In this document: positions 1-64,000 of the stretch, in pieces
Position numbering within the stretch: position 1 is the first letter of the stretch
Layout of the letters: each line of letters opens with the position of its first letter
NCBI GenBank assembly: GCA_965231775.1
Contig: OZ246888.1
Location: 2,074,947 to 2,138,946 of the forward strand
Reading direction: 5' to 3'
DNA from: Candidatus Binatia bacterium
GTDB lineage: Bacteria > Desulfobacterota > Binatia > Bin18
Length of the DNA stretch: 64,000 nucleotides
Notes under the pieces: generated by a model
Databases searched by the model: none
Told to the model about the DNA's origin: nothing
Seen by the model: the letters and a program-made list of their open reading frames with translations, nothing else
Program-made: the position numbers and the translations under genes

Positions 1-717
1 ACGCGCAAACGGCTTGCCATAGGCGCCGTCATAATAGAGCGTTTCAAAGGGCAAGCGGGGTCGTTGGCCGCCCCCATCCGGGGATTCCGCGGGATAGCCA
101 ACCAACTGACACCAGACCGGGACCCAGCCCTCAGGAGCCTTCAGGACAGCGTGGAGGTCTGGAGTTTTCTCGGCCGAGGCCGCCATGTGCAGGCAGGTGC
201 CCAGTCCCTCGTTGACGGCAGCCAGGACGGCGACCGCGCACGCTCCGACCGTCTCCTGCCGGGCAACCGCTTCTGCCGCCTCACGCGGGAGGCCGTGAAT
301 CAGCGAGTGAATGGCCGGCATGCCTTCGGGTGCGGTCTCGCCTTTGACAATGGCCGAATCAATCGTCTCATGCGTCCAGCCGTAGAAGGTCGGCAGCGCA
401 CCCAGGTCTACCAGGTCATGAACCCGAGTCCGAAAGGTGTCTGCGGTAGAACCCTCCACATCGGCAAACCAGTAGATCCAGACGGGCGCGTTGACGTGCG
501 CCCCCTGATAGTTGTCACACGCCAGCAGGGTTTCCCGGTCTTCTTTTGACAGCTTGTCGCGTTCAACAACAATAGCGCGCCAGGGCTGGAGGTTGCCCGG
601 ACAGGTGGTCAAACGGACCACTTCGAGAATCCGCTGTATCTTCTCCTTTTCGACCTGCTCCCAGGGCTTGAAAATTCGAATGCTGCGTCGTGAACCAACC
701 ACTTCGAGAAAATCCAT
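1..717 (-). CDS. Nitroreductase family protein, C-terminus beyond the window start. Start ATG at 715-717 preceded by AAGGAGGAG.
   Basis: Reverse-strand translation begins MDFLEVVGSRRSIRIFKPW...LQPWRAIVVERDKLSKED. The RRSIR-F and LQPWR-IVV motifs are typical of the nitroreductase fold. A strong RBS lies 6-8 nt upstream. Not in the ORF track because no stop falls inside the window. Confidence 0.8.
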   Translation of the reverse strand, partial: MDFLEVVGSRRSIRIFKPWEQVEKEKIQRILEVVRLTTCPGNLQPWRAIVVERDKLSKEDRETLLACDNYQGAHVNAPVWIYWFADVEGSTADTFRTRVHDLVDLGALPTFYGWTHETIDSAIVKGETAPEGMPAIHSLIHGLPREAAEAVARQETVGACAVAVLAAVNEGLGTCLHMAASAEKTPDLHAVLKAPEGWVPVWCQLVGYPAESPDGGGQRPRLPFETLYYDGAYGKPFAR

Positions 718-744
718 CGTCTCCTCCTTATTCCGTGGGCCAGC

Positions 745-1089
745 TTATGACAGTGGACTCGTTTGTAACAGGACGCCGTTATGGATCAAAAAGCTGCGGA
801 TATAATTCCCCATTTGCCGCTTTTCGCCCGCGCCCCCGCCGATGCGAGATTCAAACTCGGTGATCCGGTCCGCGTAAAAACGCCGACCCTTGGCCCGAAT
901 TTTTTTCCCGCCCTCAACCTCGCGCAAGCACTCAGCAATGATCTGATCCGGCTCTTTGTCTACCAGGGCGCAGAAATCTTGTAAGACCGCCACGCGCTGC
1001 AATCCCTCGTCGCGGGATACACCGGACTGGTCTTCCAGGCCCTTCAGCCAGGCCTGAACCGTTTTGGCGTTCTCTATATCTGTCGTCAT
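745..1089 (-). CDS. Hypothetical small protein (114 aa) lying between two nitroreductase genes in the same operon.
   Basis: ORF MTTDIENAKTVQAWLKGLEDQSGVSRDEGLQRV... has non-repetitive composition. It is tightly spaced with the flanking genes (1089 vs 1129; 745 vs 717). No recognisable family. Confidence 0.5.
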   Translation of the reverse strand: MTTDIENAKTVQAWLKGLEDQSGVSRDEGLQRVAVLQDFCALVDKEPDQIIAECLREVEGGKKIRAKGRRFYADRITEFESRIGGGAGEKRQMGNYIRSFLIHNGVLLQTSPLS

Positions 1090-1128
1090 CGTGTGCGTGT
1101 CCTTCTCTTCTGCTGGCTATTCTTCCGG

Positions 1129-1917
1129 CTATTCTTCCGGCAAGCCCAGCATCCGGCTCACTGCCCGGACTTCCTCTTTCCGCCACGAGAAGGGCGCCGG
1201 GTCCTGAATCATTTTTTCGGCTCGGAGCCGGGCCGCGCCTTCCTCGGTGCCCCGGAACGGCTGGCCATATTTCCCCTCATGGAACAGCTCGCCCAGCGGG
1301 GGACGGGGACGTTGGCCGCCGGCTTCCCAGCTCTCTGCCGGGTAGCCAACAAATTGGACCCACAGCGAGGTCCAGGAGTCCGGCACCCCAAGCACCTGGC
1401 GGGCGGGTTCTTCGGGATAGGTACACAGCATGGTCCCCAGCCCTTCATCGACCGCGGCAAGGAGTGCCTGCGAGATGGCCAGACCCGACTCACAGCCCGT
1501 CACCTTGGCGCATAATACCTCGTCGGAACTGAAGGCCTGGACGACTTGGGGGTAGGCGACTTCGTTGATGAAGGTGTGCGTCCAGCCATGACTGATATTG
1601 AGGACGCCTATATCGACCTGCTCCGCCGCTCGGGAGGGCATATCGCGGGCAAAGGCTTTGAGGTCGCCCCACCAGTAGATATGGATGGGCGCCATTTCGA
1701 TCATGCCTGCGTTCACCGGCAGCGTCAGCGACGCAAGGTCGGCCTTCGACAGGGCATCCCGCTCGACCACGATGGCCCGCGCAAAGTCGGCATTCCCGGC
1801 TCGGCTCGCCAAGCGCGCCGCCTCAAGAATCGTCTGCACTTTGTCCCGTTCCACCGGCCGCCACGGCAGGAAATACCGAATTGAGCGTCTGCGACCAACA
1901 ACCTCTTTGAATTCCAC
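1129..1917 (-). CDS. Nitroreductase family protein, paralog of the gene at 1..717.
   Basis: Contains VEFKEVVGRRRSIRYFLPWRPVERDKVQTILEAARLASRAGN. The likely start is GTG at 1915-1917 with GGAGG 8 nt upstream. The track ORF extends to 2085, probably an N-terminal over-extension. Confidence 0.85.
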   Translation of the reverse strand: MEFKEVVGRRRSIRYFLPWRPVERDKVQTILEAARLASRAGNADFARAIVVERDALSKADLASLTLPVNAGMIEMAPIHIYWWGDLKAFARDMPSRAAEQVDIGVLNISHGWTHTFINEVAYPQVVQAFSSDEVLCAKVTGCESGLAISQALLAAVDEGLGTMLCTYPEEPARQVLGVPDSWTSLWVQFVGYPAESWEAGGQRPRPPLGELFHEGKYGQPFRGTEEGAARLRAEKMIQDPAPFSWRKEEVRAVSRMLGLPEE

Positions 1918-2090
1918 TGATCTATCCTCCGTCAAGCTAGGCTGCGCTGTGAGCGGCGTGTGACCGGCAGGAGTGTATCGATTTTTCTGACCTGCCGGAA
2001 GGGTAGGCGGAGGGGCTCTTCCAGTCGATCTCCCCCCGACGCTATGGTAGGATGCCCGCCATCCGGACCAGACTGCAAGGAGCAAGTTCC

Positions 2091-2870
2091 ATGAAGATGA
2101 CCGTCCGTCCCACTGCCCTGATTGCGGCTGCCCTCTCGTTTTGTATCGTCAGTTGTGCCGCCCCAAAGACGCCGCCTCGGGTGGTGCGGGAAAAGCCCAA
2201 GCTGACGGCAAACTCCTGTGAAGAGGCGAATCGGCTGGTCTACAAAGCAATCCAGGCTATGGGCTATACTATTGCTGAATACTCACTGGCAAGACCAGGG
2301 CAGGCTGGCCGCATCTCTGCCACGAAGGAGAATGCGACCAATGGTATTGTCACTATCTCATGCACAGAGAGTAGTGCCAGCATTGATGCCCGGAATTCTG
2401 TACAGGTCCCGTCGCTGCTGGGCGCGGCCGAGCGTCCGCACCATTTCGTGAACAGCTTTCCCATGTCGTATCAGATGGTCCAACGGCGCGCAGCCTATGT
2501 GGCGGACAACCCCGAAACGGGGACTCTCCAACTCACGATTGTACCGCTCAATAATTTTGAAGCTCAAAACGCCCTTGGAACTGATACGCAGGCCAGTGGA
2601 ATTCTTCCCGTGCGAGTGACGATTCAGAACAATACGCCACGCCCCTACGCTATTGAGGCCAGCAAGATTTTTCTGGTACCTGACAGTGGCGGGCGGGTTG
2701 CCCCGGTATCCTCACCGGGTGGGGGGAGTTCTCTCCAGGATATGACGATCGAGCCCGGCCAGAGTGCGTCCGGCTTTCTCTACTATCCGGCCGGCAACTA
2801 TTCTTCCGCCCGCACTTCCGTAATTGACAAAGAGAATGACGAACGTGAGGGGTTTTCGGTCCAGTTTTGA
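2091..2870 (+). CDS. Putative lipoprotein.
   Basis: MKMTVRPTALIAAALSFCIVSCAAPK is a signal peptide with a lipobox (IVSC). AAGGAG sits 9 nt upstream of the ATG at 2091. Confidence 0.7.
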   Translation: MKMTVRPTALIAAALSFCIVSCAAPKTPPRVVREKPKLTANSCEEANRLVYKAIQAMGYTIAEYSLARPGQAGRISATKENATNGIVTISCTESSASIDARNSVQVPSLLGAAERPHHFVNSFPMSYQMVQRRAAYVADNPETGTLQLTIVPLNNFEAQNALGTDTQASGILPVRVTIQNNTPRPYAIEASKIFLVPDSGGRVAPVSSPGGGSSLQDMTIEPGQSASGFLYYPAGNYSSARTSVIDKENDEREGFSVQF

Positions 2871-2890
2871 GAAAAAGGTAAGGAGTAGGC

Positions 2891-3127
2891 ATGCCTCGAT
2901 TGACTATTACGCTATCCCATGAGCGGCATGTGGCGCTCAGAGAAGCGGCAGCCCAGCGGGGGAAGACTATCCGCGAACTCATAGAAGAAAGTCTGGATTT
3001 CTACGGTATCAAAACGAGGGCAAACGCAGCCACGCTTGTTGCCCGTGCTCGGAAGCATTCTTCCCTCAATGAGAAAGAAGCTATGGCCCTCGCTGTCAAG
3101 GAGACGAAGGCCGAGAGGCGGGGATGA
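2891..3127 (+). CDS. Ribbon-helix-helix (CopG/VapB-like) antitoxin.
   Basis: 78 aa: MPRLTITLSHERHVALREAAAQRGKTIRELIEE... is a typical RHH N-terminus. Its stop overlaps the start of the downstream PIN gene (ATGA at 3124). Confidence 0.75.
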   Translation: MPRLTITLSHERHVALREAAAQRGKTIRELIEESLDFYGIKTRANAATLVARARKHSSLNEKEAMALAVKETKAERRG

Positions 3128-3552
3128 AGCCACCCCTCGCCATTATCGACACAAACGTCATTGCAAGCGGCTTGATTACGAACACTCCTGAATCACCCAC
3201 ACGTCATATTTTGGACGGTATGTTGAGTGGCGATTTCCCCTTCCTGCTATCCATGGAGTTGATAGTCGAATACCGAGCGGTTCTCCTCCGGCCTCGATTA
3301 CGAGAGAAGCATGGTTTGGATGAGAGGGGGGTCAATGTCATCTTGGAACAGATTGTCATGAATGGCCTGCTCCGCGAACCTCCTGTATTCACTGGCACCG
3401 TCCCGGATAAAGGAGACCGTCATCTCTGGACGCTCCTTGTTGCTGAGACTTCAGCGGTGCTTGTAACCGGGGGTCAAGCGCTTATCCAGAATCCTCCTAT
3501 TAAATCCCAAGTGATTTCCCCACGTATTTTTGCTGCACTGCTGACGTCATAA
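3124..3552 (+). CDS. vapC: PIN-domain toxin (VapC family).
   Basis: LAIIDTNVIASGL... with conserved acidic residues typical of a PIN domain. Translationally coupled to the upstream RHH gene. Confidence 0.8.
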   Translation: MKPPLAIIDTNVIASGLITNTPESPTRHILDGMLSGDFPFLLSMELIVEYRAVLLRPRLREKHGLDERGVNVILEQIVMNGLLREPPVFTGTVPDKGDRHLWTLLVAETSAVLVTGGQALIQNPPIKSQVISPRIFAALLTS

Positions 3553-3621
3553 ATGTCATTCGACCAAAGATATGGAAGGCGACCCGGAGTTAACGAAGCG
3601 GAGTCCAAGGGTGGATTCTCT

Positions 3622-3861
3622 TCACAGATTATCTGGAACGCCAGGTACGGGAAGGTCTTCGTGGGCAGAAGCGGCGGCAAAAGCGATTGCCGCGCGAATG
3701 TCTTCTTCTGTGAGTGAGGGAAAATCGGCCAGGATTTCTGCGATGCTTGCTCCCTCAGCTAAGCTCGATAACACCGTCCGCAGCGTTACTCGTGTCTCTT
3801 TGATGACAGGCTCGCCGCCACAGACTCGTGGGTCCCGGATAATCCGACCCTGATAATTCAT
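3622..3861 (-). CDS. DUF433 domain protein (antitoxin-like), apparently orphan.
   Basis: RVCGGEPVIKETRVTL is the hallmark DUF433 motif. 79 aa. No DUF5615-like partner ORF is detectable downstream. Confidence 0.8.
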   Translation of the reverse strand: MNYQGRIIRDPRVCGGEPVIKETRVTLRTVLSSLAEGASIAEILADFPSLTEEDIRAAIAFAAASAHEDLPVPGVPDNL

Positions 3862-3957
3862 AGCGTTCTCTTATCCTTTTATGCTGTGTATTAGACGAAG
3901 ATGTCGCGGCTAAGCGGATTATAGTGTCATTTCGTTGCGACAATCAAAACCATATCA

Positions 3958-4812
3958 GTGACGGAAGTTAGGTGTGAGAAAGGCATTGTTATGACTTCTA
4001 TGCGAAACCTTCGTTGTTTTGTCTTGCTATTGAGCCTTTATCCCGCCGTTGCGTTTCTTATGCTTCTATTAGTTCCACCGCCTCAGGCAAACGCCTTTTG
4101 GGGCTCTCTCTTTAAAAGATCACCCAGTATAATTGAAAAACTGTCCAAAAGCTCAAAGGCATTACCTGATGATGAAATAATCAAGCTCTCCAAACTCTCC
4201 GATGAAGCTAATGGCACAGGTAAACTTGGAAAGGAGCTTGGGAAATTAAATTTACCCAATGATGTGCTTGAAGATACATTTATGCGTATCGCTATTCATC
4301 AAGGAAAAGTTACCAGAAAAGAAGCAGGAGGAATGTTTACCAGATTAGGAAATACGCCTGGATTTCGCTCTACTCTAAGAAAAATAATTGGAAATAATGC
4401 TGCGGTTACAAACGGGCACTTGAATGAGTTAAGAATTGCCGACTCGGCGTCCATGAACAGATTCAAAGTGCTAGAGATAGGGGAAAAGTTTAATGACGGA
4501 CGAAAGAAAGCGCCAACCGATATAGATGTAGTTCTCGAAAGAGGGGGCAAACGCTTCGCTATAGAAGCCAAGGACTATGCACCAACAAAACAAATCCCAC
4601 TGGTTCAATACAGGGCAGATTTGGACACCTTGGTTGAGTACAAAAAAGCACACTCGCAGCAGGTTATTCCCATATTTACCATGACAAATAAACCCGACGG
4701 GCGGCATCTAAAAATCTTAGAGAGTGAAGCTAACAAAAGAGGTGTTGAACTGATTTTTGGAAGGCCCCAAGTATTGGTAGAACAAATGAAGATTCTAGCA
4801 GAAATCCCGTGA
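3958..4812 (+). CDS. Secreted hypothetical protein with a possible PD-(D/E)xK-like motif, in a lower-GC cassette.
   Basis: N-terminal signal peptide (LLLSLYPAVAFLMLLLVPPPQANA-FW). The segment PTDIDVVLERGGKRFAIEAKDY resembles a D...ExK nuclease core. Local GC is clearly below the window average. The true start may be the internal Met at 3991. Confidence 0.6.
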   Translation: MTEVRCEKGIVMTSMRNLRCFVLLLSLYPAVAFLMLLLVPPPQANAFWGSLFKRSPSIIEKLSKSSKALPDDEIIKLSKLSDEANGTGKLGKELGKLNLPNDVLEDTFMRIAIHQGKVTRKEAGGMFTRLGNTPGFRSTLRKIIGNNAAVTNGHLNELRIADSASMNRFKVLEIGEKFNDGRKKAPTDIDVVLERGGKRFAIEAKDYAPTKQIPLVQYRADLDTLVEYKKAHSQQVIPIFTMTNKPDGRHLKILESEANKRGVELIFGRPQVLVEQMKILAEIP

Positions 4813-6272
4813 AACCTTACCTGTTATTACTGCTGTTAATTTGCCTGTATCCAGATTTGACTTATGCAGCCGGGGCTACTTTTGAGTCTTTTTACAAAGA
4901 ACCTTGGCCTACCACTTGGATTCTTGCCGGCGCAGCTCTAACTGCGGCTATAGCTACAGCTCTAATAATTTCTACAGGAGGTGCAGCAGCGGCAGCAACT
5001 CCTGCTGTGAAGGCTATTGGCACATGGATTGGCGGTAAAATGGGGCTGTCAGGTGGTGCGGCGCTTAAGGCGGGTCTTGCTTTGCTTGGTGGGGGTGCAA
5101 AAGCCAGTGGCGGTCTTGGCATGGCAGGTGGGACAACACTACTCTTTGCTTCACTAAATTTCGGAACTGATATGGGAATTGGTTATACGCTTGAAAGGGC
5201 GATGAGCGAGTACAGCTACAACAATCTTGCAGAACAAAGTAAGGGGCTACCGACCCTCCCGCTGCCGGTGAATGGCTCTGGACCTGATACTTATGAAGCT
5301 GCCATAGAAATATTAGATGATGTCAATAAAGAGTTGCCTCTGTCTGCTAACAGCAACCAACAGCTAATAGGGCAGGCTATAAGCAGAATAGAAAAAGCAA
5401 ACAAGGAGTCTCGGTCCTGGAATGAGGATGAAAAAATAAAGAACCGGTCCTTATTGTCGTTACTCTATTTTATTTCAAACGATTATGACAAGGCAAAAGA
5501 TCATGCTGACATAGCAATGAGGTACGCGAGAACTTCAGAGATCAAAAAACCCCTTCCGGCATTTATCTACGCAACCAGTTCCTTATATGAGAGAGAATTT
5601 GATTTTTCCCATATCACTAATGACTATTTCAGCTACTCAGTATTAGCAGAACCCGATAACCCGCTCATTCCACTCCTGTTTTCAATATATTTAGACAGGA
5701 TGTTGCTACGCTTTAATGACGACTTTTTGAATGAGACGGCGCTATATCAAATATTTACAATCATGGAATCACCCGCGCTTAAAGAATTGCGGGTGCAGAA
5801 CTACACAATCTTACTTTCAAGATATTTTGTGCGTCTGAAACTAGAGCAACAAAAGATAATGGCTCTGGCGAGCACCTCAAGCAGTACGATCAAAAATAGC
5901 CCGAAAACTTTGCAAGTCGTCAATGATTCACTTGATAGCTATGAGGCACTCCTAAGTGACGCAGGGGATGTCACGATAAGTATGTTAACTCTGGATTTAA
6001 ACGATAATGAGAGCATACAAAGGGCTGAAATTCGCAATTTATTGCGGGACTATAGGAGGGATGCAAAAAGACTTGCTTCCCTCGTCGATGATTTTAGAAC
6101 ACGAGTGGTGAAGACTAGATCATCAGCGACGGAGACTGGAACATCAGCGACGGAGACTGGAACATCAGCGACGGAGACTAGATCATCAACGAGGGAGGGG
6201 GTTGCCGTGGGTGTCGGGCTGGCTATCTTGGCGCTCCTTGGGGTGTTTGCCTGGAGAATCATAAGGCCGTGA
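4809..6272 (+). CDS. Hypothetical membrane/secreted protein with a Gly/Ala-rich segment, a C-terminal TM anchor and a SATETGT x3 repeat.
   Basis: Start overlaps the upstream stop (ATGA). Contains a signal-like N-terminus, a Gly/Ala-rich stretch, the repeat TRSSATETGTSATETGTSATETRSS, and a C-terminal hydrophobic helix (VAVGVGLAILALLGVFAW). Low GC. Confidence 0.6.
   Translation: MKPYLLLLLLICLYPDLTYAAGATFESFYKEPWPTTWILAGAALTAAIATALIISTGGAAAAATPAVKAIGTWIGGKMGLSGGAALKAGLALLGGGAKASGGLGMAGGTTLLFASLNFGTDMGIGYTLERAMSEYSYNNLAEQSKGLPTLPLPVNGSGPDTYEAAIEILDDVNKELPLSANSNQQLIGQAISRIEKANKESRSWNEDEKIKNRSLLSLLYFISNDYDKAKDHADIAMRYARTSEIKKPLPAFIYATSSLYEREFDFSHITNDYFSYSVLAEPDNPLIPLLFSIYLDRMLLRFNDDFLNETALYQIFTIMESPALKELRVQNYTILLSRYFVRLKLEQQKIMALASTSSSTIKNSPKTLQVVNDSLDSYEALLSDAGDVTISMLTLDLNDNESIQRAEIRNLLRDYRRDAKRLASLVDDFRTRVVKTRSSATETGTSATETGTSATETRSSTREGVAVGVGLAILALLGVFAWRIIRP
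6119..6186 (+). repeat. Tandem 21-nt repeat (about 3 copies, catcagcgacggagactggaa) inside the CDS 4809..6272.
   Basis: Copies at 6121-6141, 6142-6162 and a degenerate copy at 6163-6183. They encode SATETGT x3. Confidence 0.8.
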
Positions 6273-6336
6273 AATCATTGCAGGGGGTGCGCATGGGGTC
6301 ATCATCGCTATCCCACAGCACAACAATCCCTCGACC

Positions 6337-6942
6337 CTAATGCCCCATCTGCTCGCGCGCTTTATCAACATAGCGCTGAATCAGCAGGCGCATGGTTTCT
6401 GCGGGCTGGATGCCGATAAGAGGAAACTCGCCGAGCATAAAGGTCGGATAGCCGACCACGCCAAACGTGGCGGCTTCCTGTTCGGTTGCCTGGACCCGTT
6501 GGGTCAATTCGCCGGACCGAAGGGCCTGCTCCAATTCGGCCACGGGTAAACCTACCTGTTCGGCCACGCCGAGCAAAACAGACCGGTCGCCAATATCCTG
6601 CTCTTCCTCAAACGCGGCCACAAAAACCGCTTCGTGATAGGCGGCAAACAGGTTATGGTCTTTGGCGAATTCGGCCGCTTCCAAGGCGTAGGCCGAGTCC
6701 AGCCATTTGGCCGGGATACGTAGCGGGATGCCGGTTTCGCGCGAGATACGCACAATTTTGCCTTTGGCGTCATCTCCGATCACTTCGCCGTTTTTCCAGC
6801 CCTTATGCCGGCGGGCGATGTGGACGCCTTTCCACACCAGCTCGATTGCGAGCTGACCGTCGAGCTGTTCCATGACGCACTTGGCGATATAGCTGAGGGA
6901 AGAGGCATAGTCGTAGTAGACCGGGATTTTGACGTTCGCCAT
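6337..6942 (-). CDS. DsbA/FrnE-like thiol-disulfide oxidoreductase family protein.
   Basis: 201 aa: [20 protein letters not shown]... with a DsbA-like fold signature. Divergent from the UGSC selenoprotein gene. Confidence 0.8.
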
Positions 6943-7038
6943 GAGGATGCACTCTCTTCATTCCTGGTGGTCAAAACTGTACCCGGCGTTCCATTGCACG
7001 GGCAAGAGGGTTGGACTATATAGCGAAGGGCAAGGGAG

Positions 7039-7644
7039 GTGCGTATGGGACAGATTGAAGTCCTGAGTCCGGTTGGAGAAGCGCAAGTCGGTGATCTGCC
7101 GCTTGCCCGACGAGAGGGTAGCCTGCGCGGGAAAACAATCGGCTTTCTGAATAATCGCAAGGCCAACGCCGGCCTGCTGCTCGAACAGGTGGAAGCGCTG
7201 CTGCACGAACGGTGTGGAGATTTTAGGGTTATCCAGGGGGAGAAGAATGCTTCACTCGGTGTACCCCAAGAGGTGAGGGCACGCCTGTCAAGCTGTGACG
7301 TGATTGTCGAAGCCATAGGCGATTGAGGCTCGTGCACGTCGTGGGGTCTCCACGACACCATTGAATTTGAAAAGCAGGGCATTCCGACCGCCATCATTTG
7401 CAGCGACGAGTTTGCACCGCTCGGCCGGGCCGAGTCCCGCACCCTGGGCATGGGCGGTGTGCCCATTGCCGTGATTCCCCATCCCCTGGCCGGCAATACG
7501 CCGCAGGTGGTGCAGGCCAAGGCCGCGGCCGTAGTGGATGAAATTCTGGCCATTTTAACCCAGCCAGCGGAGCAGTTGGCCGACGCGTATCGCGGGCGGT
7601 TTCTCAAGCCCATGGAGAAAAAGATCGAGCGAGTGTCGGCGTAA
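7039..7644 (+). CDS. UGSC-motif selenoprotein with an in-frame TGA (Sec) at 7324-7326.
   Basis: Track ORFs 7039..7326 and 7450..7644 share a frame and are separated only by a TGA. Read-through gives ...CDVIVEAIGD-U-GSCTSWGLHDTIEFEKQGIPTAIICSDEF... A 7-bp hairpin follows 11 nt downstream. RBS GGGAGGTG precedes the ATG at 7039. A fused paralog with the same U-GSCT context is at 44217. Confidence 0.75.
7338..7356 (+). promoter_or_regulatory. Candidate bacterial SECIS hairpin (gtcgtgg-GGTCT-ccacgac).
   Basis: Perfect 7-bp stem with a GGUCU loop, starting 11 nt after the UGA at 7324-7326. Confidence 0.55.
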
Positions 7645-7697
7645 TCAGCCCCCTCACCCCAGCCCTCTCCCCTGAGGGGAGAGGGAGCAAAAGTGTC

Positions 7698-8780
7698 ATG
7701 GATTTCCAATCAGACAAAATCTCCCTGGACGATTCTCTTGAATCCGTCAACGACTGGTTTTACGACCAGGGCTGGACGGATGGGCTGCCCATTATTCCAC
7801 CCACACCCGAGCGGGTAGAAAAGATGCTGGCCTGGACGGACCGTAGCCCCCAAGACGTACTGGGACCGATACCGCCCAAATACGGCATTGCCACCCTGGA
7901 AAAATTAGCCGTGAACGCGGTCATGGCGGGCTGTGTGCCCGAATACTTCCCGGTCATTATTGCCGCAGTCGAGGCACTGCTCGAAGGGCCGTTCAATCTG
8001 TACGGGGTGCAGAGCACAACCCATCCCTGCGCGCCGCTGCTGATTCTGAACGGCCCGATTGCGGCGGAGATCAGTGTCAACTCGCGCTACAACGCCTTTG
8101 GCCAGGGCTGGCGGCCAAACGCCACAATCGGCCGCGCGATTCGCCTAGTTCTGCTGAATGTCGGTGGGGGAACGCCGGGCATGCTGGACCGCTCAACCCA
8201 GGGCCAGCCCGCAAAGTACAGCTATTGCATAGCCGAGAACGAGGAAGAAAATCCCTGGGGTCCGCTACACGTCGAACGCGGCTTTGCGGCCGAGACCAGC
8301 ACGGTCACGGTCTGCGGAGCGGAAGGGCCGCATAATATCAACGACCATATCAGCAGTGCCGCGCCTGGGATTCTGACGACCATAGCCAGCACCATGGCCG
8401 GTATGGGCTCGAATAATGCCTACGCGTTTGGTGAACCGATTCTCGCCCTCGGACCCGAGCATGCCGATATCCTGGCCCGAGACGGCATCTCAAAGGACGA
8501 CATTCGGGCCTATGTCTTCGAGCACGCCCGTGTGCCACGCGAACAGTGGGAGGCGGGCGGCATGATCGGTATGGGGTTTACCCCGGATGACGCCTTTCCC
8601 GACGCTGCCGCCATCCCGCTGATTCGCAAACCGGAACGGCTCATGATTCTCGTCGTCGGCGGTCCGGGTCGCCACTCGTGCTGGATGCCTACGTTCGGGG
8701 CCATGACCCGTTCCGTGACCCGTCAGCTTGCCCTCAAGGACGGCCGGCCGGCGACGTCCATTCAAGAGTTTCGTCGCTAG
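7698..8780 (+). CDS. Conserved protein partnered with UGSC selenoproteins (family not named). A paralog of this domain is fused to the UGSC domain at 44217..45920.
   Basis: 360 aa. The segment WFYDQGWTDGLPIIPPTPERV aligns with ERFSVEGWSDGLPVIPPTQDRV in the fused ORF. The gene lies immediately downstream of the UGSC gene. Confidence 0.7.
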   Translation: MDFQSDKISLDDSLESVNDWFYDQGWTDGLPIIPPTPERVEKMLAWTDRSPQDVLGPIPPKYGIATLEKLAVNAVMAGCVPEYFPVIIAAVEALLEGPFNLYGVQSTTHPCAPLLILNGPIAAEISVNSRYNAFGQGWRPNATIGRAIRLVLLNVGGGTPGMLDRSTQGQPAKYSYCIAENEEENPWGPLHVERGFAAETSTVTVCGAEGPHNINDHISSAAPGILTTIASTMAGMGSNNAYAFGEPILALGPEHADILARDGISKDDIRAYVFEHARVPREQWEAGGMIGMGFTPDDAFPDAAAIPLIRKPERLMILVVGGPGRHSCWMPTFGAMTRSVTRQLALKDGRPATSIQEFRR

Positions 8781-8830
8781 CGCTGCCGGGCCGGATGATC
8801 GACTGTGCCCAACCTGCTAGACTCCGGCCT

Positions 8831-9877
8831 ATGAAAGTCGGCTTAGTTGGATTTGCTCGTTCGGGAAAAACCACTATCTTTAACGCTCTGACTGGTATGA
8901 GCGCCGAGGTCGGTAGCTTTGAAACCAAACGCGACGCCGCGATTGCGGTGGTCAAAGTTCCTGACCCCCGGGTCGATGCCCTGGCCGAGATCGTTCAGCC
9001 GGACCGGAAAAAATACGCGGAAGTGACGTTTCTTGACTTTCCGCCCTCGGCCGAACGCAAGGCCGCGCTTGATACGCGCTCGTTGGCTCAGATGCGCGAG
9101 GTCGAAGCCCTGACGCAAGTGGTGCGCGCCTTTGACGATCCCATGGCGACTGCTCCGGCCGATCCTCTCCGCGCCTTACGTGACTTTCAGTCAGAATTGA
9201 TCCTGGCTGATATGGGGGTGATTGAGAAACGCTTGGAACGGCTACGCAAGGAAAAGGGCAAGGAGCGCGAACGCGAGTTGCTGGAGAAATGCCAGGACGT
9301 ACTCGAAGCCGAGCGGCCGCTGCGGGACGAAGCGTTTCTGCCCGAAGAGGAGATGCTGCTGTCGGGCTTTGCCTTTCTGAGTCAAAAACCCCTGCTCATC
9401 GTCTATAACCGAGCAGAAGAAGAACTGCACGCCGCAGTGCCGCAGGAAGTCGCGTCCTATATTGCGGAACAGGGGCTCACCGCCGTGCCCATCTGTGGCA
9501 AGGTGGAGATGGAAATCGCCGAACTGGAAGAAGACGAACGGGGTCTTTTCCTGGCCGACCTCGGCGTGGAGGGGTCGGCCCGGGATCGGTTCATTCAGTA
9601 TGCCTATCGGATGCTGAACCTCATGAGCTTTTTCACCGCAGGACCGATGGAAGCCCGCGCCTGGACCATAGAGCGCGGCCTGCCGGCGCTCAAAGCCGCC
9701 AGCAAGATTCATTCGGATATTGAACGCGGCTTTATTCGCGCCGAAGTTATTGCCTATGAGGCGTATATCGAACACGGCGGGGAATCCGGCTGTCGGGACG
9801 CGGGAAAAATGCGGCTCGAAGGTAAGGAATACGTCATGCAGGACGGTGATGTGGTCCATTTCCGCTTTAAGGTGTAA
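8831..9877 (+). CDS. ychF: Redox-regulated ATPase YchF (Obg-family GTPase/ATPase).
   Basis: MKVGLVGFARSGKTTIFNALTG is the P-loop start. The C-terminal TGS-like tail reads GKEYVMQDGDVVHFRF. The track ORF begins earlier at 8678, overlapping the upstream gene. Confidence 0.9.
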   Translation: MKVGLVGFARSGKTTIFNALTGMSAEVGSFETKRDAAIAVVKVPDPRVDALAEIVQPDRKKYAEVTFLDFPPSAERKAALDTRSLAQMREVEALTQVVRAFDDPMATAPADPLRALRDFQSELILADMGVIEKRLERLRKEKGKERERELLEKCQDVLEAERPLRDEAFLPEEEMLLSGFAFLSQKPLLIVYNRAEEELHAAVPQEVASYIAEQGLTAVPICGKVEMEIAELEEDERGLFLADLGVEGSARDRFIQYAYRMLNLMSFFTAGPMEARAWTIERGLPALKAASKIHSDIERGFIRAEVIAYEAYIEHGGESGCRDAGKMRLEGKEYVMQDGDVVHFRFKV

Positions 9878-9919
9878 GACGGGGCTGGGCCGAAATGGGG
9901 CAGGCGGGAACACCGCGTC

Positions 9920-10348
9920 TCAGTCGGTGGAGAAAATATGGCCCCACTGACCCTGCGCCAGGTTGGTGACAAAGGCGATATTGCCCTCAAGAAAGTCGTA
10001 GTCGAGGAGCTGCGTCGGTTCCACCCAGGCGAAGGTCTCAAAAACATTATTGGCCAGAGCGCCGTGGTAGGCGGGAACATGGAAAAAGGTCAGCGCCACG
10101 CTCCGACCGTTCGGATAGGCATGACTGGTCCGGTGGAGTTCTTCTCCCAGGGTGGCCTGAATGCCGAGTTCTTCTTCCAGTTCACGCAGCAGGCAGGCTG
10201 CCTCGTCTTCGCCGGTTTTCACTTTGCCGCCGGGGAATTCCCATTTCAGGGCGTGCAGGCCATCTCTGCGCCGCTGACAGATAAGCAGCCGGCTGGAGCG
10301 GGTCACGAGACCGGCCGAGACGCGAATCGGCCGAATGGCATTGGCCAT
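9920..10348 (-). CDS. NUDIX hydrolase (MutT-like).
   Basis: GKVKTGEDEAACLLRELEEELG matches the Nudix box Gx5Ex7REUxEExGU. Confidence 0.85.
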   Translation of the reverse strand: MANAIRPIRVSAGLVTRSSRLLICQRRRDGLHALKWEFPGGKVKTGEDEAACLLRELEEELGIQATLGEELHRTSHAYPNGRSVALTFFHVPAYHGALANNVFETFAWVEPTQLLDYDFLEGNIAFVTNLAQGQWGHIFSTD

Positions 10349-10352
10349 TATC

Positions 10353-11186
10353 TCAGTTTAACTGGGCGACCGAGCGCTGGATAAGGGCGCGGATGTTTGC
10401 TGCATCTTCGGCCTTGGGTGCCAGTTGCAGGTATCTCTTGAAGTCGCGGACAGCGCCCTGCATGCGGCCCAAGCGTTGCTGAACGGCTCCGCGGTCGCGG
10501 ACCTCCATGGCAAAATCCGGCGCCAGCAAAAGAATCCGATCAATAATGCTCAGGGCACGTTCAAAATCGCCCTTTTGCAGATAGACGCCTTTTAAGTTGC
10601 GAAGCATACGGATGAGGATTTCTTTTTTCGTGGCCGGGCTGAGCAACTGCGGGATTTGGGCCATAAAAGGATTATTGTCCCCATACATGCTCTTGAGTTT
10701 TGCGGCGAGCTGCTCTTCGCTCACCGCCGCTCCACCAGCAAAGGGGTCAAGAACCTGCTCTTCATCCGGGCCGACATACTTGACCAGGAAATGTCCCGGA
10801 AATCCAACCCCAGCCAGGGGCAGGCCCAGGCGCCGGCCCACCTCCATATACAGAACGGACAAGGTGATGGGGATACCGGTCTTCCGTTCCAAGACTTCAT
10901 TCAGAAAGCTGTTACGCGGGTCATAATACTCGCCGGCATTGCCCCTCAGACCCTCCTCGAAAAAGAGATGGGTGTTGAGGGCCTGAATCCGGTCCTGGGG
11001 GGTAGGGGCCTCGGGCAGCTTGGCGCGCACCGCATCGGCGAGCTGGTCGAGACGCTTCAAGTAATGGGCAACATCGAGGTCTGGCTGTTCTTCCTGTGCA
11101 ATCAGGAGGGCGGCTTCGGCCAGGTCCAGTTCTGTTTCCGGTCCTGAGACCAGGGCGGTGAAACGTTCACGTGCCGGTGTAATCAT
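10353..11186 (-). CDS. SirB1/UPF0162-like transglutaminase-like protein with a TPR-like C-terminus.
   Basis: 277 aa with conserved GFPGHFLV... and a C-terminal TPR-like segment. Forms an operon with the NUDIX gene (5-nt gap). Confidence 0.7.
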   Translation of the reverse strand: MITPARERFTALVSGPETELDLAEAALLIAQEEQPDLDVAHYLKRLDQLADAVRAKLPEAPTPQDRIQALNTHLFFEEGLRGNAGEYYDPRNSFLNEVLERKTGIPITLSVLYMEVGRRLGLPLAGVGFPGHFLVKYVGPDEEQVLDPFAGGAAVSEEQLAAKLKSMYGDNNPFMAQIPQLLSPATKKEILIRMLRNLKGVYLQKGDFERALSIIDRILLLAPDFAMEVRDRGAVQQRLGRMQGAVRDFKRYLQLAPKAEDAANIRALIQRSVAQLN

Positions 11187-11329
11187 ATAAGCCTCTCCTC
11201 TAACCTTATACTGCTAGGAAAAGGGCAGGGGTGCAAGGGCGAGTCAGGGAAGGCCGGCCCATCATGTTTTGACAACTGGAGCCGGGTCTTCTATGTCTCA
11301 TGAGGCTGTGTGAGAAAGGAAGACCGACT

Positions 11330-12610
11330 ATGGCACTCGCCCGCATCCCGCGCTATTCGGCCCAGGGCCTCAGCCTGATTTCGTTTAAGACGCTCCCGTC
11401 ACCCACAAACGTTGAGGTTATTCCGTTTACCGCGGAAGACCGGGGTGAATCAAAAGGCGTGCTATACACCCGCGGCGGAGAGAAAACGGTGGTGTGCCTG
11501 ATGCACCCGCGGGCCGACATGAGTCGTCACTATGCCATTCCCTATCTGCTTGACGGCGGCTATGCCGCGTTTGGCCAGGAAGGCCAGTGGCCCGGCAACG
11601 ATATTGCCTGTATCCACGAAATGCTGCTGCTGGATGTCGCCGCCAGCCTGCGTTATCTCAGAGAAGAGCGGGGTTTTGAGCGGATCGTGCTGATCGGCAA
11701 TAGCGGCGGCGGTTCCTTATACTCCTTTTATCTGGCCCAAGCCGTGACCGCCCCGCCGGACCGGCTGACAACAACTCCGGCTGGCGACCCGTACGATCTG
11801 AATCGATTTCAACTGCCCGGCGCAGACGGGATGGTCTTTCTGGCGGCCCACCTTGGGGAAGGGAAATTTCTGGAAGGCGCAATCGATCCCTCTGTGACGG
11901 ACGAGGACGACCCGCTCTCCTGTGACCCCGGTCTGGATATGTATCAGCCGGCCAATGGATTCTATGAGCCGCCACAGTCCAGCTCGTATAGCGCCGAGTT
12001 CATCGCCCGCTACCGGGCCGCCCAGATACAGCGAGTGCAGCGGATTGACGCCATCGCCCGTCGCCATGTAGACGAGCAACGCTATTTTCAAGAGCAGATT
12101 CGACAGCCGGACTTTGACGACCAGTCGCTTGAGCGGAGAACGTTTGTCAGCCGGCGGGCTCTCGTCGGGCGCTATATGGAGATTCACCGTACCGAGGCGA
12201 ATCTGGCCTATACGGACCCGTCGATTCATCCCTCAGCGCGTGACTATGGCTCGCTCTGGTCGCCGCGGCCGGACCTGTTTAACTATCTTGAGGCCGGCTT
12301 TGCCAAATACCAGACGCCGCGCGCCTGGCTGAGCACCTGGTCGGGCCAGTCGTCGCGAGCGGCGGTGCTCGACAATATGGCCCACCTCAGCCTGCCGACC
12401 CTGGTCGTGAATCATACCGGAGATCATGCCATTTACCCCCAGGAGTCGGAGGCCGTCTATCAACACTCGCCGGCTGACGACAAACACCTGGCGCATGTGG
12501 ACGCCGATCACTTCGGGTTTCCGCTCGCGTCACAGCCCGACCGCGGCGGACGCGACGCGACGATGCAAGTGATTGTGGACTGGCTGCGCGCGCGCTTCCC
12601 CGGACGCTAG
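11330..12610 (+). CDS. Alpha/beta hydrolase family protein.
   Basis: GNSGGG nucleophile elbow (GxSxG). GAAAGGAAG precedes the ATG at 11330. The track ORF starts at 11300. Confidence 0.75.
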   Translation: MALARIPRYSAQGLSLISFKTLPSPTNVEVIPFTAEDRGESKGVLYTRGGEKTVVCLMHPRADMSRHYAIPYLLDGGYAAFGQEGQWPGNDIACIHEMLLLDVAASLRYLREERGFERIVLIGNSGGGSLYSFYLAQAVTAPPDRLTTTPAGDPYDLNRFQLPGADGMVFLAAHLGEGKFLEGAIDPSVTDEDDPLSCDPGLDMYQPANGFYEPPQSSSYSAEFIARYRAAQIQRVQRIDAIARRHVDEQRYFQEQIRQPDFDDQSLERRTFVSRRALVGRYMEIHRTEANLAYTDPSIHPSARDYGSLWSPRPDLFNYLEAGFAKYQTPRAWLSTWSGQSSRAAVLDNMAHLSLPTLVVNHTGDHAIYPQESEAVYQHSPADDKHLAHVDADHFGFPLASQPDRGGRDATMQVIVDWLRARFPGR

Positions 12611-12652
12611 GGAGACAGCCGACTGCGAATTCAAACGGCGCACGGCGGTTTC

Positions 12653-12682
12653 ATCTTGACACCCTTTTATCTCCCGGCGTAC
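12653..12682 (+). promoter_or_regulatory. Candidate sigma70-like promoter (TTGACA - 18 nt - TACAGT) upstream of the SnoaL-like gene.
   Basis: TTGACA at 12653-12658 and TACAGT at 12677-12682, about 38 nt upstream of the RBS AGGAGGA. Sequence only. Confidence 0.3.
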
Positions 12683-12719
12683 AGTTCTTCCGGTGAAGAA
12701 TATTTCACAGGAGGAAATC

Positions 12720-13118
12720 ATGAGTGCAGCGCAGAATAAGGAAATCATCAGCAATATGTTTGCCGAGCTCTCGAAAGGGAATGCGGAGGCCTTTTTGAGT
12801 ACCCTGGCGGATGATGTCAATTTCAGCCTGATCGGCTCGACCAAATTCTCGGGCGTGTTCAAGGGCAAAGCGGAGTTCGTTGAAAAAGTCCTGGCTCCCC
12901 TCGGGGCGCAGCTCGAAAACGGGCTGACCATGCACGTGGACAATCTGATTGCCGAAGGAAACAATGTCGTCATGCAGGGCCGCGGCGAGTCCATGACTAA
13001 GTCCGGTAAGGCGTATAACAACACCTATGCCCAGGTCTTCCGACTCGAAAACGGGAAGGTGCAGCAGGTCACGGAATACCTGGATACCGAACTGGTGAAC
13101 GCGGTCTTTGGAAAATGA
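12720..13118 (+). CDS. SnoaL-like / NTF2-fold (ketosteroid isomerase-like) protein.
   Basis: MSAAQNKEIISNMFAELSKGNAEAFLSTLADDVNFSL is a typical SnoaL-like N-terminus. RBS AGGAGGA lies at 12709-12715. Confidence 0.75.
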   Translation: MSAAQNKEIISNMFAELSKGNAEAFLSTLADDVNFSLIGSTKFSGVFKGKAEFVEKVLAPLGAQLENGLTMHVDNLIAEGNNVVMQGRGESMTKSGKAYNNTYAQVFRLENGKVQQVTEYLDTELVNAVFGK

Positions 13119-13180
13119 CGTACGGATGAGGGAAGCCCGTAGGTCGGATTAGCGTGGCGTAATCCGACACTCCCGTTGCT

Positions 13181-13639
13181 ATGACTCCTGACCGTACAAC
13201 GCTGATCGGCCGCGTCCTGTCTCCGGTTCGCTACACTATTCGTGAGGACGATATACACGACTATCTGCCGGTTGCGGGTGAGGAGCAGGCTGCCTTTCTG
13301 ACTGACGCGGCGGCCCAAACGGCGGGATATGCACGCCGGGTTATCCCCCCCTCGTTTGCCCCCTTTGTTGCGGTGCAGGCACTACTGCGCGCTTTCGATT
13401 GGGAGAGAGATTTTCTGTTCAACTACCGGACCGGAACCGCCATGTTCGGCGAGCAGGAACTGGAATATCTGCGGCCCCTGTATGTTGGGGAAACGCTGAC
13501 CGTTCGGTCCGAAGTTGCGGATGTGTACGAGAAGAAAGGGAAAAACAGGTTTGACGTGATCCAGGTCCATTTTACCGCGACGGACGACTCCGAGGTGGTC
13601 GCCTTTCAGGGAGCGCAGTCGTACATCCTGTTCAAATAG
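13181..13639 (+). CDS. MaoC-like dehydratase N-terminal hotdog subunit.
   Basis: 152 aa FAS1-like dehydratase hotdog fold. Sits immediately upstream of the MaoC gene, consistent with a heterodimeric hydratase. Confidence 0.7.
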   Translation: MTPDRTTLIGRVLSPVRYTIREDDIHDYLPVAGEEQAAFLTDAAAQTAGYARRVIPPSFAPFVAVQALLRAFDWERDFLFNYRTGTAMFGEQELEYLRPLYVGETLTVRSEVADVYEKKGKNRFDVIQVHFTATDDSEVVAFQGAQSYILFK

Positions 13640-13642
13640 CCA

Positions 13643-14083
13643 ATGGACACCCGACCGAAAATCTTTTTTGACGAGGCGTATGAGGGGATGACGCTCCCCC
13701 AGGCGACCTATGGTCCGATGGACCGTCTGTCCTATATCCCCGTAGCCATTATTCTGCGCGACACCAACCCGCTGCATCTTGACCGGGTCTACGCACAGGA
13801 ACGAGGGCTGCCCGACGTTGTACAGCAAGGCCCCCTCAACGAAACTTTTCTGTACCGCTTTCTGACCGATTGGCTGCATCATCCCTGGGACCTGCGCAAA
13901 ACCAGGCTGCGTTTTGCCGCTAATGTTTTTCCGGGTGATCTCGTGACCTGTGGTGGAGTGGTGAAGCGGGCATATCATGCCAATGACGAGCCCCGGGTCG
14001 ATTGTGAGATCTGGCAGCAGAATCAAAAAGGGGAGAAGATTCTGACTGGTGAGGCGACCTTTACCTTGCCGAAACGTGGGTAG
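13643..14083 (+). CDS. MaoC family (R)-specific enoyl-CoA hydratase/dehydratase.
   Basis: ILRDTNPLHLDRVYAQERGLP... with a hotdog fold. 3-nt spacing from the upstream gene. Confidence 0.8.
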   Translation: MDTRPKIFFDEAYEGMTLPQATYGPMDRLSYIPVAIILRDTNPLHLDRVYAQERGLPDVVQQGPLNETFLYRFLTDWLHHPWDLRKTRLRFAANVFPGDLVTCGGVVKRAYHANDEPRVDCEIWQQNQKGEKILTGEATFTLPKRG

Positions 14084-14137
14084 GGGAGTCTGTTGGGTCC
14101 ATTGGGTCTGTTGGGTTGATTGGGTCGGGGGGCGTTT

Positions 14138-14734
14138 ATGCTGGCTGAAAAACGACGGCTTCGCACGCTGTTCCGTCAGCAGCGACGGGCTCTTTCAACT
14201 CAGGACGTCAGAAAAAACAGTCAGCGGATTGTCGCCCGCTTGTGTGTGCAGGCGATGTTTCACCAGGCTCGGCAGGTTCTGCTGTACAGTCCCGATGAAA
14301 ATGAGGTGGACACCGAAGGGCTGTGGCAGGCAGCCCGGCGGCGAGGAATAGACGTCTACTATCCGAGAGTGACGGCAGATAAACAGGAGGTTGAGTTTGT
14401 CAGGCGTCACGATAACGATCATTTGATCCCGGGGGTGTTTAATATCCTGGTGCCACCTGGAGAAGACCTGCTCACGAGTGTCGCAACGACTGATCTGGTG
14501 CTGATCCCAGGCGTTGGTTTTGATCGGGCCGGACACCGACTTGGACGGGGCCGAGGCTATTATGACCGGGCGTTGAGAGACTTACTGGCCGGCGCGCTAC
14601 GGGTTGGTCTGGCCTATGACTACCAAATCGTCTCGCACATCCCTATTGATGAGCATGACGAGCGCGTCGACTATGTTGTCACGGAAAAACGGCTGATCGA
14701 ATGTGCCGAAACCGGAGTGGAAAAAGAGGCGTAG
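14138..14734 (+). CDS. 5-formyltetrahydrofolate cyclo-ligase.
   Basis: RLGRGRGYYDR motif. The likely start is the ATG at 14138; the track starts at 14120. Confidence 0.8.
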   Translation: MLAEKRRLRTLFRQQRRALSTQDVRKNSQRIVARLCVQAMFHQARQVLLYSPDENEVDTEGLWQAARRRGIDVYYPRVTADKQEVEFVRRHDNDHLIPGVFNILVPPGEDLLTSVATTDLVLIPGVGFDRAGHRLGRGRGYYDRALRDLLAGALRVGLAYDYQIVSHIPIDEHDERVDYVVTEKRLIECAETGVEKEA

Positions 14735-14850
14735 GCCGCACAGTGAAAGGCGGCAAAAACACAACGCGAGGAGGGTCGACGAATAGGGCCTGGTTGGATT
14801 TGCCCTTCTCGTGTCATTTCGGTTATAGTGGCCTGCGCTAGAGAACGCCA

Positions 14851-16470
14851 ATGCCAAAATATGATGTTCTTATTGTCGGTGGCGGGGTTGCGGGACTCCG
14901 GGCCGCCTTGGCGGCCAAGCAGGCTGGCGTACAGGTTGCCCTGCTCAGCAAGACTCATCCGCTACGCAGCCATTCTGCGACCTCGTCAGACGGATTGAAT
15001 GCAGCCTTTGGAAAAGACGATTCGTGGCAGCAGCACGCCCAGGATACGGTACGGGCCGGAGCGGGCCTGTGCGATCAAGCGGCGGTTGAGGAGATGTGCC
15101 GCGCCGCCTCGGACGACATTATTCAACTCGACCATATCGGGGTGCCGTTCAACCGGAACGCTGAGGGCAAACTCGACCGGTGGGGCCTCGGTGGGCATAC
15201 CCTCCCGCGCACGGCATTTTCTGCCGATATGACCGGTCATGCAGCACTCAACACGCTCCATGAGCAATGTATGCGGGAGGACATTCCCAGCTATGAAGAG
15301 TGGCTCGTGACCTCCCTCGTGGTTGAGGACGGTATCTGTCACGGGGTGCTCGCCCTCGAACTCGGAACGGCCACCCTCGCAGCGTTCAGTGCGTCCGCTG
15401 TCGTGCTGGCCACGGGGGGTGCCGGGCGTGTCTATACCCCGAGCACGGCCTCGCAGTCGTGCTGCGGTGACGGCATGAGTCTGGCCTATCGGGCCGGGCT
15501 GAGCCTCAGGGATATGGAAATGGTGCAATACCACCCCCTAGGCTTTTGCGACCGGGCTGCCTTTGCCTCGGAAGGTGCTCTGGGCGAGGGCGCTGTACTG
15601 TGCAACCTGGACGGACAGCCCATCCTTCAGACCGACGACCTGCCGCTCCGGGACGCGCTGTGTCGCTCGCTCGCTTCCGCTGAGGATGGCGCGGCACTCG
15701 ATTGTCGCTCGATTGGCAAAGAGCGTATTGGCGCCCGATTCCTCTATTTGGAGCGAGCGGCCAATGATATGGCTGGTATCAGTCTGGACAGCGCGCCGCT
15801 GCCTGTCATGCCGCGCATGCATCGTGTCCTGGGTGGCATCCAGACCGATATCAGCGGAGCAACGGCTGTTTCCGGTCTGTTTGCCGCCGGAGAGTGTGCC
15901 TCATCTGGAGTGCACGGGGCCAACGCCCTGGCCGGGAATGCGCTGACCGCCAGCGTTGTCTTTGGTCGGCAGGCCGGCAGCGCCGCTGCCGCCCATGTGT
16001 CGAACACCGCTCCCCAGACGATTGCCGACTCTACCCTGCAGGACGCCCGGCGAACGCTGGAGGCGATTTTTTCCCGGCCTGCGTCTGAGGATACGGTTGT
16101 CACGATTCAGCGCGCACTGGCGAGCGCTATGGCTGAGCACGTTGGACTCGTACGGGACGAGGCCGGGCTGCGGGAGGCCGCCCGCTGTGTCGCCGACTTA
16201 CAGACTCGCTACACTCAGGTTGGGCTCCGACATCACGGCAAGATGTATAACCATGAATTGCTCACTTTTTATGAGTTGGGCGCGCTGCTCGACGTTGCCG
16301 CAGCCATTGTGACTGCGGCCCAGGAACGACAGGAAAGCCGTGGCGTCCACCACCGGAGTGACTTTCCGGCAACAAACGATACGGAGTGGCAGCATCACTC
16401 GCTGGTGAGGCATGGACCCGATGGCCCACACCTGACCACCAGTCCGGTCAATGCCGGGCAGTCGGCGTGA
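14851..16470 (+). CDS. sdhA: Succinate dehydrogenase/fumarate reductase flavoprotein subunit.
   Basis: YDVLIVGGGVAGLRAAL FAD-binding N-terminus and RSHSATSSDGLNA. 539 aa. Confidence 0.9.
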   Translation: MPKYDVLIVGGGVAGLRAALAAKQAGVQVALLSKTHPLRSHSATSSDGLNAAFGKDDSWQQHAQDTVRAGAGLCDQAAVEEMCRAASDDIIQLDHIGVPFNRNAEGKLDRWGLGGHTLPRTAFSADMTGHAALNTLHEQCMREDIPSYEEWLVTSLVVEDGICHGVLALELGTATLAAFSASAVVLATGGAGRVYTPSTASQSCCGDGMSLAYRAGLSLRDMEMVQYHPLGFCDRAAFASEGALGEGAVLCNLDGQPILQTDDLPLRDALCRSLASAEDGAALDCRSIGKERIGARFLYLERAANDMAGISLDSAPLPVMPRMHRVLGGIQTDISGATAVSGLFAAGECASSGVHGANALAGNALTASVVFGRQAGSAAAAHVSNTAPQTIADSTLQDARRTLEAIFSRPASEDTVVTIQRALASAMAEHVGLVRDEAGLREAARCVADLQTRYTQVGLRHHGKMYNHELLTFYELGALLDVAAAIVTAAQERQESRGVHHRSDFPATNDTEWQHHSLVRHGPDGPHLTTSPVNAGQSA

Positions 16471-16524
16471 CGGGAGTCTCTTACTGAAGGTAGAGAATCT
16501 GAAGGCAGAGAATGGAGGGGACCT

Positions 16525-17493
16525 ATGGAAACAACATTTAAGGTCTACCGTTTTGACCCTGAGAATGGCGGCAAACCGGATTTTGCGACCTACCAGGTAG
16601 ACCTGCCGGATTCGGCGACCGTGATGGATGGACTCAGGCATATTCGGGACGAGCAGGACCCCAGCCTGGCGTTTCGGGCCTCGTGTGAGCGGGGGTCGTG
16701 TGGGGACTGCGCGCTCCGTATAAACAAAAAGGGCCGGCTGGGTTGTACCCTGAAAATCGCCAAAACGGTCAAGAATGGCGTAGTGACCGTCGAACCTATC
16801 CGTCATATCCCGGTGCTGAAAGACCTGGTGTATGACCTTGAGGACTTCCTGTGGAAGAAAATCAAGGCGGTCCAACCCTGGATTACGCCCCGCGAGCCGC
16901 AGCCCGAGGGCGAATACGTGGTCGCCGAGGAGCAACTGGCCGAAGTCCGCAAGGCGATGAGCTGTGTTATGTGCGGCCTGTGTGACGAGGGCTGTGCGGT
17001 GATTAAAATTGACAAGGACTTTGTCGGTCCGGCCGCCCTCACCAAGGCGTATCGCGCCGTTTTCGACCCGCGCGACGGGCAGCACGACGAGCGCTTAACG
17101 CTGGTCAGCGAGCCTGGTGGTGTCTGGGACTGTACGCACTGTTTTGAGGCCAATGGGCATTGCCCCCTGGGCCTGGAACCGACCGACCGACTCTTCGAGG
17201 TCCGCGACGAGGCGATTCGACAGGGCATTCGCTCCGGCACCAGGAATCCCAAGGTGCAGCGGCATTACGACAGCTTCCTGAATTCGGTCAAGCGCAGCGG
17301 CTGGCTGGATGAAGGCCGGCTGGCGATCGAGAGTGAGGGCCTGACCAATATTGCCGGCTTGGCGAAACTCCTGCCCACGGTGCTCCGGGCCATTCCCAAG
17401 GGCAAGGCGCCGCTGCCGTATTTCCATCACAAGCGGCCGGGCGCCGAGGCGATTCGACGCATCATAGACAAAGCCCAGAGGAGCGAAGTATGA
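16525..17493 (+). CDS. sdhB: Succinate dehydrogenase/fumarate reductase iron-sulfur subunit.
   Basis: CERGSCGDCA (2Fe-2S) and CVMCGLCDEGC / CTHCFEANGHCP (4Fe-4S/3Fe-4S) cysteine motifs. Confidence 0.85.
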   Translation: METTFKVYRFDPENGGKPDFATYQVDLPDSATVMDGLRHIRDEQDPSLAFRASCERGSCGDCALRINKKGRLGCTLKIAKTVKNGVVTVEPIRHIPVLKDLVYDLEDFLWKKIKAVQPWITPREPQPEGEYVVAEEQLAEVRKAMSCVMCGLCDEGCAVIKIDKDFVGPAALTKAYRAVFDPRDGQHDERLTLVSEPGGVWDCTHCFEANGHCPLGLEPTDRLFEVRDEAIRQGIRSGTRNPKVQRHYDSFLNSVKRSGWLDEGRLAIESEGLTNIAGLAKLLPTVLRAIPKGKAPLPYFHHKRPGAEAIRRIIDKAQRSEV

Positions 17494-18377
17494 AGTACGC
17501 ATTTTATCCAGGCTGTGTGTCGCGTGGGGCCTGTCCTGAACTCTATCCCGCTTCGGTCAAGGTGGCGGAAACACTCGGAATCGAAATCGAGGAAGTGACC
17601 GATGTCGGCTGTACCGGTGCCGGGGTGTTGAGCCGTGATCTGTCCGACCCCATCAACGCACGCACCCTGGCCAAGGTGGAAGCCATGGGGCTTTCCTCCC
17701 TCATGACGATCTGCAGTACCTGTCAGGGGGTCTTTACCCAGGCCAACCACCGCTTCAAAAACGAGCCTGAGTATCGTCAGAAGATCAATACCGAATACCT
17801 GGCCGAGGAGGGGCTGGAATACAAGGGCACGGTCGAAGTCAAGCACCTCTTATGGGTGCTGATGGAAGACTATGGGATAGAAAACCTCAAGCCGTATATC
17901 AAGCGGAAACTGACCGGGCTCAAGGTCGCGCCGTTCTACGGCTGCTACATCCGTCGTCCGACCTCCATCATTGCGCCCAAAGGCTTGTCGGGGCGGAAAA
18001 CCTATTTAGAGGACCTGATCGAGGTTCTGGGCGCCGAGTCCGTGGATTCGAGCGGGAAGTCGAAATGCTGCGGCTTTCCGATTCTGACGGTCAACGAAGA
18101 AAATTCAATGCGGATGGTGAGCGATCATACCGGTGACGCCAAGACGAAGGGGGCCGACTGCATGGTGACGCCCTGTCCCCTGTGTCATCTGAATCTTGAC
18201 GCCAACCAGCCGACGGCTGAGAAACAGGCGGGGACCCAGATTGGGATGCCGATTATCCACCTGCCTCAGCTCCTAGGCCTGGCCTTTGGCTTCGATGAGA
18301 AGGAAATGGAACTCCAGCGGCATATCGTTTCGACCGAAGCCGTTTCGCGTCAACTGGAGGTCAGCATCCGATCGTAG
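17490..18377 (+). CDS. HdrB-like CCG-domain subunit of a type E succinate dehydrogenase/fumarate reductase (SdhC of SdhABC type E).
   Basis: Two CCG-type cysteine motifs (CSTCQG..., CCGFPIL, TPCPLCHLN). Start overlaps the sdhB stop (ATGA). Confidence 0.8.
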   Translation: MKYAFYPGCVSRGACPELYPASVKVAETLGIEIEEVTDVGCTGAGVLSRDLSDPINARTLAKVEAMGLSSLMTICSTCQGVFTQANHRFKNEPEYRQKINTEYLAEEGLEYKGTVEVKHLLWVLMEDYGIENLKPYIKRKLTGLKVAPFYGCYIRRPTSIIAPKGLSGRKTYLEDLIEVLGAESVDSSGKSKCCGFPILTVNEENSMRMVSDHTGDAKTKGADCMVTPCPLCHLNLDANQPTAEKQAGTQIGMPIIHLPQLLGLAFGFDEKEMELQRHIVSTEAVSRQLEVSIRS

Positions 18378-18480
18378 TGCGCGCCCGTCTGGCTTGGTCG
18401 TGAGGGGCCGGCAGTGCTGCCCTCTTTCACCGGGACTCTGGGGCGTCGATCACCCTTAGATTTTTTTACCAGTTGCGTTT

Positions 18481-19521
18481 ATGGCGACACAGCAGACGAG
18501 AAAGACGTTTCGCCAGCCCGACGAGATTTTTGCGCTCCTGACCAAAGAGCCACTCTACCCGCTCTACCTCTTTCATGGTGAGGAGGCATACTTCATTCAT
18601 CGCGCCATCGCCTTGGTGCGGGCGCGTCTGGGTGAAAACCCGGCAGTGCATACGTTTTATGCGGGAGAAGATCCTCTTGAGCAGCTACTTGAGGCTTGGG
18701 GTAGTGCCTCACTTTTTGCCGAACGTCAATTAATCGTACTCAAGGGCGCGGGCCAACTGTCTGCCGCCGATCGGGAAGATCTGGCGGCCGAGGCCGAATT
18801 CCGGGATGACAGTCAGCCCCTAGTGGTCTGCGTGCAGGGTAGGGCTAATCTCAGCCAGAAATTTTTTTCTATGTGTGCAAAGCGGGGGTTTGTTGGCGAA
18901 TTCCGCCCGCCTTTTATCAACCAGATCCCCGGCTGGGCGCAGCGTTTTGCCCGGGAACGGGGGGTCCGTCTCAGCGCAGAGGCGGCCTCGTATGTGGCCG
19001 ACCATATTGGAACCGATCTGCTCGCCCTGTCCACCGAGATTGACAAGCTGGTTGCTTTTGTTTTCCCGGCAACCGAAATAGACCAGGCTGTGGTCAGGCA
19101 ATGTACGGGGGATCTCCATCAGCACTCGGCCTTTGATCTGGCCGAAGCCCTGGGGCGACGTAACAGCAAACGGGCGGTTCGCCTGGTCCAGGAAGTATTG
19201 AGTGATGAGAGGCGAGCGCTGCCCGCCTTGCACGCGCTGGTCAGTCATTTCCGGCGTCTGTGGCGGGTCAAGGATTTGTCCGATGCTAATGCTCCGAGCA
19301 GTCAGATTGAACGGGCGGTCGGGTTGCGCGGCCAGCGGCTGCGCGCTGCCGTGGAGCAGAGTCGTGTCTTTTCAAATGCAGACCTGCGCCGTATCTTGCG
19401 ACATGCCTCACAATTAGACCTGGCCCTCAAATCGAGTCCGACTTCCCCACGTCTCTTGTTCGATGCCTTTGTGTTGGACGTCTGTGGGAGAGGCGCTGTT
19501 GAAGGTGGGCCCAGACTGTGA
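18481..19521 (+). CDS. holA: DNA polymerase III delta subunit.
   Basis: LYLFHGEEAYFIH... matches the HolA family N-terminus. 346 aa. Confidence 0.8.
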   Translation: MATQQTRKTFRQPDEIFALLTKEPLYPLYLFHGEEAYFIHRAIALVRARLGENPAVHTFYAGEDPLEQLLEAWGSASLFAERQLIVLKGAGQLSAADREDLAAEAEFRDDSQPLVVCVQGRANLSQKFFSMCAKRGFVGEFRPPFINQIPGWAQRFARERGVRLSAEAASYVADHIGTDLLALSTEIDKLVAFVFPATEIDQAVVRQCTGDLHQHSAFDLAEALGRRNSKRAVRLVQEVLSDERRALPALHALVSHFRRLWRVKDLSDANAPSSQIERAVGLRGQRLRAAVEQSRVFSNADLRRILRHASQLDLALKSSPTSPRLLFDAFVLDVCGRGAVEGGPRL

Positions 19522-19865
19522 CAGACAAAACGGATCACTCACACAATTCCGGTCAACTCGGCTTTGCGTTTTTTTCTACTGCCAGTGAGGCTGCAACTCC
19601 GCGTCAAGGAAACGGGAGCCGCGCTCAGGCATCGCTTGCCCCCCTGCTGCACCATTTCCAGACCACATTCCTTGAGACTCCTTTGGACGAGGTGGACCGG
19701 GAACTCGTGCCCTTACTTGATCTGTGTGAATCGGTACTGACGCGGGCCCTTGACGTTGCTCGGAAAAGAGGGGCTCAGGGCTGGTCCGAGGCTGAATACC
19801 GCAGCCTGCGCGGGATCGGTCAAGCGCAATGGTTGCTGATTGAGGCCCAGGCCAAGAAACGCTAA
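19518..19865 (+). CDS. Hypothetical protein.
   Basis: 115-aa ORF whose start overlaps the holA stop. No family recognised. Confidence 0.45.
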   Translation: MTDKTDHSHNSGQLGFAFFSTASEAATPRQGNGSRAQASLAPLLHHFQTTFLETPLDEVDRELVPLLDLCESVLTRALDVARKRGAQGWSEAEYRSLRGIGQAQWLLIEAQAKKR

Positions 19866-20398
19866 GGCTCCACCTGGAATTCCCGCCATAGGAAAGCTGA
19901 GTTCTCACAGTCATAACCTTCAAGAAGGTAGTAGTCCCCAGTTTGGCTTTGTTCAAACGCTTGAGATTCCTCCTGAAGCAAGTTAAATATCGCTTCTACT
20001 TCCGCTCCATTGGACGCCTGAAAAATCATTAAGCGAACACATGAGCGAGCCACGAGCAATTTCTCGAAATCGTCCAGGATGTCACCTCGATCACCCCATT
20101 CCGATTCGACGACAAGGCAAATACGATTCAATTGCCGTTGCGGCTCCCCATTCCATACCATCCAAACCAGATCGAAAAGCCATTCTCCAAAGTCAGGGCC
20201 GTCTGCGCATCCTTCTGTTGCCCTTCTTCTGTCGAGCGACGTGGCCACACGATAATCGAGATTGTGGCCTGCATGACAGAGCCCAGTCTTGATAGCTCTC
20301 GTCCACTCTGTATCGGATGCCCCTTGACCTCTCAGACAATCATTAACCTCGGTCAACACTTGATGGACTCTCTGGCTTATCTCATCTCTGTTACACAT
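19862..20398 (-). CDS. Hypothetical protein (178 aa).
   Basis: Non-repetitive ORF. AAGGA lies about 10 nt upstream of the ATG at 20396-20398. It is preceded by a structured leader carrying an intrinsic terminator. Confidence 0.55.
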   Translation of the reverse strand: MCNRDEISQRVHQVLTEVNDCLRGQGASDTEWTRAIKTGLCHAGHNLDYRVATSLDRRRATEGCADGPDFGEWLFDLVWMVWNGEPQRQLNRICLVVESEWGDRGDILDDFEKLLVARSCVRLMIFQASNGAEVEAIFNLLQEESQAFEQSQTGDYYLLEGYDCENSAFLWREFQVEP

Positions 20399-20421
20399 TT
20401 TTTACGATCCTTTTTATTACT

Positions 20422-20456
20422 GAATCCCAGAAAAAACCCCGACAGTGCTACGTCCG
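20422..20456 (-). terminator. Rho-independent terminator-like hairpin plus U-tract on the minus strand, about 25 nt upstream of the minus-strand gene start at 20398.
   Basis: Minus strand reads CCCCGCGGACGTAGCACTGTCGGGG followed by TTTTTT. Its position fits an attenuator or riboswitch expression platform, or the 3' end of an ncRNA. Confidence 0.5.
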
Positions 20457-20830
20457 CGGGGACGTCCCGTGGGTGATGAACACGGGCTGCCGGGGTTACG
20501 GTGGTGCCTGGTCCTCCCAAGCGACCACCCGATTTGGGATAGGTCGGCCTAAGAGGCCACCACCTCACTGATCACCGTCGTTGATAACTGCACTAGACCA
20601 CCTCCTTTCTCGGCGCACCCAGCGCGGGCCCAGAATCCGCTCTGCCAGGAACCGATCGCCGCTACCGGCCCGAGGCTCGGTCCGCTCTGTCCTACCGCAT
20701 TATAGGGACAGACACGAAACGGGCTGTGTCAGCCCGACCGAAAAACTGTTTTCAATCTACGCCCAAATGTCCCAAAGGTCCAGAGTCCACAGGGGTCTGT
20801 CCGGTCTGTCACTGCCCTTTTTCCGTTCTG
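20457..20830 (-). other. ORF-poor, highly structured region. It is a candidate 5' leader, riboswitch or ncRNA of unknown class.
   Basis: About 400 bp with no convincing protein ORF on either strand and multiple local hairpins. The minus strand carries a 14-codon mini-ORF with a strong SD (AAAGGAGGTG-5nt-GTG). The region ends in the terminator at 20422-20456. Confidence 0.25.
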
Positions 20831-20876
20831 ACGGCTCTTGCGGATATGCGCCGCGCTCTATACAGTCCTGTGGGAT

Positions 20877-21779
20877 ATGCCCAACTTTCACGCCTTAGCC
20901 GTTTTTGAAGCCTGTGGCTCTTCGACAGAAGAGATCCAAGAATCCGTTTCATCCCTCTTTGCGTCCTTCTCGCATCAACGTGTCCGTTACCATGAGCACG
21001 AACTGAGTGCCGGCCCCAGCGCTGAGTCAGCAGGGAAAAGCTTCTACTGCATGGTGTTTGTCGACTGCGATGTCGATGCATACACCGAAGAAAAGGCGCT
21101 GGACTTTGCGAATGATGCCTTTGAGTATATTTCGAAGGAGGCCTGCCAATATCTGGCCTTCGGACTCGTTCCCGGTCGTCAACGTGTGCAGCGCCGCCGG
21201 GAAGAATCGAGGGAGGCCGACGCAAACGAACGGGGCGGACGGCGGCGTGGAACGCCGGGCCGGGGTCGGAGGAGACGAGACGATCAGGAACGCGACAGAG
21301 GGGCGCGACAGGAAACGGATCAGACCCAGGTATCCCAAGGAGAAGTCCCGTCAACACCTGCTGCTGAGCCAGGCGAAACGCCTCCCGCCCCAGAGCGAGA
21401 GATACCGGCGGTAGAGCGAGAGATACCGGCGGTGGCAGTTGAGCCGGAAGAGGTTGAAGCGCCAACCGAGCTTGAGGTGGACGCTGAGGCCGGCGAGCCA
21501 CCCGCACCGCCGCCCCGCAGCTCTGCGGCAATGCTGGTGACCGTCACCGTCAAGCTCCGGGCTTCCGAGCTCAAAGACTCGCTGAATGGTGAGGCGCCGT
21601 CAGCGCAGCAAGACCTGATTCAGATGGCGATTGCCGAGGCGCGCAACCGACACCCGGAAGTACCCGCGGATGTTGCGCCCGAGTCAGAATCCACCCCGCT
21701 GCCCGGGGGCGACACGCTGCTGTCGCTGACCTGGAAATACCCGGCCCCGGTTCCTTCCTCGAAAGAATCTGCGTCGTAA
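20877..21779 (+). CDS. Hypothetical protein with an RG/E-rich disordered centre and a duplicated PEREIPAV segment.
   Basis: The track ORF starts at 20838; the Met at 20877 gives MPNFHALAVFEACGSS. The central region is low complexity. Confidence 0.5.
   Translation: MPNFHALAVFEACGSSTEEIQESVSSLFASFSHQRVRYHEHELSAGPSAESAGKSFYCMVFVDCDVDAYTEEKALDFANDAFEYISKEACQYLAFGLVPGRQRVQRRREESREADANERGGRRRGTPGRGRRRRDDQERDRGARQETDQTQVSQGEVPSTPAAEPGETPPAPEREIPAVEREIPAVAVEPEEVEAPTELEVDAEAGEPPAPPPRSSAAMLVTVTVKLRASELKDSLNGEAPSAQQDLIQMAIAEARNRHPEVPADVAPESESTPLPGGDTLLSLTWKYPAPVPSSKESAS
21392..21433 (+). repeat. Perfect tandem duplication of 2 x 21 nt (agagcgagagataccggcggt).
   Basis: Copies at 21392-21412 and 21413-21433. 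They encode EREIPAV-EREIPAV. Confidence 0.85.
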
Positions 21780-21918
21780 AGTATCCGGCCGTTTCTCACG
21801 CCTGTCAGACCTCTCGAACAGCACCGCTCCTCCTCTGAGTGCCTGAAAAAGACTCGCTTTTTCAGAGGACCCGTGTTACACAGCCGTCGTACCGGCACGG
21901 ATGAATCGGAGGTGCAGT

Positions 21919-23145
21919 ATGCAACAGACCACTGACCAGCAGTATATGCTTTCCGGCCTGACCGTCCTGGATTTTACCCAATACCTGGCCGGACCGACCG
22001 TGACCCGTCTCATGGCAGAGATGGGTGCCAATATCATTAAGGTCGAACAGGCGCCCATGGGTGATCCTTCGCGTTTGCTGCCGTTTATTCAGGATGAGCG
22101 TAGCGCGTACTTTGTCCAGCAGAATCGCGGTAAAAAAAGCCTCTGCCTCGATTTTGACAAGCCCGAATCCCTTGAAATTCTGCGTGCCTTGATTCCGACC
22201 GTGGATGTTGTGGTTGAGAATTTCGGGCCGGGTGTGATGGAAAAACGGAATCTTGACTATCCGTGGCTCAAGACCATCAATCCCCAGATTATTATGGTCT
22301 CGATTTCCGCCTTTGGACGAAAAGGTCCGCTGTCTCACAAGGTGGGCTACGATTTTATTGCGCAAGCCTTCTCCGGCATCATGCATATGACCGGCAGTCC
22401 GGACGGGCCGCCGCAGTTTGTCGGGCTCGGTATTGCCGATGTCAGCAGTGGCGTCCACGCCTTTGCGGCCCTGGGCTATGCCTTATACCACCGGGAACGG
22501 ACCTGCGTCGGCCAGTATATCGACCTGTCCATGATAGACGCCATGTTCCATATGCACGAGGTTAATGTGCAGGGCCATACCCTGAGCAAGGGCGAGTTCG
22601 TGCCGCTCCGAATGGGGTCTCACCATCCCCTGGTGTGCCCGTGTGGGGTGTTCAAAGGGCCCCAGGGCTGGATAGTGGTCCTCGTCCTGGACCGCCAGTG
22701 GGCCAATATGTGCAAGGCCATGGGCCGACCGGAACTGATTGAAGACGCCCGCTTTGCAACCAATGCCGTGCGCGGGGAGAATCAGGCCGAACTCATTCCG
22801 ATTATCGAGGAGTGGATGCAGGCGCAGCCGAGCGATGAAGCCATCCTCCAAGTCTTTGAGGAACATCGGGTTCCTTCCGCGCCCGTCATGTCCATCACCG
22901 ATATTCTGGCCCACCCGTATTTCAAGGCGCGCGAGATGGTCCGCACGGTGCCCGACCCCATCCTCGGAGAAGTCACCATCCCAGGTTTCCCGCTGAAGTA
23001 CTCCGAGTTTCCTCAGCTCCCGGACATTCAAGCTCCGCTTTTAGGCCAGCACAGTGCCGAGGTGCTGCGAGTGCAACTCGACTATAGCGACGCAACCATA
23101 GCTGCACTCCAGGAGAAAGGGGTGCTGTACGCGGAGGACCGGTAG
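21919..23145 (+). CDS. CoA transferase family III (CaiB/BaiF-like).
   Basis: LSGLTVLDFTQYLAGPTVTRLMAEMGANIIKVE is the typical family III N-terminus. GGAGGTG lies 5 nt upstream of the ATG at 21919. Confidence 0.85.
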   Translation: MQQTTDQQYMLSGLTVLDFTQYLAGPTVTRLMAEMGANIIKVEQAPMGDPSRLLPFIQDERSAYFVQQNRGKKSLCLDFDKPESLEILRALIPTVDVVVENFGPGVMEKRNLDYPWLKTINPQIIMVSISAFGRKGPLSHKVGYDFIAQAFSGIMHMTGSPDGPPQFVGLGIADVSSGVHAFAALGYALYHRERTCVGQYIDLSMIDAMFHMHEVNVQGHTLSKGEFVPLRMGSHHPLVCPCGVFKGPQGWIVVLVLDRQWANMCKAMGRPELIEDARFATNAVRGENQAELIPIIEEWMQAQPSDEAILQVFEEHRVPSAPVMSITDILAHPYFKAREMVRTVPDPILGEVTIPGFPLKYSEFPQLPDIQAPLLGQHSAEVLRVQLDYSDATIAALQEKGVLYAEDR

Positions 23146-23207
23146 CATGTCCCGGCCGGATAGAGCAGTCTCCGGTTGTCAGTCAAGACACAAGACAGGG
23201 AGAAGGT

Positions 23208-24116
23208 ATGACAGCGATGATTCCCGTTGAACAGGTGGAAATCTTTGGCTCCGGTGTGCTCAGAGCCGAGGGTGTGGTTATTGATAAAGAGGGCAATGCC
23301 TGGGGCGGCGGGCGGAATGGTATTGTCTATAAAGTCAGTCCGGACGGTGTCGTCCACGAGGTCGCCCAGTTGCCGGACCGGGCCATCCCCAACGGCGTCA
23401 CGCTGGACCGCGAGGGCAACTTCGTCTACTGCGATCTCAGACATAAAGCGGTCATGCGGCTTGCGCCCGACGGGAAAGTCTCTCTTGTCGCCGACCACGC
23501 CGGAGACTTCCCGATTTCGATTCCGAACTTCGCCAGCTATGATGCCGAGGGCAATCTCTACGTCTCGAACTCCAGCTCCCGGCCGGGCCGCGAGGTGTTT
23601 CAGGAATTTGAGAATCCCCAGCCCAACGGAGCGGTTGTGCGCATCCGTCCCGACGGCCGGGGCGAGGTCGTCGCCAGCGGAATTTATTTTGCCAATGGGA
23701 CGGCTATCGATCCCAACGAAGACGCGGTCTACGTCCTGGAGAGTTCGCGTAACGACTGCGTCCGTATTCAGATCAACAAAGACGGCACATTCGGTCCGCC
23801 CGAAATCTATGCTAAGGACTTTCCGGCCCTGCCGGACGGAATGGCTTTTGATGTGGACCGCAACCTGTATATCACCCTGCCCGGCGTACCCGAGAACGGT
23901 AAGTTGGAGCCCCGAAACAGGGTCATCAAGGTCGATCCGAACGGCAATTGGGAGACCTTTGTCCACGACCCGGACGGCACCACGCTGGCCTTCCCAACCA
24001 ACTGCGCGTTTGGCGGCCCCGATATGCAGGACCTCTTTATCGCCAATCTGGAAGGGGATCATATGAATAAGGTCCGCACCTCGGTCCCGGGACACCCCTT
24101 GTATCATCAGCGCTAA
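23208..24116 (+). CDS. SMP-30/gluconolactonase/LRE-family beta-propeller protein.
   Basis: 302 aa with repeated GN..V.D/A..G..Y motifs typical of this propeller family. Confidence 0.8.
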   Translation: MTAMIPVEQVEIFGSGVLRAEGVVIDKEGNAWGGGRNGIVYKVSPDGVVHEVAQLPDRAIPNGVTLDREGNFVYCDLRHKAVMRLAPDGKVSLVADHAGDFPISIPNFASYDAEGNLYVSNSSSRPGREVFQEFENPQPNGAVVRIRPDGRGEVVASGIYFANGTAIDPNEDAVYVLESSRNDCVRIQINKDGTFGPPEIYAKDFPALPDGMAFDVDRNLYITLPGVPENGKLEPRNRVIKVDPNGNWETFVHDPDGTTLAFPTNCAFGGPDMQDLFIANLEGDHMNKVRTSVPGHPLYHQR

Positions 24117-24136
24117 CCATACGGAGCCTTCTTGTC

Positions 24137-25306
24137 ATGCAAAAGAGCGACCAACGGATTCTCACCACCCACGTCGGCAGCCTGCCGCGCAATCCTGAGC
24201 TGACCGATCTGCTGATTGACCAAGAGCAGGGCCAGGCCATAGATGCCGCGGCCCTGGAGCGCCAATTCGAAATAGCCGTCCAACATGTGATTGACGAGCA
24301 GCTCAAAGCCGGGGTGGATATCATCAATGACGGCGAACAGCCGCGCATCGGTTTTCAGACCTATGTGCCGCAGCGCATGCGCGGCTTTGGCGGGGAGAGC
24401 CAGCGACCCACGCCGCAAGACATGGCCGAATTCCCGGACTTCATGGCTATGATGCAGCGGCGCAATATGATGCGGGCCAAGGTCTTCAACGCCCCGCAGG
24501 CCATTGCCGAGGTCGCCTACGATGACCTGTCCGGCGTGCAACACGAGTGTGGGTTGTTTCTGCGCTGTACGGAGCAGACGCCCGGCGCGTTCACCGAACG
24601 CTTCATGACCGCGGCTTCGCCCGGCATCATTGCCACCACCATGCTGAACGCCCATTACGATTCGCACGAGGCGTATGTGCTGGCGGTGGCCGAGCAGATG
24701 AAGAAAGAGTACGAATACATTCATGCCCAGGGCCTGCTGCTGCAACTCGACGCCCCCGACTTGGCTATGGAGCGGACCTTCCTCTTTCAGGAGCAGACCC
24801 TCGCCGAGTTTCAAAGGACCATCGAGGTCCATATCGAGGCCGTCAACCGCGCCACCGAGAATATCCCGGCCGAGCGTATCCGGTTGCATATCTGCTGGGG
24901 GAATTATGACGGTCCCCACAACCACGATGTGCCGCTGGCCGATATTCTGCCCGTTCTCTACCAGGCCCAGGTTGGAGCCCTGTCCATTGAGCTGGCGAAT
25001 CCCCGCCACCAACACGAATATAAAGCCTTCCGGCAGCATCCCTTACCCGACTCGATGCTGCTCATCCCCGGTGTGATCGATTCCACAAGCAACTATATCG
25101 AACACCCGGAAATCGTTGCCGACCGCCTGTGTCAGGTGGTCGACGCGGTCGGCGACCGGAGTCGGATCATTGCCGGTTCGGACTGCGGCTTTGGCACGTT
25201 TGCCGGCTGGGAGATGGTGTCTGAGAGCGTGGTGTGGGCCAAGCTGCGGGCGTGTGCCGAAGGTGCGCGTATGGCGTCGCAGCGCTTGTGGGGAGGGGCA
25301 GGGTGA
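24137..25306 (+). CDS. Cobalamin-independent methionine synthase II (MetE C-terminal domain-like) family protein.
   Basis: ILTTHVGSLPRNPEL is the family signature N-terminus. 389 aa. Confidence 0.8.
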   Translation: MQKSDQRILTTHVGSLPRNPELTDLLIDQEQGQAIDAAALERQFEIAVQHVIDEQLKAGVDIINDGEQPRIGFQTYVPQRMRGFGGESQRPTPQDMAEFPDFMAMMQRRNMMRAKVFNAPQAIAEVAYDDLSGVQHECGLFLRCTEQTPGAFTERFMTAASPGIIATTMLNAHYDSHEAYVLAVAEQMKKEYEYIHAQGLLLQLDAPDLAMERTFLFQEQTLAEFQRTIEVHIEAVNRATENIPAERIRLHICWGNYDGPHNHDVPLADILPVLYQAQVGALSIELANPRHQHEYKAFRQHPLPDSMLLIPGVIDSTSNYIEHPEIVADRLCQVVDAVGDRSRIIAGSDCGFGTFAGWEMVSESVVWAKLRACAEGARMASQRLWGGAG

Positions 25307-25357
25307 GCGATCCGTGCTGAACGCGCGGGAACTCACCCCAGGCGGTCCGGTGTCGTG

Positions 25358-25890
25358 TCAGGCTCCGGTTATATTTGCCGTCCAGCCTTTGTCTCTATCG
25401 ACCGTTGTGGCTGAGATATTCTTTGAGGCGTAAAAGCCGACCAGCCCCAGGGCATCTTTTATCTGCAGCCGCCCGATCGGTCCCGAGGTATAGGTCACAT
25501 TCAGGATAGTGCGTGCGGGATCGATGATAAACGCCGCCGGTTGGATGATATTGCGTTTCTCCTCGTACCAGCAGGTCAGGGTCGCGGCCGTGGCCGGGCC
25601 GTCCGCGCCGTAAATGACGGGAAACGTCAGCCCCGACTTATCGACCGTCTGCTGGGCTTTGTCGAGCGGGTCGGTTGAGATGGCGTATACCGAAATCCCG
25701 GTCGCCTGGGCCTGCTCAAGATTGGCCTGATAATCAGCCAACTGCTGATCGCAGAATGGTCACCAGTGAGCCCGGTAGGTCAGGACGATAGCGTACGGGG
25801 TCGAGATGTCGGCCGGCAGATTGACCGTCCCTCCTCCGACGCTCGGACCGCTGAGGGCGGGAAAAGGATCTCCGGGGTGGAGGCGTTCCA
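25358..25890 (-). CDS. Thioredoxin-fold (redoxin/peroxiredoxin-like) selenoprotein with an in-frame TGA at 25760-25762 and a W-U-P-F-C motif.
   Basis: Track ORFs 25760..25948 and 25358..25741 on the minus strand are joined in frame by a TGA. Read-through gives MERLHPGDPFPALSGPSVGGGTVNLPADISTPYAIVLTYRAHW-U-PFCDQQLADYQ...GISVYAISTDPLDKAQQ...FIIDPARTI. The WUPFC motif parallels the thioredoxin/TlpA WCxxC motif. AAAGGAG precedes the ATG near 25890. Confidence 0.7.
25733..25749 (-). promoter_or_regulatory. Candidate SECIS hairpin (minus strand atcagc-AGTTG-gctgat).
   Basis: 6-bp perfect stem with a GU-containing loop, starting 11 nt 3' of the UGA on the minus strand. Confidence 0.45.
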
Positions 25891-26127
25891 TAGCTGTACT
25901 CCTTTCTGGGATACGCGCCGTCAGGGCGGATAAGGCGCGGTGGGCCACCTATAGCCATGACCCGGCGGCACGTCAAGGCAAGAGCGCGCCGCGCCGGTCT
26001 TCTGTAACCGACCGGTTCTGTGCTGCCGGCTGAATGACCCGGCCATACGGGCGGCCGTCCCGTTTCCGCCCGACCCGGAGAAGGGTAGGGCTTCAGCCGC
26101 TCGGACAGCCTGTGGTATATTGCAGGC

Positions 26128-26715
26128 ATGGCCAAATCTCCTCGACCCTCTGCATCTCAGCAGGCCGCCAAGAAAACCCTGGCCCAGACCCTGCTGGGTG
26201 CCATTGGTGCCGGGCTGCGAAAAATACCGACCACCTTTGTCCTGGTGCTGATCGGACTTTTCATTTATTTTCGTTCGCCAGACGAGGCGCAGCCACCAGA
26301 GCAACCACCCGAAGACGCGATAAACCAGGAAGAGCCGCAGCCACCGGCTGACCTGCCTGCCAATATCAGCCCGGCCTTTTGGACCTGTGTCTACCGCACC
26401 GACACGCAGCTCTCCGAAAGCCGCTGGGCGGATGTGTACCACGGCATGGAAGCCAGCGACGCCGGGCGCTCGGTATCCGTTTCCATCTCTCCAGAATGGA
26501 CTAATCTGACACCCGACCAACGCTCCACCGTGGTCGAACTGGTGGCGACGACTTGGCAAAAGAACAGCCAGGACTTGGCGCTGTTTGAGCCGGGAGCCGG
26601 GCTGGAAACCGTGACGCTCAAAAGCGCGGGCGACGACACGATTGTGGCAGTCTGGACGCCTGACGATGGGGTCCAACTCGTCGAAGGGGAATCCGAATCG
26701 CCAAGCCACGGATAG
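26128..26715 (+). CDS. Hypothetical membrane-anchored protein.
   Basis: One predicted TM helix (IPTTFVLVLIGLFIYF) and sensible composition. The overlapping minus-strand ORF 25921..26709 is R/W-rich, typical of antisense reads. Confidence 0.5.
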   Translation: MAKSPRPSASQQAAKKTLAQTLLGAIGAGLRKIPTTFVLVLIGLFIYFRSPDEAQPPEQPPEDAINQEEPQPPADLPANISPAFWTCVYRTDTQLSESRWADVYHGMEASDAGRSVSVSISPEWTNLTPDQRSTVVELVATTWQKNSQDLALFEPGAGLETVTLKSAGDDTIVAVWTPDDGVQLVEGESESPSHG

Positions 26716-26760
26716 CCCAACCTCACGGGGAATAACGGAGATACGAGGCGAAAGGAAGGC

Positions 26761-27807
26761 ATGAAGTCAGCCGCGTTTTTTACCATAGACTGGCGGGACG
26801 GTGCGGTGGTGATGATAGACCAACGCGCCTTGCCCACCCGGGAAGTCTACCGCAGCTACACGGATTACCGCAGCGTTGCGCGCGCCATTACTGACATGGT
26901 GATTCGCGGCGCCCCCGCGATTGGGGTTGCCGCTGCCATGGGGATAGCGCTTGGCGTGCGACAGCTCAAGCGGAGTGCTGAGCCCGACGTGTTTACGCGC
27001 ATCTGCCAGGTCTTTGCCGCCACCCGACCGACCGCGGTCAACCTCTTTTGGGCCATTGACCGCATGCGACGCCGGTATGAGAAAGTGCGGGCCAAAGGCC
27101 GTGATGCCCTCATTGAAGCCCTGGAGCAGGAGGCCCTGAAAATCTATCGAGAAGACATAGCCGCCAATCGGCGCATAGGCCGCTATGGCGCAAAACTGAT
27201 TCCTCAGGGGGCGACCGTTTTGACGCACTGTAATGCCGGGGCGCTGGCAACGGCCGGGTATGGGACCGCCCTGGGCGTGATCCGGGCCGCCTGGGAGCAG
27301 GGCAAGAATATCTCCGTCTTCGTGCCGGAAACCCGGCCGTATTTACAGGGCGCACGTTTAACCGCCTGGGAACTCGTCCGCGAGGGGATTCCCGCCACCC
27401 TGATTACCGACAATATGATCGGTCATTTCATGCAAAAGGGCGCGATTGATTGCGTCGTGGTGGGCACCGACCGCACCGCGGCCAATGGGGATGTGGCCAA
27501 TAAGATCGGCACGTATACCTCTGCCGTGCTGGCCGGACGACACAAGCTGCCGTTCTATGTGGCCGCCCCAACCACCTCGATTGACCTGGACTGTCCCTCC
27601 GGCAAGAAGATTCCGATTGAAGAGCGGTCCGCCCAGGAAGTCACCCATGTGCTGCGCCAACAGATTGCCCCCAGCGAGATCGCGGTTGCTCATCCGGCCT
27701 TTGATGTCACCCCCCATCGCCTGGTCAGCGCCATCATCACCGAAAAGGGGGTCGCCCGCAGTCCCTATTCGCAGTCGTTGCCGAAGTTTGTCAAAAGAAA
27801 ACGGTGA
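26761..27807 (+). CDS. mtnA: S-methyl-5-thioribose-1-phosphate isomerase (eIF-2B-like family).
   Basis: 348 aa with family-typical segments [19 protein letters not shown] and [16 protein letters not shown]. Confidence 0.85.
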
Positions 27808-27974
27808 GCTGGAGAAAATTACGATTCTGTGTAGCCGTCTGTCATTCCTGCGGAAGCAGGAATCCAGGCCCCCCGCCGCCCGCTGGATGCCCGATCACGT
27901 CCGGCATGACGGAAACCCCCTGAACGGCTACAGTCTATCGTGAAACGCTCTAGCTGTGAGTCGGCTAAACGCCC

Positions 27975-29057
27975 TTATCCTGCCGCGTTTTGGATAATCC
28001 TCTCGACCAGGACGTGGTGTTCCGGTGCTCCGATTGTCGGCAACGGGAGAGAGGTCCGATCTGCAATGCGTTGCTTCAGCCACTCAACACGCCGCTGCGC
28101 TTCGATCACCCGCTCCTTAGTCAAAACGCCCTGTTGGAGCGCTCGCCGGCACGCATCCCGAGCGCTGAGCGCGCGCTCCAGGCTCTGGCAGACCAATAAG
28201 AGGTCGGCTCCGGCGCCGAGCGCCTGAACTGCGGCGGCTGCCACCGAGGAATGCCGAACAATAGCGCCCATCTCCAGGTCGTCCGAGACAATGACGCCCT
28301 GGAATCCTAACCGCTTCCGCAGCAGGTCGTTCATGATGATGGAGGAGAGCGAGGCGGGCTGCTGCGGGTCAAGGGCTGGATACACAACGTGGGCGGTCAT
28401 CAGGAGCTCGATCTCCTGGGCTATAGCGGCTTGAAACGGGATGAGGTCAAGCTCCTCCAGGGTCTGCCTGTTGCGCTCGTCGTAGGGCAGGTCGTCGTGC
28501 GAGTCGATGACGGTCGCCCCGTGCCCAGGAAAGTGTTTGCCGCACGGGAGCACGCCCGCAGCGCGCAGTCCGGCGGCAAGGGCACAGCCGAACTCCGCCA
28601 CACGCTGTGGATCGGAGCCAAACGCACGGTCGCCAATCACGGTGTTGTCAGGGTTGCTATACACGTCCAGTACGGGCGCAAAGTCAATATCTATGCCCAC
28701 GCTGCGCAGCTCCTGTCCAAGGGCGAGGCCGACCTCATGGGAGAGCTGCGGAGAGCCGGTCTGGCCTATCTGAAGAGCGGGCGGGAAATGGGTGAATGGC
28801 GGTGAGAGACGGTGGACCCGCCCGCCTTCATGGTCAAGAGCAATCAGGGGCGGATGCTCGGGAGTCAAGGTATGTATATCCGCACACAGGGCTTGGAGCG
28901 TGTCCGGGTCCGTATAATTCCGCCGAAAGAGGATGATGCCGCCGGGCTGCAAGTCGGCAAGCATCCGACGTGTCTCGGCATCAAGGCTTGGATGGGGAAT
29001 ACCAACCATCAGACATTGACCAATGGCGTCTTGAAAAGACTGGTTGCTCATAACCAT
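27975..29057 (-). CDS. nagZ: Beta-N-acetylhexosaminidase (GH3).
   Basis: GH3 signature including KHFPGHG and the catalytic region. 360 aa. Confidence 0.85.
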   Translation of the reverse strand: MVMSNQSFQDAIGQCLMVGIPHPSLDAETRRMLADLQPGGIILFRRNYTDPDTLQALCADIHTLTPEHPPLIALDHEGGRVHRLSPPFTHFPPALQIGQTGSPQLSHEVGLALGQELRSVGIDIDFAPVLDVYSNPDNTVIGDRAFGSDPQRVAEFGCALAAGLRAAGVLPCGKHFPGHGATVIDSHDDLPYDERNRQTLEELDLIPFQAAIAQEIELLMTAHVVYPALDPQQPASLSSIIMNDLLRKRLGFQGVIVSDDLEMGAIVRHSSVAAAAVQALGAGADLLLVCQSLERALSARDACRRALQQGVLTKERVIEAQRRVEWLKQRIADRTSLPLPTIGAPEHHVLVERIIQNAAG

Positions 29058-29421
29058 ACACTAGCAAGAAGGCTGGTATGAGAAAAGAAAAGTCGAGGAT
29101 GCCTGGACAATCCTCGGATAAGTATGCTATCAGCACGCCCATGCTATCGCCTTGCCCCGGACGGAAGGCTGGGGAAAGAGCCGCCGGGCGACAAATCCGT
29201 CGACCCAAATAGGCTCTGGGGGGCAAAAAGATAGTTGTGGTAGACCGCTTGGATCCAATTGTTGTACGGACCGAGACGGACGGCAGAAAAGCCATATGAC
29301 AGGGAAGGGCGACAGCGGGCGGCTTTGGCAGCAGCCCGCATGATCCTCAACCCATCTTCCCTGTCCCGACGCCCTCCGGCTGTGGTTCGTGGAGAAGATG
29401 CAGACTGTAAGGAGGGACGCC

Positions 29422-30240
29422 ATGCAAACCGCAAAGATTTCGGTTCCTGAGCTGCAACGGCTGAAAGCGTCGGGGCAAAAGATCACCGCCCTGACCGCCT
29501 ACGACTACCCGTTCGCCCGTATCCTGGACGAGTGTGGTATCGACTTTCTCCTGGTTGGCGATTCTTTGGGCACGACGGTGCAGGGGGCGGACACGACTCT
29601 GCCGGTCACGATGGACGATATGGTCTACCATATCAGGCTGGTCAATCGAGCCCGCCCGCGCGCCCTGGTTGTGGGGGACATGCCGTTTTTGTCCTACCAG
29701 GCCAGCATTTGTGACGCTATTGCCAATGCCGGACGCTTACTCAAGGAAGGCGGGGCCGAGGCCGTCAAACTGGAAGGTGGGGTCAATATCGCCCGGGTCA
29801 TCAAGGCCATCGTCAATGTGGATATTCCCGTGATGGGCCATATTGGTCTGACGCCGCAGTCGGTGCATCGCATGGGCGGCTATAAGGTCCAGGGCAAGAA
29901 ATCGGGCCGCCAACCCGGCGCTCGGGAACGGCTCATCGAAGACGCCGAAGCCGTTACGAATGCCGGCGCTTTTGCCGTGGTCTTGGAAGGGGTCCCGATG
30001 GACCTGGCTGCCGAGATAACGGATATGCTGCCCATTCCCACCATTGGTATTGGTGCCGGCCCGCACTGTGATGGCCAGATTCTGGTGATGCATGACCTGC
30101 TGGGCATGTCCGGTGATTTCACGCCCAAATTCGTCAAACGCTACGCCAACCTGGAGCGTGTCGTTGCCGACGCGGTGAGCGCCTATATCATCGAGGTGCG
30201 GGAGCAGGCCTTCCCTCAGGATGAGCACTCGTTCCATTAG
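29422..30240 (+). CDS. panB: 3-methyl-2-oxobutanoate hydroxymethyltransferase.
   Basis: [30 protein letters not shown] and a C-terminal EEHSFH. The start is chosen at MQTAK (29422), preceded by AAGGAGGG. The track starts at 29389. Confidence 0.9.
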
Positions 30241-30271
30241 AGCGTGCCACTTACTACCCGGAAACAGAGTC

Positions 30272-31114
30272 GTGCATATTATTCAGACCGTTCGAGAGAT
30301 GCAGCGTTGGTCGGAAGACCAACGCCTGGAGCGTAAGACCGTGGCCTTTGTCCCCACCATGGGATTTCTGCACGAGGGCCATCTTAGCCTGGTGCGCGAG
30401 GCGAAGAATCGAGGCGATGCCGTTGTGGTTTCCATTTTCGTCAATCCTATGCAATTCAATCAGTCGTCCGATTTCGATAAATACCCGCGCGACGAGGGCC
30501 AGGACGAACGTGCCCTGAAAAAACTAGGCACCGATGTATTGTTCATGCCCCCGCCGGCTGAAATCTACCCCGATGGCTACCAGACCGCGGTTGAGGTCGA
30601 GCAGGTCAGCCTACCCCTATGCGGCGCCTTTCGTCCCGGCCATTTTAGGGGGGTGACCACGGTGGTGGCCAAGCTGTTCAATATGGTCAAGCCGCATTGC
30701 GCCCTGTTTGGCGAGAAGGATTTCCAGCAGTGTGTTGTCATCAAGCGTATGGTCCGAGACCTGAACTTTGACATCGATATCGTTGCTCTGCCGACGGTGC
30801 GCGAAGACGACGGCCTGGCCATGAGTTCACGCAATGCCCGGCTGAGTGCGGCTGAGCGAGAGACGAGCCTGTGCGTGTCGCGGGCGCTCGCGGCCGCCCA
30901 GGAGTTGGTCTCCGGCGGGCAAACCTCCGCGGCCGTTATTCTTCAGACCGTGCAGCAGATATTAACCCAAAACGCCGCGGTGCGGGTCGAGTACGCCTCC
31001 CTGTGCCAGCCTGACACGCTTGAAGAAGTGGAGCAGCTATCAGGCCCCACCTTGTTGGCTATCTCCGTCTGGGTCGGCGAGGTCCGGCTGATTGATAACT
31101 GCGTGTTACATTAG
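30272..31114 (+). CDS. panC: Pantoate--beta-alanine ligase. The start is uncertain (GTG at 30272, or upstream at 30221 overlapping panB).
   Basis: VAFVPTMGFLHEGHLSLV is the HIGH-like motif, and MSSRN is also present. Confidence 0.85.
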   Translation: MHIIQTVREMQRWSEDQRLERKTVAFVPTMGFLHEGHLSLVREAKNRGDAVVVSIFVNPMQFNQSSDFDKYPRDEGQDERALKKLGTDVLFMPPPAEIYPDGYQTAVEVEQVSLPLCGAFRPGHFRGVTTVVAKLFNMVKPHCALFGEKDFQQCVVIKRMVRDLNFDIDIVALPTVREDDGLAMSSRNARLSAAERETSLCVSRALAAAQELVSGGQTSAAVILQTVQQILTQNAAVRVEYASLCQPDTLEEVEQLSGPTLLAISVWVGEVRLIDNCVLH

Positions 31115-31129
31115 TCACAGCGTGCACGT

Positions 31130-31600
31130 ATGGCCAAAGAGAAATCAGCCGAGAGAGCGATCTGCGTCAATCGTAAAGCGCGGCACGACTATATCATTAG
31201 CGAAACCCTCGAAGCCGGGATTGTGCTGAACGGCGGAGAAGTCAAATCGCTCCGGGACGGTCGGGCCAACCTCAAAGACAGCTATGGCCGGATCGACAGG
31301 GGCGAGGCGTTTTTATTGAACGTGCATATCAGCGACTACAAACCGGCCCATTATTTCAACGGTGACCCCAACCGCAAGCGTAAGCTCCTGCTGCACAAAA
31401 AAGAAATCATGCGGCTAATGGGTAAAACAAAGGAGCAGGGACTGACCCTGGTTCCGCTGCGGCTGTACTTTAAGCAAGGCCGGGTCAAGGTTGAGTTGGC
31501 TTTGGCTAAGGGCAAACGGACGTATGACAAGCGGGCTGCCATTCGCGAACGCGAGATGAAGCGCGATGTTGAGCGTGCCATGCATAGACGAACGGGCTAA
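31130..31600 (+). CDS. smpB: SsrA-binding protein.
   Basis: RKARHDYIISETLEAGIVLNGGEVKSLRDGRANLKDSY is strongly conserved SmpB sequence. Confidence 0.9.
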   Translation: MAKEKSAERAICVNRKARHDYIISETLEAGIVLNGGEVKSLRDGRANLKDSYGRIDRGEAFLLNVHISDYKPAHYFNGDPNRKRKLLLHKKEIMRLMGKTKEQGLTLVPLRLYFKQGRVKVELALAKGKRTYDKRAAIREREMKRDVERAMHRRTG

Positions 31601-31654
31601 GGGGGTATACTCTCCCCACTCTTCCCTTCTGCGGGGACGAAATAATTCTGCTAA

Positions 31655-32006
31655 GGGGGCGATCTGGTTTCGACGTGGGCTAGAAAGCCAGGGCTGCATG
31701 CCGGGGTTCTGTCCCGCCCGTAAAACGGACAGGCTGCAATTTAACTGCAGACGATTTTGATTACGCTCTTGCTGCCTAGAGCAGCTTGCGTCTTACTGAC
31801 CCGCGCCCGTAGGGTTGGCTAAGGCGACACAAATCGGGATAGGGCTCGCATCGTGCCGAAGGGTGCGCGCCCGAAACTTTACTTTGGCTGGTCTGAGGGC
31901 ATCCTGCTCGTAGGAGGCCCGAGGATGAGATCAAACTACGAGCTACGCATTGTAGATGCCTTGAGTGGACTACTCTCGGACGCGGGTTCGATTCCCGCCG
32001 CCTCCA
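31655..32006 (+). ncRNA. ssrA: Transfer-messenger RNA (tmRNA). Tag reading frame about 31747-31779, giving tag peptide ADDFDYALAA.
   Basis: 5' GGGGGCGATCTGGTTTCGACGTGGG matches the tmRNA 5' acceptor/TLD, with an internal GGCTGCATGCCGGGG. The tag ORF gca gac gat ttt gat tac gct ctt gct gcc tag ends in the typical YALAA. The 3' end is TCGGACGCGGGTTCGATTCCCGCCGCCTCCA (T-arm plus acceptor); CCA is not encoded. Lies immediately downstream of smpB. A possible -10 (ATAATT) is at 31642-31647. Confidence 0.85.
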
Positions 32007-32041
32007 TTTTCTTTCTCCCTAAGAACCCGCAGGGGGTTCGT

Positions 32042-33058
32042 ATGCTTGACTCAATCAAATTTCAGAATTTCAAGATATTACGAAAGGCAACACTTCCGCT
32101 TGCGCCTTTTACCTTAATCGTCGGACCTAACGGGAGTGGGAAGAGTACGGCCTTACAAGCCCTCCAGGCGGTAAACCACACTAGTCACGTAAAATTTCAA
32201 GAGTATGTTACCGCTGGTCTGGAAACCATAGACAATACGGTCGTAAAGATTACACTCCAATGGAGCGAGCTATATGAAAAAGTGGTAACTACCGCGCCTT
32301 GGGCCCGTACCGGCAGCTATCTTCTCCATCATGCTCGACCATCTACAGGTCAAGAGCTACCTCCAGCTTCTGGACATCTGTTAAATTCCCTACTGTCTGG
32401 AATCCGAGTTTATGCGTTAGATGCTTCGGCCATAATTCAGCCCGTCCATCTTGAACCTGCTGTTGAACTTTCCCCAAACGGCCATCGCCTTGCAGGTGTG
32501 ATGGATCGTCTCAGAGATAAAGAGCCCGAGCGATTTGAGGCGTTGAATGATGAGATCGGACGGTGGCTGCCGGAATTCGATCGTATCCTTTTTGAAACGC
32601 CCAAAACCGGACACCGAGCTTTCTTATTACGCACCCGGAAAGGCCATCATAAGATACCAGCTAGAGACCTGTCCCAGGGAACAGTGTTGGCCCTGGCTAT
32701 TCTCACCCTGGTGTACCTTCCTGATCCGCCTCCCCTAATCGGGATAGAGGAACCGGAACGAGGAGTTCATCCTCGCCTTTTACGGAACATCCAGACGGCG
32801 CTCTATCGGTTAAGCTACCCAGAGCAGTTCGGCGAAGAGCGTCAGCCAGTTCAGGTGATTGCAACGACGCATTCTCCGTATTTTCTGGACCTCTATAAAG
32901 ATCATCCTGAAGAAATTGTCATTGCTCAAAAGACTGACGATGGAGCTACATTCGAGCGGTTGTCTGACCAGCCTGACATTATGGAAGTGCTGGACGATGC
33001 TCCCTTGGGCGAGGTCTGGTATAGCGGCATTCTTGGTGGCGTGCCGGCCGAGCAATGA
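32042..33058 (+). CDS. ABC-type/AAA (AAA_21-like) ATPase, lower GC, the first gene of an island at the tmRNA 3' end.
   Basis: Walker A GPNGSGKST, a signature-like LSQGT, Walker B LIGIEEPE and H-loop ATTHSP. AGGGGGT lies 6 nt before the ATG at 32042. The track ORF starts at 31853 inside the tmRNA, which is an artifact. Confidence 0.75.
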   Translation: MLDSIKFQNFKILRKATLPLAPFTLIVGPNGSGKSTALQALQAVNHTSHVKFQEYVTAGLETIDNTVVKITLQWSELYEKVVTTAPWARTGSYLLHHARPSTGQELPPASGHLLNSLLSGIRVYALDASAIIQPVHLEPAVELSPNGHRLAGVMDRLRDKEPERFEALNDEIGRWLPEFDRILFETPKTGHRAFLLRTRKGHHKIPARDLSQGTVLALAILTLVYLPDPPPLIGIEEPERGVHPRLLRNIQTALYRLSYPEQFGEERQPVQVIATTHSPYFLDLYKDHPEEIVIAQKTDDGATFERLSDQPDIMEVLDDAPLGEVWYSGILGGVPAEQ

Positions 33059-33687
33059 AGGTAGCGGTCCTCAGCGAATCGCCAGCGGACGAAGCGGCAA
33101 TTCGTATTCTCATTGACGGCATTATCGGCAGGCAAACTCAACCGGTTGATATGCCTCTAATCCGAACACGCGGCGTCTCCGGCGTCTTCACAATTCTTCC
33201 AACTGTACTCAAGCATTTGCACTACCGAACAGATGCAGATGCTCTCGTTATAGTGGTGGATTCCGACCAGACACCGGTGCATAAGACAGAGCATGAGCAA
33301 GCTGGCGGTGTCGATGAGAGGTGCAGACTTTGCAAAATACGTCGGACCATTGATTCTGTTCTTGCCCGACTTCGACCTGCTCAGGGACGCCCTCAGATTA
33401 AGGTTGCAGTCGGTATAGCCGTTCCAGCGGTAGAAGCCTGGTATCGATGTGGTCTCGACCCGCACGTCACTGAAGCCGCTTGGATAGTAAGTCTGCCGTC
33501 AGGTCCTTTCCCCTATACCATGAGAAGCCTGAAAGAAGATGTGTACGAAACGTCGCGTCCTTCGCTGGACCTGGAAACCCGTCATGCAACAGAAGAAGCG
33601 CGACGGCTCACTCAGGATTTGCCGCTTCTCGAACAATGCTTTCCTACTGGATTCGGTGCCCTGGCTCGTGACGTAAGGAATTGGTAG
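33055..33687 (+). CDS. Small Toprim-like protein (E...DxD) coupled to the ATPase. Candidate OLD/PARIS-like nuclease partner.
   Basis: Start overlaps the ATPase stop (ATGA). N-terminal MKVAVLSESPADE and ALVIVVDSDQ fit a Toprim Glu plus DxD. 210 aa. Confidence 0.5.
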   Translation: MKVAVLSESPADEAAIRILIDGIIGRQTQPVDMPLIRTRGVSGVFTILPTVLKHLHYRTDADALVIVVDSDQTPVHKTEHEQAGGVDERCRLCKIRRTIDSVLARLRPAQGRPQIKVAVGIAVPAVEAWYRCGLDPHVTEAAWIVSLPSGPFPYTMRSLKEDVYETSRPSLDLETRHATEEARRLTQDLPLLEQCFPTGFGALARDVRNW

Positions 33688-33741
33688 CGGCTGAGAGGCT
33701 GCCGTCGCCCGGACAGGGCGCAGTCTGTCACACCGAGCGCC

Positions 33742-36700
33742 TCACCCCGCACCAGCCTGCTCATACGCAAGCCCGAACACCGTATCGGTCAGCCAGCGCT
33801 TGAAGCTCTGGTTGTCCATGAACTGCTTGAACAGCTCGGTGTCGTCCTTCATCACCGAGGTCATCACCCGGAGCAGCGCCTTGTCGTGTTCGATACGGGC
33901 GTTCTCCCGGTCCGAGTTCTGCTGAGCGTTCTTGAAGGCCGTGTCCTCGGCCACCCTGGCAGGAATGGTCTGGGTAATGAGCTGCCGCACACGGTCGGCA
34001 TCGTCCCAGTCGATATCGCCGAAGAGATCGTTGAAGGCCCGCAGGATATTCGACAGCCGGTCCAACTCCGGCTCGGGCAGGTGGCCGCCGCCTATGGTCG
34101 GCACAGGTTCGATCTCGGCATCCTCGTCGGGTAGCATGATTTTCTGTATGGCCTGCTTCTCGGCCCGATAGCTGTCCATGTCGATGGCGTCGAGAATGCC
34201 CTTGGACAGGTCCTCCTCTTGGGGGGAGGGTAGCTTGGAGACCAGGAAATTCAGGAATATCGAGCGTTTCTCCCAGTCCGCGTTGGTATAGGGCAGGACC
34301 GACGACAGGAAGCCGTAGGTCCGCACAAAGCCCTTGGCCTTGCCCTTGAAGTCCACCTGGCCGTCTTCGTCCAAATCGCCCAGATAGACTGCCACGCAGG
34401 CATCGAGGATGGGGTCGAGCTGGTCACGTTCGGCTCCGCTAAGATAACGTGACACAAAGGCGTCGATCTGCTCGGAAGAATAGACCTGAGCGCCGTCAAG
34501 ATCAGCCTGCAAATCGTGCAGCTTGTTGGGGTCGGTCTCATCGGCCAGAATCGTCGCCCGATAGAAGCCGGCAAAGGACTCACAGATAATTGCGGTCTTG
34601 TTCAGAAAATCCAGCACGAAGACATCGTGCTTCTTGGGATGCGCCCGGTTGAGGCGCGACAGGGTCTGCACCGCCTTAACGCCCGCGAGCGTCTTGTCCA
34701 CATACATCGTGTGCAGCAGGGGCTCGTCATAGCCGGTCTGGAACTTGTCCGCACAGATCAGGAAACGGTAGGGGTCCTCTTGTATCTTCTCGGCGATCTT
34801 GCCGGACGGAAAACCGTTGAGCGACGCCTCGCTGACCTTGACTCCGCCGAACTCGGGCTCACCGGAGAACGCCACTATGGCCTGGTAACGGCTCTTGCGT
34901 TCTTTCAGGTAGTCGCGGATGGCGTGAAAGTACTGGATAGCGCGCTCAATACCGTTGGTGACGACCATGGCCCGTGCCTGGCCGCCGATCTTGTTCTGGG
35001 CCAGCACCTGCTCGTGAAAATGATCGACCATGATCTCGGCCTTGAGACGAATGGCATGGTCATGGCCCTCGACAAAGCGCCGCAGCTTCTTCTGGGCTTT
35101 CTTCGTATCGAACTGCGGGTCGTCTTCTACCGTCTTGGCCAGCTTGTAATAGCTGCTCACCGGCGTGTAGTGGGCCAGCACGTCCAGGATAAAGCCCTCC
35201 TGGATGGCCTGCTTCATGGTGTAGGTGTGAAAGGCGTGATGCTTGACCGTGCCGTCGGCCTGCGGGTCCGGGTTGCCGAAGATTTCCAGGGTCTTGTTCT
35301 TGGGCGTGGCCGTAAAGGCGAAGTAGCTGGCGTTGGGGAGCAGCTTGCGCGACTCCATCAAACGGTTGATCTGGTCCTCATAGGTCTCCTCTTCGCCCTC
35401 CTCACCGGCCCGGGACAGCGCCTGCGCCATGGCCGCGCTGGTGCGGCCGCCCTGGCTGGAGTGGGCCTCGTCGATGATAATGGCGAAGCGCCGCCCGCGC
35501 TGCTCGTCGCCGATCTCGTCGAGGATGAAGGGAAACTTCTGCACGGTCGAGATGATGATCTTCTTGCCGGACTCGATGAAGCGGCGCAGGTCGCCCGAAC
35601 GCTCGGCATGCCCGAGTGTCGCGCCGACCTGGGCGTACTGTTTGATGGTATCGCGAATCTGCTTGTCGAGAATCCGCCGGTCGGTGACCACGATGATCGA
35701 GTCGAAGACCGGGCTATCGTCTTTTGCCAGCCCGATCAGTTGATGCGCCAGCCAGGCAATGGAGTTGCTCTTGCCGCTGCCCGCCGAGTGCTGGATTAAA
35801 TAGCGCCGGCCCACGCCACGCGTCCCGGCGTCGGCTAGCAGCCGGCGCACCACGTCGAGCTGGTGGTAGCGCGGCCAGACCTGGGTCTTTTTCTTCCTGC
35901 CCGTCTTCTCGTCCCTGGACTCTACCACTTGGGCATAATTCTCCAGAATGTTGGTCAGGCTCTGGCGGGTCAGCACCTCACGCCACAGGTAGTCGGTCTT
36001 GAGCCCGTTCGGGTTGGGTGGGTTGCCCGCGCCGTCGTTCCAGCCCCGGTTGAAGGGTAGAAACCACGAGGACTTGCCCTGGGGGTGGGTGCAGAAGCGC
36101 GCTGCGCTCTCGTCCACGGCGAAGTGGGCCACGCAGCGCCCGAGTGCAAACAGCTTCTCGCGCGGGTTGCGGTCTTTTTTGTACTGCCAGACCGCGTCGT
36201 CCACGGTCTGCTTGGTCAGGCTGTTCTTGAGTTCAAAGGTAAAGACCGGCAGGCCGTTGATGAACAGCCCGATATCCAGCGCCCGCTGGGTTTCGTCGCG
36301 GCTGTAGCGTAGCTGGCGGGTAACGGTGAAGCGGTTCTGCTCGAAGCGTTCCTTCGCCTTCTGGTTGCCGGCTGAAGGCGTGCCGTAGAACAGGGCCAGG
36401 TGGTGCGACCCGTGGTCGAGGCCGTGGCGCAGCACGTCGATGCTGCCGCGCTTGGCAATCTCGCCCTGGAGCCGGGCCAGGAATTTACGCCGTGTGGGGC
36501 CGTCCTCGGACAGCCCCAGCGATGCCGCGGCCTTGGGTTGGGTGGCACGCAGGAAGGCCGAGAGCTGGACCAGATCGACGCAGTATTCCCGGTCGTAGTC
36601 GTGGAAGTTGCCGCCGCTCCAGCCCACACCGCCGTAGCCGGCGGGTGGTTCGGCCACTGTGCCCGTGGCGGGCGGCTCGCAGGGATGGCCGGCCAGCGCG

Positions 36701-36747
36701 GTGCAGATGAGGCGTTCGAGACCGCGTTCGGAGGTGTCGGTGGGCAT
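33742..36747 (-). CDS. hsdR: Type I restriction enzyme R subunit.
   Basis: 1001 aa with SF2 helicase motifs (QHSAGSGKSNSIAW, IIIDEAHSSQG) and N-terminal nuclease-domain similarity. Confidence 0.9.
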   Translation of the reverse strand: MPTDTSERGLERLICTALAGHPCEPPATGTVAEPPAGYGGVGWSGGNFHDYDREYCVDLVQLSAFLRATQPKAAASLGLSEDGPTRRKFLARLQGEIAKRGSIDVLRHGLDHGSHHLALFYGTPSAGNQKAKERFEQNRFTVTRQLRYSRDETQRALDIGLFINGLPVFTFELKNSLTKQTVDDAVWQYKKDRNPREKLFALGRCVAHFAVDESAARFCTHPQGKSSWFLPFNRGWNDGAGNPPNPNGLKTDYLWREVLTRQSLTNILENYAQVVESRDEKTGRKKKTQVWPRYHQLDVVRRLLADAGTRGVGRRYLIQHSAGSGKSNSIAWLAHQLIGLAKDDSPVFDSIIVVTDRRILDKQIRDTIKQYAQVGATLGHAERSGDLRRFIESGKKIIISTVQKFPFILDEIGDEQRGRRFAIIIDEAHSSQGGRTSAAMAQALSRAGEEGEEETYEDQINRLMESRKLLPNASYFAFTATPKNKTLEIFGNPDPQADGTVKHHAFHTYTMKQAIQEGFILDVLAHYTPVSSYYKLAKTVEDDPQFDTKKAQKKLRRFVEGHDHAIRLKAEIMVDHFHEQVLAQNKIGGQARAMVVTNGIERAIQYFHAIRDYLKERKSRYQAIVAFSGEPEFGGVKVSEASLNGFPSGKIAEKIQEDPYRFLICADKFQTGYDEPLLHTMYVDKTLAGVKAVQTLSRLNRAHPKKHDVFVLDFLNKTAIICESFAGFYRATILADETDPNKLHDLQADLDGAQVYSSEQIDAFVSRYLSGAERDQLDPILDACVAVYLGDLDEDGQVDFKGKAKGFVRTYGFLSSVLPYTNADWEKRSIFLNFLVSKLPSPQEEDLSKGILDAIDMDSYRAEKQAIQKIMLPDEDAEIEPVPTIGGGHLPEPELDRLSNILRAFNDLFGDIDWDDADRVRQLITQTIPARVAEDTAFKNAQQNSDRENARIEHDKALLRVMTSVMKDDTELFKQFMDNQSFKRWLTDTVFGLAYEQAGAG

Positions 36748-36799
36748 GTCTGTTATTCTGATGTGACTATAAAGGAGGAGAGTATTTCACTCTTACGTG

Positions 36800-37321
36800 T
36801 CATCTCGGTGGGCTCCAATGCAACTGGACGCCAAGCCGGCGTAGCATTTCAAAAGGACTGATACATTCCACATCAAAGGCGCGGCAAACGTTGGGTAGTG
36901 GGACTCGTCTGCGCACGTTCGGGTCGAATTGCTCCAGGGTGACCACGACACACCCTGTCTGCTTGGCATAGGCCGCAAGCCAGCCGTCGGCGACGTCTTG
37001 AAATTCTGTCTTAGCGGTGTCCTGGAACTGGGGCTGAGCCATCACCCATATCAACATTTGCTGGTACTCCGACGTAATAGCCGCTGTCGAAGTATCTACA
37101 AACGCGTTGGCACCGAATCGCTGTTCTGCCCAGTCCCAAAGGTCATCTCCTCCGCGTTTCAGTTCCTCCTGAACTCTGTCGATACTGTAGAGCCTTCCTT
37201 CCCGGTTGTAGTAGATAAGCACATGCCAATAGCCTGGACAGAAATCGAAGTCATAGAATCGCCGCTTCGCTTGAATAAAGACGTTGGCATCCAGCACATA
37301 TCTCTCATCTGCCTCGCTCAT
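36800..37321 (-). CDS. DUF4411 (PIN-like) family protein.
   Basis: N-terminal YVLDANVFIQAKRRFYDFDFCPGYW. 173 aa. Lies directly downstream of an ImmA/IrrE gene. Confidence 0.7.
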   Translation of the reverse strand: MSEADERYVLDANVFIQAKRRFYDFDFCPGYWHVLIYYNREGRLYSIDRVQEELKRGGDDLWDWAEQRFGANAFVDTSTAAITSEYQQMLIWVMAQPQFQDTAKTEFQDVADGWLAAYAKQTGCVVVTLEQFDPNVRRRVPLPNVCRAFDVECISPFEMLRRLGVQLHWSPPR

Positions 37322-37326
37322 TACGG

Positions 37327-38469
37327 CTACAATCCGAGTGTCTGCGCAAATTGGTCGAAACTCCGGCCATGCAGACCCGTGAGGCGATACGCGTCACGGT
37401 ACAGTAGCCGGCCCTCCCGCGCTGCACGAATGACCGCGCTACCGAAGCGACGGCCGACACGTCCCCGTTGCGCGTTGTAGAAATTCCCCCCACTCGATTG
37501 CTGCGCAGATCTTCGCCGTTCGTCAGCCTTGTATCGATCCAGGAATCCGTAGAAATCGTCTCCCGCCATCAACTCTCGATCCAACACTCGCCGGGCCGCT
37601 ACGAGGGGGCTGACCTTGAAGCGCCTCGCCAGCGCTTGAAACGGTTCGGCCGACTCGGCCACGCTCGGCCAGCAGCCATCAAGCTCGTCTCCCGGAATCA
37701 GTACTTCCGCCGCAACCTCGTTACAAAATCTTTCAACATCATCGTCGTAGGGCTGGAGGTTCACCAAGTTGAACACACCGCCTGTCCCCAACCACAGGTG
37801 GGCCAGTTCGTGCGCCAGGGTAAACATCTGAGCAGACGTGAAGTCCGCTCCGTTGATGAAGATTAAAGGCGCGTAATCGTCGCAGAGCACAAATCCCCGA
37901 AATTCCTCCGGGTCCAGTTTCTGTCGCGTATTGTTCTCCACGACGCCGTTGACGACGACCAAAACACCTATCTCTTCCACCGCCTGCCGAAGCCCAACGA
38001 GCGCGGCGGACCATGTAGGGTGCGTGCTCGCCCAGCCATCATCGACACCGAGTGTCCTTCGGATATTGTTGGCCGCGTCCACGCGACTCGAAGCCAACGT
38101 GACAGTCCCGACGAAGGCAAGAGGTTCTTCGCCTACCTCGATAAGATATTCGCGCATCCACTCTTGCCGCCGCTGCATTTGCCGCACAGTGGTTATCAGT
38201 GCCGCGCTCGGCCGCGCCGGCTGCTGGCCTTTGAGGGTGCGAAAATCAGCAACCGGTAATTTCTCATCCGGCGGCTCCTCTAAAAGCAAGGCTCCGAAGG
38301 GTGTGAGCGTCGCCTTTGCAAACCGCTCCAATTGCTTAAACGTCGGCTGCGCCTCACCGCCTTCCCACTGTGGCAGCTTCGGGAAGCGCTTCGCCAAGTC
38401 AGACATGTCCTTTCCCGAGCGCTCGCGCGCCCAGCGAACCACTGCGGGGTTCACCGCGACCTTGTTCAT
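37327..38469 (-). CDS. HTH (XRE-like) + ImmA/IrrE family metallopeptidase (DUF955).
   Basis: HELAHLWLG is the HExxH zinc peptidase motif, and the N-terminus is HTH-like. The start is chosen at MNKVAVNP; the track begins at 38511. Confidence 0.75.
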   Translation of the reverse strand: MNKVAVNPAVVRWARERSGKDMSDLAKRFPKLPQWEGGEAQPTFKQLERFAKATLTPFGALLLEEPPDEKLPVADFRTLKGQQPARPSAALITTVRQMQRRQEWMREYLIEVGEEPLAFVGTVTLASSRVDAANNIRRTLGVDDGWASTHPTWSAALVGLRQAVEEIGVLVVVNGVVENNTRQKLDPEEFRGFVLCDDYAPLIFINGADFTSAQMFTLAHELAHLWLGTGGVFNLVNLQPYDDDVERFCNEVAAEVLIPGDELDGCWPSVAESAEPFQALARRFKVSPLVAARRVLDRELMAGDDFYGFLDRYKADERRRSAQQSSGGNFYNAQRGRVGRRFGSAVIRAAREGRLLYRDAYRLTGLHGRSFDQFAQTLGL

Positions 38470-38517
38470 ATTGATAACACAGCACCCTGACCGGCTACGG
38501 TCAATCTTCAAAGTCGT

Positions 38518-39903
38518 CTATCGCTCAGCATATGCCGCGTCAATCAGAGCTTTAGCCTTATCAAACTGCTTTGGTTCGGCTTCCCCATCCGGCAACCGTA
38601 CAGCTGCCTCGCGCACGTCGAGCTTGCCGGTGACGACATCGGCGATCAGGCGGGTGCGGTATTCGTGGAGGATAGCTTGCTCTTTGCGGCAATTACCTAT
38701 CGCTATGGCGATCTTGCTCTGTTCCTCATCCAGGACCGCAGCGATTCGGTCCTGTTCGGACACTGGTGGAACCGCGATCAAGAGGGCCTTGATGTCCGCG
38801 ACGTTAATTCGATTGAACGTTGAACCGACAAGGAGCAATGCAAGTTGATCTGACATGACCTTGCTGTGCAGGAAGTAGTTTAGCCATCGCTGGTTCTCGG
38901 AAGAGGACCTGATGAGACATACATCTTGTCCCATCGCGAAACGATCCTCTGTCGTGACAAGGGCAGCGGCCCCAACGCTTACGTTGCGGCAATAGATCAG
39001 GTCTCCAGGCCGAGGCTCCCTTCCTCCTTCGATCAGCTTCTCATACCATTCGGGAGTGGTACGGTTTGATGCTTTGAAGTTTAGCTCGAAGGACTGTGCT
39101 TCCCGTACGCTGGCCAAGGGAATACCACCATCGACGAAAGGCACTGTAAGGTGCTTGCAGTCGATAACCTGCCATTTCCTCCGGAGTGCAACCACCTCCC
39201 AATGCTCCGGCACCTCCCCCAGCCACTCCACGCCGGAGGGCTTGTAGACCGGGTAGGGCTGGCCGGTGCGGATGTCGATCTGGCCGGTGACGGCTTGGTG
39301 GATGAGGGCCTGCTTCTGCTCTTCCAGCAGCGCAATCAGCTTCTCCTTGGCGTGGATGTAGCACCGGATGCGCCGGTCGGCGTGGTCGAGGAAGCGGGCG
39401 ATGGCGGTTTGTTCGGAGAGGGGCGGGACACCCAGCTCTATATTCCTAACCTGCTTTGATGAGAGATGTTTGACGGTCGTAGAGTGTGCAAGGTCCCCAA
39501 TGATCTTTAATGGTAGTTCAACAGCGCGGACAATAAACCCTGCGCGGGAGGAATTTTTCGCTCGGAGACAACACATCCTCTGATTTAGCAAGGCGGCCGG
39601 TCCCCGCCATCGCGCAACGTTGAACAATCCGTCCATCCCCACGATGATATCACCCGTTTCAATCAGAGCCTCTTCAACGATGGCACCACCGTAATTCACC
39701 TCTGTCTTGATAGCGTGCAAATCGCGAATCCGAATAAGCGGTGTTCCTTCTCCCTTCACAAAGTACTGCGAGTCAAAGGGATAGCCGTTGACTACTGTGG
39801 CAATGCTGGACAAACGAGACACCTCCCAATGTGCCGGCACCTCTCCCAGCCACGGCACACCGGAATCCTTGTAGGCAGGGTAGGGTTTCAGTTCGGCGGC
39901 CAT
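38518..39903 (-). CDS. hsdS: Type I restriction-modification specificity subunit (two target-recognition domains).
   Basis: Duplicated architecture with a repeated WLGEVPxHWEV...L and the central and C-terminal conserved helices of HsdS. 461 aa. Confidence 0.85.
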   Translation of the reverse strand: MAAELKPYPAYKDSGVPWLGEVPAHWEVSRLSSIATVVNGYPFDSQYFVKGEGTPLIRIRDLHAIKTEVNYGGAIVEEALIETGDIIVGMDGLFNVARWRGPAALLNQRMCCLRAKNSSRAGFIVRAVELPLKIIGDLAHSTTVKHLSSKQVRNIELGVPPLSEQTAIARFLDHADRRIRCYIHAKEKLIALLEEQKQALIHQAVTGQIDIRTGQPYPVYKPSGVEWLGEVPEHWEVVALRRKWQVIDCKHLTVPFVDGGIPLASVREAQSFELNFKASNRTTPEWYEKLIEGGREPRPGDLIYCRNVSVGAAALVTTEDRFAMGQDVCLIRSSSENQRWLNYFLHSKVMSDQLALLLVGSTFNRINVADIKALLIAVPPVSEQDRIAAVLDEEQSKIAIAIGNCRKEQAILHEYRTRLIADVVTGKLDVREAAVRLPDGEAEPKQFDKAKALIDAAYAER

Positions 39904-39906
39904 TTG

Positions 39907-39960
39907 TCAGTCAAAAAGCGTTTTCGCGACCTCGTTGCCCGAGAGGTCACGGAGCAGCTT
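39907..39960 (-). pseudogene. Possible truncated hicA-like toxin remnant (17 codons, MKLLRDLSGNEVAKTLFD*) overlapping the hsdS start.
   Basis: Short ORF immediately 3' of the hicB-like gene. Its N-terminus resembles the HicA/YcfA start, but it ends in a stop just where hsdS begins. Confidence 0.2.
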
Positions 39961-40172
39961 CATACCGCGATGGCCTCTTCCTTGATGAGATGGAGCCTGA
40001 TGGCTCTTGGTGCGGTGTCTTCGTCGAAATGGCAGAGGACCGCGTCCTTCACCATGTCTTTCAGGTCGTCCCAATCATCGCCCTGGGTGAAAATACTGTA
40101 CCCAAGCGCTCGGGCGTCGTACCCGCCTTCAACTGCCTCCGTGACCTCGAAAATGATCTCGGTCGGTCTCAT
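39960..40172 (-). CDS. hicB: HicB-like (UPF0150) antitoxin.
   Basis: MRPTEIIFEVTEAVEGGYDARALGYSIFTQGDDWDDLKDMVKDAV fits the UPF0150/HicB N-terminal domain. The track ORF starts at 40193. Confidence 0.55.
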   Translation of the reverse strand: MRPTEIIFEVTEAVEGGYDARALGYSIFTQGDDWDDLKDMVKDAVLCHFDEDTAPRAIRLHLIKEEAIAV

Positions 40173-40235
40173 CGAATAATCCTCCGTGTGCATCTCTGCA
40201 CGCGTCGCCCCTCCGATTGGCGTCGGCGCGCATGT

Positions 40236-42221
40236 TCATGACTTGCTGTTACCCCCGATGATCTCGTCCAACAACCCCTCCGTCTCTTGCTCCAGTGACA
40301 GAATATCCGCCCGGATGTCCGCTAGCGTCCGCAGGGGCTGCGGCTTGTAGAAGTAGCGGGTGAAGCTGATCTCGTAGCCGACCTTCACGTTGTCGGGCTG
40401 ATACCAGGCGTCAGAGGCGTAGGGCAGGACCTCGCGCTGTAGGAAGGCTTCGATCCCGCCCGCCTCTTGCAATGGAATCTGCTCGGTGTCGCGCAGGTCG
40501 GTGTCGGGCTCGTACTCCACCACGGCGGGTTTGCCGTTGATGGTGGTGGCGAACAGGCCACGTAACGAGTCAGCTTCCGTGCCTTTCTTGTGAAATTTCT
40601 TGATGACGGGTGGCGCGTCCTCGCTGCGCTCGCCGTTTTCTTTGAGCTTCTTGATCTCGGCAGCCTTGTAGGCGCGATTGGGGTCAGTGCCTTGGATACG
40701 CAGCGGTCGCTCGACCGTGACCTTCCAATAGCCGAAGGCGGCGTTGTCGAATATTTTGCTCTGCTGGCTCTCCTTGAAGTCAAGAAAGGTGTCGCAGATA
40801 CGAGCGATGTCTTCCTCTGACAGCTCACAGTTCTTCTTGCCCAGGTTCTTGCGCAAAGGCCGGTACCAGGTAGTAGCGTCGATCAACTGCACCTTGCCCC
40901 GGCGATGCGCGGGCTTGCGGTTGGTCAGCACCCAGACGTAGGTGGCGATGCCGGTGTTGTAGAACATATTGAGGGGCAGAGCGACGATGGCCTCCAGCCA
41001 GTCGTTCTCGATAATCCAGCGGCGGATATTGCTCTCGCCCTGCCCGGCGTCGCCGGTGAACAGCGAGCTACCGTTGTGCACCTCGGCGATGCGGCTGCCG
41101 AGCGGGGTGTCCTGCTTCATCTTGGAGAGCTTGTTGGCGAGAAAAAGCATCTGACCGTCGCTCGAACGGGTGACCAGCGAATACTCGGGGTCGCCGGCAT
41201 GTTCGATCACGAAGCGCGGGTCGCGCATGTCCTGCTTGCCGCCCATGCGCTCCAGGTCGGTCTTCCAGCTCTTGCCGTAGGGCGGGTTGGACAGCATGAA
41301 ATCGAACTCGCGGGCCGGGAAGGCATCGTTGGCCAGGGTGGAGTGTTCCGGGCCGCCCACGATGTTGTCGGCGGCTTCTCCCTCACCCTTGAGCAAGAGG
41401 TCGGCGGTGCAGATGGCGTAGGTCTCGGCGTTGATCTCCTGGCCGTAGAGATGGGTGGATACGTCCTTGTCGTACTCGGCGGCGAGTTGCCGCAGGGTGT
41501 CTTCGGCCACGGTCAGCATGCCGCCGGTGCCGTAAGCGCCGTCATAGAGCAGATAGGTGCCGGATTTGATTGCGTCGGCAATGGGTAGGAAAACGAGCCT
41601 GGCCATGAGGGTTACGGCGTCGCGCGGGGTCCAGTGTTCGCCGGCCTCCTCGTTGTTCTCCTCGTTGAAGCGGCGCACCAGCTCCTCGAAGATCGAACCC
41701 ATGCCGTGGTTGTCGAGGCCGGGGTGTTTGACCGAGCCGTCGGTGTTGAGGACCGGGGCTGGGCTCAGGTTGATATCGGGCGAGGTGAGCTTCTCGATCA
41801 GCGTGCCCAGGGCGTCGGCTTTGGACAGGCGCGTAATCTGGTTGCGAAACTCGAAGTTGTCGAGGATGTCCTGCACGTTGGGCGAGAACCCATTGAGGTA
41901 GTCTTCAAAGTCTGCCGTCAACTGCTGGCGATTGGCGCGGGCTCTGAGGTCGCGCAGGGTGAACTTGGAGGTGTTGTAGAACGCCTGGCCCGCGGCCTGG
42001 CGCAGGGCCGGGTCCTGTTCGACCACGCCCGCCGTATCGAGGCTGGCCCGCATGTCCAGGACGGCCTGCTTGCTGTCTTCCAGGACCGCATCCAGCCGGC
42101 GCAGTACGGTCATGGGCAGGATCACGTCGCGATACTTGCCACGCACGTACAGGTCGCGCAGCACGTCGTCGGCAATGCCCCAGATGTAGTTGGCAATCCA
42201 GTTCAGGTCGGTGGTGCTCAT
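40236..42221 (-). CDS. hsdM: Type I restriction-modification DNA methyltransferase (N6-adenine).
   Basis: FMLSNPPYGKSWK is the NPPY catalytic motif, and the N-terminal HsdM domain begins MSTTDLNWIANYIWGIADDVLR. The start is chosen at 42221; the track extends to 42431. Confidence 0.9.
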   Translation of the reverse strand: MSTTDLNWIANYIWGIADDVLRDLYVRGKYRDVILPMTVLRRLDAVLEDSKQAVLDMRASLDTAGVVEQDPALRQAAGQAFYNTSKFTLRDLRARANRQQLTADFEDYLNGFSPNVQDILDNFEFRNQITRLSKADALGTLIEKLTSPDINLSPAPVLNTDGSVKHPGLDNHGMGSIFEELVRRFNEENNEEAGEHWTPRDAVTLMARLVFLPIADAIKSGTYLLYDGAYGTGGMLTVAEDTLRQLAAEYDKDVSTHLYGQEINAETYAICTADLLLKGEGEAADNIVGGPEHSTLANDAFPAREFDFMLSNPPYGKSWKTDLERMGGKQDMRDPRFVIEHAGDPEYSLVTRSSDGQMLFLANKLSKMKQDTPLGSRIAEVHNGSSLFTGDAGQGESNIRRWIIENDWLEAIVALPLNMFYNTGIATYVWVLTNRKPAHRRGKVQLIDATTWYRPLRKNLGKKNCELSEEDIARICDTFLDFKESQQSKIFDNAAFGYWKVTVERPLRIQGTDPNRAYKAAEIKKLKENGERSEDAPPVIKKFHKKGTEADSLRGLFATTINGKPAVVEYEPDTDLRDTEQIPLQEAGGIEAFLQREVLPYASDAWYQPDNVKVGYEISFTRYFYKPQPLRTLADIRADILSLEQETEGLLDEIIGGNSKS

Positions 42222-42374
42222 CTTTTTGCGTATCCCTGAGGGGCCTGTAGCGGATATCACACGGAACGCAGGACACAACACTCCGGGCGTGTACCGAAGG
42301 GCAGAGGCGAGGCAGGGGCCTACGGAACAGAGGAGAGCCTTACGGATCGCGGGGCAGGCGTCAATCCCTGCTCT

Positions 42375-42540
42375 TATGTGGGTGTCGGCGAACCCACTCA
42401 TGCCGATGCCATCCTCGACCGGTTGGTGCACAACGCCTATCGCATCGAGCTGAGGGGCGAATCGATGCGAAAAATCAACGCCGGGAGAGGTAGACGACTC
42501 AAGGCCAAGGTTTTACTGTACGAAGGCTATGAGGGAGAAT
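42375..42540 (+). mobile_element. IS21-family istB C-terminal remnant (pseudogene fragment).
   Basis: Frame translation ...[43 protein letters not shown]...* matches the conserved IstB C-terminus (AILDRL..H....I.L.GeSyR). No N-terminal ATPase part or istA is present. Confidence 0.55.
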
Positions 42541-42544
42541 CATA

Positions 42545-44083
42545 ATGAGTTCCGATAAAACCGGCGGCTCCGTAGGCGCGCCGACAGACAGCGAACTGCG
42601 CGCGGCCGCGCAGGCTTTATTTCTCGATCTGGATCGGGGCGACGTGGATTTCTTCGCAACCGCGATGGGCAAGTTCGTCGACGACTACAATGCCATCGAC
42701 GCCATGGACGCGCCGACCCTGCCGACGAAATATCCGCGCGGTGAGGGTTATCGCCCGACCGGCGATGAGAACCGTTACGGTGCCTGGCAGTGGAAGTGTT
42801 CGATCAAGGGCGCGGCGTCCGGCAAGCTCGTCGGCAAACGCGTCGCCATCAAGGACAACATCAGCGTTGCGGGCATGCCTATGCTGAACGGCTCGGCGCT
42901 GTATGAAGGCTTTATCGCCGACGAAGATGCGACCGTCGTGACCCGCGTGCTCGATGCCGGCGGCGAAGTGGTCGGCAAGGCCGTGTGCGAAAACTTCTGC
43001 TATTCCGGCGGCAGCCATACGTCGGCTTCGGGTCCGGTGAGGAACCCGCGCGACCCCGACTTCATGACCGGCGGCTCGTCGAGCGGCTGTGCCGCATTGA
43101 TTCTGACGGGTGAATGCGACATGGCGATCGGCAGCGACCAGGGCGGCTCCGTACGCATGCCGAGCTCGTGGTCTGGCTGCGTCGGGATCAAGCCGACTCA
43201 CGGCCTCGTGCCCTATACCGGCGCCGGACCCATCGAGCACACTATCGATCACCTCGGGCCGATGGCTGCCTCGAGCGTCGATTGCGCCCTGTTACTCGAG
43301 GTAATCGCGGGCTACGACGATGGCCTCGACCCGCGCCAGGTGGCGGCATTGCCGGCAAAACCCTATAGCGAACTCGTCGGCCGGGGGATTGAGGGGCTGC
43401 GGATCGGTATCGTTCGCGAAGGCTTCGGCGCGCCGGGCTCGGAAGCGGACGTGGATGAATCCGTGCTGGCCGCGGCCCGGCGGCTGCAGGAAGCCGGTGC
43501 CGTGGTCGCAGAAATCTCCATCCCCATGCACACCGAGGCATTGAAGATCATGTTCGCAGGTTCTGTCGACGGGACGCTGTCAACGTGGAGCGATCAGGGT
43601 CCGGCGGGCGGAAACGCAGATGGCCACCACCCACTCGGAGCGATCCGCTTCTTTCAGGAGGCGCGCAAAACCCGGGCGGCGGAACTGCCGGACATGGCCA
43701 AGACCGTGCTGTTGTTCGCGCAGGTCATGCGCGCACGGTACGGCAACTATTATTCCGCCAAGGCCCAAAACCTCGTCCGCACGCTCCGTGCCGCCTACGA
43801 TCTCGCGTTTGATAAATGCGACCTGCTGGTGATGCCGACGACCGTGATGAAAGCACACCGGATCCCACCACCGGACGCATCCCGTGAAGTCGTCATGGGG
43901 CTCACGCTCGACATGATCGGCAACACCGCGCCCTTCGATGCGACGAGCCATCCGTCGATGAGCGTGCCGACTGGTCTGTCGAACGGCCTGCCCGTCGGCA
44001 TGATGATCACAGGACGCTACGGTGAGGACGATGTCGTGCTGCGCGCCGGGCATGCGTTCGAGACGTTGCGTGGACCGTTTTGA
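42545..44083 (+). CDS. Amidase-signature family amidase.
   Basis: GGSSSGCAALI (GGSS[SG]G) and KDNISVAGMP. RBS GAGGGAG precedes the start. 512 aa. Confidence 0.85.
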   Translation: MSSDKTGGSVGAPTDSELRAAAQALFLDLDRGDVDFFATAMGKFVDDYNAIDAMDAPTLPTKYPRGEGYRPTGDENRYGAWQWKCSIKGAASGKLVGKRVAIKDNISVAGMPMLNGSALYEGFIADEDATVVTRVLDAGGEVVGKAVCENFCYSGGSHTSASGPVRNPRDPDFMTGGSSSGCAALILTGECDMAIGSDQGGSVRMPSSWSGCVGIKPTHGLVPYTGAGPIEHTIDHLGPMAASSVDCALLLEVIAGYDDGLDPRQVAALPAKPYSELVGRGIEGLRIGIVREGFGAPGSEADVDESVLAAARRLQEAGAVVAEISIPMHTEALKIMFAGSVDGTLSTWSDQGPAGGNADGHHPLGAIRFFQEARKTRAAELPDMAKTVLLFAQVMRARYGNYYSAKAQNLVRTLRAAYDLAFDKCDLLVMPTTVMKAHRIPPPDASREVVMGLTLDMIGNTAPFDATSHPSMSVPTGLSNGLPVGMMITGRYGEDDVVLRAGHAFETLRGPF

Positions 44084-44216
44084 GCGCTCGCGGAACGCTG
44101 CCGACGGATCAGCCTTGCCGCATCGGCGCCGGGCGGCCACCAGGAAGAGACCCGTTAATGACGGGTTTGCAGAACTCCGACATTCATAGTCGCAAGCCTA
44201 ATCATGGGAGAGTGCG

Positions 44217-45920
44217 ATGAGTTCACATAGCGAAATTCACTACGAGGTCGTCTGGCCGAAATCGCCGCTAGCGGTACAGACACGGCATCCCGCCGAGCGG
44301 CTCGATACGCTCGAGGGCAAACGAGTCGGGTTCCTGTGGGATTTCCTGTTTCGCGGTCACGAGCTTTTTCCGGTCATAGAAAAAGAGCTGCAGAACCGTT
44401 TCACCGGGATCGAAATCGTCGGGTACGACGAATTCGGCAACACGCACGGGGGCGATGAAGCCGCGGTGATTGCGGCCCTTCCTAACCGGTTGCGTGACCG
44501 CCGTATCGACGCCGTCGTCTCCGGGGTGGGATGTTGAGGGAGTTGTACGCCCGCCGTGATGCGGGCGTCGGTTGTCGCGGAAGCCGCCGGGGTGCCGTCG
44601 GTGTCGCTGGTCTGTGAAGGTTTCGAACGCCAGGCGTCGGCCACCGGTCGCGGCGCGGGATTCGACGGACTTCCCCTCGGCGTGCTGCGCGGGCACGTGG
44701 ACGCTCAGAGCCACGACGAGATGATCGGCTACCTGCGTGACTCGACACTTGACCAGATCATAGCCGGTCTCACCAGCGCACCGGTCGTCAGTGAGGGCGC
44801 TGCCGCCGAGCCCGCGCCACTGGATGTCGTTGCCACGGGAACGATTGACGATATCAACGAACGTTTCAGCGTTGAGGGGTGGAGCGACGGCCTGCCGGTC
44901 ATTCCGCCGACCCAGGACCGGGTCGCGGCGTTTCTCGCCGCGCTGAACGATAACCCCTGGAGAGTAATCGGCACCGCCCGGCCCTCGGGCCGCGATATCT
45001 CGGTCTGGTCGGTTGCCGTCAATGCCGTCATGACCGGTTGTCAGCCTCGGCACCTGCCCGTGCTCTTGGCGCTCGCCGAAATCATTGCCGATCCCGGTTA
45101 CGGCGTCGAGCACTCGGGCAACACCACCGGGGCCGACGCCCTCGTCATCGTGAATGGGCCGTCGATGGCCGAACTCGGCTTCAACGCCCGGCAGGGGGTA
45201 CTTCGGGAGGGCGCCCACGCGAATACCAGCGTCGCCCGATGGCTCCGGCTGTACCTGCGCAATGTCTGTGGATTCACCGCCGATGAACACGACAAGGCCA
45301 CGTTCGGTAACAGCACCCGGGTGGTATTGGCCGAAGATGAGCAGACGCTGACCGACATCGGCTGGCAACCACTGAGTGCGGAGTTCGGGTTCGGGCGGGG
45401 CGACGACGTGGTCACCATGGCCCGCATGAACAGTGGCCTCATCCTTGGCAGCGTCTTCGGATCGACAGGCGATGCGATTGTGCCGTATCTGGCCGACGGC
45501 CTCGTTCGAGTCAGTGGCTGGGACCTCGCGCACATCTACGGGTTCGGACAGGGCCATTATCGACCGCTGCTGATCCTTTCCCCGATACTGGCGCGCACAT
45601 TCGCCCGATCCGGCTGGAGTAAGGATGACGTCAAGCAGGCGCTGTTCATGAAGGCACGGCTGCCGGCGGCCAGGTTCGAGCAGCTCATCGGCGAGTGGAG
45701 CAACATCGATGCGGGGCGCCGACCCCTGTTCGAACTGGCGACCGAAGGTCTGGTCCCGCCGGTCTTCGGCGAGTCCAACGATCCGCAACGCCTCGTGCCG
45801 ATCGTGACCGAGGCCTCGAAGTTTCTGATCGCCGTTGCAGGCGACCCGAACCGGAACAATGCCTACGTAATGAGTAACGATGGCCCGCACGGTGACTGGA
45901 CGGCCAAGGCCGTACCATGA
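44217..45920 (+). CDS. Fused UGSC-motif selenoprotein domain plus partner domain, with an in-frame TGA (Sec) at 44535-44537.
   Basis: Track ORFs 44217..44537 and 44556..45920 share a frame and are separated by a TGA. Read-through gives ...AVVSGVGC-U-GSCTPAVMRASVVAEAAG...ERFSVEGWSDGLPVIPPTQDRV... An 8-bp hairpin follows 9 nt downstream. The stop overlaps the transporter start. Confidence 0.7.
44547..44568 (+). promoter_or_regulatory. Candidate SECIS hairpin (acgcccgc-CGTGAT-gcgggcgt).
   Basis: Perfect 8-bp stem with a GU-containing loop, 9 nt after the UGA. Confidence 0.5.
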
Positions 45921-47686
45921 ACCCCTACGCCTTCGGCATCATCACGAGCATCGTGATCTACCTGTTGATCGGAAATTACGCCGGCCGGCGGGTAAAAGAT
46001 GTCGATGATTATTTCGTTGCGGGGCGTGACAGCTCGACCTTGCTGATAGCCGGCACCCTGGTCGCGAGCTACCTGAGCACCGCCGCGTTCCTGGGTGAAA
46101 CCGGGTTTACGTATCAAGGGCACGGCGCGATCCTCATGATCCTGGTCGGGGTCAATATCGTCGGCTACGTACTGGGCGCGGCGTTCTTCGGCCGCTATGT
46201 CAGACGCAGCCAGGCGATAACAGTTGCCGAGTTCTTCGGCAAGCGTTTTAACAGTCGGCGCGTTCAGGCCGCCGCGGGCGTGACGGTTATCGGGGGTGTC
46301 ACCGCCTATTTGCTGGCGGTGACCCAGGGGGCATCACTTGCGATATCGGAAGTGATGCATATTCCCTATGACGTGACTTTGCTGATCGTCTGGATCGGTT
46401 ACACCTCGTTCACCATATATTCCGGCTCGAAAGGCGTGGTGTTGACGGATACCGTCATGTACCTGCTGTTCACCTTCGTCGGTGTCCTCTCTCTCTACTA
46501 CATCCTTGGTGAGACCGGGGGATGGTTCGCCACCATCGAGTCCTTGGCGGTATACGAAGCCAAGCCGGACATCATCTCTTGGCACGGTGTCGTCGGATCC
46601 GATTCGCGCTGGCAAACCTCGTTCGATTCAGTTGGCTGGGGTCTCGTGCTCGGGATCGCGTGGGCATTCACGATTGCGGTGAGCCCGTGGCAATCGAGCC
46701 GCTACCTCATGGCGAAAAACGAGCACACCGTGATTCGATCGGCCTGCTTCGCGAGCGCGTCGGTCGTGGTGCTGTATTGGGCGTTGGTGGTGTCCGCCGC
46801 CGCCGTCAATCTCCTCAACCCGGATATCGAGCCCAACGAAAGGGCAATGATCTGGGCGGCTTTCAGCGCCATGCCGACCTATGCGGGCGTGTTGTTCATG
46901 ACCGGCGTGGTGGCTGCCGCCCTGTCCTCGGCGTCGACATTTCTCTCCTTGATTGGATTCAGCGCGACGAACGATCTGGTCGAGATTCGTGAGGGCGATG
47001 AACGTCGCAAGCTCCGGTTGAGCCGCTACACCATGCTGGCGACCGGGATCGTCATCTTGATCGTGGCGTATTTCCAACCGCCCGCGATCATGATGATCAG
47101 CTATTTTGCGGCGACGCTGTTTTCATCGTCGTGGGGACCGGTGGCCTTCATGAGCGTGTGGAGTAAACGCATCACGGCAGACGGGGCTTTTTGGGGGATC
47201 GTCGTCGGCTTCGTTGGGAACCTGATACCGAAGATCCTCTCGGTATTCGAGGTGATATACTTGCCGGTTTATCTCGATCCATTCGTGATTGGCATCGTAT
47301 TGAGCCTCATCACGATAATTCTTGTATCGCGAAATAGCCGGGTCACCGAGGAGGAATATCTTTATCGTATGCAGGTCCATCAAACGCCGCCCACCGAATA
47401 TGATCCCTCACTGACTGCCAAAACCTTGTGGTTCGCGAAAGGTTTAATGGTCTGCGGCGCGGCCCTGACGATACTCATGATCGTGTTTTACGTGTTGCCG
47501 TACGAGCATGCGGTCGGGCACAAGGCCGGACTACCTGTGTCTGGCCCGGTGGTTCTTGTCATGAGCGGCGAGCTGATTCTCTCGATAGGGTACGGCGGTA
47601 TCCTCTTCCTGTGCGGTGCGTTCGCCTACTGGTGGACTAAGCGCTCCTACGGCGAACGTCACGAGGGGCCGGATCAACATTCGTAG
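45917..47686 (+). CDS. Sodium:solute symporter family transporter.
   Basis: 589 aa, multi-TM, with the SSF-typical N-terminus (DYFVAGR...). ATGA overlap with the upstream gene. Confidence 0.85.
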   Translation: MNPYAFGIITSIVIYLLIGNYAGRRVKDVDDYFVAGRDSSTLLIAGTLVASYLSTAAFLGETGFTYQGHGAILMILVGVNIVGYVLGAAFFGRYVRRSQAITVAEFFGKRFNSRRVQAAAGVTVIGGVTAYLLAVTQGASLAISEVMHIPYDVTLLIVWIGYTSFTIYSGSKGVVLTDTVMYLLFTFVGVLSLYYILGETGGWFATIESLAVYEAKPDIISWHGVVGSDSRWQTSFDSVGWGLVLGIAWAFTIAVSPWQSSRYLMAKNEHTVIRSACFASASVVVLYWALVVSAAAVNLLNPDIEPNERAMIWAAFSAMPTYAGVLFMTGVVAAALSSASTFLSLIGFSATNDLVEIREGDERRKLRLSRYTMLATGIVILIVAYFQPPAIMMISYFAATLFSSSWGPVAFMSVWSKRITADGAFWGIVVGFVGNLIPKILSVFEVIYLPVYLDPFVIGIVLSLITIILVSRNSRVTEEEYLYRMQVHQTPPTEYDPSLTAKTLWFAKGLMVCGAALTILMIVFYVLPYEHAVGHKAGLPVSGPVVLVMSGELILSIGYGGILFLCGAFAYWWTKRSYGERHEGPDQHS

Positions 47687-47716
47687 CCCGCGAGAAACCC
47701 CGGCCAGATACACGCT

Positions 47717-47983
47717 ATGAAAAAGCTGACCGCCTCCGAGGCGAGGAAAAATTGGTTTCGAGTGCTTGATGAAGTCGCTGCCGGGGAAGTCGTTGTCCTG
47801 GAGCGGAAGGGGCAGAGGCCCGTTTTACGCAGGGAAGACAAAAAAGTCATAAAATCGAAGCAACAATTTCCTGACTATACACGTCTCCTGCGTGTTCCTG
47901 ATGCCGATCAAGCTGACCGGTGGAGTTGGGACTGGCAAGGGGAAAGCCAAGACCTCATGTCGATCTCTCGGAAAAAACAGTGA
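47717..47983 (+). CDS. Phd/YefM-like antitoxin-fold protein with a C-terminal extension.
   Basis: MKKLTASEARKNWFRVLDEVAAGEVVVLERKGQRPVL has the Phd/YefM N-terminal pattern. Confidence 0.5.
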   Translation: MKKLTASEARKNWFRVLDEVAAGEVVVLERKGQRPVLRREDKKVIKSKQQFPDYTRLLRVPDADQADRWSWDWQGESQDLMSISRKKQ

Positions 47984-48044
47984 CTATTCTGCTGGATATT
48001 CATTCGATGACTTCATGTTGTCATTCCAATGATGGTATGCCATC

Positions 48045-48311
48045 ATGCCAAATATGATTCGGACTCAGGTACAGCTTAAAGAACAGCAGTTGCGCCGATT
48101 GCGGGCACTTGCTGCGGAGCGAGGATTATCGATTTCCGAGTTGGTGCGTAACGGAGTGGATCATATCCTCAGTCACGCCGAGCGAGGGGAGCACGGAGAC
48201 CGGGCGCAGCGTGCAATCGCCGCCGCGGGACGCTTCCATTCCGGACGCGCCGACGTGGCCCGTCGCCATGACGCCTATCTTGCCGCCGCTTATGAAACAC
48301 CCGAGGGGTGA
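48045..48311 (+). CDS. Ribbon-helix-helix antitoxin.
   Basis: MIRTQVQLKEQQLRRLRALAAERGLSISELVRNGV is an RHH. Overlaps the downstream PIN gene start. Confidence 0.65.
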   Translation: MPNMIRTQVQLKEQQLRRLRALAAERGLSISELVRNGVDHILSHAERGEHGDRAQRAIAAAGRFHSGRADVARRHDAYLAAAYETPEG

Positions 48312-48708
48312 AGAAGTATTTATCGACACGTCCGCTTTCTATGCTGTGCTGGACGCGGCCGATGAGGTGCATGCTCGGGCACGTGTGGGGTGGATGGGAC
48401 TGATCCGCGACGGCAACCCATTGGTGACCTCGAACTACGTATGTGTGGAGACCTGCGCTCTTGTTCAAGCGAGGCTCGGTATGGATGCCGTGCGTATTTT
48501 GTTCGACGATATGCTGCCGATGGTGACCGTGGTCATGCTCGATGAGACACTCCACACGAACGCTATCGCAACCTTGCTCGGAGCCAATAGGCGGAACCTG
48601 AGCTTAGTGGACTGCACGAGCTTTGCGATGATGCGCCACCGCGGCACGAGCACGGTATTTGCCTTTGACCAGCACTTTGCCGAACAAGGTTTCCAACTCG
48701 TGTCGTAG
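48289..48708 (+). CDS. vapC: PIN-domain toxin (VapC family).
   Basis: VFIDTSAFYAVLDAADEVH...SNYVCVETCAL...SLVDCTSFAMM has the PIN acidic residues. The start is at MKHPRGEE (48289), inside track ORF 48109..48708. Confidence 0.75.
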   Translation, partial: LMKHPRGEEVFIDTSAFYAVLDAADEVHARARVGWMGLIRDGNPLVTSNYVCVETCALVQARLGMDAVRILFDDMLPMVTVVMLDETLHTNAIATLLGANRRNLSLVDCTSFAMMRHRGTSTVFAFDQHFAEQGFQLVS

Positions 48709-48730
48709 GCTCTGTGATCCCAGCCTAAAC

Positions 48731-48762
48731 AAAAAAGGGCGCACCGCGGTGCGCCCTTTTTT
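48731..48762. terminator. Bidirectional rho-independent terminator between convergent genes.
   Basis: AAAAAA-GGGCGCACCGCGGTGCGCCC-TTTTTT: a perfect GC-rich palindromic stem flanked by A6 and T6. Confidence 0.75.
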
Positions 48763-48786
48763 GTTCCGATGAATGCAGAATGTCTG

Positions 48787-50028
48787 CTACTCCAACACCT
48801 CGGCAATCACTAACTCGGTGATCTTCTCCTCGTTATAGCCCAGAATATTCTCCAACACGTTCTGATTCTCACGTCCCAGCGTCGGGGCAGAGCGGTTAAT
48901 CTCCGCCGGGGTGCGGGAGAATTTGAAACGGCTGCCTTCGACGGTAGTCTTGCCGAAGTCGGGATGCTCCAGGTCTACAAAGTGCTCACGGTGCTGAAGC
49001 TGCTTGTCCTCGTACAATTCGTTTATGGTTTCGACTGCGCTGGCCGGAACGTTTTTGGCCTGGAGCTTTTCTTCGGCTTCATATGGGTTGAACTGGTTGC
49101 TCCAGGCGTTGATGGCTTTATCGATCTCGTCCTGATTGGCCAGCCGGCCTTTGACGGTGGCAAGACGCTCGTCACTGCCGAGGTCCGGGCGGTTCATGGT
49201 CTCGCACAGCGAGCGCCACTGGTCGTCGGTTTCCACGCCGATCGCTACCCAGCGATCCTCTCCTGCGGACGGATACACCCCGTGCGGGGCGAAGTTCATA
49301 TCCCGGTTGCCCATACGGGTCTGGGTCCGTCCGTTGACGGTTTGATCTAAAAGAAACGGCGCCAGAAAATGGAGGGCGGCTTCGGCCTGCGCCAGGTCAA
49401 TATGCTGGCCTTTGCCAGTCTGGTGCTTGTGTTCCAATGCCGCTAGCACGGCCGCGGCGTTATACCAGGGTGCAATATAGTCGGTGTAGGCACCGAATGG
49501 TCCAGCCGGCTCGCGGTCGGGCCAGCCGGTGGGATCGAAAAATCCTGAGACGGCGGCCGCCAGATTCCCAAACCCGGCGAAGTGAGAATGCGGCCCGGTC
49601 TGGCCCATCAGACAGGTGCTGAGCATGATGATGTCAGGCTTGATTTTTGTGAGCGACTCGTAGTCAAAGCCCCACTCCCGCATGGCTTTGGGAGAAAAGG
49701 ACTCGGTCACCACGTCGGCCCAGCGCACCAGGTCCAAAATGATGTCGCGCGACTCCGGTTTGGACAGATTCAGGGTCATCGGCAGTTTGCCCGTGTTCAT
49801 ATTATTGTACAAACCGGAGTTGTTCGGGCCGGGTTGCTTGTTTTGAAAAGGCCCGACCATGCGCACCGCGTCAAAACGGGTGGTGGATTCAACCCGCACG
49901 ACGGTCGCCCCGTAGTCGGCCAAAATACGCGTCGAGCCAGGGCCGGCCATGGCCCACATGAAATCGAGTACTTTGACCCCAGCCAGGGCTTGATTACTTT
50001 TACTGCCAGTCTGTTGTCCCTCTGCCAT
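48787..50028 (-). CDS. CoA transferase family III (CaiB/BaiF-like).
   Basis: LAGVKVLDFMWAMAGPGSTRILADYGATVVRVE N-terminus. 413 aa. Confidence 0.85.
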   Translation of the reverse strand: MAEGQQTGSKSNQALAGVKVLDFMWAMAGPGSTRILADYGATVVRVESTTRFDAVRMVGPFQNKQPGPNNSGLYNNMNTGKLPMTLNLSKPESRDIILDLVRWADVVTESFSPKAMREWGFDYESLTKIKPDIIMLSTCLMGQTGPHSHFAGFGNLAAAVSGFFDPTGWPDREPAGPFGAYTDYIAPWYNAAAVLAALEHKHQTGKGQHIDLAQAEAALHFLAPFLLDQTVNGRTQTRMGNRDMNFAPHGVYPSAGEDRWVAIGVETDDQWRSLCETMNRPDLGSDERLATVKGRLANQDEIDKAINAWSNQFNPYEAEEKLQAKNVPASAVETINELYEDKQLQHREHFVDLEHPDFGKTTVEGSRFKFSRTPAEINRSAPTLGRENQNVLENILGYNEEKITELVIAEVLE

Positions 50029-50054
50029 GGTTACTCCTCCTGAGTGAGTCTCGG

Positions 50055-51296
50055 TCAGATTATCCCTTTGTTTTGCAACTCTGCTAAGGCTTGGGCGTCA
50101 AGGCCGAGTTCGCCATAGACCTCGACATTGTGCTCACCAATCCTCGGCGGACGCCGCTTATAGTCAATCGGCTGCTCGCTGAACTTGGCAAACGGACCGG
50201 GATAAGCAAAGGCTTTGCCCATCTCCTCATGGTCAACCGCAGTCCAGTATTGACGCGACTCCAACTGCTCGCTTTCGACGACCTCGTCAATCGTGGTGAC
50301 CGGGGCGACAAGCAGGCCACGGTCCAGGGCGTTCCGGAACAGCTCTTCTTTGGTTTTGGTCTTGGTGAAATCTTCAACGATCAGTTTGAGGCGTTCATAG
50401 TCTTCAAGCGTTTTCGGGTCGCCACCAAACAGGCCGCCGCCCATATTAACCCAGTCCATCTGTTGGACTTCTTTGTCACAAAACCCCTCTTCATAGATCC
50501 AGTCCATCAGACGCTTGGTGAAATGGGCAAACGCCGAGCCAAACAGATAGGCAATCGAAACATGCCCGTCTTTCGCCGGCCAGAGCAGGCGGATTTCCAA
50601 CGGCCCCATTTTTGCTCCACCGGCCATCCGGCGGGTTTCCGCATCGTTGAGCGGAGCCGAGAGTATGGTTGACTGGGTTGCCTGGGCCGCCGCCTGCTGG
50701 GCGGAAATATCAATATGCTGACCGTGGTTTGAGCGGTGGGATTCGTACAGGGCAATCAGCGCGGCCGGCGCCGCCGCGGCGCTGGCGTGCAGATAGCCCT
50801 GGGGCAGGCTCAGGCGGACCGGCGGGCGGTCTTCGTCGCCGGTAATGACGAGCGGCCCGCTGCTGGCCAGAATAATCAGATCGCTGTCCGCATAGCTGGC
50901 TTTCGGGCCGTCTTGTCCAAAGGGGGTAATCGAGACATAAATCAGCCCCGGATTGTCCGCCGCTAACTCGTCATAGCTCAAGCCGTATTGGGCCAGGCTG
51001 CCGGGATTGTCCGATTCGATCAGAAATTTTGCGTCTCGTGCCAGACGCCGAAGAAGGCCCTGTCCTTCGGATTGCGTGATATCGAGCGTGACCCCCCGTT
51101 TATTGCGGTTATAGGCCCACCAGTAGAGCGAGTTCTCCGCATCTTCTTGATCCTGATAGAAGGGCCCCAGCTTGCGAGCCGAGGAGCCGCCGGGGGGCTC
51201 GATTTTAATCACGTCAGCGCCAAGATCGGCCAGGATTTGGCCACACAGCAGTCCGCGTTCTGTTGTCAGATCAAGAACTCGATAAGGGTTGAGCAT
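50055..51296 (-). CDS. CoA transferase family III (CaiB/BaiF-like), tandem paralog.
   Basis: YRVLDLTTERGLLCGQILADLGADVIKIE N-terminus. 413 aa. Confidence 0.85.
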   Translation of the reverse strand: MLNPYRVLDLTTERGLLCGQILADLGADVIKIEPPGGSSARKLGPFYQDQEDAENSLYWWAYNRNKRGVTLDITQSEGQGLLRRLARDAKFLIESDNPGSLAQYGLSYDELAADNPGLIYVSITPFGQDGPKASYADSDLIILASSGPLVITGDEDRPPVRLSLPQGYLHASAAAAPAALIALYESHRSNHGQHIDISAQQAAAQATQSTILSAPLNDAETRRMAGGAKMGPLEIRLLWPAKDGHVSIAYLFGSAFAHFTKRLMDWIYEEGFCDKEVQQMDWVNMGGGLFGGDPKTLEDYERLKLIVEDFTKTKTKEELFRNALDRGLLVAPVTTIDEVVESEQLESRQYWTAVDHEEMGKAFAYPGPFAKFSEQPIDYKRRPPRIGEHNVEVYGELGLDAQALAELQNKGII

Positions 51297-51478
51297 TCGG
51301 CGACTCCTACACTAGCGATGACGGTGATTTTTCAGCATCGGTATGAGCTTTCCCCCATAGCTCCCTTGGCGAGAACAGGCAAGCCCCGATTTGATGCCCG
51401 CCGGATACTTCGTGTGGGCTCTGCTCAGGCGATATGGTATTGACGGCCTAGCGCCTGCGCGCGAACGTGGAGTACCTC

Positions 51479-51622
51479 ATGATCTGTCCGCGCTGCCGAA
51501 CAAAAATGAAAGTAGAGGCGCACCGGCCTCATAAACGCGAAAAATGGCGCTGCCCTCAGTGTGGCAAAATCCGTATGAAACCCGCGTCCTACCGTCGGCA
51601 TAAACGGCGGGAGCGAGTTGAG
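51479..51622 (+). CDS. Candidate small zinc-ribbon protein (47 aa).
   Basis: MICPRCRTKMKVEAHRPHKREKWRCPQCGKIRMKPASYRRHKRRERVE* with two CxxC pairs. Below the ORF-track length cutoff. No strong RBS was seen. Confidence 0.35.
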
Positions 51623-51661
51623 TAGAGAAGCAACTGAGGTATGGAGCCGGGATGCTAATCC

Positions 51662-52122
51662 TCAGGGGGCAGGAAGCTCCTCGACCGGCTCCTTACGGCT
51701 GTCAACATAGGCCTTCATGAGTCCTGGCAGGTCAATAGGCGACTCTGTCTCTCTGAGCTCGCCGCCGGGCGGGATAATTGTATCCGACCCGCCAAGCGAG
51801 ATCAGGACATAGGGGCCGCCGAGCAAACCCTTGGTGTGAACGGACGCGATCGCGTCTTCCTGAAGCTCAATATCACTGTCTATGGTCAGGCGGACTCTCG
51901 CCCGCGTGCCCGTGAGCTGGACGCTATCAACCCGGCCGACGCGGACACCGGCGATCTCGACAGGGGTGCCCGGCCCCAGGCCGGTGGCACTTTCAAAGTC
52001 GGCATAGATGGTATACCCCCAGGCGTTATACAGCACGGTTTCTCCGAGTGAAGAGAACAGATAGAAGGCGCTTGCGGTTCCAAGAATCAGGAAACCCACG
52101 ACGCTGAGGACGATCCGTTGCA
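51662..52122 (-). CDS. mlaD: MlaD/MCE-family protein.
   Basis: An N-terminal TM helix followed by GLGPGTPVEIAGVRVGRVDSVQL, the MCE-domain signature. The start is at MQRIVL; the track starts at 52180. Confidence 0.7.
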
Positions 52123-52208
52123 TGGCCTGGCAGCCTAGCAGACCACCCCTTATCTCCCAAGACCCTCCACCCATTCTCATGGCAGGTCACACGGCTCTAC
52201 AAGAGGAT

Positions 52209-53114
52209 ATGAAAAACGCGGGCGAGGAGAGCGCTTTGCGACTTTTTTGTCTTTTTGTTCTCTGTAGCCTTTTATTCGGCCATCTCCAAAAGGCCTGGGC
52301 CGATAATACCGCTTTGGTCGCCCAGGGACAGTATGTCTTTGCCTTAGCCGGCGGGTGTGGCTGCCATACGGCGGACAAGGGGCCCACCAACGCAGGCGGG
52401 CGGCCGATTGAAACCCCTTATGGACGGTTTTACGGGACGAATATTACGCCCGACCCGGTCCACGGTATTGGGACCTGGACGGACCGGGAAATCATCGACG
52501 CCATCCGGCTGGGGGTGAAACCCGATGGGACGGTCATGAGTCCGGTCATGCCATACCCGGCCCTGAGCGGCATGACGGATGAAGATGTCACGGCGTTGGT
52601 GGCTTTCCTGCGCAGCCGTGAGTCCGTCGCGCAGGAAAATCTTCCCCACGAGGTCTCTATTCCGTTTTCCGGGCTTGCCATGCGTGTCTGGCGCTGGCTG
52701 TTCTTTGAACCGGTTGAAACTCAGGCAACAGCCTGGGCGGAGCCCATTGCCCGAGGCCGCTACATCAGCGAACATCTCGCCCATTGCCAAGAGTGCCATA
52801 CGCCGCGCACGGTGTTTGGCACTCTCGACCGGACGCGTGATCTCGCCGGGAATCCGGCCGGCATTGACGGTGAGGTCGCGCCCAATATTACCCCGGATGA
52901 CGAGACGGGTATCGGACAGTGGAGTGAGGGAGATATCGTTTCCCTGCTACGTACCGGCTTTCTCCCGAATTTTGATAATGTCCAGGGGCTGATGGCGGTA
53001 GTGATTGATGGGGTGCCCGGAGGCGGGTACAAAGACATGACGGATGAAGACGCCCATGCTGTTGCCGCATATCTGAAATCGGTTGTTCCAAGGAGGCAGG
53101 CAGAATCGGAATAG
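52209..53114 (+). CDS. Diheme c-type cytochrome.
   Basis: Signal peptide and two CxxCH motifs (GGCGCH, CQECH). AAGAGGA precedes the ATG at 52209. The track starts at 52122. Confidence 0.75.
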   Translation: MKNAGEESALRLFCLFVLCSLLFGHLQKAWADNTALVAQGQYVFALAGGCGCHTADKGPTNAGGRPIETPYGRFYGTNITPDPVHGIGTWTDREIIDAIRLGVKPDGTVMSPVMPYPALSGMTDEDVTALVAFLRSRESVAQENLPHEVSIPFSGLAMRVWRWLFFEPVETQATAWAEPIARGRYISEHLAHCQECHTPRTVFGTLDRTRDLAGNPAGIDGEVAPNITPDDETGIGQWSEGDIVSLLRTGFLPNFDNVQGLMAVVIDGVPGGGYKDMTDEDAHAVAAYLKSVVPRRQAESE

Positions 53115-53145
53115 CGTGGAGCTTTCGTAAAGAGGAGGTAGTGCA

Positions 53146-53643
53146 ATGAAAGGGATGGTTATCCGTGTGGTTCGTGGGGTTTTGATCAGCGTTAGTGTGA
53201 TGGCAGGGGGGCTGCATACTATGGGTGGGCTGAGTTTTGGGCATGAAAACCACCCCACCCAGATGCCGGACCCGCAGCAGACGGTGGCGTTTCGCACCTA
53301 TCTGATGGAGAATATCGGAGCCAATGCCAAGGAGATGAAAGGCAAGATTGATGCCGGTAAGCTCTCAGAGGCAAAAATGAATGCGGCCGCCATAGCCCTT
53401 CATTCCACCCGCATCGCGGCACTCTTTCCTGAGGGCAGCACGTCGGACGCCTCTCGGGCGAAAGAGGAAATTTGGCAAACCTGGGACGCTTTTCTTGCCT
53501 CAGCCACAGAGTTGAGTACGGAAGCGAACGCGCTGACTATGGCTGCGGGAGAAGATAATGCCGCCTCAGTCAAAGAACATATGCAAAAGATGTTCGGGAC
53601 GTGCAAAGGCTGTCACGACCAGTTTCGCAAGCCGGAAGAATAA
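53146..53643 (+). CDS. Cytochrome c'-like (class II cytochrome c) protein.
   Basis: Signal peptide, a four-helix-bundle-like length (165 aa), and a single C-terminal CKGCH heme motif. Confidence 0.7.
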   Translation: MKGMVIRVVRGVLISVSVMAGGLHTMGGLSFGHENHPTQMPDPQQTVAFRTYLMENIGANAKEMKGKIDAGKLSEAKMNAAAIALHSTRIAALFPEGSTSDASRAKEEIWQTWDAFLASATELSTEANALTMAAGEDNAASVKEHMQKMFGTCKGCHDQFRKPEE

Positions 53644-53726
53644 GCCCGTGGGGGAGTTATATTGCTCCTTGGCAAAAAACGTGAGATAAAAAAATTCAGT
53701 AATTCTCTTGGCAAAAGGAGTCTCTC

Positions 53727-55016
53727 GTGTCCGGTGCTGTTGGGTTCCAAGCGCTGACAAGCCGTAATGCCGTGCTGAGCAGCGCAGAAAATTTCATCCT
53801 GTACCTGCTCATGGAGACCAAGCCGCAGGGTGGGGGCGTGCGCCTGCCGCTCAATCTTGGCATTGTCCTTGACCGTAGCGGTTCCATGTATGACGAACAG
53901 CGGCTTGATCACGTCATCGAGGCCATCAAATATCTGATCGATAATCTTGGTCCGGATGACAAGGCGGCGGTGATCGCGTTTGCCGATCGGGCAGAAGTTG
54001 CGGCAACGGCAGACCGGGTCGCGACTGATGCCGCCGGGGTGAAACGGGCCATTGACGATCTCGATCTCCTGGAGATTGGGGGCGGGACACAAATGGCGCT
54101 GGGCATGGAAGCGGCGCTTACCGAGGTGGAGAAGCATTATTCGCCGAACCGCCTGAACCGGCTGCTGCTCCTGACCGACGGCCAGACGTATGAGGAGCGC
54201 AAATGTCTGGAACTCGCCCGTCAACACCGGGAGCGCATTTCGTGCAGTACGCTTGGGGTGGGGATTGAGTTCAATGAAAAATTACTGATGGAAATGGCCG
54301 AGGAGAGTGGCGCCAATTATCACTTTATCGATACCCCGACCTCCATTCCGAATATTTTTTCCAGTGAACTTCAGGGACTGCGGAACGTCGTCCTGACCAA
54401 CGCGCGTATTGAGATGCAACTCAGCGCCGGGGTGCAGGTGAAAGAAGCCTTTCGCGCCAGTCCTCAGATTTACCCCATAAAAGAGATTACGCCCGACGCT
54501 AACCGGACGCTTTCCCTGTCGTTGGGAGATATTGAAGCCGGAACGCCAAGCTCAGCATTAGCCGTACTCGTCTTGCCGCCCCGCCGACCCGGCCGGGTGC
54601 GGCTGGCGCGAGCCGAGCTATATTACGATACGCCCGAGGCTAAGAACCAGCACGAAAGCGTGGACGTGGTGGTGAATTATACGCTTGAGCGCTCGGAGCT
54701 TGGCCAGGCAAACGGCTATGTGATGAATCTGGTCGATCAAGTCAGTGTCGCCAAGATTCAGATGCAGGCTGAGGCAGCTATGGCTGCCGGCAACACGGAT
54801 AAGGCCACGCGATTATTGGGTAATGCCATAGCCGGCACGCAACGCCTGGGGAATACGAAAGCAACCCAAGCGCTGGAGGGGCTCCAGAGTGAGTTGAAGA
54901 AGACCCAGAGTCTTGCGACCGGGGCTGCCAAGACCCAGTTGCTGAGCGCTCAGGCAACCCTCCGAAAAACGCAGCAGCTTGATCCTGAAAGCGTCAAGGA
55001 TGCGCTCCGGGATTAA
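53727..55016 (+). CDS. VWA domain protein (TerY-like).
   Basis: LDRSGSM MIDAS motif, LLTDGQ, and a coiled C-terminal half. Confidence 0.8.
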   Translation: MSGAVGFQALTSRNAVLSSAENFILYLLMETKPQGGGVRLPLNLGIVLDRSGSMYDEQRLDHVIEAIKYLIDNLGPDDKAAVIAFADRAEVAATADRVATDAAGVKRAIDDLDLLEIGGGTQMALGMEAALTEVEKHYSPNRLNRLLLLTDGQTYEERKCLELARQHRERISCSTLGVGIEFNEKLLMEMAEESGANYHFIDTPTSIPNIFSSELQGLRNVVLTNARIEMQLSAGVQVKEAFRASPQIYPIKEITPDANRTLSLSLGDIEAGTPSSALAVLVLPPRRPGRVRLARAELYYDTPEAKNQHESVDVVVNYTLERSELGQANGYVMNLVDQVSVAKIQMQAEAAMAAGNTDKATRLLGNAIAGTQRLGNTKATQALEGLQSELKKTQSLATGAAKTQLLSAQATLRKTQQLDPESVKDALRD

Positions 55017-55054
55017 GCTCCACCACAGATGCAGCCCATGAAGGAGATGAGAGC

Positions 55055-55708
55055 ATGATTCGCTGTGCGGAATGCAATGAAGAAAATGTGGATGGCCTGG
55101 AGTACTGTGATAGCTGCGGAGCGAAACTCGAAGTGATAGCGACGGAAGCCGCGGCCGCCGATGCTCCCGACAGCCCAGCCGCAGAGGAGGCTCCCGCCGA
55201 AATTGAGGCAAGTACGGAGACCGCGGCAGAAGAAGCCACGTCTGAGCCTGCTGAGACTGAGACCGCTGAAGCTAAAGGCGAGGAGAGTGCGGAGGTGGCT
55301 GGGGATGAGCCCACGGAGACGGCGGTAGAAGAAGCCGTGCCTGAAGCCGCTGCTCTCAGCGAGGAACAGGCGGCGGTCGGTAGCGCTGCGCTCACCATCA
55401 CCCGTGGTGGCACGGTGGGAAAAGTCTTTGAGCTCCAAGCCGGAGACAATCTGGTTGGTCGGTGGGACCCGGATTCCGGTTCTTTTCCTGAAGTCGATAT
55501 GGAAAACGATGATCCGGAAGCGCGCATCTCCCGCAAACACGCGCTGATAAAGTTCGGGACCGAGTTGACGATTGAAGATATCGGGAGTCTGAACGGGACG
55601 TTTGTCAACCGGGGACAACGTCTTGAGCCAGGCTCGCCCGCCCCCCTCAAGGATGGAGACGAGATCATCATAGGCAAAACCTTCTTTAAGGTGTCGCGCG
55701 TGCAATGA
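55055..55708 (+). CDS. Zinc-ribbon + acidic linker + FHA domain protein.
   Basis: N-terminal CAECN...CDSCG. The C-terminal FHA reads GRWDPD...ISRKHALIKF...SLNGTFVN. Confidence 0.8.
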   Translation: MIRCAECNEENVDGLEYCDSCGAKLEVIATEAAAADAPDSPAAEEAPAEIEASTETAAEEATSEPAETETAEAKGEESAEVAGDEPTETAVEEAVPEAAALSEEQAAVGSAALTITRGGTVGKVFELQAGDNLVGRWDPDSGSFPEVDMENDDPEARISRKHALIKFGTELTIEDIGSLNGTFVNRGQRLEPGSPAPLKDGDEIIIGKTFFKVSRVQ

Positions 55709-55767
55709 GGCTGCGCTGGCCGTTCTGGAAGTGGCGAAACTGAGCACCCTGAGTGGACTGGTGATGC

Positions 55768-57474
55768 ATGGCTTCTGCACCGCTGATGACCGAACAGAGA
55801 GACCTTGAGGAGAGCTGTGTTTGTGTCGAGTGCGGACAGGCCAATATCGTCGGCGAAACTTTTTGTACCGCCTGTGGCGTAGCGCTTGAAGAAGCAGGTG
55901 AGAGGGAGTCGGTCCCCCCTCTCGAACCGCTGCCAATCGGCACCGTTCTGGCTGATAGCTATCGTCTGACCACCCTCCTCTCGACTGGACAGGAAAATCG
56001 TTACCGGGCGGTTTGTCAGACTGACGAAGACCGGCCCTACCTCGTAGCGGAACGGTCAAACGACCAGACCGATACCCATCCGAGTGGCGCGTTTCGGTTG
56101 TCCGAACAGCTTGCCGAGATTCATCATCCGGCCCTGATTCTCCCCCAAGAACGTTTTGAACGTGGCGGCCGGGTCTATCTCATGACGCCGAGTCAGTCCG
56201 GTCTCCCGCTGAGTCAGCGCATTGGCCGGACATCGGAGCGGGAGGCGGCCGGCTGGGGAGTCCAGTTATGCCAGGCCGTGGATGTTTTGCACCGGCATGG
56301 ACTCTTATGTGTCGAACTGCCTCCGGAAAATATCCTGCTCGACAAGACGGGCCGGTTGCACCTCACCCAATTCGATGCGATCCGTCTCAGAGACACGGTT
56401 GAGGAGCATCCCGTGTTGACAGACGGCTATGCTGCGCCCGAGGCATACAAGGCCCAGGTATTAAATGAAGCCGCCGATGTGTTTGCACTCGGCGCCTGCC
56501 TGTATGCCGTGCTGGTGGGGCGGCGCTTGCCCGTTGAGGGCTGGGCGGTTCAGCCTGAGCCACCCGTCTTCTATCCTGAGAAAGTTCTGACTCCTGAGTG
56601 TGAGCGCATTTTAAGCAGAGCGTTGGCCCTTGAGCCTACGGAGCGCTATGCGGACTTGGAAGCGCTGAAACATGATCTGCTTGCGCTGAGCCAATCCATG
56701 CATATCCGTTCGGCCTGGCGGACCGATGTCGGACAGGTGCGCGACCATAACGAGGATGCCGTTCTGGTCAAAGAGGTCGGGCAGGGCAGTATAGCCGGCG
56801 ATGATTTTCGGGGGCTGTATATTGTGTCAGACGGGATGGGTGGGGCCGAAGCCGGTGAGGTCGCGAGCCAGATTGCCATCCAGACAGTAGCGCGCCAAGT
56901 CGAAGCAGCCTGGGCCGAGAGTGAGGCGGAAGAGGAAGTGGACGCTGCCGCCTGGGAGAGCTGTTTGCGTGAGGCGGTTGCGGCGGCCAATGCCCGGATA
57001 GTCCAATACGGAAAAGATCACCCCGAGTCGGCCGGCCTAGGGGCCACGATCGTGGCCGCGTTGATCCAGGCGGGACAACTGGCGCTGGCCTGGGTCGGGG
57101 ACAGTCGGGTCTATCTGCTGGAAAACGGAGTGTTGCACCAGCTCTCGCACGATCATTCCCTGGTCGCCCGGCTGGTCGAAATCGGCCAACTGACGGAAGA
57201 AGAGGCATTGACTCACGAGCACCGCAACGTCCTGATTCGGTCCTTGGGCAGCAAGGAAAACGTAAAGGTTGATACGCTCTCGCGACTGCTGAAGCGCGGC
57301 GTCCGCCTCCTCCTGTGCAGCGATGGGCTGACCAGCCATGTGCTTGATCCGGCGATCGCCGATATTATGAGTCGCCACCGGACTCCGCACGAGGCCGCCT
57401 TGGAACTGACTGTCGCGGCCAATACCGCGGGCGGCAGCGATAATACCTCGGTGGTTGTTGTCTTCCACGAGTAG
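55768..57474 (+). CDS. Zinc-ribbon + kinase-like (predicted pseudokinase) + PP2C Ser/Thr phosphatase fusion.
   Basis: CVECGQ...CTACG ribbon. The kinase-like domain has the HRDLKPEN catalytic loop replaced by LLCVELPPEN and the DFG motif replaced by TQFD. The C-terminal PP2C motifs are VSDGMGG, GATIVAA and CSDGL. Confidence 0.8.
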   Translation: MASAPLMTEQRDLEESCVCVECGQANIVGETFCTACGVALEEAGERESVPPLEPLPIGTVLADSYRLTTLLSTGQENRYRAVCQTDEDRPYLVAERSNDQTDTHPSGAFRLSEQLAEIHHPALILPQERFERGGRVYLMTPSQSGLPLSQRIGRTSEREAAGWGVQLCQAVDVLHRHGLLCVELPPENILLDKTGRLHLTQFDAIRLRDTVEEHPVLTDGYAAPEAYKAQVLNEAADVFALGACLYAVLVGRRLPVEGWAVQPEPPVFYPEKVLTPECERILSRALALEPTERYADLEALKHDLLALSQSMHIRSAWRTDVGQVRDHNEDAVLVKEVGQGSIAGDDFRGLYIVSDGMGGAEAGEVASQIAIQTVARQVEAAWAESEAEEEVDAAAWESCLREAVAAANARIVQYGKDHPESAGLGATIVAALIQAGQLALAWVGDSRVYLLENGVLHQLSHDHSLVARLVEIGQLTEEEALTHEHRNVLIRSLGSKENVKVDTLSRLLKRGVRLLLCSDGLTSHVLDPAIADIMSRHRTPHEAALELTVAANTAGGSDNTSVVVVFHE

Positions 57475-57487
57475 CGAGGCATTGTCG

Positions 57488-59863
57488 ATGTCACGGAATG
57501 AAAGCGGTCAGCTCGAACCCGGAACGGTCCTGGCTGGCCGGTATCAGATTGAGCGTTTTCTGGCGGGCGGCGGGATGGGCGTCGTCTATGTTGCCCAGGA
57601 TCAGCGGCTGGCTGAGCGACAGGTCGCCATCAAAGAAATTTTTGACCGGTTTACGAATCCCGAAGAACGCGCCCAGGCCATCGAGTATTTTCATCGCGAG
57701 GCCGACACGCTGGCCCAACTCACCCATCCGGCCATTCCCGCCATTTTTGATCGTTTCGGTGAGGGCAATTGCCATTATCTGGTGATGGATTTTGTCGAAG
57801 GGGTCAATCTGGAACAGGAAATCGCCGGCCTGGGCGGTCGGCTCCCCGAGAGCCGGGTCATCGAGATTGGCCGGGAACTGTGCGACGTGTTGACCTATCT
57901 GCATGGCTTTTCTCCGCCCATCATCTATCGGGACATGAAACCGGGCAATGTGATCCTCCGGCCGGACGGGCGCATCACGCTGATTGACTTCGGCATTGCC
58001 AGAATTTTCTCTCCCCAGGGTAAAGCCACCCTGATTGGCACGCCTGGATTTGCCCCGCCCGAGCAATACTCGGGACAGGTCGATGAACGGTCCGATCTTT
58101 ATGGCCTGGCGGCAACCCTGCACTATATCCTGACCGGTCGTGACCCGGAGAAGCACCCGCCGTTCTCGTGTCCGCCGGTGCTTTCGGAGAAGCCTGACGC
58201 GGCGCCTTTCCTGGCCCAGGCGGTTGACCAAGCCCTGGCGTATAAAGCGGAAGAGCGGCCTCAGAGCGCGGAAGCGTTCAAGGATATGTTTCTGTACGGG
58301 CGTGGACTGGGTGCGGCTCCCCAGCCCGGCTCGTCCCAAGCCGCGACCCAAATCCTGGAGCCTTTGGCGGCGCCGCTTGAGGAGTCCCTCACGGCCGAGC
58401 CGCCGCACAAGAAACGGCGCTGGGGGCGGATGCTGGCCAGCCTTGTTTTTTTGCTGCTGCTGACTGGCGGGGCATATGGACTGTTCACCTCTCCCGAGCT
58501 GCTGCAGGGCAATCCGGTCGCGCGTGTGGGAGAAAAGATTCCGTGGCAGCAGATTGAAACCTGGCTGCCGGAATCTCGGCGGGCCGGGTTTCGGGCGTTT
58601 GTTGCGGAGTTACCCTGGGAGCGGGAGAAACGCCTGCGCGCCCTGCGGGCTGAGCCGCTCGAATTGGTTTCTCTCAACCTGCTGAATACCTCGCGCGACG
58701 GCACGCCACTGTCGGAGGTCAAGGACAGCTATACGCTGGGTGAGGTGCAATATCTGACCTGGGAAGTGGTGCTGAAAAACAAGCTGTTTGAGGTCGAGGG
58801 CGGGCAGCATCGGCTGGAAGGCCGCTTTTTCGACCCTGAGGGCGGCCTGGCCGGGAAAAGCGAAGCCGGCCGGTTTGTCCGGCCCGAAGAGGAACAGCTT
58901 GAGCTGCGGGGCGTGACCCTGCTTGAGGGGCTCAAGGAGCGGGCGACGGGTGATTATCAGCTTGAGCTCTACCTGGGAGATGCCAAGCTGGCCAGTCAGA
59001 CGGTCCGGATAGAGGCCGACCCGGTCCAGGTCGCAAAAGCCGAGGTGGTAGAAGAAAAGGAAGGCGGTGTCGCTGGTAGGGCCGATGTCCCGGCAGTTAT
59101 TGGACCGACACCGGAGGAAGAGCGCGCCCGGCGTGTGACAGAGGAAAAACGGCTGACCCTCATCCAGGAACGGAGCAAGGAACCGCTTTCTCTGGTCTCC
59201 GTCCGCTTTTTCAATACGGCAAAAAATGGTGACCCTTTATCCAAGCCGGCGACCTCGTTTGGTGCATCACAACTCCGCTACCTGGCCTGGGAGGCAGATT
59301 TTCAGAACCAACTCCACGAGCTGTTGCCCTCTCACCACCGGGTCACCGCAACCTATTTTGCCCCGAATGGTCAGATTCTTGGGACGGTCGAAGACGGAAA
59401 AGAAGTTTCGGATAAAACAGAGAAGGTGACGTTTACCGCCAGAATCGGCAATGCCAGTGGGGGCGCCTTTCTCCCAGGCGACTATCGGGTTGACTTTTAT
59501 GTCAACGGCTACCCGCTCTCGTCCAGAAAATTCAGCGTCAGGGATGATCGGGACTTGGCCTATATCCTCACCTCGCACCAGGGGAGTATCCTCGGGCTCG
59601 GTCCTGAGCGTGAGGTTCCCTTTGAGGTGCATTTTCAACCGCATAGTAATGGGATGTTGCGCGGTAGTCTGGTGATTCACGCGCGCGGATTCGGTCCAGC
59701 CTCCCTAGAAGGAAGCCTACAGGATAATCACATTGCCTTTCAAAGTCAGATTGGCAATCGCGTTTATCATTTCCAGGGCTGGCGTGAAGAGAATCGGCTC
59801 AGCGGAACCTATCGTGTCGGGTCGTCCGAGGATGTGAGCGGAAATTGGTCACTGCAACTCTAG
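57488..59863 (+). CDS. Hanks-type Ser/Thr protein kinase with a TM segment and a large extracytoplasmic beta-rich domain.
   Basis: GGGMGVVYVA...VAIKE (VAIK), IYRDMKPGNVIL, DFGIA and GTPGFAPPE, followed by a TM helix (MLASLVFLLLLTGGAYGLF). The track starts at 57455. Confidence 0.8.
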   Translation: MSRNESGQLEPGTVLAGRYQIERFLAGGGMGVVYVAQDQRLAERQVAIKEIFDRFTNPEERAQAIEYFHREADTLAQLTHPAIPAIFDRFGEGNCHYLVMDFVEGVNLEQEIAGLGGRLPESRVIEIGRELCDVLTYLHGFSPPIIYRDMKPGNVILRPDGRITLIDFGIARIFSPQGKATLIGTPGFAPPEQYSGQVDERSDLYGLAATLHYILTGRDPEKHPPFSCPPVLSEKPDAAPFLAQAVDQALAYKAEERPQSAEAFKDMFLYGRGLGAAPQPGSSQAATQILEPLAAPLEESLTAEPPHKKRRWGRMLASLVFLLLLTGGAYGLFTSPELLQGNPVARVGEKIPWQQIETWLPESRRAGFRAFVAELPWEREKRLRALRAEPLELVSLNLLNTSRDGTPLSEVKDSYTLGEVQYLTWEVVLKNKLFEVEGGQHRLEGRFFDPEGGLAGKSEAGRFVRPEEEQLELRGVTLLEGLKERATGDYQLELYLGDAKLASQTVRIEADPVQVAKAEVVEEKEGGVAGRADVPAVIGPTPEEERARRVTEEKRLTLIQERSKEPLSLVSVRFFNTAKNGDPLSKPATSFGASQLRYLAWEADFQNQLHELLPSHHRVTATYFAPNGQILGTVEDGKEVSDKTEKVTFTARIGNASGGAFLPGDYRVDFYVNGYPLSSRKFSVRDDRDLAYILTSHQGSILGLGPEREVPFEVHFQPHSNGMLRGSLVIHARGFGPASLEGSLQDNHIAFQSQIGNRVYHFQGWREENRLSGTYRVGSSEDVSGNWSLQL

Positions 59864-59928
59864 GCCGGGCTATGATGGCGGCTGTTGGTATAAACATAGG
59901 GCATTGAGCAGACTTTAAGCGGAGCAGT

Positions 59929-60786
59929 ATGGAACTTTCACGCGAACGACTTGTCCTGTATAGCGGGGCCGGGCTTCTGGGCGGTCTTGCCGGCTGGGCC
60001 GCAGCCGACCCTCTGGCCGCAGTGGGGAATGTCTATCTCCGAGCTATGGGCCTGGGAGGAGTGACTGGTATTTGTGTTGGTGCGTTTATAGGGGCCATTG
60101 AAGGGCTCAGTGCCGGGCATAAGAACAAGACTTGGCAGGGCGTGAAGCTGGGCGGACTTGCCGGTCTGGTGGGCGGGACGATTGGCCTCCTTATGGGAGA
60201 GTTGGTGTACGGTCAGGTAGGTGGTCTTGGTGGGCGCGTTATCGGCTGGGGAATGTTTGGGCTTGCCGTCGGGCTCGGAGCCGGCGGGGTCGGCCAATCG
60301 TTAGTCCGTTTACGCAACGGCGCGATTGGCGGTTGCATCGGCGGGGCCATCGGGGGCGCGCTCTTTCAGTTGGCCACCTCCCTCTTTTCGCAGACGGCTG
60401 GCCGTGGGGTTGCCCTGGCCATCTTGGGAGCGATGATTGGTCTCTGGATCGGTCTGGTCAGTGAGATATTGAAGCGCGGCTGGTTTATGGTGATTCGCTC
60501 GCAAAGCCGCAATGCCCGCGAGGGCCGTGAATATCATCTGACCAAGCCTAAAACTACAATCGGTCGAGCCGAAGAAAGTGATGTCGGCCTGTTTGGCGAC
60601 CGCTCCATTGCCAACTTGCACGCGGTGATCGAAAAACACAAAAACACCTTCGTGCTTGCCAAAAACGAAGGACAGGTCAGCGTCAACCGGACTCCGGTCA
60701 CTCAGCCCGTCCAACTGAAAAATGGCGACCGGGTGGAGGTCGGCGGAACCTTACTCCTCTTTCGAGAGCGTGCCGGGAAAGAATAG
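59929..60786 (+). CDS. Glycine-zipper membrane protein with a C-terminal FHA domain.
   Basis: Multiple GxxxG-rich hydrophobic segments. The C-terminal FHA reads TTIGRAEESDV...NLHAVI...VNRTPV. Confidence 0.75.
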   Translation: MELSRERLVLYSGAGLLGGLAGWAAADPLAAVGNVYLRAMGLGGVTGICVGAFIGAIEGLSAGHKNKTWQGVKLGGLAGLVGGTIGLLMGELVYGQVGGLGGRVIGWGMFGLAVGLGAGGVGQSLVRLRNGAIGGCIGGAIGGALFQLATSLFSQTAGRGVALAILGAMIGLWIGLVSEILKRGWFMVIRSQSRNAREGREYHLTKPKTTIGRAEESDVGLFGDRSIANLHAVIEKHKNTFVLAKNEGQVSVNRTPVTQPVQLKNGDRVEVGGTLLLFRERAGKE

Positions 60787-60808
60787 GCAGGCCGGAGAGT
60801 GAGGTCAG

Positions 60809-62374
60809 GTGGAGAGTAGTATGAGATTGAAAGCCCGTTCCTCTCGGCAGAGCGTGACCCAAGCTGTGCGTGCGTTCCTCTATTGCCTGGCCTTCTGCTC
60901 GTTTCTGGCATCTCATGTCGTTGCGGCAGATTCAGTAGTTGTCTCTGTCACCAACCCCCAACTGGAGAATTTTACCAATGGCGGCGCGGTTGGCCTGTAT
61001 TTTAGTGCGACCGATTTACGCGGGCAGCCGATCGGACAACTCACGCCGGAGCATGTGACTGTGCAGGAGGACGGGCAGGACACCCAGATCATTGATTTCC
61101 GAGGCGAAGAACAGGGCCGGCCGGTTGATATCGTGGTGGTCTTCGATGTCACGGAAAGCATGGGGCCGTTCATTGACGGTATGAAAGAAGCGGCCATTGA
61201 TTTTGCCGACCGTCTGGCCAAGGCCAATCGGGATTATCGTTTGGGCTTGGTTACTTTTGAGGATTACGTGATTCGGGACGAGCGGGAATTCACCCGGAGC
61301 GCCCGCGAGTTCAAAAGCTGGATTGGTGCCCTGCGCCCGGCAGGCGGGGGGGATATTCCGGAGAACTCGCTCGATGCCATGTTGCTGGCCAGCCGCTTTC
61401 CGTTTCGGCCCGATGCCCAAGCTGTTCTCATCCTGATTACCGATGCTCCCAATCATACGCGCGGGGACGGCTCGGAAAAAACGAATCCCTACGGTCGAGA
61501 GGTCACCCAACTGTCGGGCGCGGAAGTATTGGCGGAAATCAAAAAGGCAAATCTGAACGTCTATGCGATCTCTCCCCCGCCCTTTATGGCTCCCGACTTG
61601 CAGCGGATCGCAAAGGAGAGCGCCGGGCGACATTACAATATTGTCAGTGAGGGAGAACGTTTTCCTGAGCTGATCGGCGAGATCGGCCGCTCGCTGGCGT
61701 CGCAATACTTCCTGACCTATACCAGTCCCCGCCCGGTCGAGGACGGGGCGGAACGGGCAGTCGTGCTGACCCTTCAGCATCCGAACGGAGAAGGGGAGGC
61801 GCGCGTATCCTATCAGGTGCGTGGGATTGGCGGTGCGCGAGTCGTCTCAAGCAGCTCAGGGTCGGGCACCACCCACCCGCAAACCCTTATTGCCTATGGG
61901 GTGTGGAATATGCTGGTTCCGCTCTTAGCCGCCGGAGGGCTGCTGCTGCTGGCGCGCGTCCGGCTTAACGAAATCCCAGCCGAAGTGCTGAGTCTGGTGA
62001 CGACGGCAACCCGTAAACCCGCTTCCACAGGCCCAAACTCAGCCCCAAACCCTGTTGTGCCGAAGAATTCTGCGCCGTACGCCCGACTTGTGCGCCAAAG
62101 CCCGTTTGAAGACGCGCCGCGCGAAATTGCTTTTTCCCGCGATGAAATGACGATTGGTCGTGGAGAGGAATGTGAGGCGATTATTCTCCACTCCTCCATA
62201 TCGCGCGAACATGCACGCATAAAAAAAGTCAAGCAGGGCTATGTGCTGCTCGATTTGCAGAGCCGAAACGGCATCCACATCAATGGTAAAAAGGTTGCCG
62301 AAAATCTTCTCAGAGATGGCATGCAGGTCCGTATCGGCGACGTGGAGTTTATCTTCTGCGCCGCCAATACGTGA
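60809..62374 (+). CDS. Secreted VWA domain + TM + C-terminal FHA protein.
   Basis: Signal peptide, the VWA segment VVVFDVTESM...LITDAPNH, a TM helix (MLVPLLAAGGLLLLA), and an FHA (MTIGRGEECEAIILHSSISREHARI). Confidence 0.8.
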   Translation: MESSMRLKARSSRQSVTQAVRAFLYCLAFCSFLASHVVAADSVVVSVTNPQLENFTNGGAVGLYFSATDLRGQPIGQLTPEHVTVQEDGQDTQIIDFRGEEQGRPVDIVVVFDVTESMGPFIDGMKEAAIDFADRLAKANRDYRLGLVTFEDYVIRDEREFTRSAREFKSWIGALRPAGGGDIPENSLDAMLLASRFPFRPDAQAVLILITDAPNHTRGDGSEKTNPYGREVTQLSGAEVLAEIKKANLNVYAISPPPFMAPDLQRIAKESAGRHYNIVSEGERFPELIGEIGRSLASQYFLTYTSPRPVEDGAERAVVLTLQHPNGEGEARVSYQVRGIGGARVVSSSSGSGTTHPQTLIAYGVWNMLVPLLAAGGLLLLARVRLNEIPAEVLSLVTTATRKPASTGPNSAPNPVVPKNSAPYARLVRQSPFEDAPREIAFSRDEMTIGRGEECEAIILHSSISREHARIKKVKQGYVLLDLQSRNGIHINGKKVAENLLRDGMQVRIGDVEFIFCAANT

Positions 62375-62409
62375 AATCGAAACGAGCGGAAGACTTCGAC
62401 GCCTGCATC

Positions 62410-63993
62410 CTAGCGGTACAACTCCTCGCGCTTGAGGGTGTGATCCGGCAGACGAATACGCGGGTAGAGTGAGGGCAGGCCGTCGCGGCCGAGCAGGAGA
62501 AAGTCAACCGGCACGAGCGGCATGGGGACTTCCAAGCCGACGTAGCTGCTGAACTGATCTCTGCCAAATGCCAGTCGGGTACCGAGGATGTCTCTGGGCA
62601 GCGTCCCCCGGACATCGAACCCTTCTCCCAGGCTCCCGGTGAGATAGGGAAGAATACGCCAGCCGTCTGCGTCGTTTTTTTCAAACTGACTCTTGAGGGT
62701 GATATCTGCCGGCTCCGCCCCTTGAACCAGTTTGGCAATTTCCCGGTCCCCACGATAACGGGCGTCTTCATAGCCCTTTTCGCGGAACTTGCGCCAAAAC
62801 TGCTGCCACGACGCGGTTGGTACCCCGTACACTTTGGGGCGAGGGCCGGTGTCGCTCTCCAACAGCAGAGTAATATCGCCATGTGGGGAGAGGATGATGC
62901 CGTCGTCCGTGAGCTCAACATTTCGCCAGTTGCCATCGTACAGTTCTCTTTTGAGTCCCAGCCCATGGGCGCCAAACAGGTCCGGGTTGTCGCGCAGGAA
63001 CATTTTGCTGAGCTGCAAGCCCTGGTTTTCAGGCCGACTGACCTGCTCGAACTCTTTGGCCGCTTCTTTTACCGCCTCAGTCTTGGGATAGTTCTCTAGC
63101 AGGCGACGCAGGTAGGCCTGCTTGTCCGTTTGATGCGGACTGGCTTTGGCCTGTTCGAGTAGGGCTGCTGCCGCGTTTTCCTGGAGCTTGGGAATCTCTT
63201 CTTCCATGCCGGCCAGGGCGTAATACTCAATGGCCTTCTCGGTCCGGCCTTCCTTGGCATAGGCTTTGGCCAGGATGGGGTAGATCTCCGGGGAGCGTTC
63301 CTCCAGCGGGGTCTGCTGCACGTATTTTTCGCCCTCGGTAATAATGCCTTGTTGGGAGACGGCTCGTCCGGTCATGACCTGCCAGAGTTTCCCCAAGGTT
63401 TGGATCATGGTCAGCCCACCAAAGGTGGCCGCGCCGACCAACCCCTCGGTGCCGAGTTGGAGGCCCGCCACAACAATATTGTCTTTGACAAAACCACCCC
63501 CTGGCAGCATATAGGTCAAGGTTTCTTTGCTGTGCTCCCACTCTGCCTGTTTCACGCCGGCCAGCGGGTCCTGGGGGGCCTCCGAGTCGTACTGGGTGAG
63601 GGCGTCATAGTGTTGCAGGCGGGACTCGACCTGCTGGACCCCGGCCTTGGCCTTTTCAGCGTTTTCGTCAACCAGCAGGGCGAGTTGATAATGGAAATTG
63701 GCCTGCCAATAGTCTTCTTCAGCGAATGCCTGCTTCGCCCGGGCTAACTCCGCCTTGACAAGGGCTTCCTTTCGTTTCGTATCCAGGGCTTCCATCCTGG
63801 CCCGGACTTCCGGAGCACGCGGGTCATGCGGGGCTTGTTCGAGGAAACGTTGATACAGGGCCAGGGCTTTTCGTTCTCGGGGACCTGGCCCTGAGTGCTG
63901 GCCAACCGAAGAGACGACGCCTTGCGCGGCGTATGGGCTAGGACTGGCAGGGGCACCAAGGAACAGCCGGGCCACGTCAAAGGTCGAGAGCAC
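62410..63993 (-). CDS. Hypothetical protein with TPR-like helical repeats. The start may lie beyond the window end.
   Basis: 527-aa ORF that is helical-repeat-rich in its N-terminal half and reaches within 7 nt of the window end. Confidence 0.55.
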   Translation of the reverse strand: MLSTFDVARLFLGAPASPSPYAAQGVVSSVGQHSGPGPRERKALALYQRFLEQAPHDPRAPEVRARMEALDTKRKEALVKAELARAKQAFAEEDYWQANFHYQLALLVDENAEKAKAGVQQVESRLQHYDALTQYDSEAPQDPLAGVKQAEWEHSKETLTYMLPGGGFVKDNIVVAGLQLGTEGLVGAATFGGLTMIQTLGKLWQVMTGRAVSQQGIITEGEKYVQQTPLEERSPEIYPILAKAYAKEGRTEKAIEYYALAGMEEEIPKLQENAAAALLEQAKASPHQTDKQAYLRRLLENYPKTEAVKEAAKEFEQVSRPENQGLQLSKMFLRDNPDLFGAHGLGLKRELYDGNWRNVELTDDGIILSPHGDITLLLESDTGPRPKVYGVPTASWQQFWRKFREKGYEDARYRGDREIAKLVQGAEPADITLKSQFEKNDADGWRILPYLTGSLGEGFDVRGTLPRDILGTRLAFGRDQFSSYVGLEVPMPLVPVDFLLLGRDGLPSLYPRIRLPDHTLKREELYR

Positions 63994-64000
63994 CCAATTG

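Follow-up and report, generated by a model that had tools for sequence, protein, structure and literature searches.

Introduction

UGSC selenoproteins, together with a form termed the "UGSC/Unknown_1 fusion", were reported in 2008 (PMC2398784), and the "UGSC-containing protein" of Zhang and Gladyshev figures in PMC1976440, PMC2398784, and PMC13188914. In aquatic metagenomes, UGSC proteins rank among the most abundant selenoproteins (PMC2398784). Here, we describe a Candidatus Binatia member of this already described fused subfamily, located on the + strand of a 64-kb stretch of DNA, the whole of which is referred to as the window. The gene is thus not new in kind; the locus provides a clean and complete example of the fused UGSC form. 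The same window holds a split counterpart, consisting of a stand-alone UGSC gene (7039-7644; gene 1) and an adjacent partner gene (7698-8780). The fused gene is referred to as gene 2.

Gene structure and reading frame

The start ATG at 44217, an internal TGA at 44535-44537, and the terminal TGA at 45918-45920 lie in the same frame, which contains a single in-frame TGA. A previous sequence-only reading had claimed that read-through of this triplet yields a 567-aa protein with the context C-U-G-S-C-T, and translation of the frame from ATG to stop bore out both statements, with ...VSGVGC-U-GSCTPAVMRAS around the candidate selenocysteine (Sec). Accession by exact-sequence look-up returned no record for the window ORF. 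We regard 44217-45920 as very probably one gene for a 567-residue selenoprotein, in which UGA 44535-44537 would be decoded as Sec (U107) under the direction of a downstream hairpin. The features of the predicted gene are as follows.

44206..44212, + strand: Shine-Dalgarno-like GGGAGAG, 4 nt upstream of the ATG, read from the sequence
44217..45920, + strand: predicted coding sequence of the selenoprotein (567 codons, Sec107 among them, and the stop)
44535..44537, + strand: UGA codon for the putative Sec107
44544..44546, + strand: codon of Cys110, the presumed resolving Cys of U-x-x-C
44547..44568, + strand: SECIS-like hairpin with an 8-bp stem and the loop CGUGAU; positions 44549-44566 form the core that is kept across phyla
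44556..44558, + strand: GTG (Val114) inside the SECIS loop, called by ORF finders as the start of a "454-aa gene"
45918..45920, + strand: real stop codon (TGA), in an ATGA overlap with the start codon of the following gene
44268..45890, - strand: antisense shadow ORF of 540 aa, not a gene

The + frame has a GC3 of 0.76, and 44 to 45 of the 66 to 67 substitutions that separate it from two 96%-identical relatives fall at its third codon positions. The minus-strand ORF, which does exist, is therefore a shadow of the coding frame, as the earlier reading had also held. Seventy-five full-length reconstructions from other genomes keep the frame of 44217-45920.

Domain composition and structure models

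The predicted protein is made up of two regions, which map to the gene as follows.

44247..44771, + strand: UGSC domain, residues 11-185, spanning the UGA (Pfam PF24696)
44841..45917, + strand: partner domain, residues ~209-567, homologous to the stand-alone protein encoded at 7698-8780
45039..45041, + strand: codon of Cys275 in the motif AVNAVMxGC, the only family-invariant Cys of the partner domain

The match to PF24696 reached 96.8 bits (gathering cutoff, 25; E = 2.1e-27) and covered profile positions 2 to 170 of 172. With the NCBIfam equivalog model NF041046, gene 2 scored 45.8 bits, below the cutoff of 125, which places it in a divergent fused subfamily rather than in the equivalog; the gene-1 UGSC protein is a canonical member with 140.6 bits. 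Collinearity of the fused gene with the split pair, proposed from the sequence alone, held for both halves: the gene-1 UGSC protein aligned with residues 8 to 157 of gene 2 (25% identity; E = 1e-11), and the separate partner gene corresponds in collinear order to the last ~360 residues, of which ~209 to 551 aligned with 30% identity (E = 4e-43). Every UGSC fusion found joins this one partner domain, which also occurs as a separate adjacent gene in the split pair at 7039-8780 and in thousands of other genomes. The fused subfamily is represented in more than 600 species-level genomes, and its database entries are split into two ORFs in essentially all cases. Annotation pipelines miss these proteins because the NF041046 equivalog model fails to reach them.

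The partner family comprises 3793 representatives (E ≤ 1e-3, clustered at 50% identity). Cys275 is invariant in alignments A1, A3, and A7, with one exception in A2 (n = 30 sequences), and further invariant residues of the domain include His, Ser, Thr, Arg, Asn, Asp, Lys, and Glu. Homologues of 713 to 1254 aa contained tandem partner domains only, with no informative extra domains. The partner domain had no match in Pfam or NCBIfam even at E ≤ 1 and no structural relative in the PDB, and profile searches of PDB sequences with the alignments of either domain yielded nothing. The Foldseek hits were weak, namely, class I fumarate hydratase (E = 2.6e-3; TM, 0.2) and cyclic amide hydrolases (E = 0.06 to 1), and were rejected as homology.

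AF2 models were obtained for the 454-aa post-UGA part of gene 2 (pLDDT, 83.8; pTM, 0.86) and for a full-length Cys homologue with 45% identity (pLDDT, 91.4; pTM, 0.91), the latter implying a fixed domain arrangement. On the model of the Cys homologue, the UGSC domain is predicted to be a flavodoxin/Rossmann-like alpha/beta domain in which U107 would sit in the loop after strand 99-105 and C110 would cap the N-terminus of the next helix (110-123). Redox-active CxxC/UxxC pairs usually have such a strand-loop-helix placement. A thioredoxin-like fold, guessed for UGSC proteins in PMC2398784, was rejected for this domain in view of the flavodoxin/Rossmann-like model of the Cys homologue.

Conservation of the UGA codon and the downstream hairpin

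The comparative support for the predicted recoding is decisive and stronger than the reading of a single sequence could give. Of 81 related loci, 78 have TGA at exactly this column; it is followed by GSCTPA and preceded by an in-frame ORF of 100 aa or more, and the coding sequence on either side is conserved. These loci span at least seven phyla, their sources being Binatia, Actinomycetota, Alpha-, Beta-, and Gammaproteobacteria, Methylomirabilota, Nitrospinota, Acidobacteria, and Limnocylindria. The U107-G-S-C110 motif is invariant in alignments A2 and A4. More remote full-length homologues of the Cys type (563 to 626 aa) are single ORFs that carry C-G-x-C at the Sec site (P0356, P0357, P0372-P0374, P0377, P0383, P0387, P0388, P0396, P0408, P0413, and P0458). 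One further sequence with Ser at this position, P0262, was frameshift-ridden and was judged to be an assembly error.

Gene callers everywhere present the locus as two separate genes, namely, a 106-aa UGSC fragment ending at UGA 44537 and a second gene starting at GTG 44556 or ATG 44559; the best 120 matches are 452 to 491 aa long and start just past the UGA, and the N-terminal matches are ~99 to 135 aa long. We nevertheless hold two genes to be very unlikely. The Pfam UGSC domain crosses the UGA, GSCTPA, the peptide with the highest conservation in the family, is encoded by the six codons that separate the UGA from the supposed GTG start, and the Cys homologues are unsplit. Moreover, the stop at the Sec column is always TGA and never TAA or TAG, and the supposed GTG start lies inside the SECIS loop.

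The hairpin of that loop had been noted by the earlier reading and was found as described: a perfect 8-bp stem starts 9 nt past the UGA, its arms, ACGCCCGC (44547-44554) and GCGGGCGU (44561-44568), enclosing CGUGAU (44555-44560), which starts 17 nt past the UGA and has G-U at loop positions 2 and 3. The + strand of the window contains just 19 perfect 8-bp hairpins with loops of 3 to 10 nt, and 6 of its 1105 TGA triplets (0.5%) have such a hairpin 5 to 20 nt downstream, which sets the chance level. The folding energy of the 66-nt stretch is unremarkable in G+C-rich DNA (z = -0.1), so that the real support for the hairpin is comparative. Among 78 distinct sequences, the core stem is paired at 97.2%, versus 29 to 53% in slid controls. 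P112, A113, V114, and R116 are fixed as CCC, GCC, GTG, and CGG in 70 to 72 of 72 sequences, with a codon entropy of 0 to 0.18 bits compared with roughly 1 to 1.9 bits at ~100 other conserved four-fold-degenerate columns. The outer pair is GC (n = 60), AU (n = 6), or GU (n = 1); six double changes were observed versus 1.1 expected, a value reached by none of 500 shuffles. RNA-level selection on the hairpin is thus visible mainly as synonymous-site invariance, plus one covarying pair. The extended lower stem exhibited neither covariation nor a conserved register, and no Rfam family matched the hairpin. The conserved core provides a searchable SECIS signature of the fused subfamily, UGA-N11-ACG-CCC-GCC-GUG-NUG-CGG-GC.

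Selenocysteine machinery

Neither tRNA-Sec (selC) nor SelD, SelA, or SelB was found within the 64-kb window, and the presence of the Sec machinery in the source genome is assumed from relatives. In the closest genome (Candidatus Binatia, OZ244620.1, a 96% relative), the region within 4 kb of the gene was covered. A tRNA-Sec gene or selD adjoins the gene in nine related loci. The tRNA-SeC lies at most 4 kb from the gene in five loci, which accounts for 5 of the 12 tRNAs found across 84 loci; it begins 5 to 6 nt past the stop in two loci and abuts the gene in L048 and L063. The selD gene is adjacent in five loci, being divergent and next to a TrxB-like gene and the fusion in L048, L058, L074, and L075 and present in L052.

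The lack of visible Sec machinery in the window would fit a read-through in which near-cognate decoding or local recoding inserts a standard amino acid at the UGA (Trp, Cys, or Gly) instead of Sec. This is slightly less probable still than the two-gene arrangement, given the conserved downstream hairpin with its SECIS-like spacing and G-U loop, the Cys/Sec alternation among homologues in a CxxC-type motif, the selC and selD genes that adjoin the gene in relatives, and the ordinary use of UGA as a stop in the window (11 of 26 Pfam-supported genes). A pseudogene, or a TGA produced by sequencing or assembly error within a Cys-type gene, is effectively refuted by the identical TGA in 78 independent assemblies from many phyla and by substitutions versus relatives that concentrate at third positions in a purifying-selection pattern, even though P0262 tells that errors do occur in this family. 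Insertion of Sec at U107 accordingly stays the favored reading of the UGA.

Genomic neighborhood and predicted function

Gene 2 is flanked on the same strand by the following genes, in the same order as in the 96%-identical relative L001.

42545..44083, + strand: amidase gene (PF01425; NF005565, 656 bits), upstream and probably in the same operon
45917..47686, + strand: sodium:solute symporter gene (PF00474, TIGR00813), downstream and translationally coupled

Further neighbors in the window encode a PIN-domain protein and CoA-transferases. Gene neighborhoods vary between phyla, with an AsnC/Lrp regulator in Actinomycetota and TctC binding proteins in Proteobacteria. Taken together, these neighbors hint at a small substrate that contains nitrogen or a carboxylate. 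In 22 of 72 loci, the order is fusion, partner paralogue, and TrxB-like flavoprotein, or the fusion stands beside a TrxB-like gene; neither a TrxB-like gene nor a partner paralogue lies next to gene 2 in the window. The frequent downstream position of the TrxB-like flavoprotein and the partner paralogue suggests a Sec/Cys redox enzyme.

A mechanism can be sketched on this basis. The partner domain, with invariant Cys275 and its other invariant residues, would be the substrate-binding or catalytic module. U107 and C110 would cycle between the selenol/thiol and selenenyl-sulfide states and either deliver electrons to the partner domain or resolve an adduct on it. Re-reduction of the pair would fall, in many relatives, to a dedicated TrxB-like NAD(P)H flavoprotein whose gene lies immediately downstream. 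As a whole, this scheme of catalytic partner, redox relay, and flavoprotein is tentative, its chances being somewhat under even. Less likely again is the broader proposal that the fused UGSC-partner proteins and their split relatives form a very widespread Sec-dependent oxidoreductase system, with a catalytic partner fold absent from the PDB and recycling by a dedicated TrxB-like flavoprotein. If true, aerobic bacteria of soil and water would possess a functional analogue of the glycine/proline reductases of clostridia, with a small amide, amino acid, or carboxylate as its substrate.

A different role, which concerns function only, would be selenium handling, e.g., reducing or delivering selenium to SelD, rather than that of a catabolic reductase. 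Such a role is hinted at by selD beside the TrxB-like gene and the fusion in L048, L058, L074, and L075, its presence in L052, and the tRNA-SeC that abuts the gene in L048 and L063. It appears improbable, since selenoprotein genes often cluster with sel genes for regulation and more than 60 of the 72 loci are devoid of sel linkage. Transporters, CoA-transferases, the amidase, and AsnC/Lrp point instead to organic-acid or amide metabolism, and a Sec-dependent step ahead of Sec synthesis would be circular. The recurrent neighbors (TrxB-like reductase, partner paralogue, selD/selC, and AsnC/Lrp) provide handles for biochemistry. Current understanding is not overturned by these findings, which mainly make the functional question testable.

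Comparison with known systems

The resemblance to GrdB/PrdB, selenoprotein B of the glycine, sarcosine, betaine, and D-proline reductases (PF07355, TIGR01917/TIGR01918), is local and centers on the active site. Both families have a strand ending in D-x-V-V, the U-x-x-C motif, and a helix with Glu at C+12 and Pro at C+17, so arranged that U aligns with U and C with C, and thioredoxin-type re-reduction would apply to both. The gene-1 UGSC protein matched TIGR01917 positions 342 to 401 (E = 0.0033), whereas gene 2 had no match to the PF07355, TIGR01917, or TIGR01918 models at E ≤ 0.01, and the likeness is statistically weak (hhalign versus a PrdB read: probability, 2%; E = 0.024). No pyruvoyl partner subunit of the PrdA/GrdE type was found near the gene in the window or in related loci, and the hosts are for the most part aerobes of soil and water rather than amino-acid-fermenting anaerobes.

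Like bacterial SECIS elements of the fdhF type, the putative element of gene 2 is a hairpin within the coding region, a short distance past the UGA, and its small apical loop contains G-U. The bSECIS consensus of Zhang and Gladyshev (2005) reportedly places the loop start 16 to 37 nt past the UGA, a range that includes the 17 nt of gene 2. Unlike the Escherichia coli fdhF element, the gene-2 hairpin has no bulged U, and its sequence, GCCCGC-CGUGNU-GCGGGC, is family specific.

With the UGSC family (PF24696/NF041046), gene 2 shares the domain, the U-G-S-C motif, and a putative SECIS just downstream, but it is covalently fused to the partner domain and only distantly related to gene 1, as the identity given above indicates. 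Compared by description, it agrees with the "UGSC/Unknown_1 fusion" (PMC2398784, Fig. S1A) in combining UGSC with a conserved domain that has a conserved Cys. That fusion is represented by short Global Ocean Sampling reads, whereas the present locus offers a complete Binatia gene in its genomic context.

Reading frame and domain content

The fusion gene (UGSC plus partner domain) and its elements are as follows:
44217-45920, + strand, fusion gene, from ATG 44217 to the final TGA at 45918-45920
44535-44537, + strand, its single in-frame TGA (UGA, Sec107)
44547-44568, + strand, perfect 8-bp hairpin
45039-45041, + strand, codon of the invariant Cys275
44268-45890, - strand, 540-aa ORF opposite the fusion gene

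The ATG is preceded by GGGAGAG, and reading through the UGA yields a 567-residue product in which Sec lies within VSGVGC-U-GSCTPAVMRAS. The sequence-only reading had placed this TGA, in a C-U-G-S-C-T context, in frame with both flanks of a 567-aa product, had set aside the minus-strand ORF as antisense, and had expected the fusion to be collinear with a split gene pair. Frame reading bore out the first claim. The minus-strand ORF is the shadow of the real gene, as evidenced by a GC3 of 0.76 in the + frame and by substitutions relative to two 96%-identical sequences, two thirds of which fall at third positions of that frame. UGA is not reassigned in the source organism; it terminates 11 of the 26 Pfam-supported genes in the window, the fusion gene among them. 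Pfam UGSC (PF24696) matched residues 11-185 of the fusion protein, spanning the UGA, with 96.8 bits. On the NCBIfam equivalog NF041046 (cut-off, 125) the fusion protein scored a subthreshold 45.8 bits, and the product of gene 1, a separate UGSC gene at 7039-7644, scored 140.6 bits. The N-terminal part aligned with the gene 1 protein (25% identity, E 1e-11) and residues ~209 to 551 with ORF 7698-8780 (30% identity, E 4e-43), and the fusion is thus collinear with the split pair.

Gene 1 is a canonical stand-alone UGSC selenoprotein gene with its TGA at 7324-7326 and a hairpin of its own (GUCGUGG / GGUCU / CCACGAC); the stand-alone partner gene comes next. The divergent DsbA-like gene at 6337-6942 shows weak likeness to the Rcas_1661 thioredoxin-like (seleno)lipoprotein family.

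Conservation of the UGA and Cys homologues

The read-through protein retrieved 2320 homologues, the best 120 of which were all 452-491 aa long and covered just the final 80% of the query, their genes having been called from right after the UGA. The N-terminal 144 residues retrieved only fragments of ~99-135 aa ending at the UGA. Scanning species-representative genomes yielded at least 600 matching stretches; among those listed, the closest was from a Candidatus Binatia MAG (96% identity), and the remainder belonged to Acidimicrobiales and other Actinomycetota, Alpha-, Beta-, and Gammaproteobacteria, Methylomirabilota, Nitrospinota, Acidobacteria, and Limnocylindria. TGA occupied the identical position in 78 of the 81 fetched loci. 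In these, GSCTPA comes directly after it, and a conserved ORF of 100 residues or more leads up to it in frame; the remaining three loci were frameshifted or cut off by contig ends. Neither TAA nor TAG occurred at the Sec position in the 78 loci.

Sec/Cys pairs are a classical mark of selenoprotein families. A search of 1.84 billion representatives recovered about 20 full-length single ORFs of 563-626 aa (match start near residue 110-120), in which the Sec column is Cys, as C-G-x-C. These uninterrupted homologues prove UGSC and partner to be parts of one polypeptide. In one homologue (P0370) both redox residues are gone (GGASGA), but the partner-domain Cys is kept. An apparent Ser variant at the Sec position (P0262) was discarded as frameshifted and probably an assembly error. 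Another Cys-form fusion (P0458) carries an N-terminal stretch resembling a signal peptide. A betaproteobacterial contig (L045) holds two paralogous Sec-containing fusion genes (3659-5398 and 7167-8924). Each has a TGA and a hairpin of its own, and TctC binding-protein genes flank each of them.

A conserved hairpin downstream of the UGA

The 8-bp hairpin with loop CGUGAU proposed 9 nt downstream of the UGA was confirmed as a perfect stem, ACGCCCGC / loop CGUGAU / GCGGGCGU. GTG 44556, at which ORF finders begin the 454-aa ORF downstream, falls inside its loop. The folding energy of the UGA region is ordinary for G+C-rich DNA (z = -0.1), but perfect 8-bp hairpins are rare, with 19 on the + strand of the window; of its 1105 TGA triplets, only 6 are followed by one at a distance of 5-20 nt. 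Across 78 distinct sequences, 97.2% of cells were paired in the six-pair core (44549-44554 / 44561-44566) versus 29-53% in controls with the 3′ arm slid by 1-3 columns. Five of the six pairs are practically invariant; the outer one varies (G-C, 60 sequences; A-U, 6; G-U, 1), with 6 double changes observed versus 1.1 expected, a count reached in 0 of 500 shuffles. The lower stem is usually present, in no fixed register. Codon entropy, typically 1-1.9 bits in ~100 conserved four-fold or six-fold degenerate columns, drops to 0-0.18 bits, the four lowest values, at the residues whose codons make up the stem and loop:

Codons of the hairpin region
P112, CCC, 70/72 sequences
A113, GCC, 72/72 sequences
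V114, GTG, 72/72 sequences
R116, CGG, 71/72 sequences

This synonymous-site invariance is a stronger hairpin signal than the pair covariation. The loop (CGUGNU) starts 17 nt past the UGA and has G-U at positions 2-3, which fits the bacterial SECIS consensus. No Rfam model matches the hairpin.

Linkage to Sec machinery

tmRNA was found in the 64-kb window and tRNA-Sec was not; SelA, SelB, and SelD were absent from the 30 scanned window ORFs, and tblastn with a SelD sequence gave no hit. In relatives, the fusion gene is directly linked to Sec machinery. ARAGORN predicted tRNA-SeC within 4 kb of it in five loci, accounting for 5 of just 12 tRNA genes across 84 loci:

tRNA-SeC genes near the fusion gene (ARAGORN)
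L048, 5406-5498, opposite strand to the fusion gene
L063, 5401-5493, opposite strand to the fusion gene
L071, 2361-2455
L040, 8749-8843
L052, 8911-9003

The first two begin 5-6 nt past the fusion stop codon. A bona fide selD (NF002098, 491 bits) adjoins the fusion in L048, L058, L074, and L075, and is partly present in L052. There is strong support for a single two-domain protein with SECIS-directed insertion of Sec at residue 107.

The partner domain

Models of the 454-aa post-UGA part (pLDDT 83.8, pTM 0.86) and of P0356, a full-length Cys homologue 45% identical and with the same numbering around the motif (pLDDT 91.4, pTM 0.91), indicate that the two domains are arranged in a defined way. 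The partner domain has zero matches in Pfam and NCBIfam even at E<=1, profile searches against PDB sequences were empty, and no convincing relative emerged. The best Foldseek match, class I fumarate hydratase, was rejected (E 2.6e-3 but TM 0.2), as were the cyclic amide hydrolases that followed (E 0.06-1). The family is nevertheless very large and comprises 3793 representatives at E<=1e-3; the stand-alone form has at least 7999 matching proteins, all of those listed being named 'hypothetical protein', and tandem partner-partner proteins (~713 aa) exist. Invariant positions include Cys275 in AVNAVMxGC, a GW(S/T)DGLP...PPT motif, and several Arg, Asn, Asp, Glu, Thr, and Gly residues.

Genomic neighbourhood

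The window and its 96% relative share the order amidase (NF005565, 656 bits), fusion, and Na+/solute symporter, the last overlapping the fusion stop by ATGA; after it come a PIN-domain gene and a pair of family III CoA-transferase genes. Elsewhere, neighbours vary by phylum. A TrxB-like flavoprotein with a CAHC motif occurs in 22 of 72 loci; its 240.9 bits on TIGR01292, under the 343-bit cut-off, mark it as a paralogue distinct from the housekeeping enzyme. In 20 loci there is a stand-alone partner paralogue, most commonly in the order fusion, paralogue, TrxB-like gene, and TctC-type binding proteins and CoA-transferases are found near the fusion in 15 and 8 loci, respectively. An AsnC/Lrp regulator gene adjoins the fusion in nine Actinomycetota loci (L004, L006, L010, L011, L016, L022, L082, L084, and L085), usually divergent and ~80 nt upstream, a hint that an amino acid or related metabolite may exert control in this phylum.

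The window has three family III CoA-transferase paralogues (21901-23145, 48787-50028, and 50055-51296), the last two just 3′ of the selenoprotein operon; this is also the family of the CoA-transferases next to the fusion in the 8 other loci. A tmRNA gene (31655-32006) precedes an apparent defence island that ends right before the amidase; in the 96% relative a different gene set (AlpA/HTH_17, AAA ATPase) lies upstream of the amidase, so the island at ssrA appears variable. A low-G+C stretch at 4001-6272 (43% versus ~58-60% around it), with a 487-aa ORF (4809-6272) lacking a Pfam match, may be foreign DNA. A signalling cluster that includes a VWA protein spans 53727-62374.

Other features of the window
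31853-33058, AAA_15/AAA_21 ATPase, defence island
33742-36747, HsdR, type I restriction-modification, defence island
37327-38511, IrrE/M78 peptidase, defence island
38518-39903, HsdS, type I restriction-modification, defence island
40236-42431, HsdM, type I restriction-modification, defence island
55768-57474, Ser/Thr kinase fused to PP2C phosphatase, signalling cluster
57455-59863, second kinase, signalling cluster
60809-62374, VWA-FHA protein, signalling cluster

Possible role and relation to known systems

We tentatively propose that U107 and C110 would form a redox couple in service of the partner domain, possibly recycled in many lineages by the TrxB-like flavoprotein and NAD(P)H, with a small compound, either an amide, an amino-acid derivative, or a carboxylate, as the putative substrate. 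Linkage of selD and selC to the fusion, seen in a minority of loci, suggests a rival, less likely reading in which the protein would act in selenium handling. The Sec loop of UGSC shows, by eye, a local likeness to that of GrdB/PrdB. The match is weak (gene 1 on TIGR01917, E 0.0033; hhalign E 0.024, probability 2%, U aligned with U), and we would regard it as a lead, not as a sign of family membership.

UGSC-containing proteins entered the lists of selenoprotein families in 2005-2008 with no function assigned, and reviews of 2022 and 2026 still assign none (PMC1976440, PMC2398784, PMC9312934, PMC13188914). The 2008 GOS paper already describes a 'UGSC/Unknown_1' fusion whose added domain has a conserved Cys (PMC2398784), and Unknown_1 is very probably the partner domain described here. 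The identification is correct but, with family and fusion already published, not new in kind: the gene is a Binatia member of a fused selenoprotein subfamily that is known, widespread, and systematically mis-annotated. Its interest lies in the partner domain, which is uncharacterised, and in the redox neighbours conserved around it.

Follow-up and report, generated by a model that had tools for sequence, protein, structure and literature searches.

Layout and conservation of the cluster

The window, which is the whole 64,000-nucleotide stretch of Candidatus Binatia DNA analyzed here, contains six open reading frames between positions 53727 and 62374, all on the + strand, in agreement with the six co-directional genes of a preliminary description of this DNA. 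In gene order, the features are as follows.

53727-55016, + strand: g1, ArnB-like VWA protein, cytoplasmic, 429 aa (Pfam VWA, 66 bits)
54807-54980, + strand: threonine-rich tail of g1, with T361-R-L-L and five T-Q-x-L motifs (T371, T380, T393, T403, T415)
55055-55708, + strand: g2, zinc ribbon-FHA protein, predicted ArnA/FraH-like reader, 217 aa (Pfam FHA, 54 bits)
55768-57474, + strand: g3, zinc ribbon-pseudokinase-PP2C protein, predicted eraser, 568 aa (Pfam Pkinase, partial, 68 bits; PP2C, 53-59 bits)
57488-59863, + strand: g4, transmembrane (TM) receptor Hanks Ser/Thr kinase, predicted writer, 791 aa (Pfam Pkinase, 104 bits)
59929-60786, + strand: g5, Gly-rich polytopic membrane protein with FHA (Pfam FHA, 40 bits; Yop-YscD_cpl, 42 bits)
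60809-62374, + strand: g6, signal peptide-VWA-TM-FHA protein (Pfam VWA, 44 bits; FHA, 56 bits)

In a Pfam search, the domains claimed for g1 to g6 each scored above the gathering score, the zinc ribbon of g2 being sub-threshold; the FHA, PP2C, VWA, and Pkinase assignments made earlier were thereby borne out. Neighborhood conservation, which the preliminary description had named as a check on its reading, was also found. All six genes occur in the same order in relatives at 56-93% identity. The five core genes keep this order in Binataceae at ~44-47% identity, with different flanking genes, and do so throughout Candidatus Binatia, down to 44% identity and in varying genomic contexts. Judging from these comparisons, g1 to g6 are co-conserved, and their arrangement, whose order is kept in relatives at 44-93% identity, is more than a chance association. 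Together with the domain calls, this supports the earlier reading of a phospho-signaling cluster. Calling it unusually elaborate is fair, given that a conserved quartet is joined here by two membrane-bound FHA proteins and a VWA in the periplasm. The quartet (VWA, zinc ribbon-FHA, pseudokinase-PP2C, and kinase) also occurs in Deinococcus radiodurans (DRA0331-0334), Nostocales plasmids, Chloroflexota, and Armatimonadota.

Housekeeping genes surround the cluster. A type I R-M/AAA_21 island lies ~11-22 kb upstream within the window, as a separate insertion adjoining ssrA. Directly upstream of g1, on the + strand, are genes for a cytochrome c (52122-53114) and a cytochrome c' (53146-53643), with a gap of 83 bp to g1. 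The common strand and short distance would fit a coupling, in this lineage, of both cytochrome genes to the cluster as a redox/NO-responsive signaling unit of at least eight genes, and the arrangement is kept in relatives down to a g3 identity of 56%. Yet cytochrome genes are missing beside the cluster in Binataceae (where the flanks encode thiolase and 6PGD/G6PD/FBPase) and in Deinococcus, Nostoc, Chloroflexota, and Armatimonadota. Moreover, a divergent MlaD gene and farther neighbors are also conserved at the same loci; therefore, the cytochrome adjacency looks like ordinary lineage synteny, and we consider such a unit improbable.

The VWA protein g1 and the zinc-ribbon FHA protein g2

In g1, a beta-sandwich split in two (aa 5-33 and 221-319) brackets a VWA domain (aa 42-219), and a helical domain follows at the C-terminus (aa 330-428); hydropathy indicates no TM segment. 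Its MIDAS site is intact (D49, S51, S53, T121, and D151) and invariant among 18 orthologues. A Foldseek search of the PDB with the AF2 model (pLDDT 76, pTM 0.68) returned 4fx5 (E 1.7e-23) and ArnB (8s05_A/B, E 1e-21, TM 0.68-0.77); Foldseek also matched ArnE (5a8j, E 1e-19). The g1 sequence profile aligned with ArnB over its full length (residues 2-376, E 2.2e-10). Profile and predicted fold together identify g1 as a homologue of archaeal ArnB, a tripartite member of the ArnB family of VWA proteins whose T-Q-x-L tail is conserved, although g1 differs from ArnB in giving no match to Pfam ArnB_C at E<=0.01.

ArnA and ArnB form a motility-repression module in Sulfolobus acidocaldarius, with the kinases ArnC/ArnD and the phosphatase PP2A (PMC6509490, PMC12852372; PDB 8s05, 5a8j, 5a8i). 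[quoted passage not shown] The likeness extends to the repeated T-x-x-[I/L] threonines of the tail: T361 (in T-R-L-L) and T371 and T380 (both in T-Q-x-L) of g1 align with ArnB T344, T354, and T363, respectively, whereas the motif itself is TQxL in Binatia and TTRRI in Arn.

Across 18 orthologues (58-90% identity), the six tail threonines and the leucine at +3 of each never vary. Five TQx[LIMV] motifs arose in 4 of 200,000 whole-protein shuffles of g1 and in none of 200,000 tail shuffles; the five T-Q-x-L motifs are non-random. Across the g1 family, Txx[LIM] reaches 4.5 per 100 aa in tails versus 0.88 in the protein body, and TxxL tails recur in DRA0331, the Nostoc VWA protein, and the Chloroflexota and Armatimonadota homologues; in the sequences compared, such tails characterize the family. 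We predict that the g1 tail is a multi-site phospho-acceptor and FHA-docking platform. Its periodicity could be partly structural, since the tail is predicted to be helical, with low confidence (AF2 pLDDT <50 beyond aa 395). The predicted TQxL phospho-acceptor tail does not figure in the preliminary description.

g2 carries an N-terminal zinc ribbon (aa 4-21, CX2CX10CX2C), an acidic low-complexity linker, and a canonical FHA domain (aa 117-215) in which the GR, SxxH, and NG motifs are present; hydropathy indicates no TM segment. Zinc-ribbon families remain sub-threshold in Pfam and the ribbon is not long enough to yield a significant sequence match, but its four cysteines are visible, at the spacing of those in ArnA (C21, C24, C35, and C38; PMC12852372). 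A sequence search of the PDB matched the FHA part only, to GarA (7e-10) and ArnA (5a8i, 1e-6), so that similarity to ArnA is restricted to the FHA domain and weaker than to GarA. g2 has the ArnA architecture of zinc ribbon plus FHA, and, next to g1, its gene occupies a recurrent position: g2-type genes always adjoin a g1-type VWA gene in Binatia, Chloroflexota, Armatimonadota, and Nostoc, and in Deinococcus the kinase gene intervenes.

Kinase, phosphatase, and membrane FHA proteins

In public annotations, g4 begins with the ATG at 57488 (791 aa, P0121) and not with the TTG at 57455, from which the reading frame is also open. The VAIK, RD, and DFG kinase motifs are intact, and a T287-Q-I-L motif lies in the juxtamembrane region. 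Hydropathy places a single TM segment at aa 314-335, followed by a 456-aa C-terminal ectodomain composed of two beta-sandwiches and an avidin-like eight-stranded barrel. By its motifs and hydropathy, g4 is an intact transmembrane Hanks kinase, matching the active kinase with a large extracytoplasmic domain described earlier.

In g3, a zinc ribbon (aa 19-36) with the CX2CX10CX2C spacing of g2 precedes a pseudokinase domain (~aa 55-305, of which Pfam Pkinase covers only profile positions 43-261) and a PP2C domain (aa 319-565); the NCBIfam Stp1/IreP model scores 230 bits. In an alignment with g4, the Gly-rich loop and the beta3 Lys are missing from g3; HRDxKxxN is replaced by CVELPPEN and DFG by QFD, with APE retained. 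These degenerate motifs are preserved in 12 orthologues, which supports the earlier pseudokinase call. The PP2C metal-binding motifs are invariant in orthologues, and the phosphatase is predicted to be active. We do not read the weak hydrophobic stretches of g3, which lie inside the kinase-like and PP2C domains, as TM segments.

The membrane part of g5 (aa ~10-182) comprises several Gly-rich hydrophobic segments by hydropathy and precedes a cytoplasmic C-terminal FHA domain (aa 198-280). In the orthologue alignment this FHA is divergent: GR is retained, and the canonical SxxH Ser and NG Asn are out of the standard register, leaving it without canonical pThr-contact residues in that register. 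Glycine-zipper modules act as membrane-perturbing effectors beside VWA genes in CoCoNuT-type systems (PMC11090510). The cluster might accordingly be read as a conflict or abortive-infection type system with g5 as a pore-forming effector gated by phosphorylation; the plasmid-borne quartets of Nostocales and a metagenomic paralogue (P0186) adjoining a HicA toxin gene point the same way. However, g5 is kept at all Binatia loci, Binataceae included, strongly conserved and syntenic, unlike rapidly turning-over defense genes. The cluster itself lies outside defense islands in the window and at all Binatia loci examined, and the search for viral relatives of g1 found none. The lack of a PADLOC match for g5 adds weak evidence, and we give this interpretation very little credence.

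g6 has an N-terminal signal-like segment and a TM segment at aa 360-387 (hydropathy), a periplasmic beta-sandwich with an integrin-beta-like VWA (aa 107-288), and a canonical cytoplasmic FHA domain (aa 448-510); TIGR03436 scores 61 bits, under its cutoff. It is found in order-level relatives of the window (loci L001-L009 and L033), and in Binataceae a cytoplasmic STK-FHA gene takes its place, which shows that the membrane modules are swappable accessories.

This replacement, and the membrane anchoring of two of the three FHA proteins, would suit a cluster whose main role is to regulate an envelope machine with genes at another locus (a secretion system, pilus, cell-wall synthesis, or division), with the VWA proteins as adaptors rather than key substrates, in the manner of T6SS PpkA/PppA/Fha1 or the actinobacterial PknB/PstP/FhaA/FhaB cluster. 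Like our cluster, the T6SS PpkA-PppA-Fha1 pathway combines a TM Hanks kinase, a PP2C, an FHA reader, and a periplasm-exposed VWA, and the periplasmic VWA of g6 resembles that of PpkA. Unlike our cluster, its VWA belongs to the kinase itself and it has no cytoplasmic ArnB-like VWA; the Binatia cluster, in turn, lacks T6SS genes. NCBIfam matches to FhaB/FipA, TagH, GltG, and CglD are weak, every one far under its cutoff, and no T6SS, pilus, PASTA, RodA, or PBP genes were seen beside the cluster in the window or at any related locus. Furthermore, g1 is the most conserved cluster protein (76-77% identity where g3 has 56-61%), which argues for a central rather than an accessory role. An envelope machine as main target is a minority possibility, albeit one compatible with a phospho-threonine switch of which it would be the output.

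Relation to known systems and a proposed switch

The preliminary description called the cluster TerY-P-triad-like, after the triad described by Anantharaman et al. 2012 (summarized in PMC11090510 and PMC4978471). This holds for domain composition: VWA, PP2C, and a Hanks-type kinase occur in both systems, as do zinc ribbons somewhere, and both are presumed phospho-switches acting on a VWA protein. It does not extend to specific similarity. In BLASTP comparisons with the canonical locus of plasmid R478 (L091; TerY1-3, PP2C, and kinase), none was found for g1 versus TerY1-3 (E 0.08-1.2), g3 versus the PP2C (E 0.29), or g4 versus the kinase (E 0.39), suggesting that g1, g3, and g4 fall outside the TerY-P clades. 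The R478 TerY proteins consist of a bare VWA domain of 212 aa, with TerY_C in addition in TerY3, whereas g1 is a 429-aa tripartite, ArnB-like protein. The TerY-P kinase, which is cytoplasmic, bears a C-terminal zinc ribbon or OB fold and has restriction or DNA-processing genes as neighbors (PMC11090510); g4 is a TM receptor with neither C-terminal element. TerY-P lacks FHA proteins and is tied to ter, restriction, or mobile contexts, in contrast to a syntenic, vertically conserved cluster among housekeeping genes.

A strict TerY-P triad, meaning a metal-/stress-sensing or anti-phage phospho-switch working with DNA-processing or restriction systems, is for these reasons highly improbable, the identical domain trio notwithstanding. 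Some Binataceae g1 orthologues do pass Pfam vWA-TerF-like (34 bits), and the Nostoc quartet sits on a conjugative plasmid. The R-M island in the window would also fit, but it is the separate insertion beside ssrA noted above, and the failure to find viral relatives counts against this identity as well. The lack of PADLOC or PF10138 matches is uninformative because authentic TerY proteins miss those models too.

A better match for the cluster core is provided by the ArnA/ArnB motility switch of archaea and by the Deinococcus operon. DRA0331-DRA0334 encode a vWA protein, a TM-STPK, a FraH-like FHA protein, and a PP2C, and DRA0334, an Mn-dependent PP2C, opposes the FHA protein DRA0333 on kinases (bioRxiv preprint 10.64898/2026.01.23.701218). 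All four core components are homologous, including the zinc ribbon-linker-FHA protein. In BLASTP, g1 aligns with DRA0331 over aa 13-418 (E 2.5e-25, with the tail MTQRLGN..MTQAL in common), g4 with DRA0332 (E 7e-34), and g3, kinase-like region included, with DRA0334 (E 8e-31) and the Nostoc PP2C (E 3e-32). Gene order in Deinococcus differs from that in Binatia. Deinococcus and Nostoc kinases carry an N-terminal zinc ribbon of the CX2CX10CX2C type shared by g2 and g3, without the large ectodomain of g4, and both groups lack the Gly-rich membrane FHA and VWA-TM-FHA proteins that make the Binatia version a six-gene cluster. In Sericytochromatia, the kinase, pseudokinase-PP2C, and zinc ribbon-FHA genes are present and a VWA gene was undetected (tblastn, E<=1e-6); thus, the VWA protein is not obligatory for the enzyme trio.

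As in the Arn system, the writers are Hanks-type kinases. The Binatia cluster is bacterial, however, with kinase and phosphatase genes inside one operon with VWA and FHA; its kinase is a transmembrane receptor, its eraser is a PP2C fused to a pseudokinase and zinc ribbon instead of PP2A, and it additionally has two FHA proteins in the membrane and a VWA in the periplasm. The archaellum cannot be its output, and no output gene was identified within the operon.

We consider it reasonably likely that the cluster is a self-contained phospho-threonine switch around a bacterial ArnB/ArnA homologue pair, orthologous to the DRA0331-DRA0334-type quartet. In such a switch, the g4 ectodomain would sense an extracytoplasmic cue and the kinase would autophosphorylate, including at the juxtamembrane TQIL, and then multiply phosphorylate g1 at the TQxL threonines of its helical tail. 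g2, already docked through its zinc ribbon on the beta-sandwich of g1, in the way that ArnA docks on ArnB, would clamp the pThr-x-x-Leu sites with its FHA domain, bringing about a conformational switch of the complex. The membrane-anchored FHA proteins g5 and g6 may recognize these pThr sites too, whether on g1 or on the kinase, tethering the complex to the membrane and coupling it to the periplasmic VWA of g6. Finally, g3, targeted by its own zinc ribbon, its pseudokinase domain, or both, would reset the switch.

Conservation of a six-gene phospho-signalling operon

The window derives from Candidatus Binatia, and the cluster in it consists of six genes, g1 to g6, which encode the following domains:

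53727-55016, + strand: g1, VWA
55055-55708, + strand: g2, four-Cys zinc ribbon and FHA
55768-57474, + strand: g3, zinc ribbon, partial Pkinase and PP2C (NCBIfam Stp1/IreP, 230 bits)
57488-59863, + strand: g4, Pkinase
59929-60786, + strand: g5, FHA
60809-62374, + strand: g6, VWA and FHA

The preliminary description had proposed a Ser/Thr phospho-signalling cluster here, and this holds: all six open reading frames are present, the claimed domains exceed the Pfam gathering scores, and the operon is genuine and conserved, with its domains correctly annotated. Public annotations start g4 at the ATG at 57488, which gives 791 aa; the frame is also open from a TTG at 57455. According to hydropathy, g1 and g2 have no transmembrane (TM) segment, and g3 has only weak hydrophobic stretches within its folded kinase-like and PP2C domains, which we did not take as TM. 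In g4, a single TM segment (aa 314-335) precedes a 456-aa ectodomain; g5 has several Gly-rich hydrophobic segments N-terminal to its FHA domain; and g6 consists of a signal-like N terminus, a VWA domain, a TM segment (aa 360-387), and a cytoplasmic FHA domain. A scan for promoters and terminators across 51.5-64 kb gave counts not above those of shuffled sequence.

The preliminary description had named conservation of the neighbourhood as a check on its reading, and the six-gene order is indeed kept in relatives whose g3 is 56-93% identical, labelled by their submitters as Binatia, Methylomirabilota, or “Deltaproteobacteria.” The closest is the chromosome of an “uncultured Candidatus Binatia bacterium” (locus L006; g3 at 93% identity). 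These relatives also keep the upstream genes for cytochrome c, cytochrome c′, and a divergent MlaD. In the Binataceae (about 44-47% identity; 17 loci, including Binatus soli), the order is g1, g2, an extra cytoplasmic Ser/Thr kinase (STK)-FHA gene, g3, g4, and g5; these loci have neither g6 nor the cytochromes and are flanked by thiolase and 6PGD/G6PD/FBPase genes. This arrangement indicates that the five core genes form an independent unit, that g6 is a lineage-specific accessory, and that the cytochromes are adjacent through local synteny and do not belong to the module. The extra kinase-FHA fusion, 576 aa long and encoded between g2 and g3 (Binataceae locus L017, 8258-9988), may be a functional replacement for the VWA-TM-FHA protein g6.

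In the window, the genes for cytochrome c (330 aa) and cytochrome c′ (PF01322) occupy 52122-53643 on the strand of g1, ending 83 bp upstream of it. We considered them as members of the module and rejected this, since they are missing in the Binataceae and in other phyla. Their arrangement is conserved down to 56% g3 identity and is not found beside the cluster in those other groups; a lineage-specific redox or NO link between the cytochromes and the cluster is a possible, if unlikely, reading.

Outside the Binatia, simpler versions of the cluster are found in the Chloroflexaceae and Oscillochloris (zinc ribbon-PP2C, X-PP2C, g1-like VWA, and double zinc ribbon-FHA), the Armatimonadota (VWA, FHA, PP2C, and STK), and the Sericytochromatia (zinc ribbon-STK-PBP, pseudokinase-PP2C, and zinc ribbon-FHA). 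In the Sericytochromatia loci, tblastn detected no VWA gene at E ≤ 1e-6. None of g1 to g6 encodes an effector or a transcription factor, and the flanking genes vary between families.

Relationship to known phospho-signalling clusters

The preliminary description had likened the six genes to the TerY-P triad, in which a TerY-like VWA protein is combined with a PP2C phosphatase and an STK bearing a C-terminal zinc ribbon or OB fold, and which is linked to restriction or DNA-processing systems (PMC11090510, PMC4978471). The likeness stands for composition (VWA, PP2C, and STK) and fails for family membership. We took the canonical locus of plasmid R478 as the reference. TerY1 and TerY2 of R478 are bare VWA domains of 212 aa, with neither sandwich nor tail, and TerY3 adds a TerY_C domain, whereas g1 has both a sandwich and a tail. 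In BLASTP searches against an 11-sequence database, g1 did not match TerY1, TerY2, or TerY3 significantly (E = 0.079, 1.2, and 0.10, respectively). The operon does encode a PP2C, g3, which has no specific kinship with that of R478 (BLASTP E = 0.29, not significant), and g4 likewise does not significantly match the R478 kinase (BLASTP E = 0.39). The kinase g4 has no C-terminal zinc ribbon or OB fold of the TerY-P kind (PMC11090510); its C terminus is instead a TM helix followed by the 456-aa β-rich ectodomain, and the zinc ribbons are carried by g2 and g3. No ter, restriction, DNA-processing, or mobile-island association is found at the cluster, whose immediate neighbours encode cytochromes, MlaD, CoA-transferases, and a TPR protein.

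Model-based searches do not bear on this comparison. PADLOC returned only generic kinase and PP2C matches for the six proteins; the R478 VWA and PP2C proteins match neither a PADLOC model nor PF10138, and the R478 kinase matches only generic kinase models. The negative results for g1 to g6 are therefore uninformative, because authentic TerY-P proteins also miss these models. The Pfam vWA-TerF-like family was discarded as a test of TerY identity for the same reason: authentic TerY proteins do not match it. The top enterobacterial plasmid match of g1 was also set aside, being not a TerY protein but YfbK, on a chromosome-like record. Overall, the cluster probably shares the general logic of TerY-P, a phospho-switch acting on a VWA protein. 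It lies outside the TerY-P family, and the label is only an analogy.

Two other bacterial systems were weighed. A type VI secretion (T6SS) context would be signalled by TIGR03354 (VI_FHA), which scores 29-34 bits against a cutoff of 120, and no T6SS genes were seen in the annotated neighbourhoods of the cluster and its relatives. Likewise, for a PknB/PstP/FhaA/FhaB cell-wall cluster, PknB_PASTA_kin reaches 176 bits against a cutoff of 450 and FhaB_Rv0019c 23-45 bits against 125, and no PASTA, RodA, or PBP neighbours of the cluster were found.

By tblastn against plasmid records, full-length matches of g1 were recovered in Deinococcus and the Nostocales. Namely, Deinococcus radiodurans encodes a VWA protein, an STK, a zinc ribbon/FHA protein, and a PP2C in the order DRA0331-DRA0334, and a Nostoc linckia conjugative plasmid carries VWA-FHA-PP2C-STK. 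In BLASTP, g1 matches DRA0331 (E = 2.5e-25, aa 13-418), g4 matches DRA0332 (E = 7e-34), and g3 matches DRA0334 (E = 8e-31, 29% identity) over g3 aa 82-565, including the kinase-like part; the FHA member in Deinococcus is a zinc ribbon-linker-FHA protein. Four homologous proteins are thus encoded together in both lineages, and the Binatia cluster represents the DRA0331-0334-type quartet in an expanded form. A 2026 preprint (10.64898/2026.01.23.701218) shows that DRA0334 is a PP2C which depends on Mn and acts against the FHA protein DRA0333 on kinases, leaves the vWA protein unanalysed, and names the N-terminal region of DRA0334 a “KI-FHA” domain. In our alignment, this region of DRA0334 (encoded at 10724-12574 of D. 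radiodurans locus L088) matches the g3 pseudokinase and has an APE-like “GLTAPE” together with a catalytic loop that is degenerate; instead of an FHA domain, the region may be a pseudokinase.

An ArnB-like VWA protein with a threonine-rich tail

We modelled g1 with AF2 from an alignment of 18 orthologues (pLDDT 76, pTM 0.68). In the model, the VWA domain splits a β-sandwich and a helical domain forms the C terminus. The best Foldseek match in the PDB is a Catenulispora VWA protein (4fx5, E = 1.7e-23); ArnB of the Sulfolobus ArnAB complex (8s05) follows at E of about 1e-21, with a TM score of 0.68-0.77 over ~415 columns, and its paralogue ArnE/vWA2 (5a8j, E = 1e-19) is also among the top matches, with ITIH1 and Sec23/24 ranking behind all three. 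The MIDAS residues D49, S51, S53, T121, and D151 of g1 are invariant among orthologues. The protein shares the tripartite architecture of ArnB: a VWA-split β-sandwich, an intact MIDAS, and a C-terminal helical domain. A g1-family profile also matches the ArnB sequence (E = 2.2e-10) from profile positions 2-390 to ArnB residues 2-376, tail included. No Pfam/InterPro ArnB_C signature matched g1 at E ≤ 0.01; the likeness is seen by profile-against-sequence comparison and by fold only. A scan of viral contigs with the g1 alignment found no relatives.

[quoted passage not shown] The corresponding domain of g1 holds a similar cluster of predicted phospho-acceptors, comprising T361-R-L-L and five T-Q-x-L motifs at T371, T380, T393, T403, and T415. 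Across orthologues sharing 58-90% identity, all six threonines and all +3 leucines are invariant. When the whole protein was shuffled 200,000 times, five TQx[LIMV] motifs appeared in 4 of the shuffles; 200,000 shuffles of the tail gave none. FHA domains classically prefer pT with Leu or Ile at +3, and TQ is a preferred acceptor of PknB-type kinases. In the HMMER alignment, T361, T371, and T380 align exactly with threonines 346, 356, and 365 of the ArnB PDB chain, which, after a two-residue tag offset, are the published T344, T354, and T363 (PMC6509490); the ArnB motif, T-R-R/K-I, has an aliphatic +3 residue, as in g1. A search with the C-terminal half of g1 retrieved 248 clusters, at 50% identity, from 1.84 billion representatives, mostly 410-470 aa long; 95 full-length members average 4.5 Txx[LIM] motifs in the last 100 residues versus 0.88 per 100 residues elsewhere. 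The multi-TxxL tail is thus a family-wide trait of g1-type VWA proteins. The tail of DRA0331 reads MTQRLGNGAMTQAL...KTISL..KTLKI..KTQTL, and the juxtamembrane segment of g4 contains one further conserved TQIL.

The partner of ArnB, ArnA, joins a zinc finger (C21, C24, C35, and C38) to an FHA domain, and the zinc finger is constitutively docked on the ArnB β-sandwich (PMC6509490, PMC12852372). Adjoining g1, g2 has the same layout: an N-terminal four-Cys zinc ribbon (C4, C7, C18, and C21) with spacing identical to that of ArnA (x2, x10, x2; PMC12852372) and a C-terminal canonical FHA domain with GR, SxxH, and NG all present. By sequence, g2 is closer to GarA (7e-10) than to ArnA (1e-6, FHA only), and its zinc ribbon alone, too short a query, did not significantly match the ArnA zinc finger among PDB sequences. 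A zinc ribbon of the same type (C-x-E-C-x3-N-x2-G-x3-C-x2-C-G) opens g3. Aligned with g4, whose catalytic motifs are intact, g3 lacks the Gly-rich loop and the β3 Lys, and has CVELPPEN for HRDxKxxN and QFD for DFG; orthologues keep these substitutions. The PP2C catalytic motifs are intact, with all metal-binding motifs invariant. Together, these motifs predict that g3 is a pseudokinase fused to an active PP2C phosphatase. The FHA domain of g6 is canonical. In the g5 FHA domain (60520-60768), GR is kept, the canonical Ser and NG are absent from the standard register, and orthologues conserve [ST]-V-x-x-x-H-A in place of SxxH and E/G-G at the NG position; phosphopeptide binding by g5 may be altered or lost.

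A possible Rosetta-stone link concerns the periplasmic side. In the metagenomic protein P0186 (locus L086, 405-2390), known from a single 4-kb contig, a g6-type TM segment and periplasmic VWA domain are joined to two parts of the g4 ectodomain, its second β-sandwich and its avidin-like barrel; this fusion hints that the periplasmic parts of g6 and g4 work together. Fold matches of the g4 ectodomain are generic (avidin-like barrel and sugar-binding-type sandwiches), and no ligand was identified from them. The P0186 gene adjoins genes for a HicA toxin and a zinc ribbon membrane protein.

The quartet core is homologous to the archaeal ArnA/ArnB switch. In the mechanism we propose, g4 would sense an extracytoplasmic cue and phosphorylate both the tail of g1 and the TQIL in its own juxtamembrane segment; g2, docked on g1 through its zinc ribbon, would clamp the pT-x-x-L sites; g5 and g6 would bring the complex to the membrane, or cluster it there, and connect it to the periplasmic VWA domain; and g3, directed by its zinc ribbon, its pseudokinase domain, or both, would reset the switch. 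Hanks-kinase/PP2C/FHA clusters are common in bacteria, and few have a known substrate. The present operon appears to supply its own substrate, g1, whose invariant TQxL tail aligns with mapped ArnB phospho-threonines; the writer-substrate-reader-eraser relations could then be tested directly using four to six recombinant proteins. The main added value lies in this probable substrate and its docking tail, in a lineage, Binatia, that is uncultured; no new kind of biochemistry is revealed. The comparison also joins the archaeal Arn network, the Deinococcus DRA0331-0334 operon, and cyanobacterial FraH-type proteins, which were not linked in the literature that we found, and suggests that small zinc ribbons serve generally as tags for docking to VWA scaffolds.

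A broader reading is offered only tentatively, as one we think somewhat unlikely: ArnA/ArnB would be one instance of an ancient pan-prokaryotic switch built on a VWA scaffold with a multi-TxxL phospho-hub tail, a portable CX2CX10CX2C zinc ribbon docking tag borne by the reader FHA protein, the eraser PP2C, or the writer kinase, and an FHA domain reading pT-x-x-L. The Binatia would have extended this core into a trans-envelope device in which the g6 periplasmic VWA domain and the g4 ectodomain cooperate, as the P0186 fusion suggests. If true, this design would also explain the zinc ribbon on TerY-P kinases.

Other features of the window and related loci

A DUF4236 protein is encoded a few kilobases upstream of the cluster in several Binatia-like loci (L002, 246-1331; L004, 3204-4292) and also within the R478 ter/TerY-P locus (L091, 18413-19621).

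Elsewhere in the window, a 156-aa open reading frame at 31130-31600, a candidate SmpB by size and by position in related loci, is directly followed by the tmRNA gene (31655-32009; Rfam, 176 bits; tag peptide ADDFDYALAA). Immediately 3′ of ssrA lies a probable genomic island (~32040-42431), which encodes an AAA_21/AAA_15 (AbiEii-like) ATPase with a 210-aa partner, of low GC3 (0.47-0.50), an M78/IrrE-like peptidase (37327-38511), a type I restriction-modification specificity subunit (38518-39903), and two large open reading frames (33742-36747, 1,001 aa; 40236-42431, 731 aa). To delimit the island, the tmRNA 3′ end was sought downstream as an att-like repeat, and no exact repeat of at least 16 nt was found. 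This restriction-modification island (32-42 kb) stands apart from the signalling cluster, as an insertion of its own beside ssrA. The segment at 3958-6875 is probably foreign DNA; its GC content is 0.43 versus about 0.59 for the window (GC3, 0.38-0.43), and it contains open reading frames of 284 and 487 aa with no Pfam match, plus one of 129 aa. Finally, 48787-51296 on the minus strand holds a tandem pair of paralogues of CoA-transferase family III, each 413 aa long.
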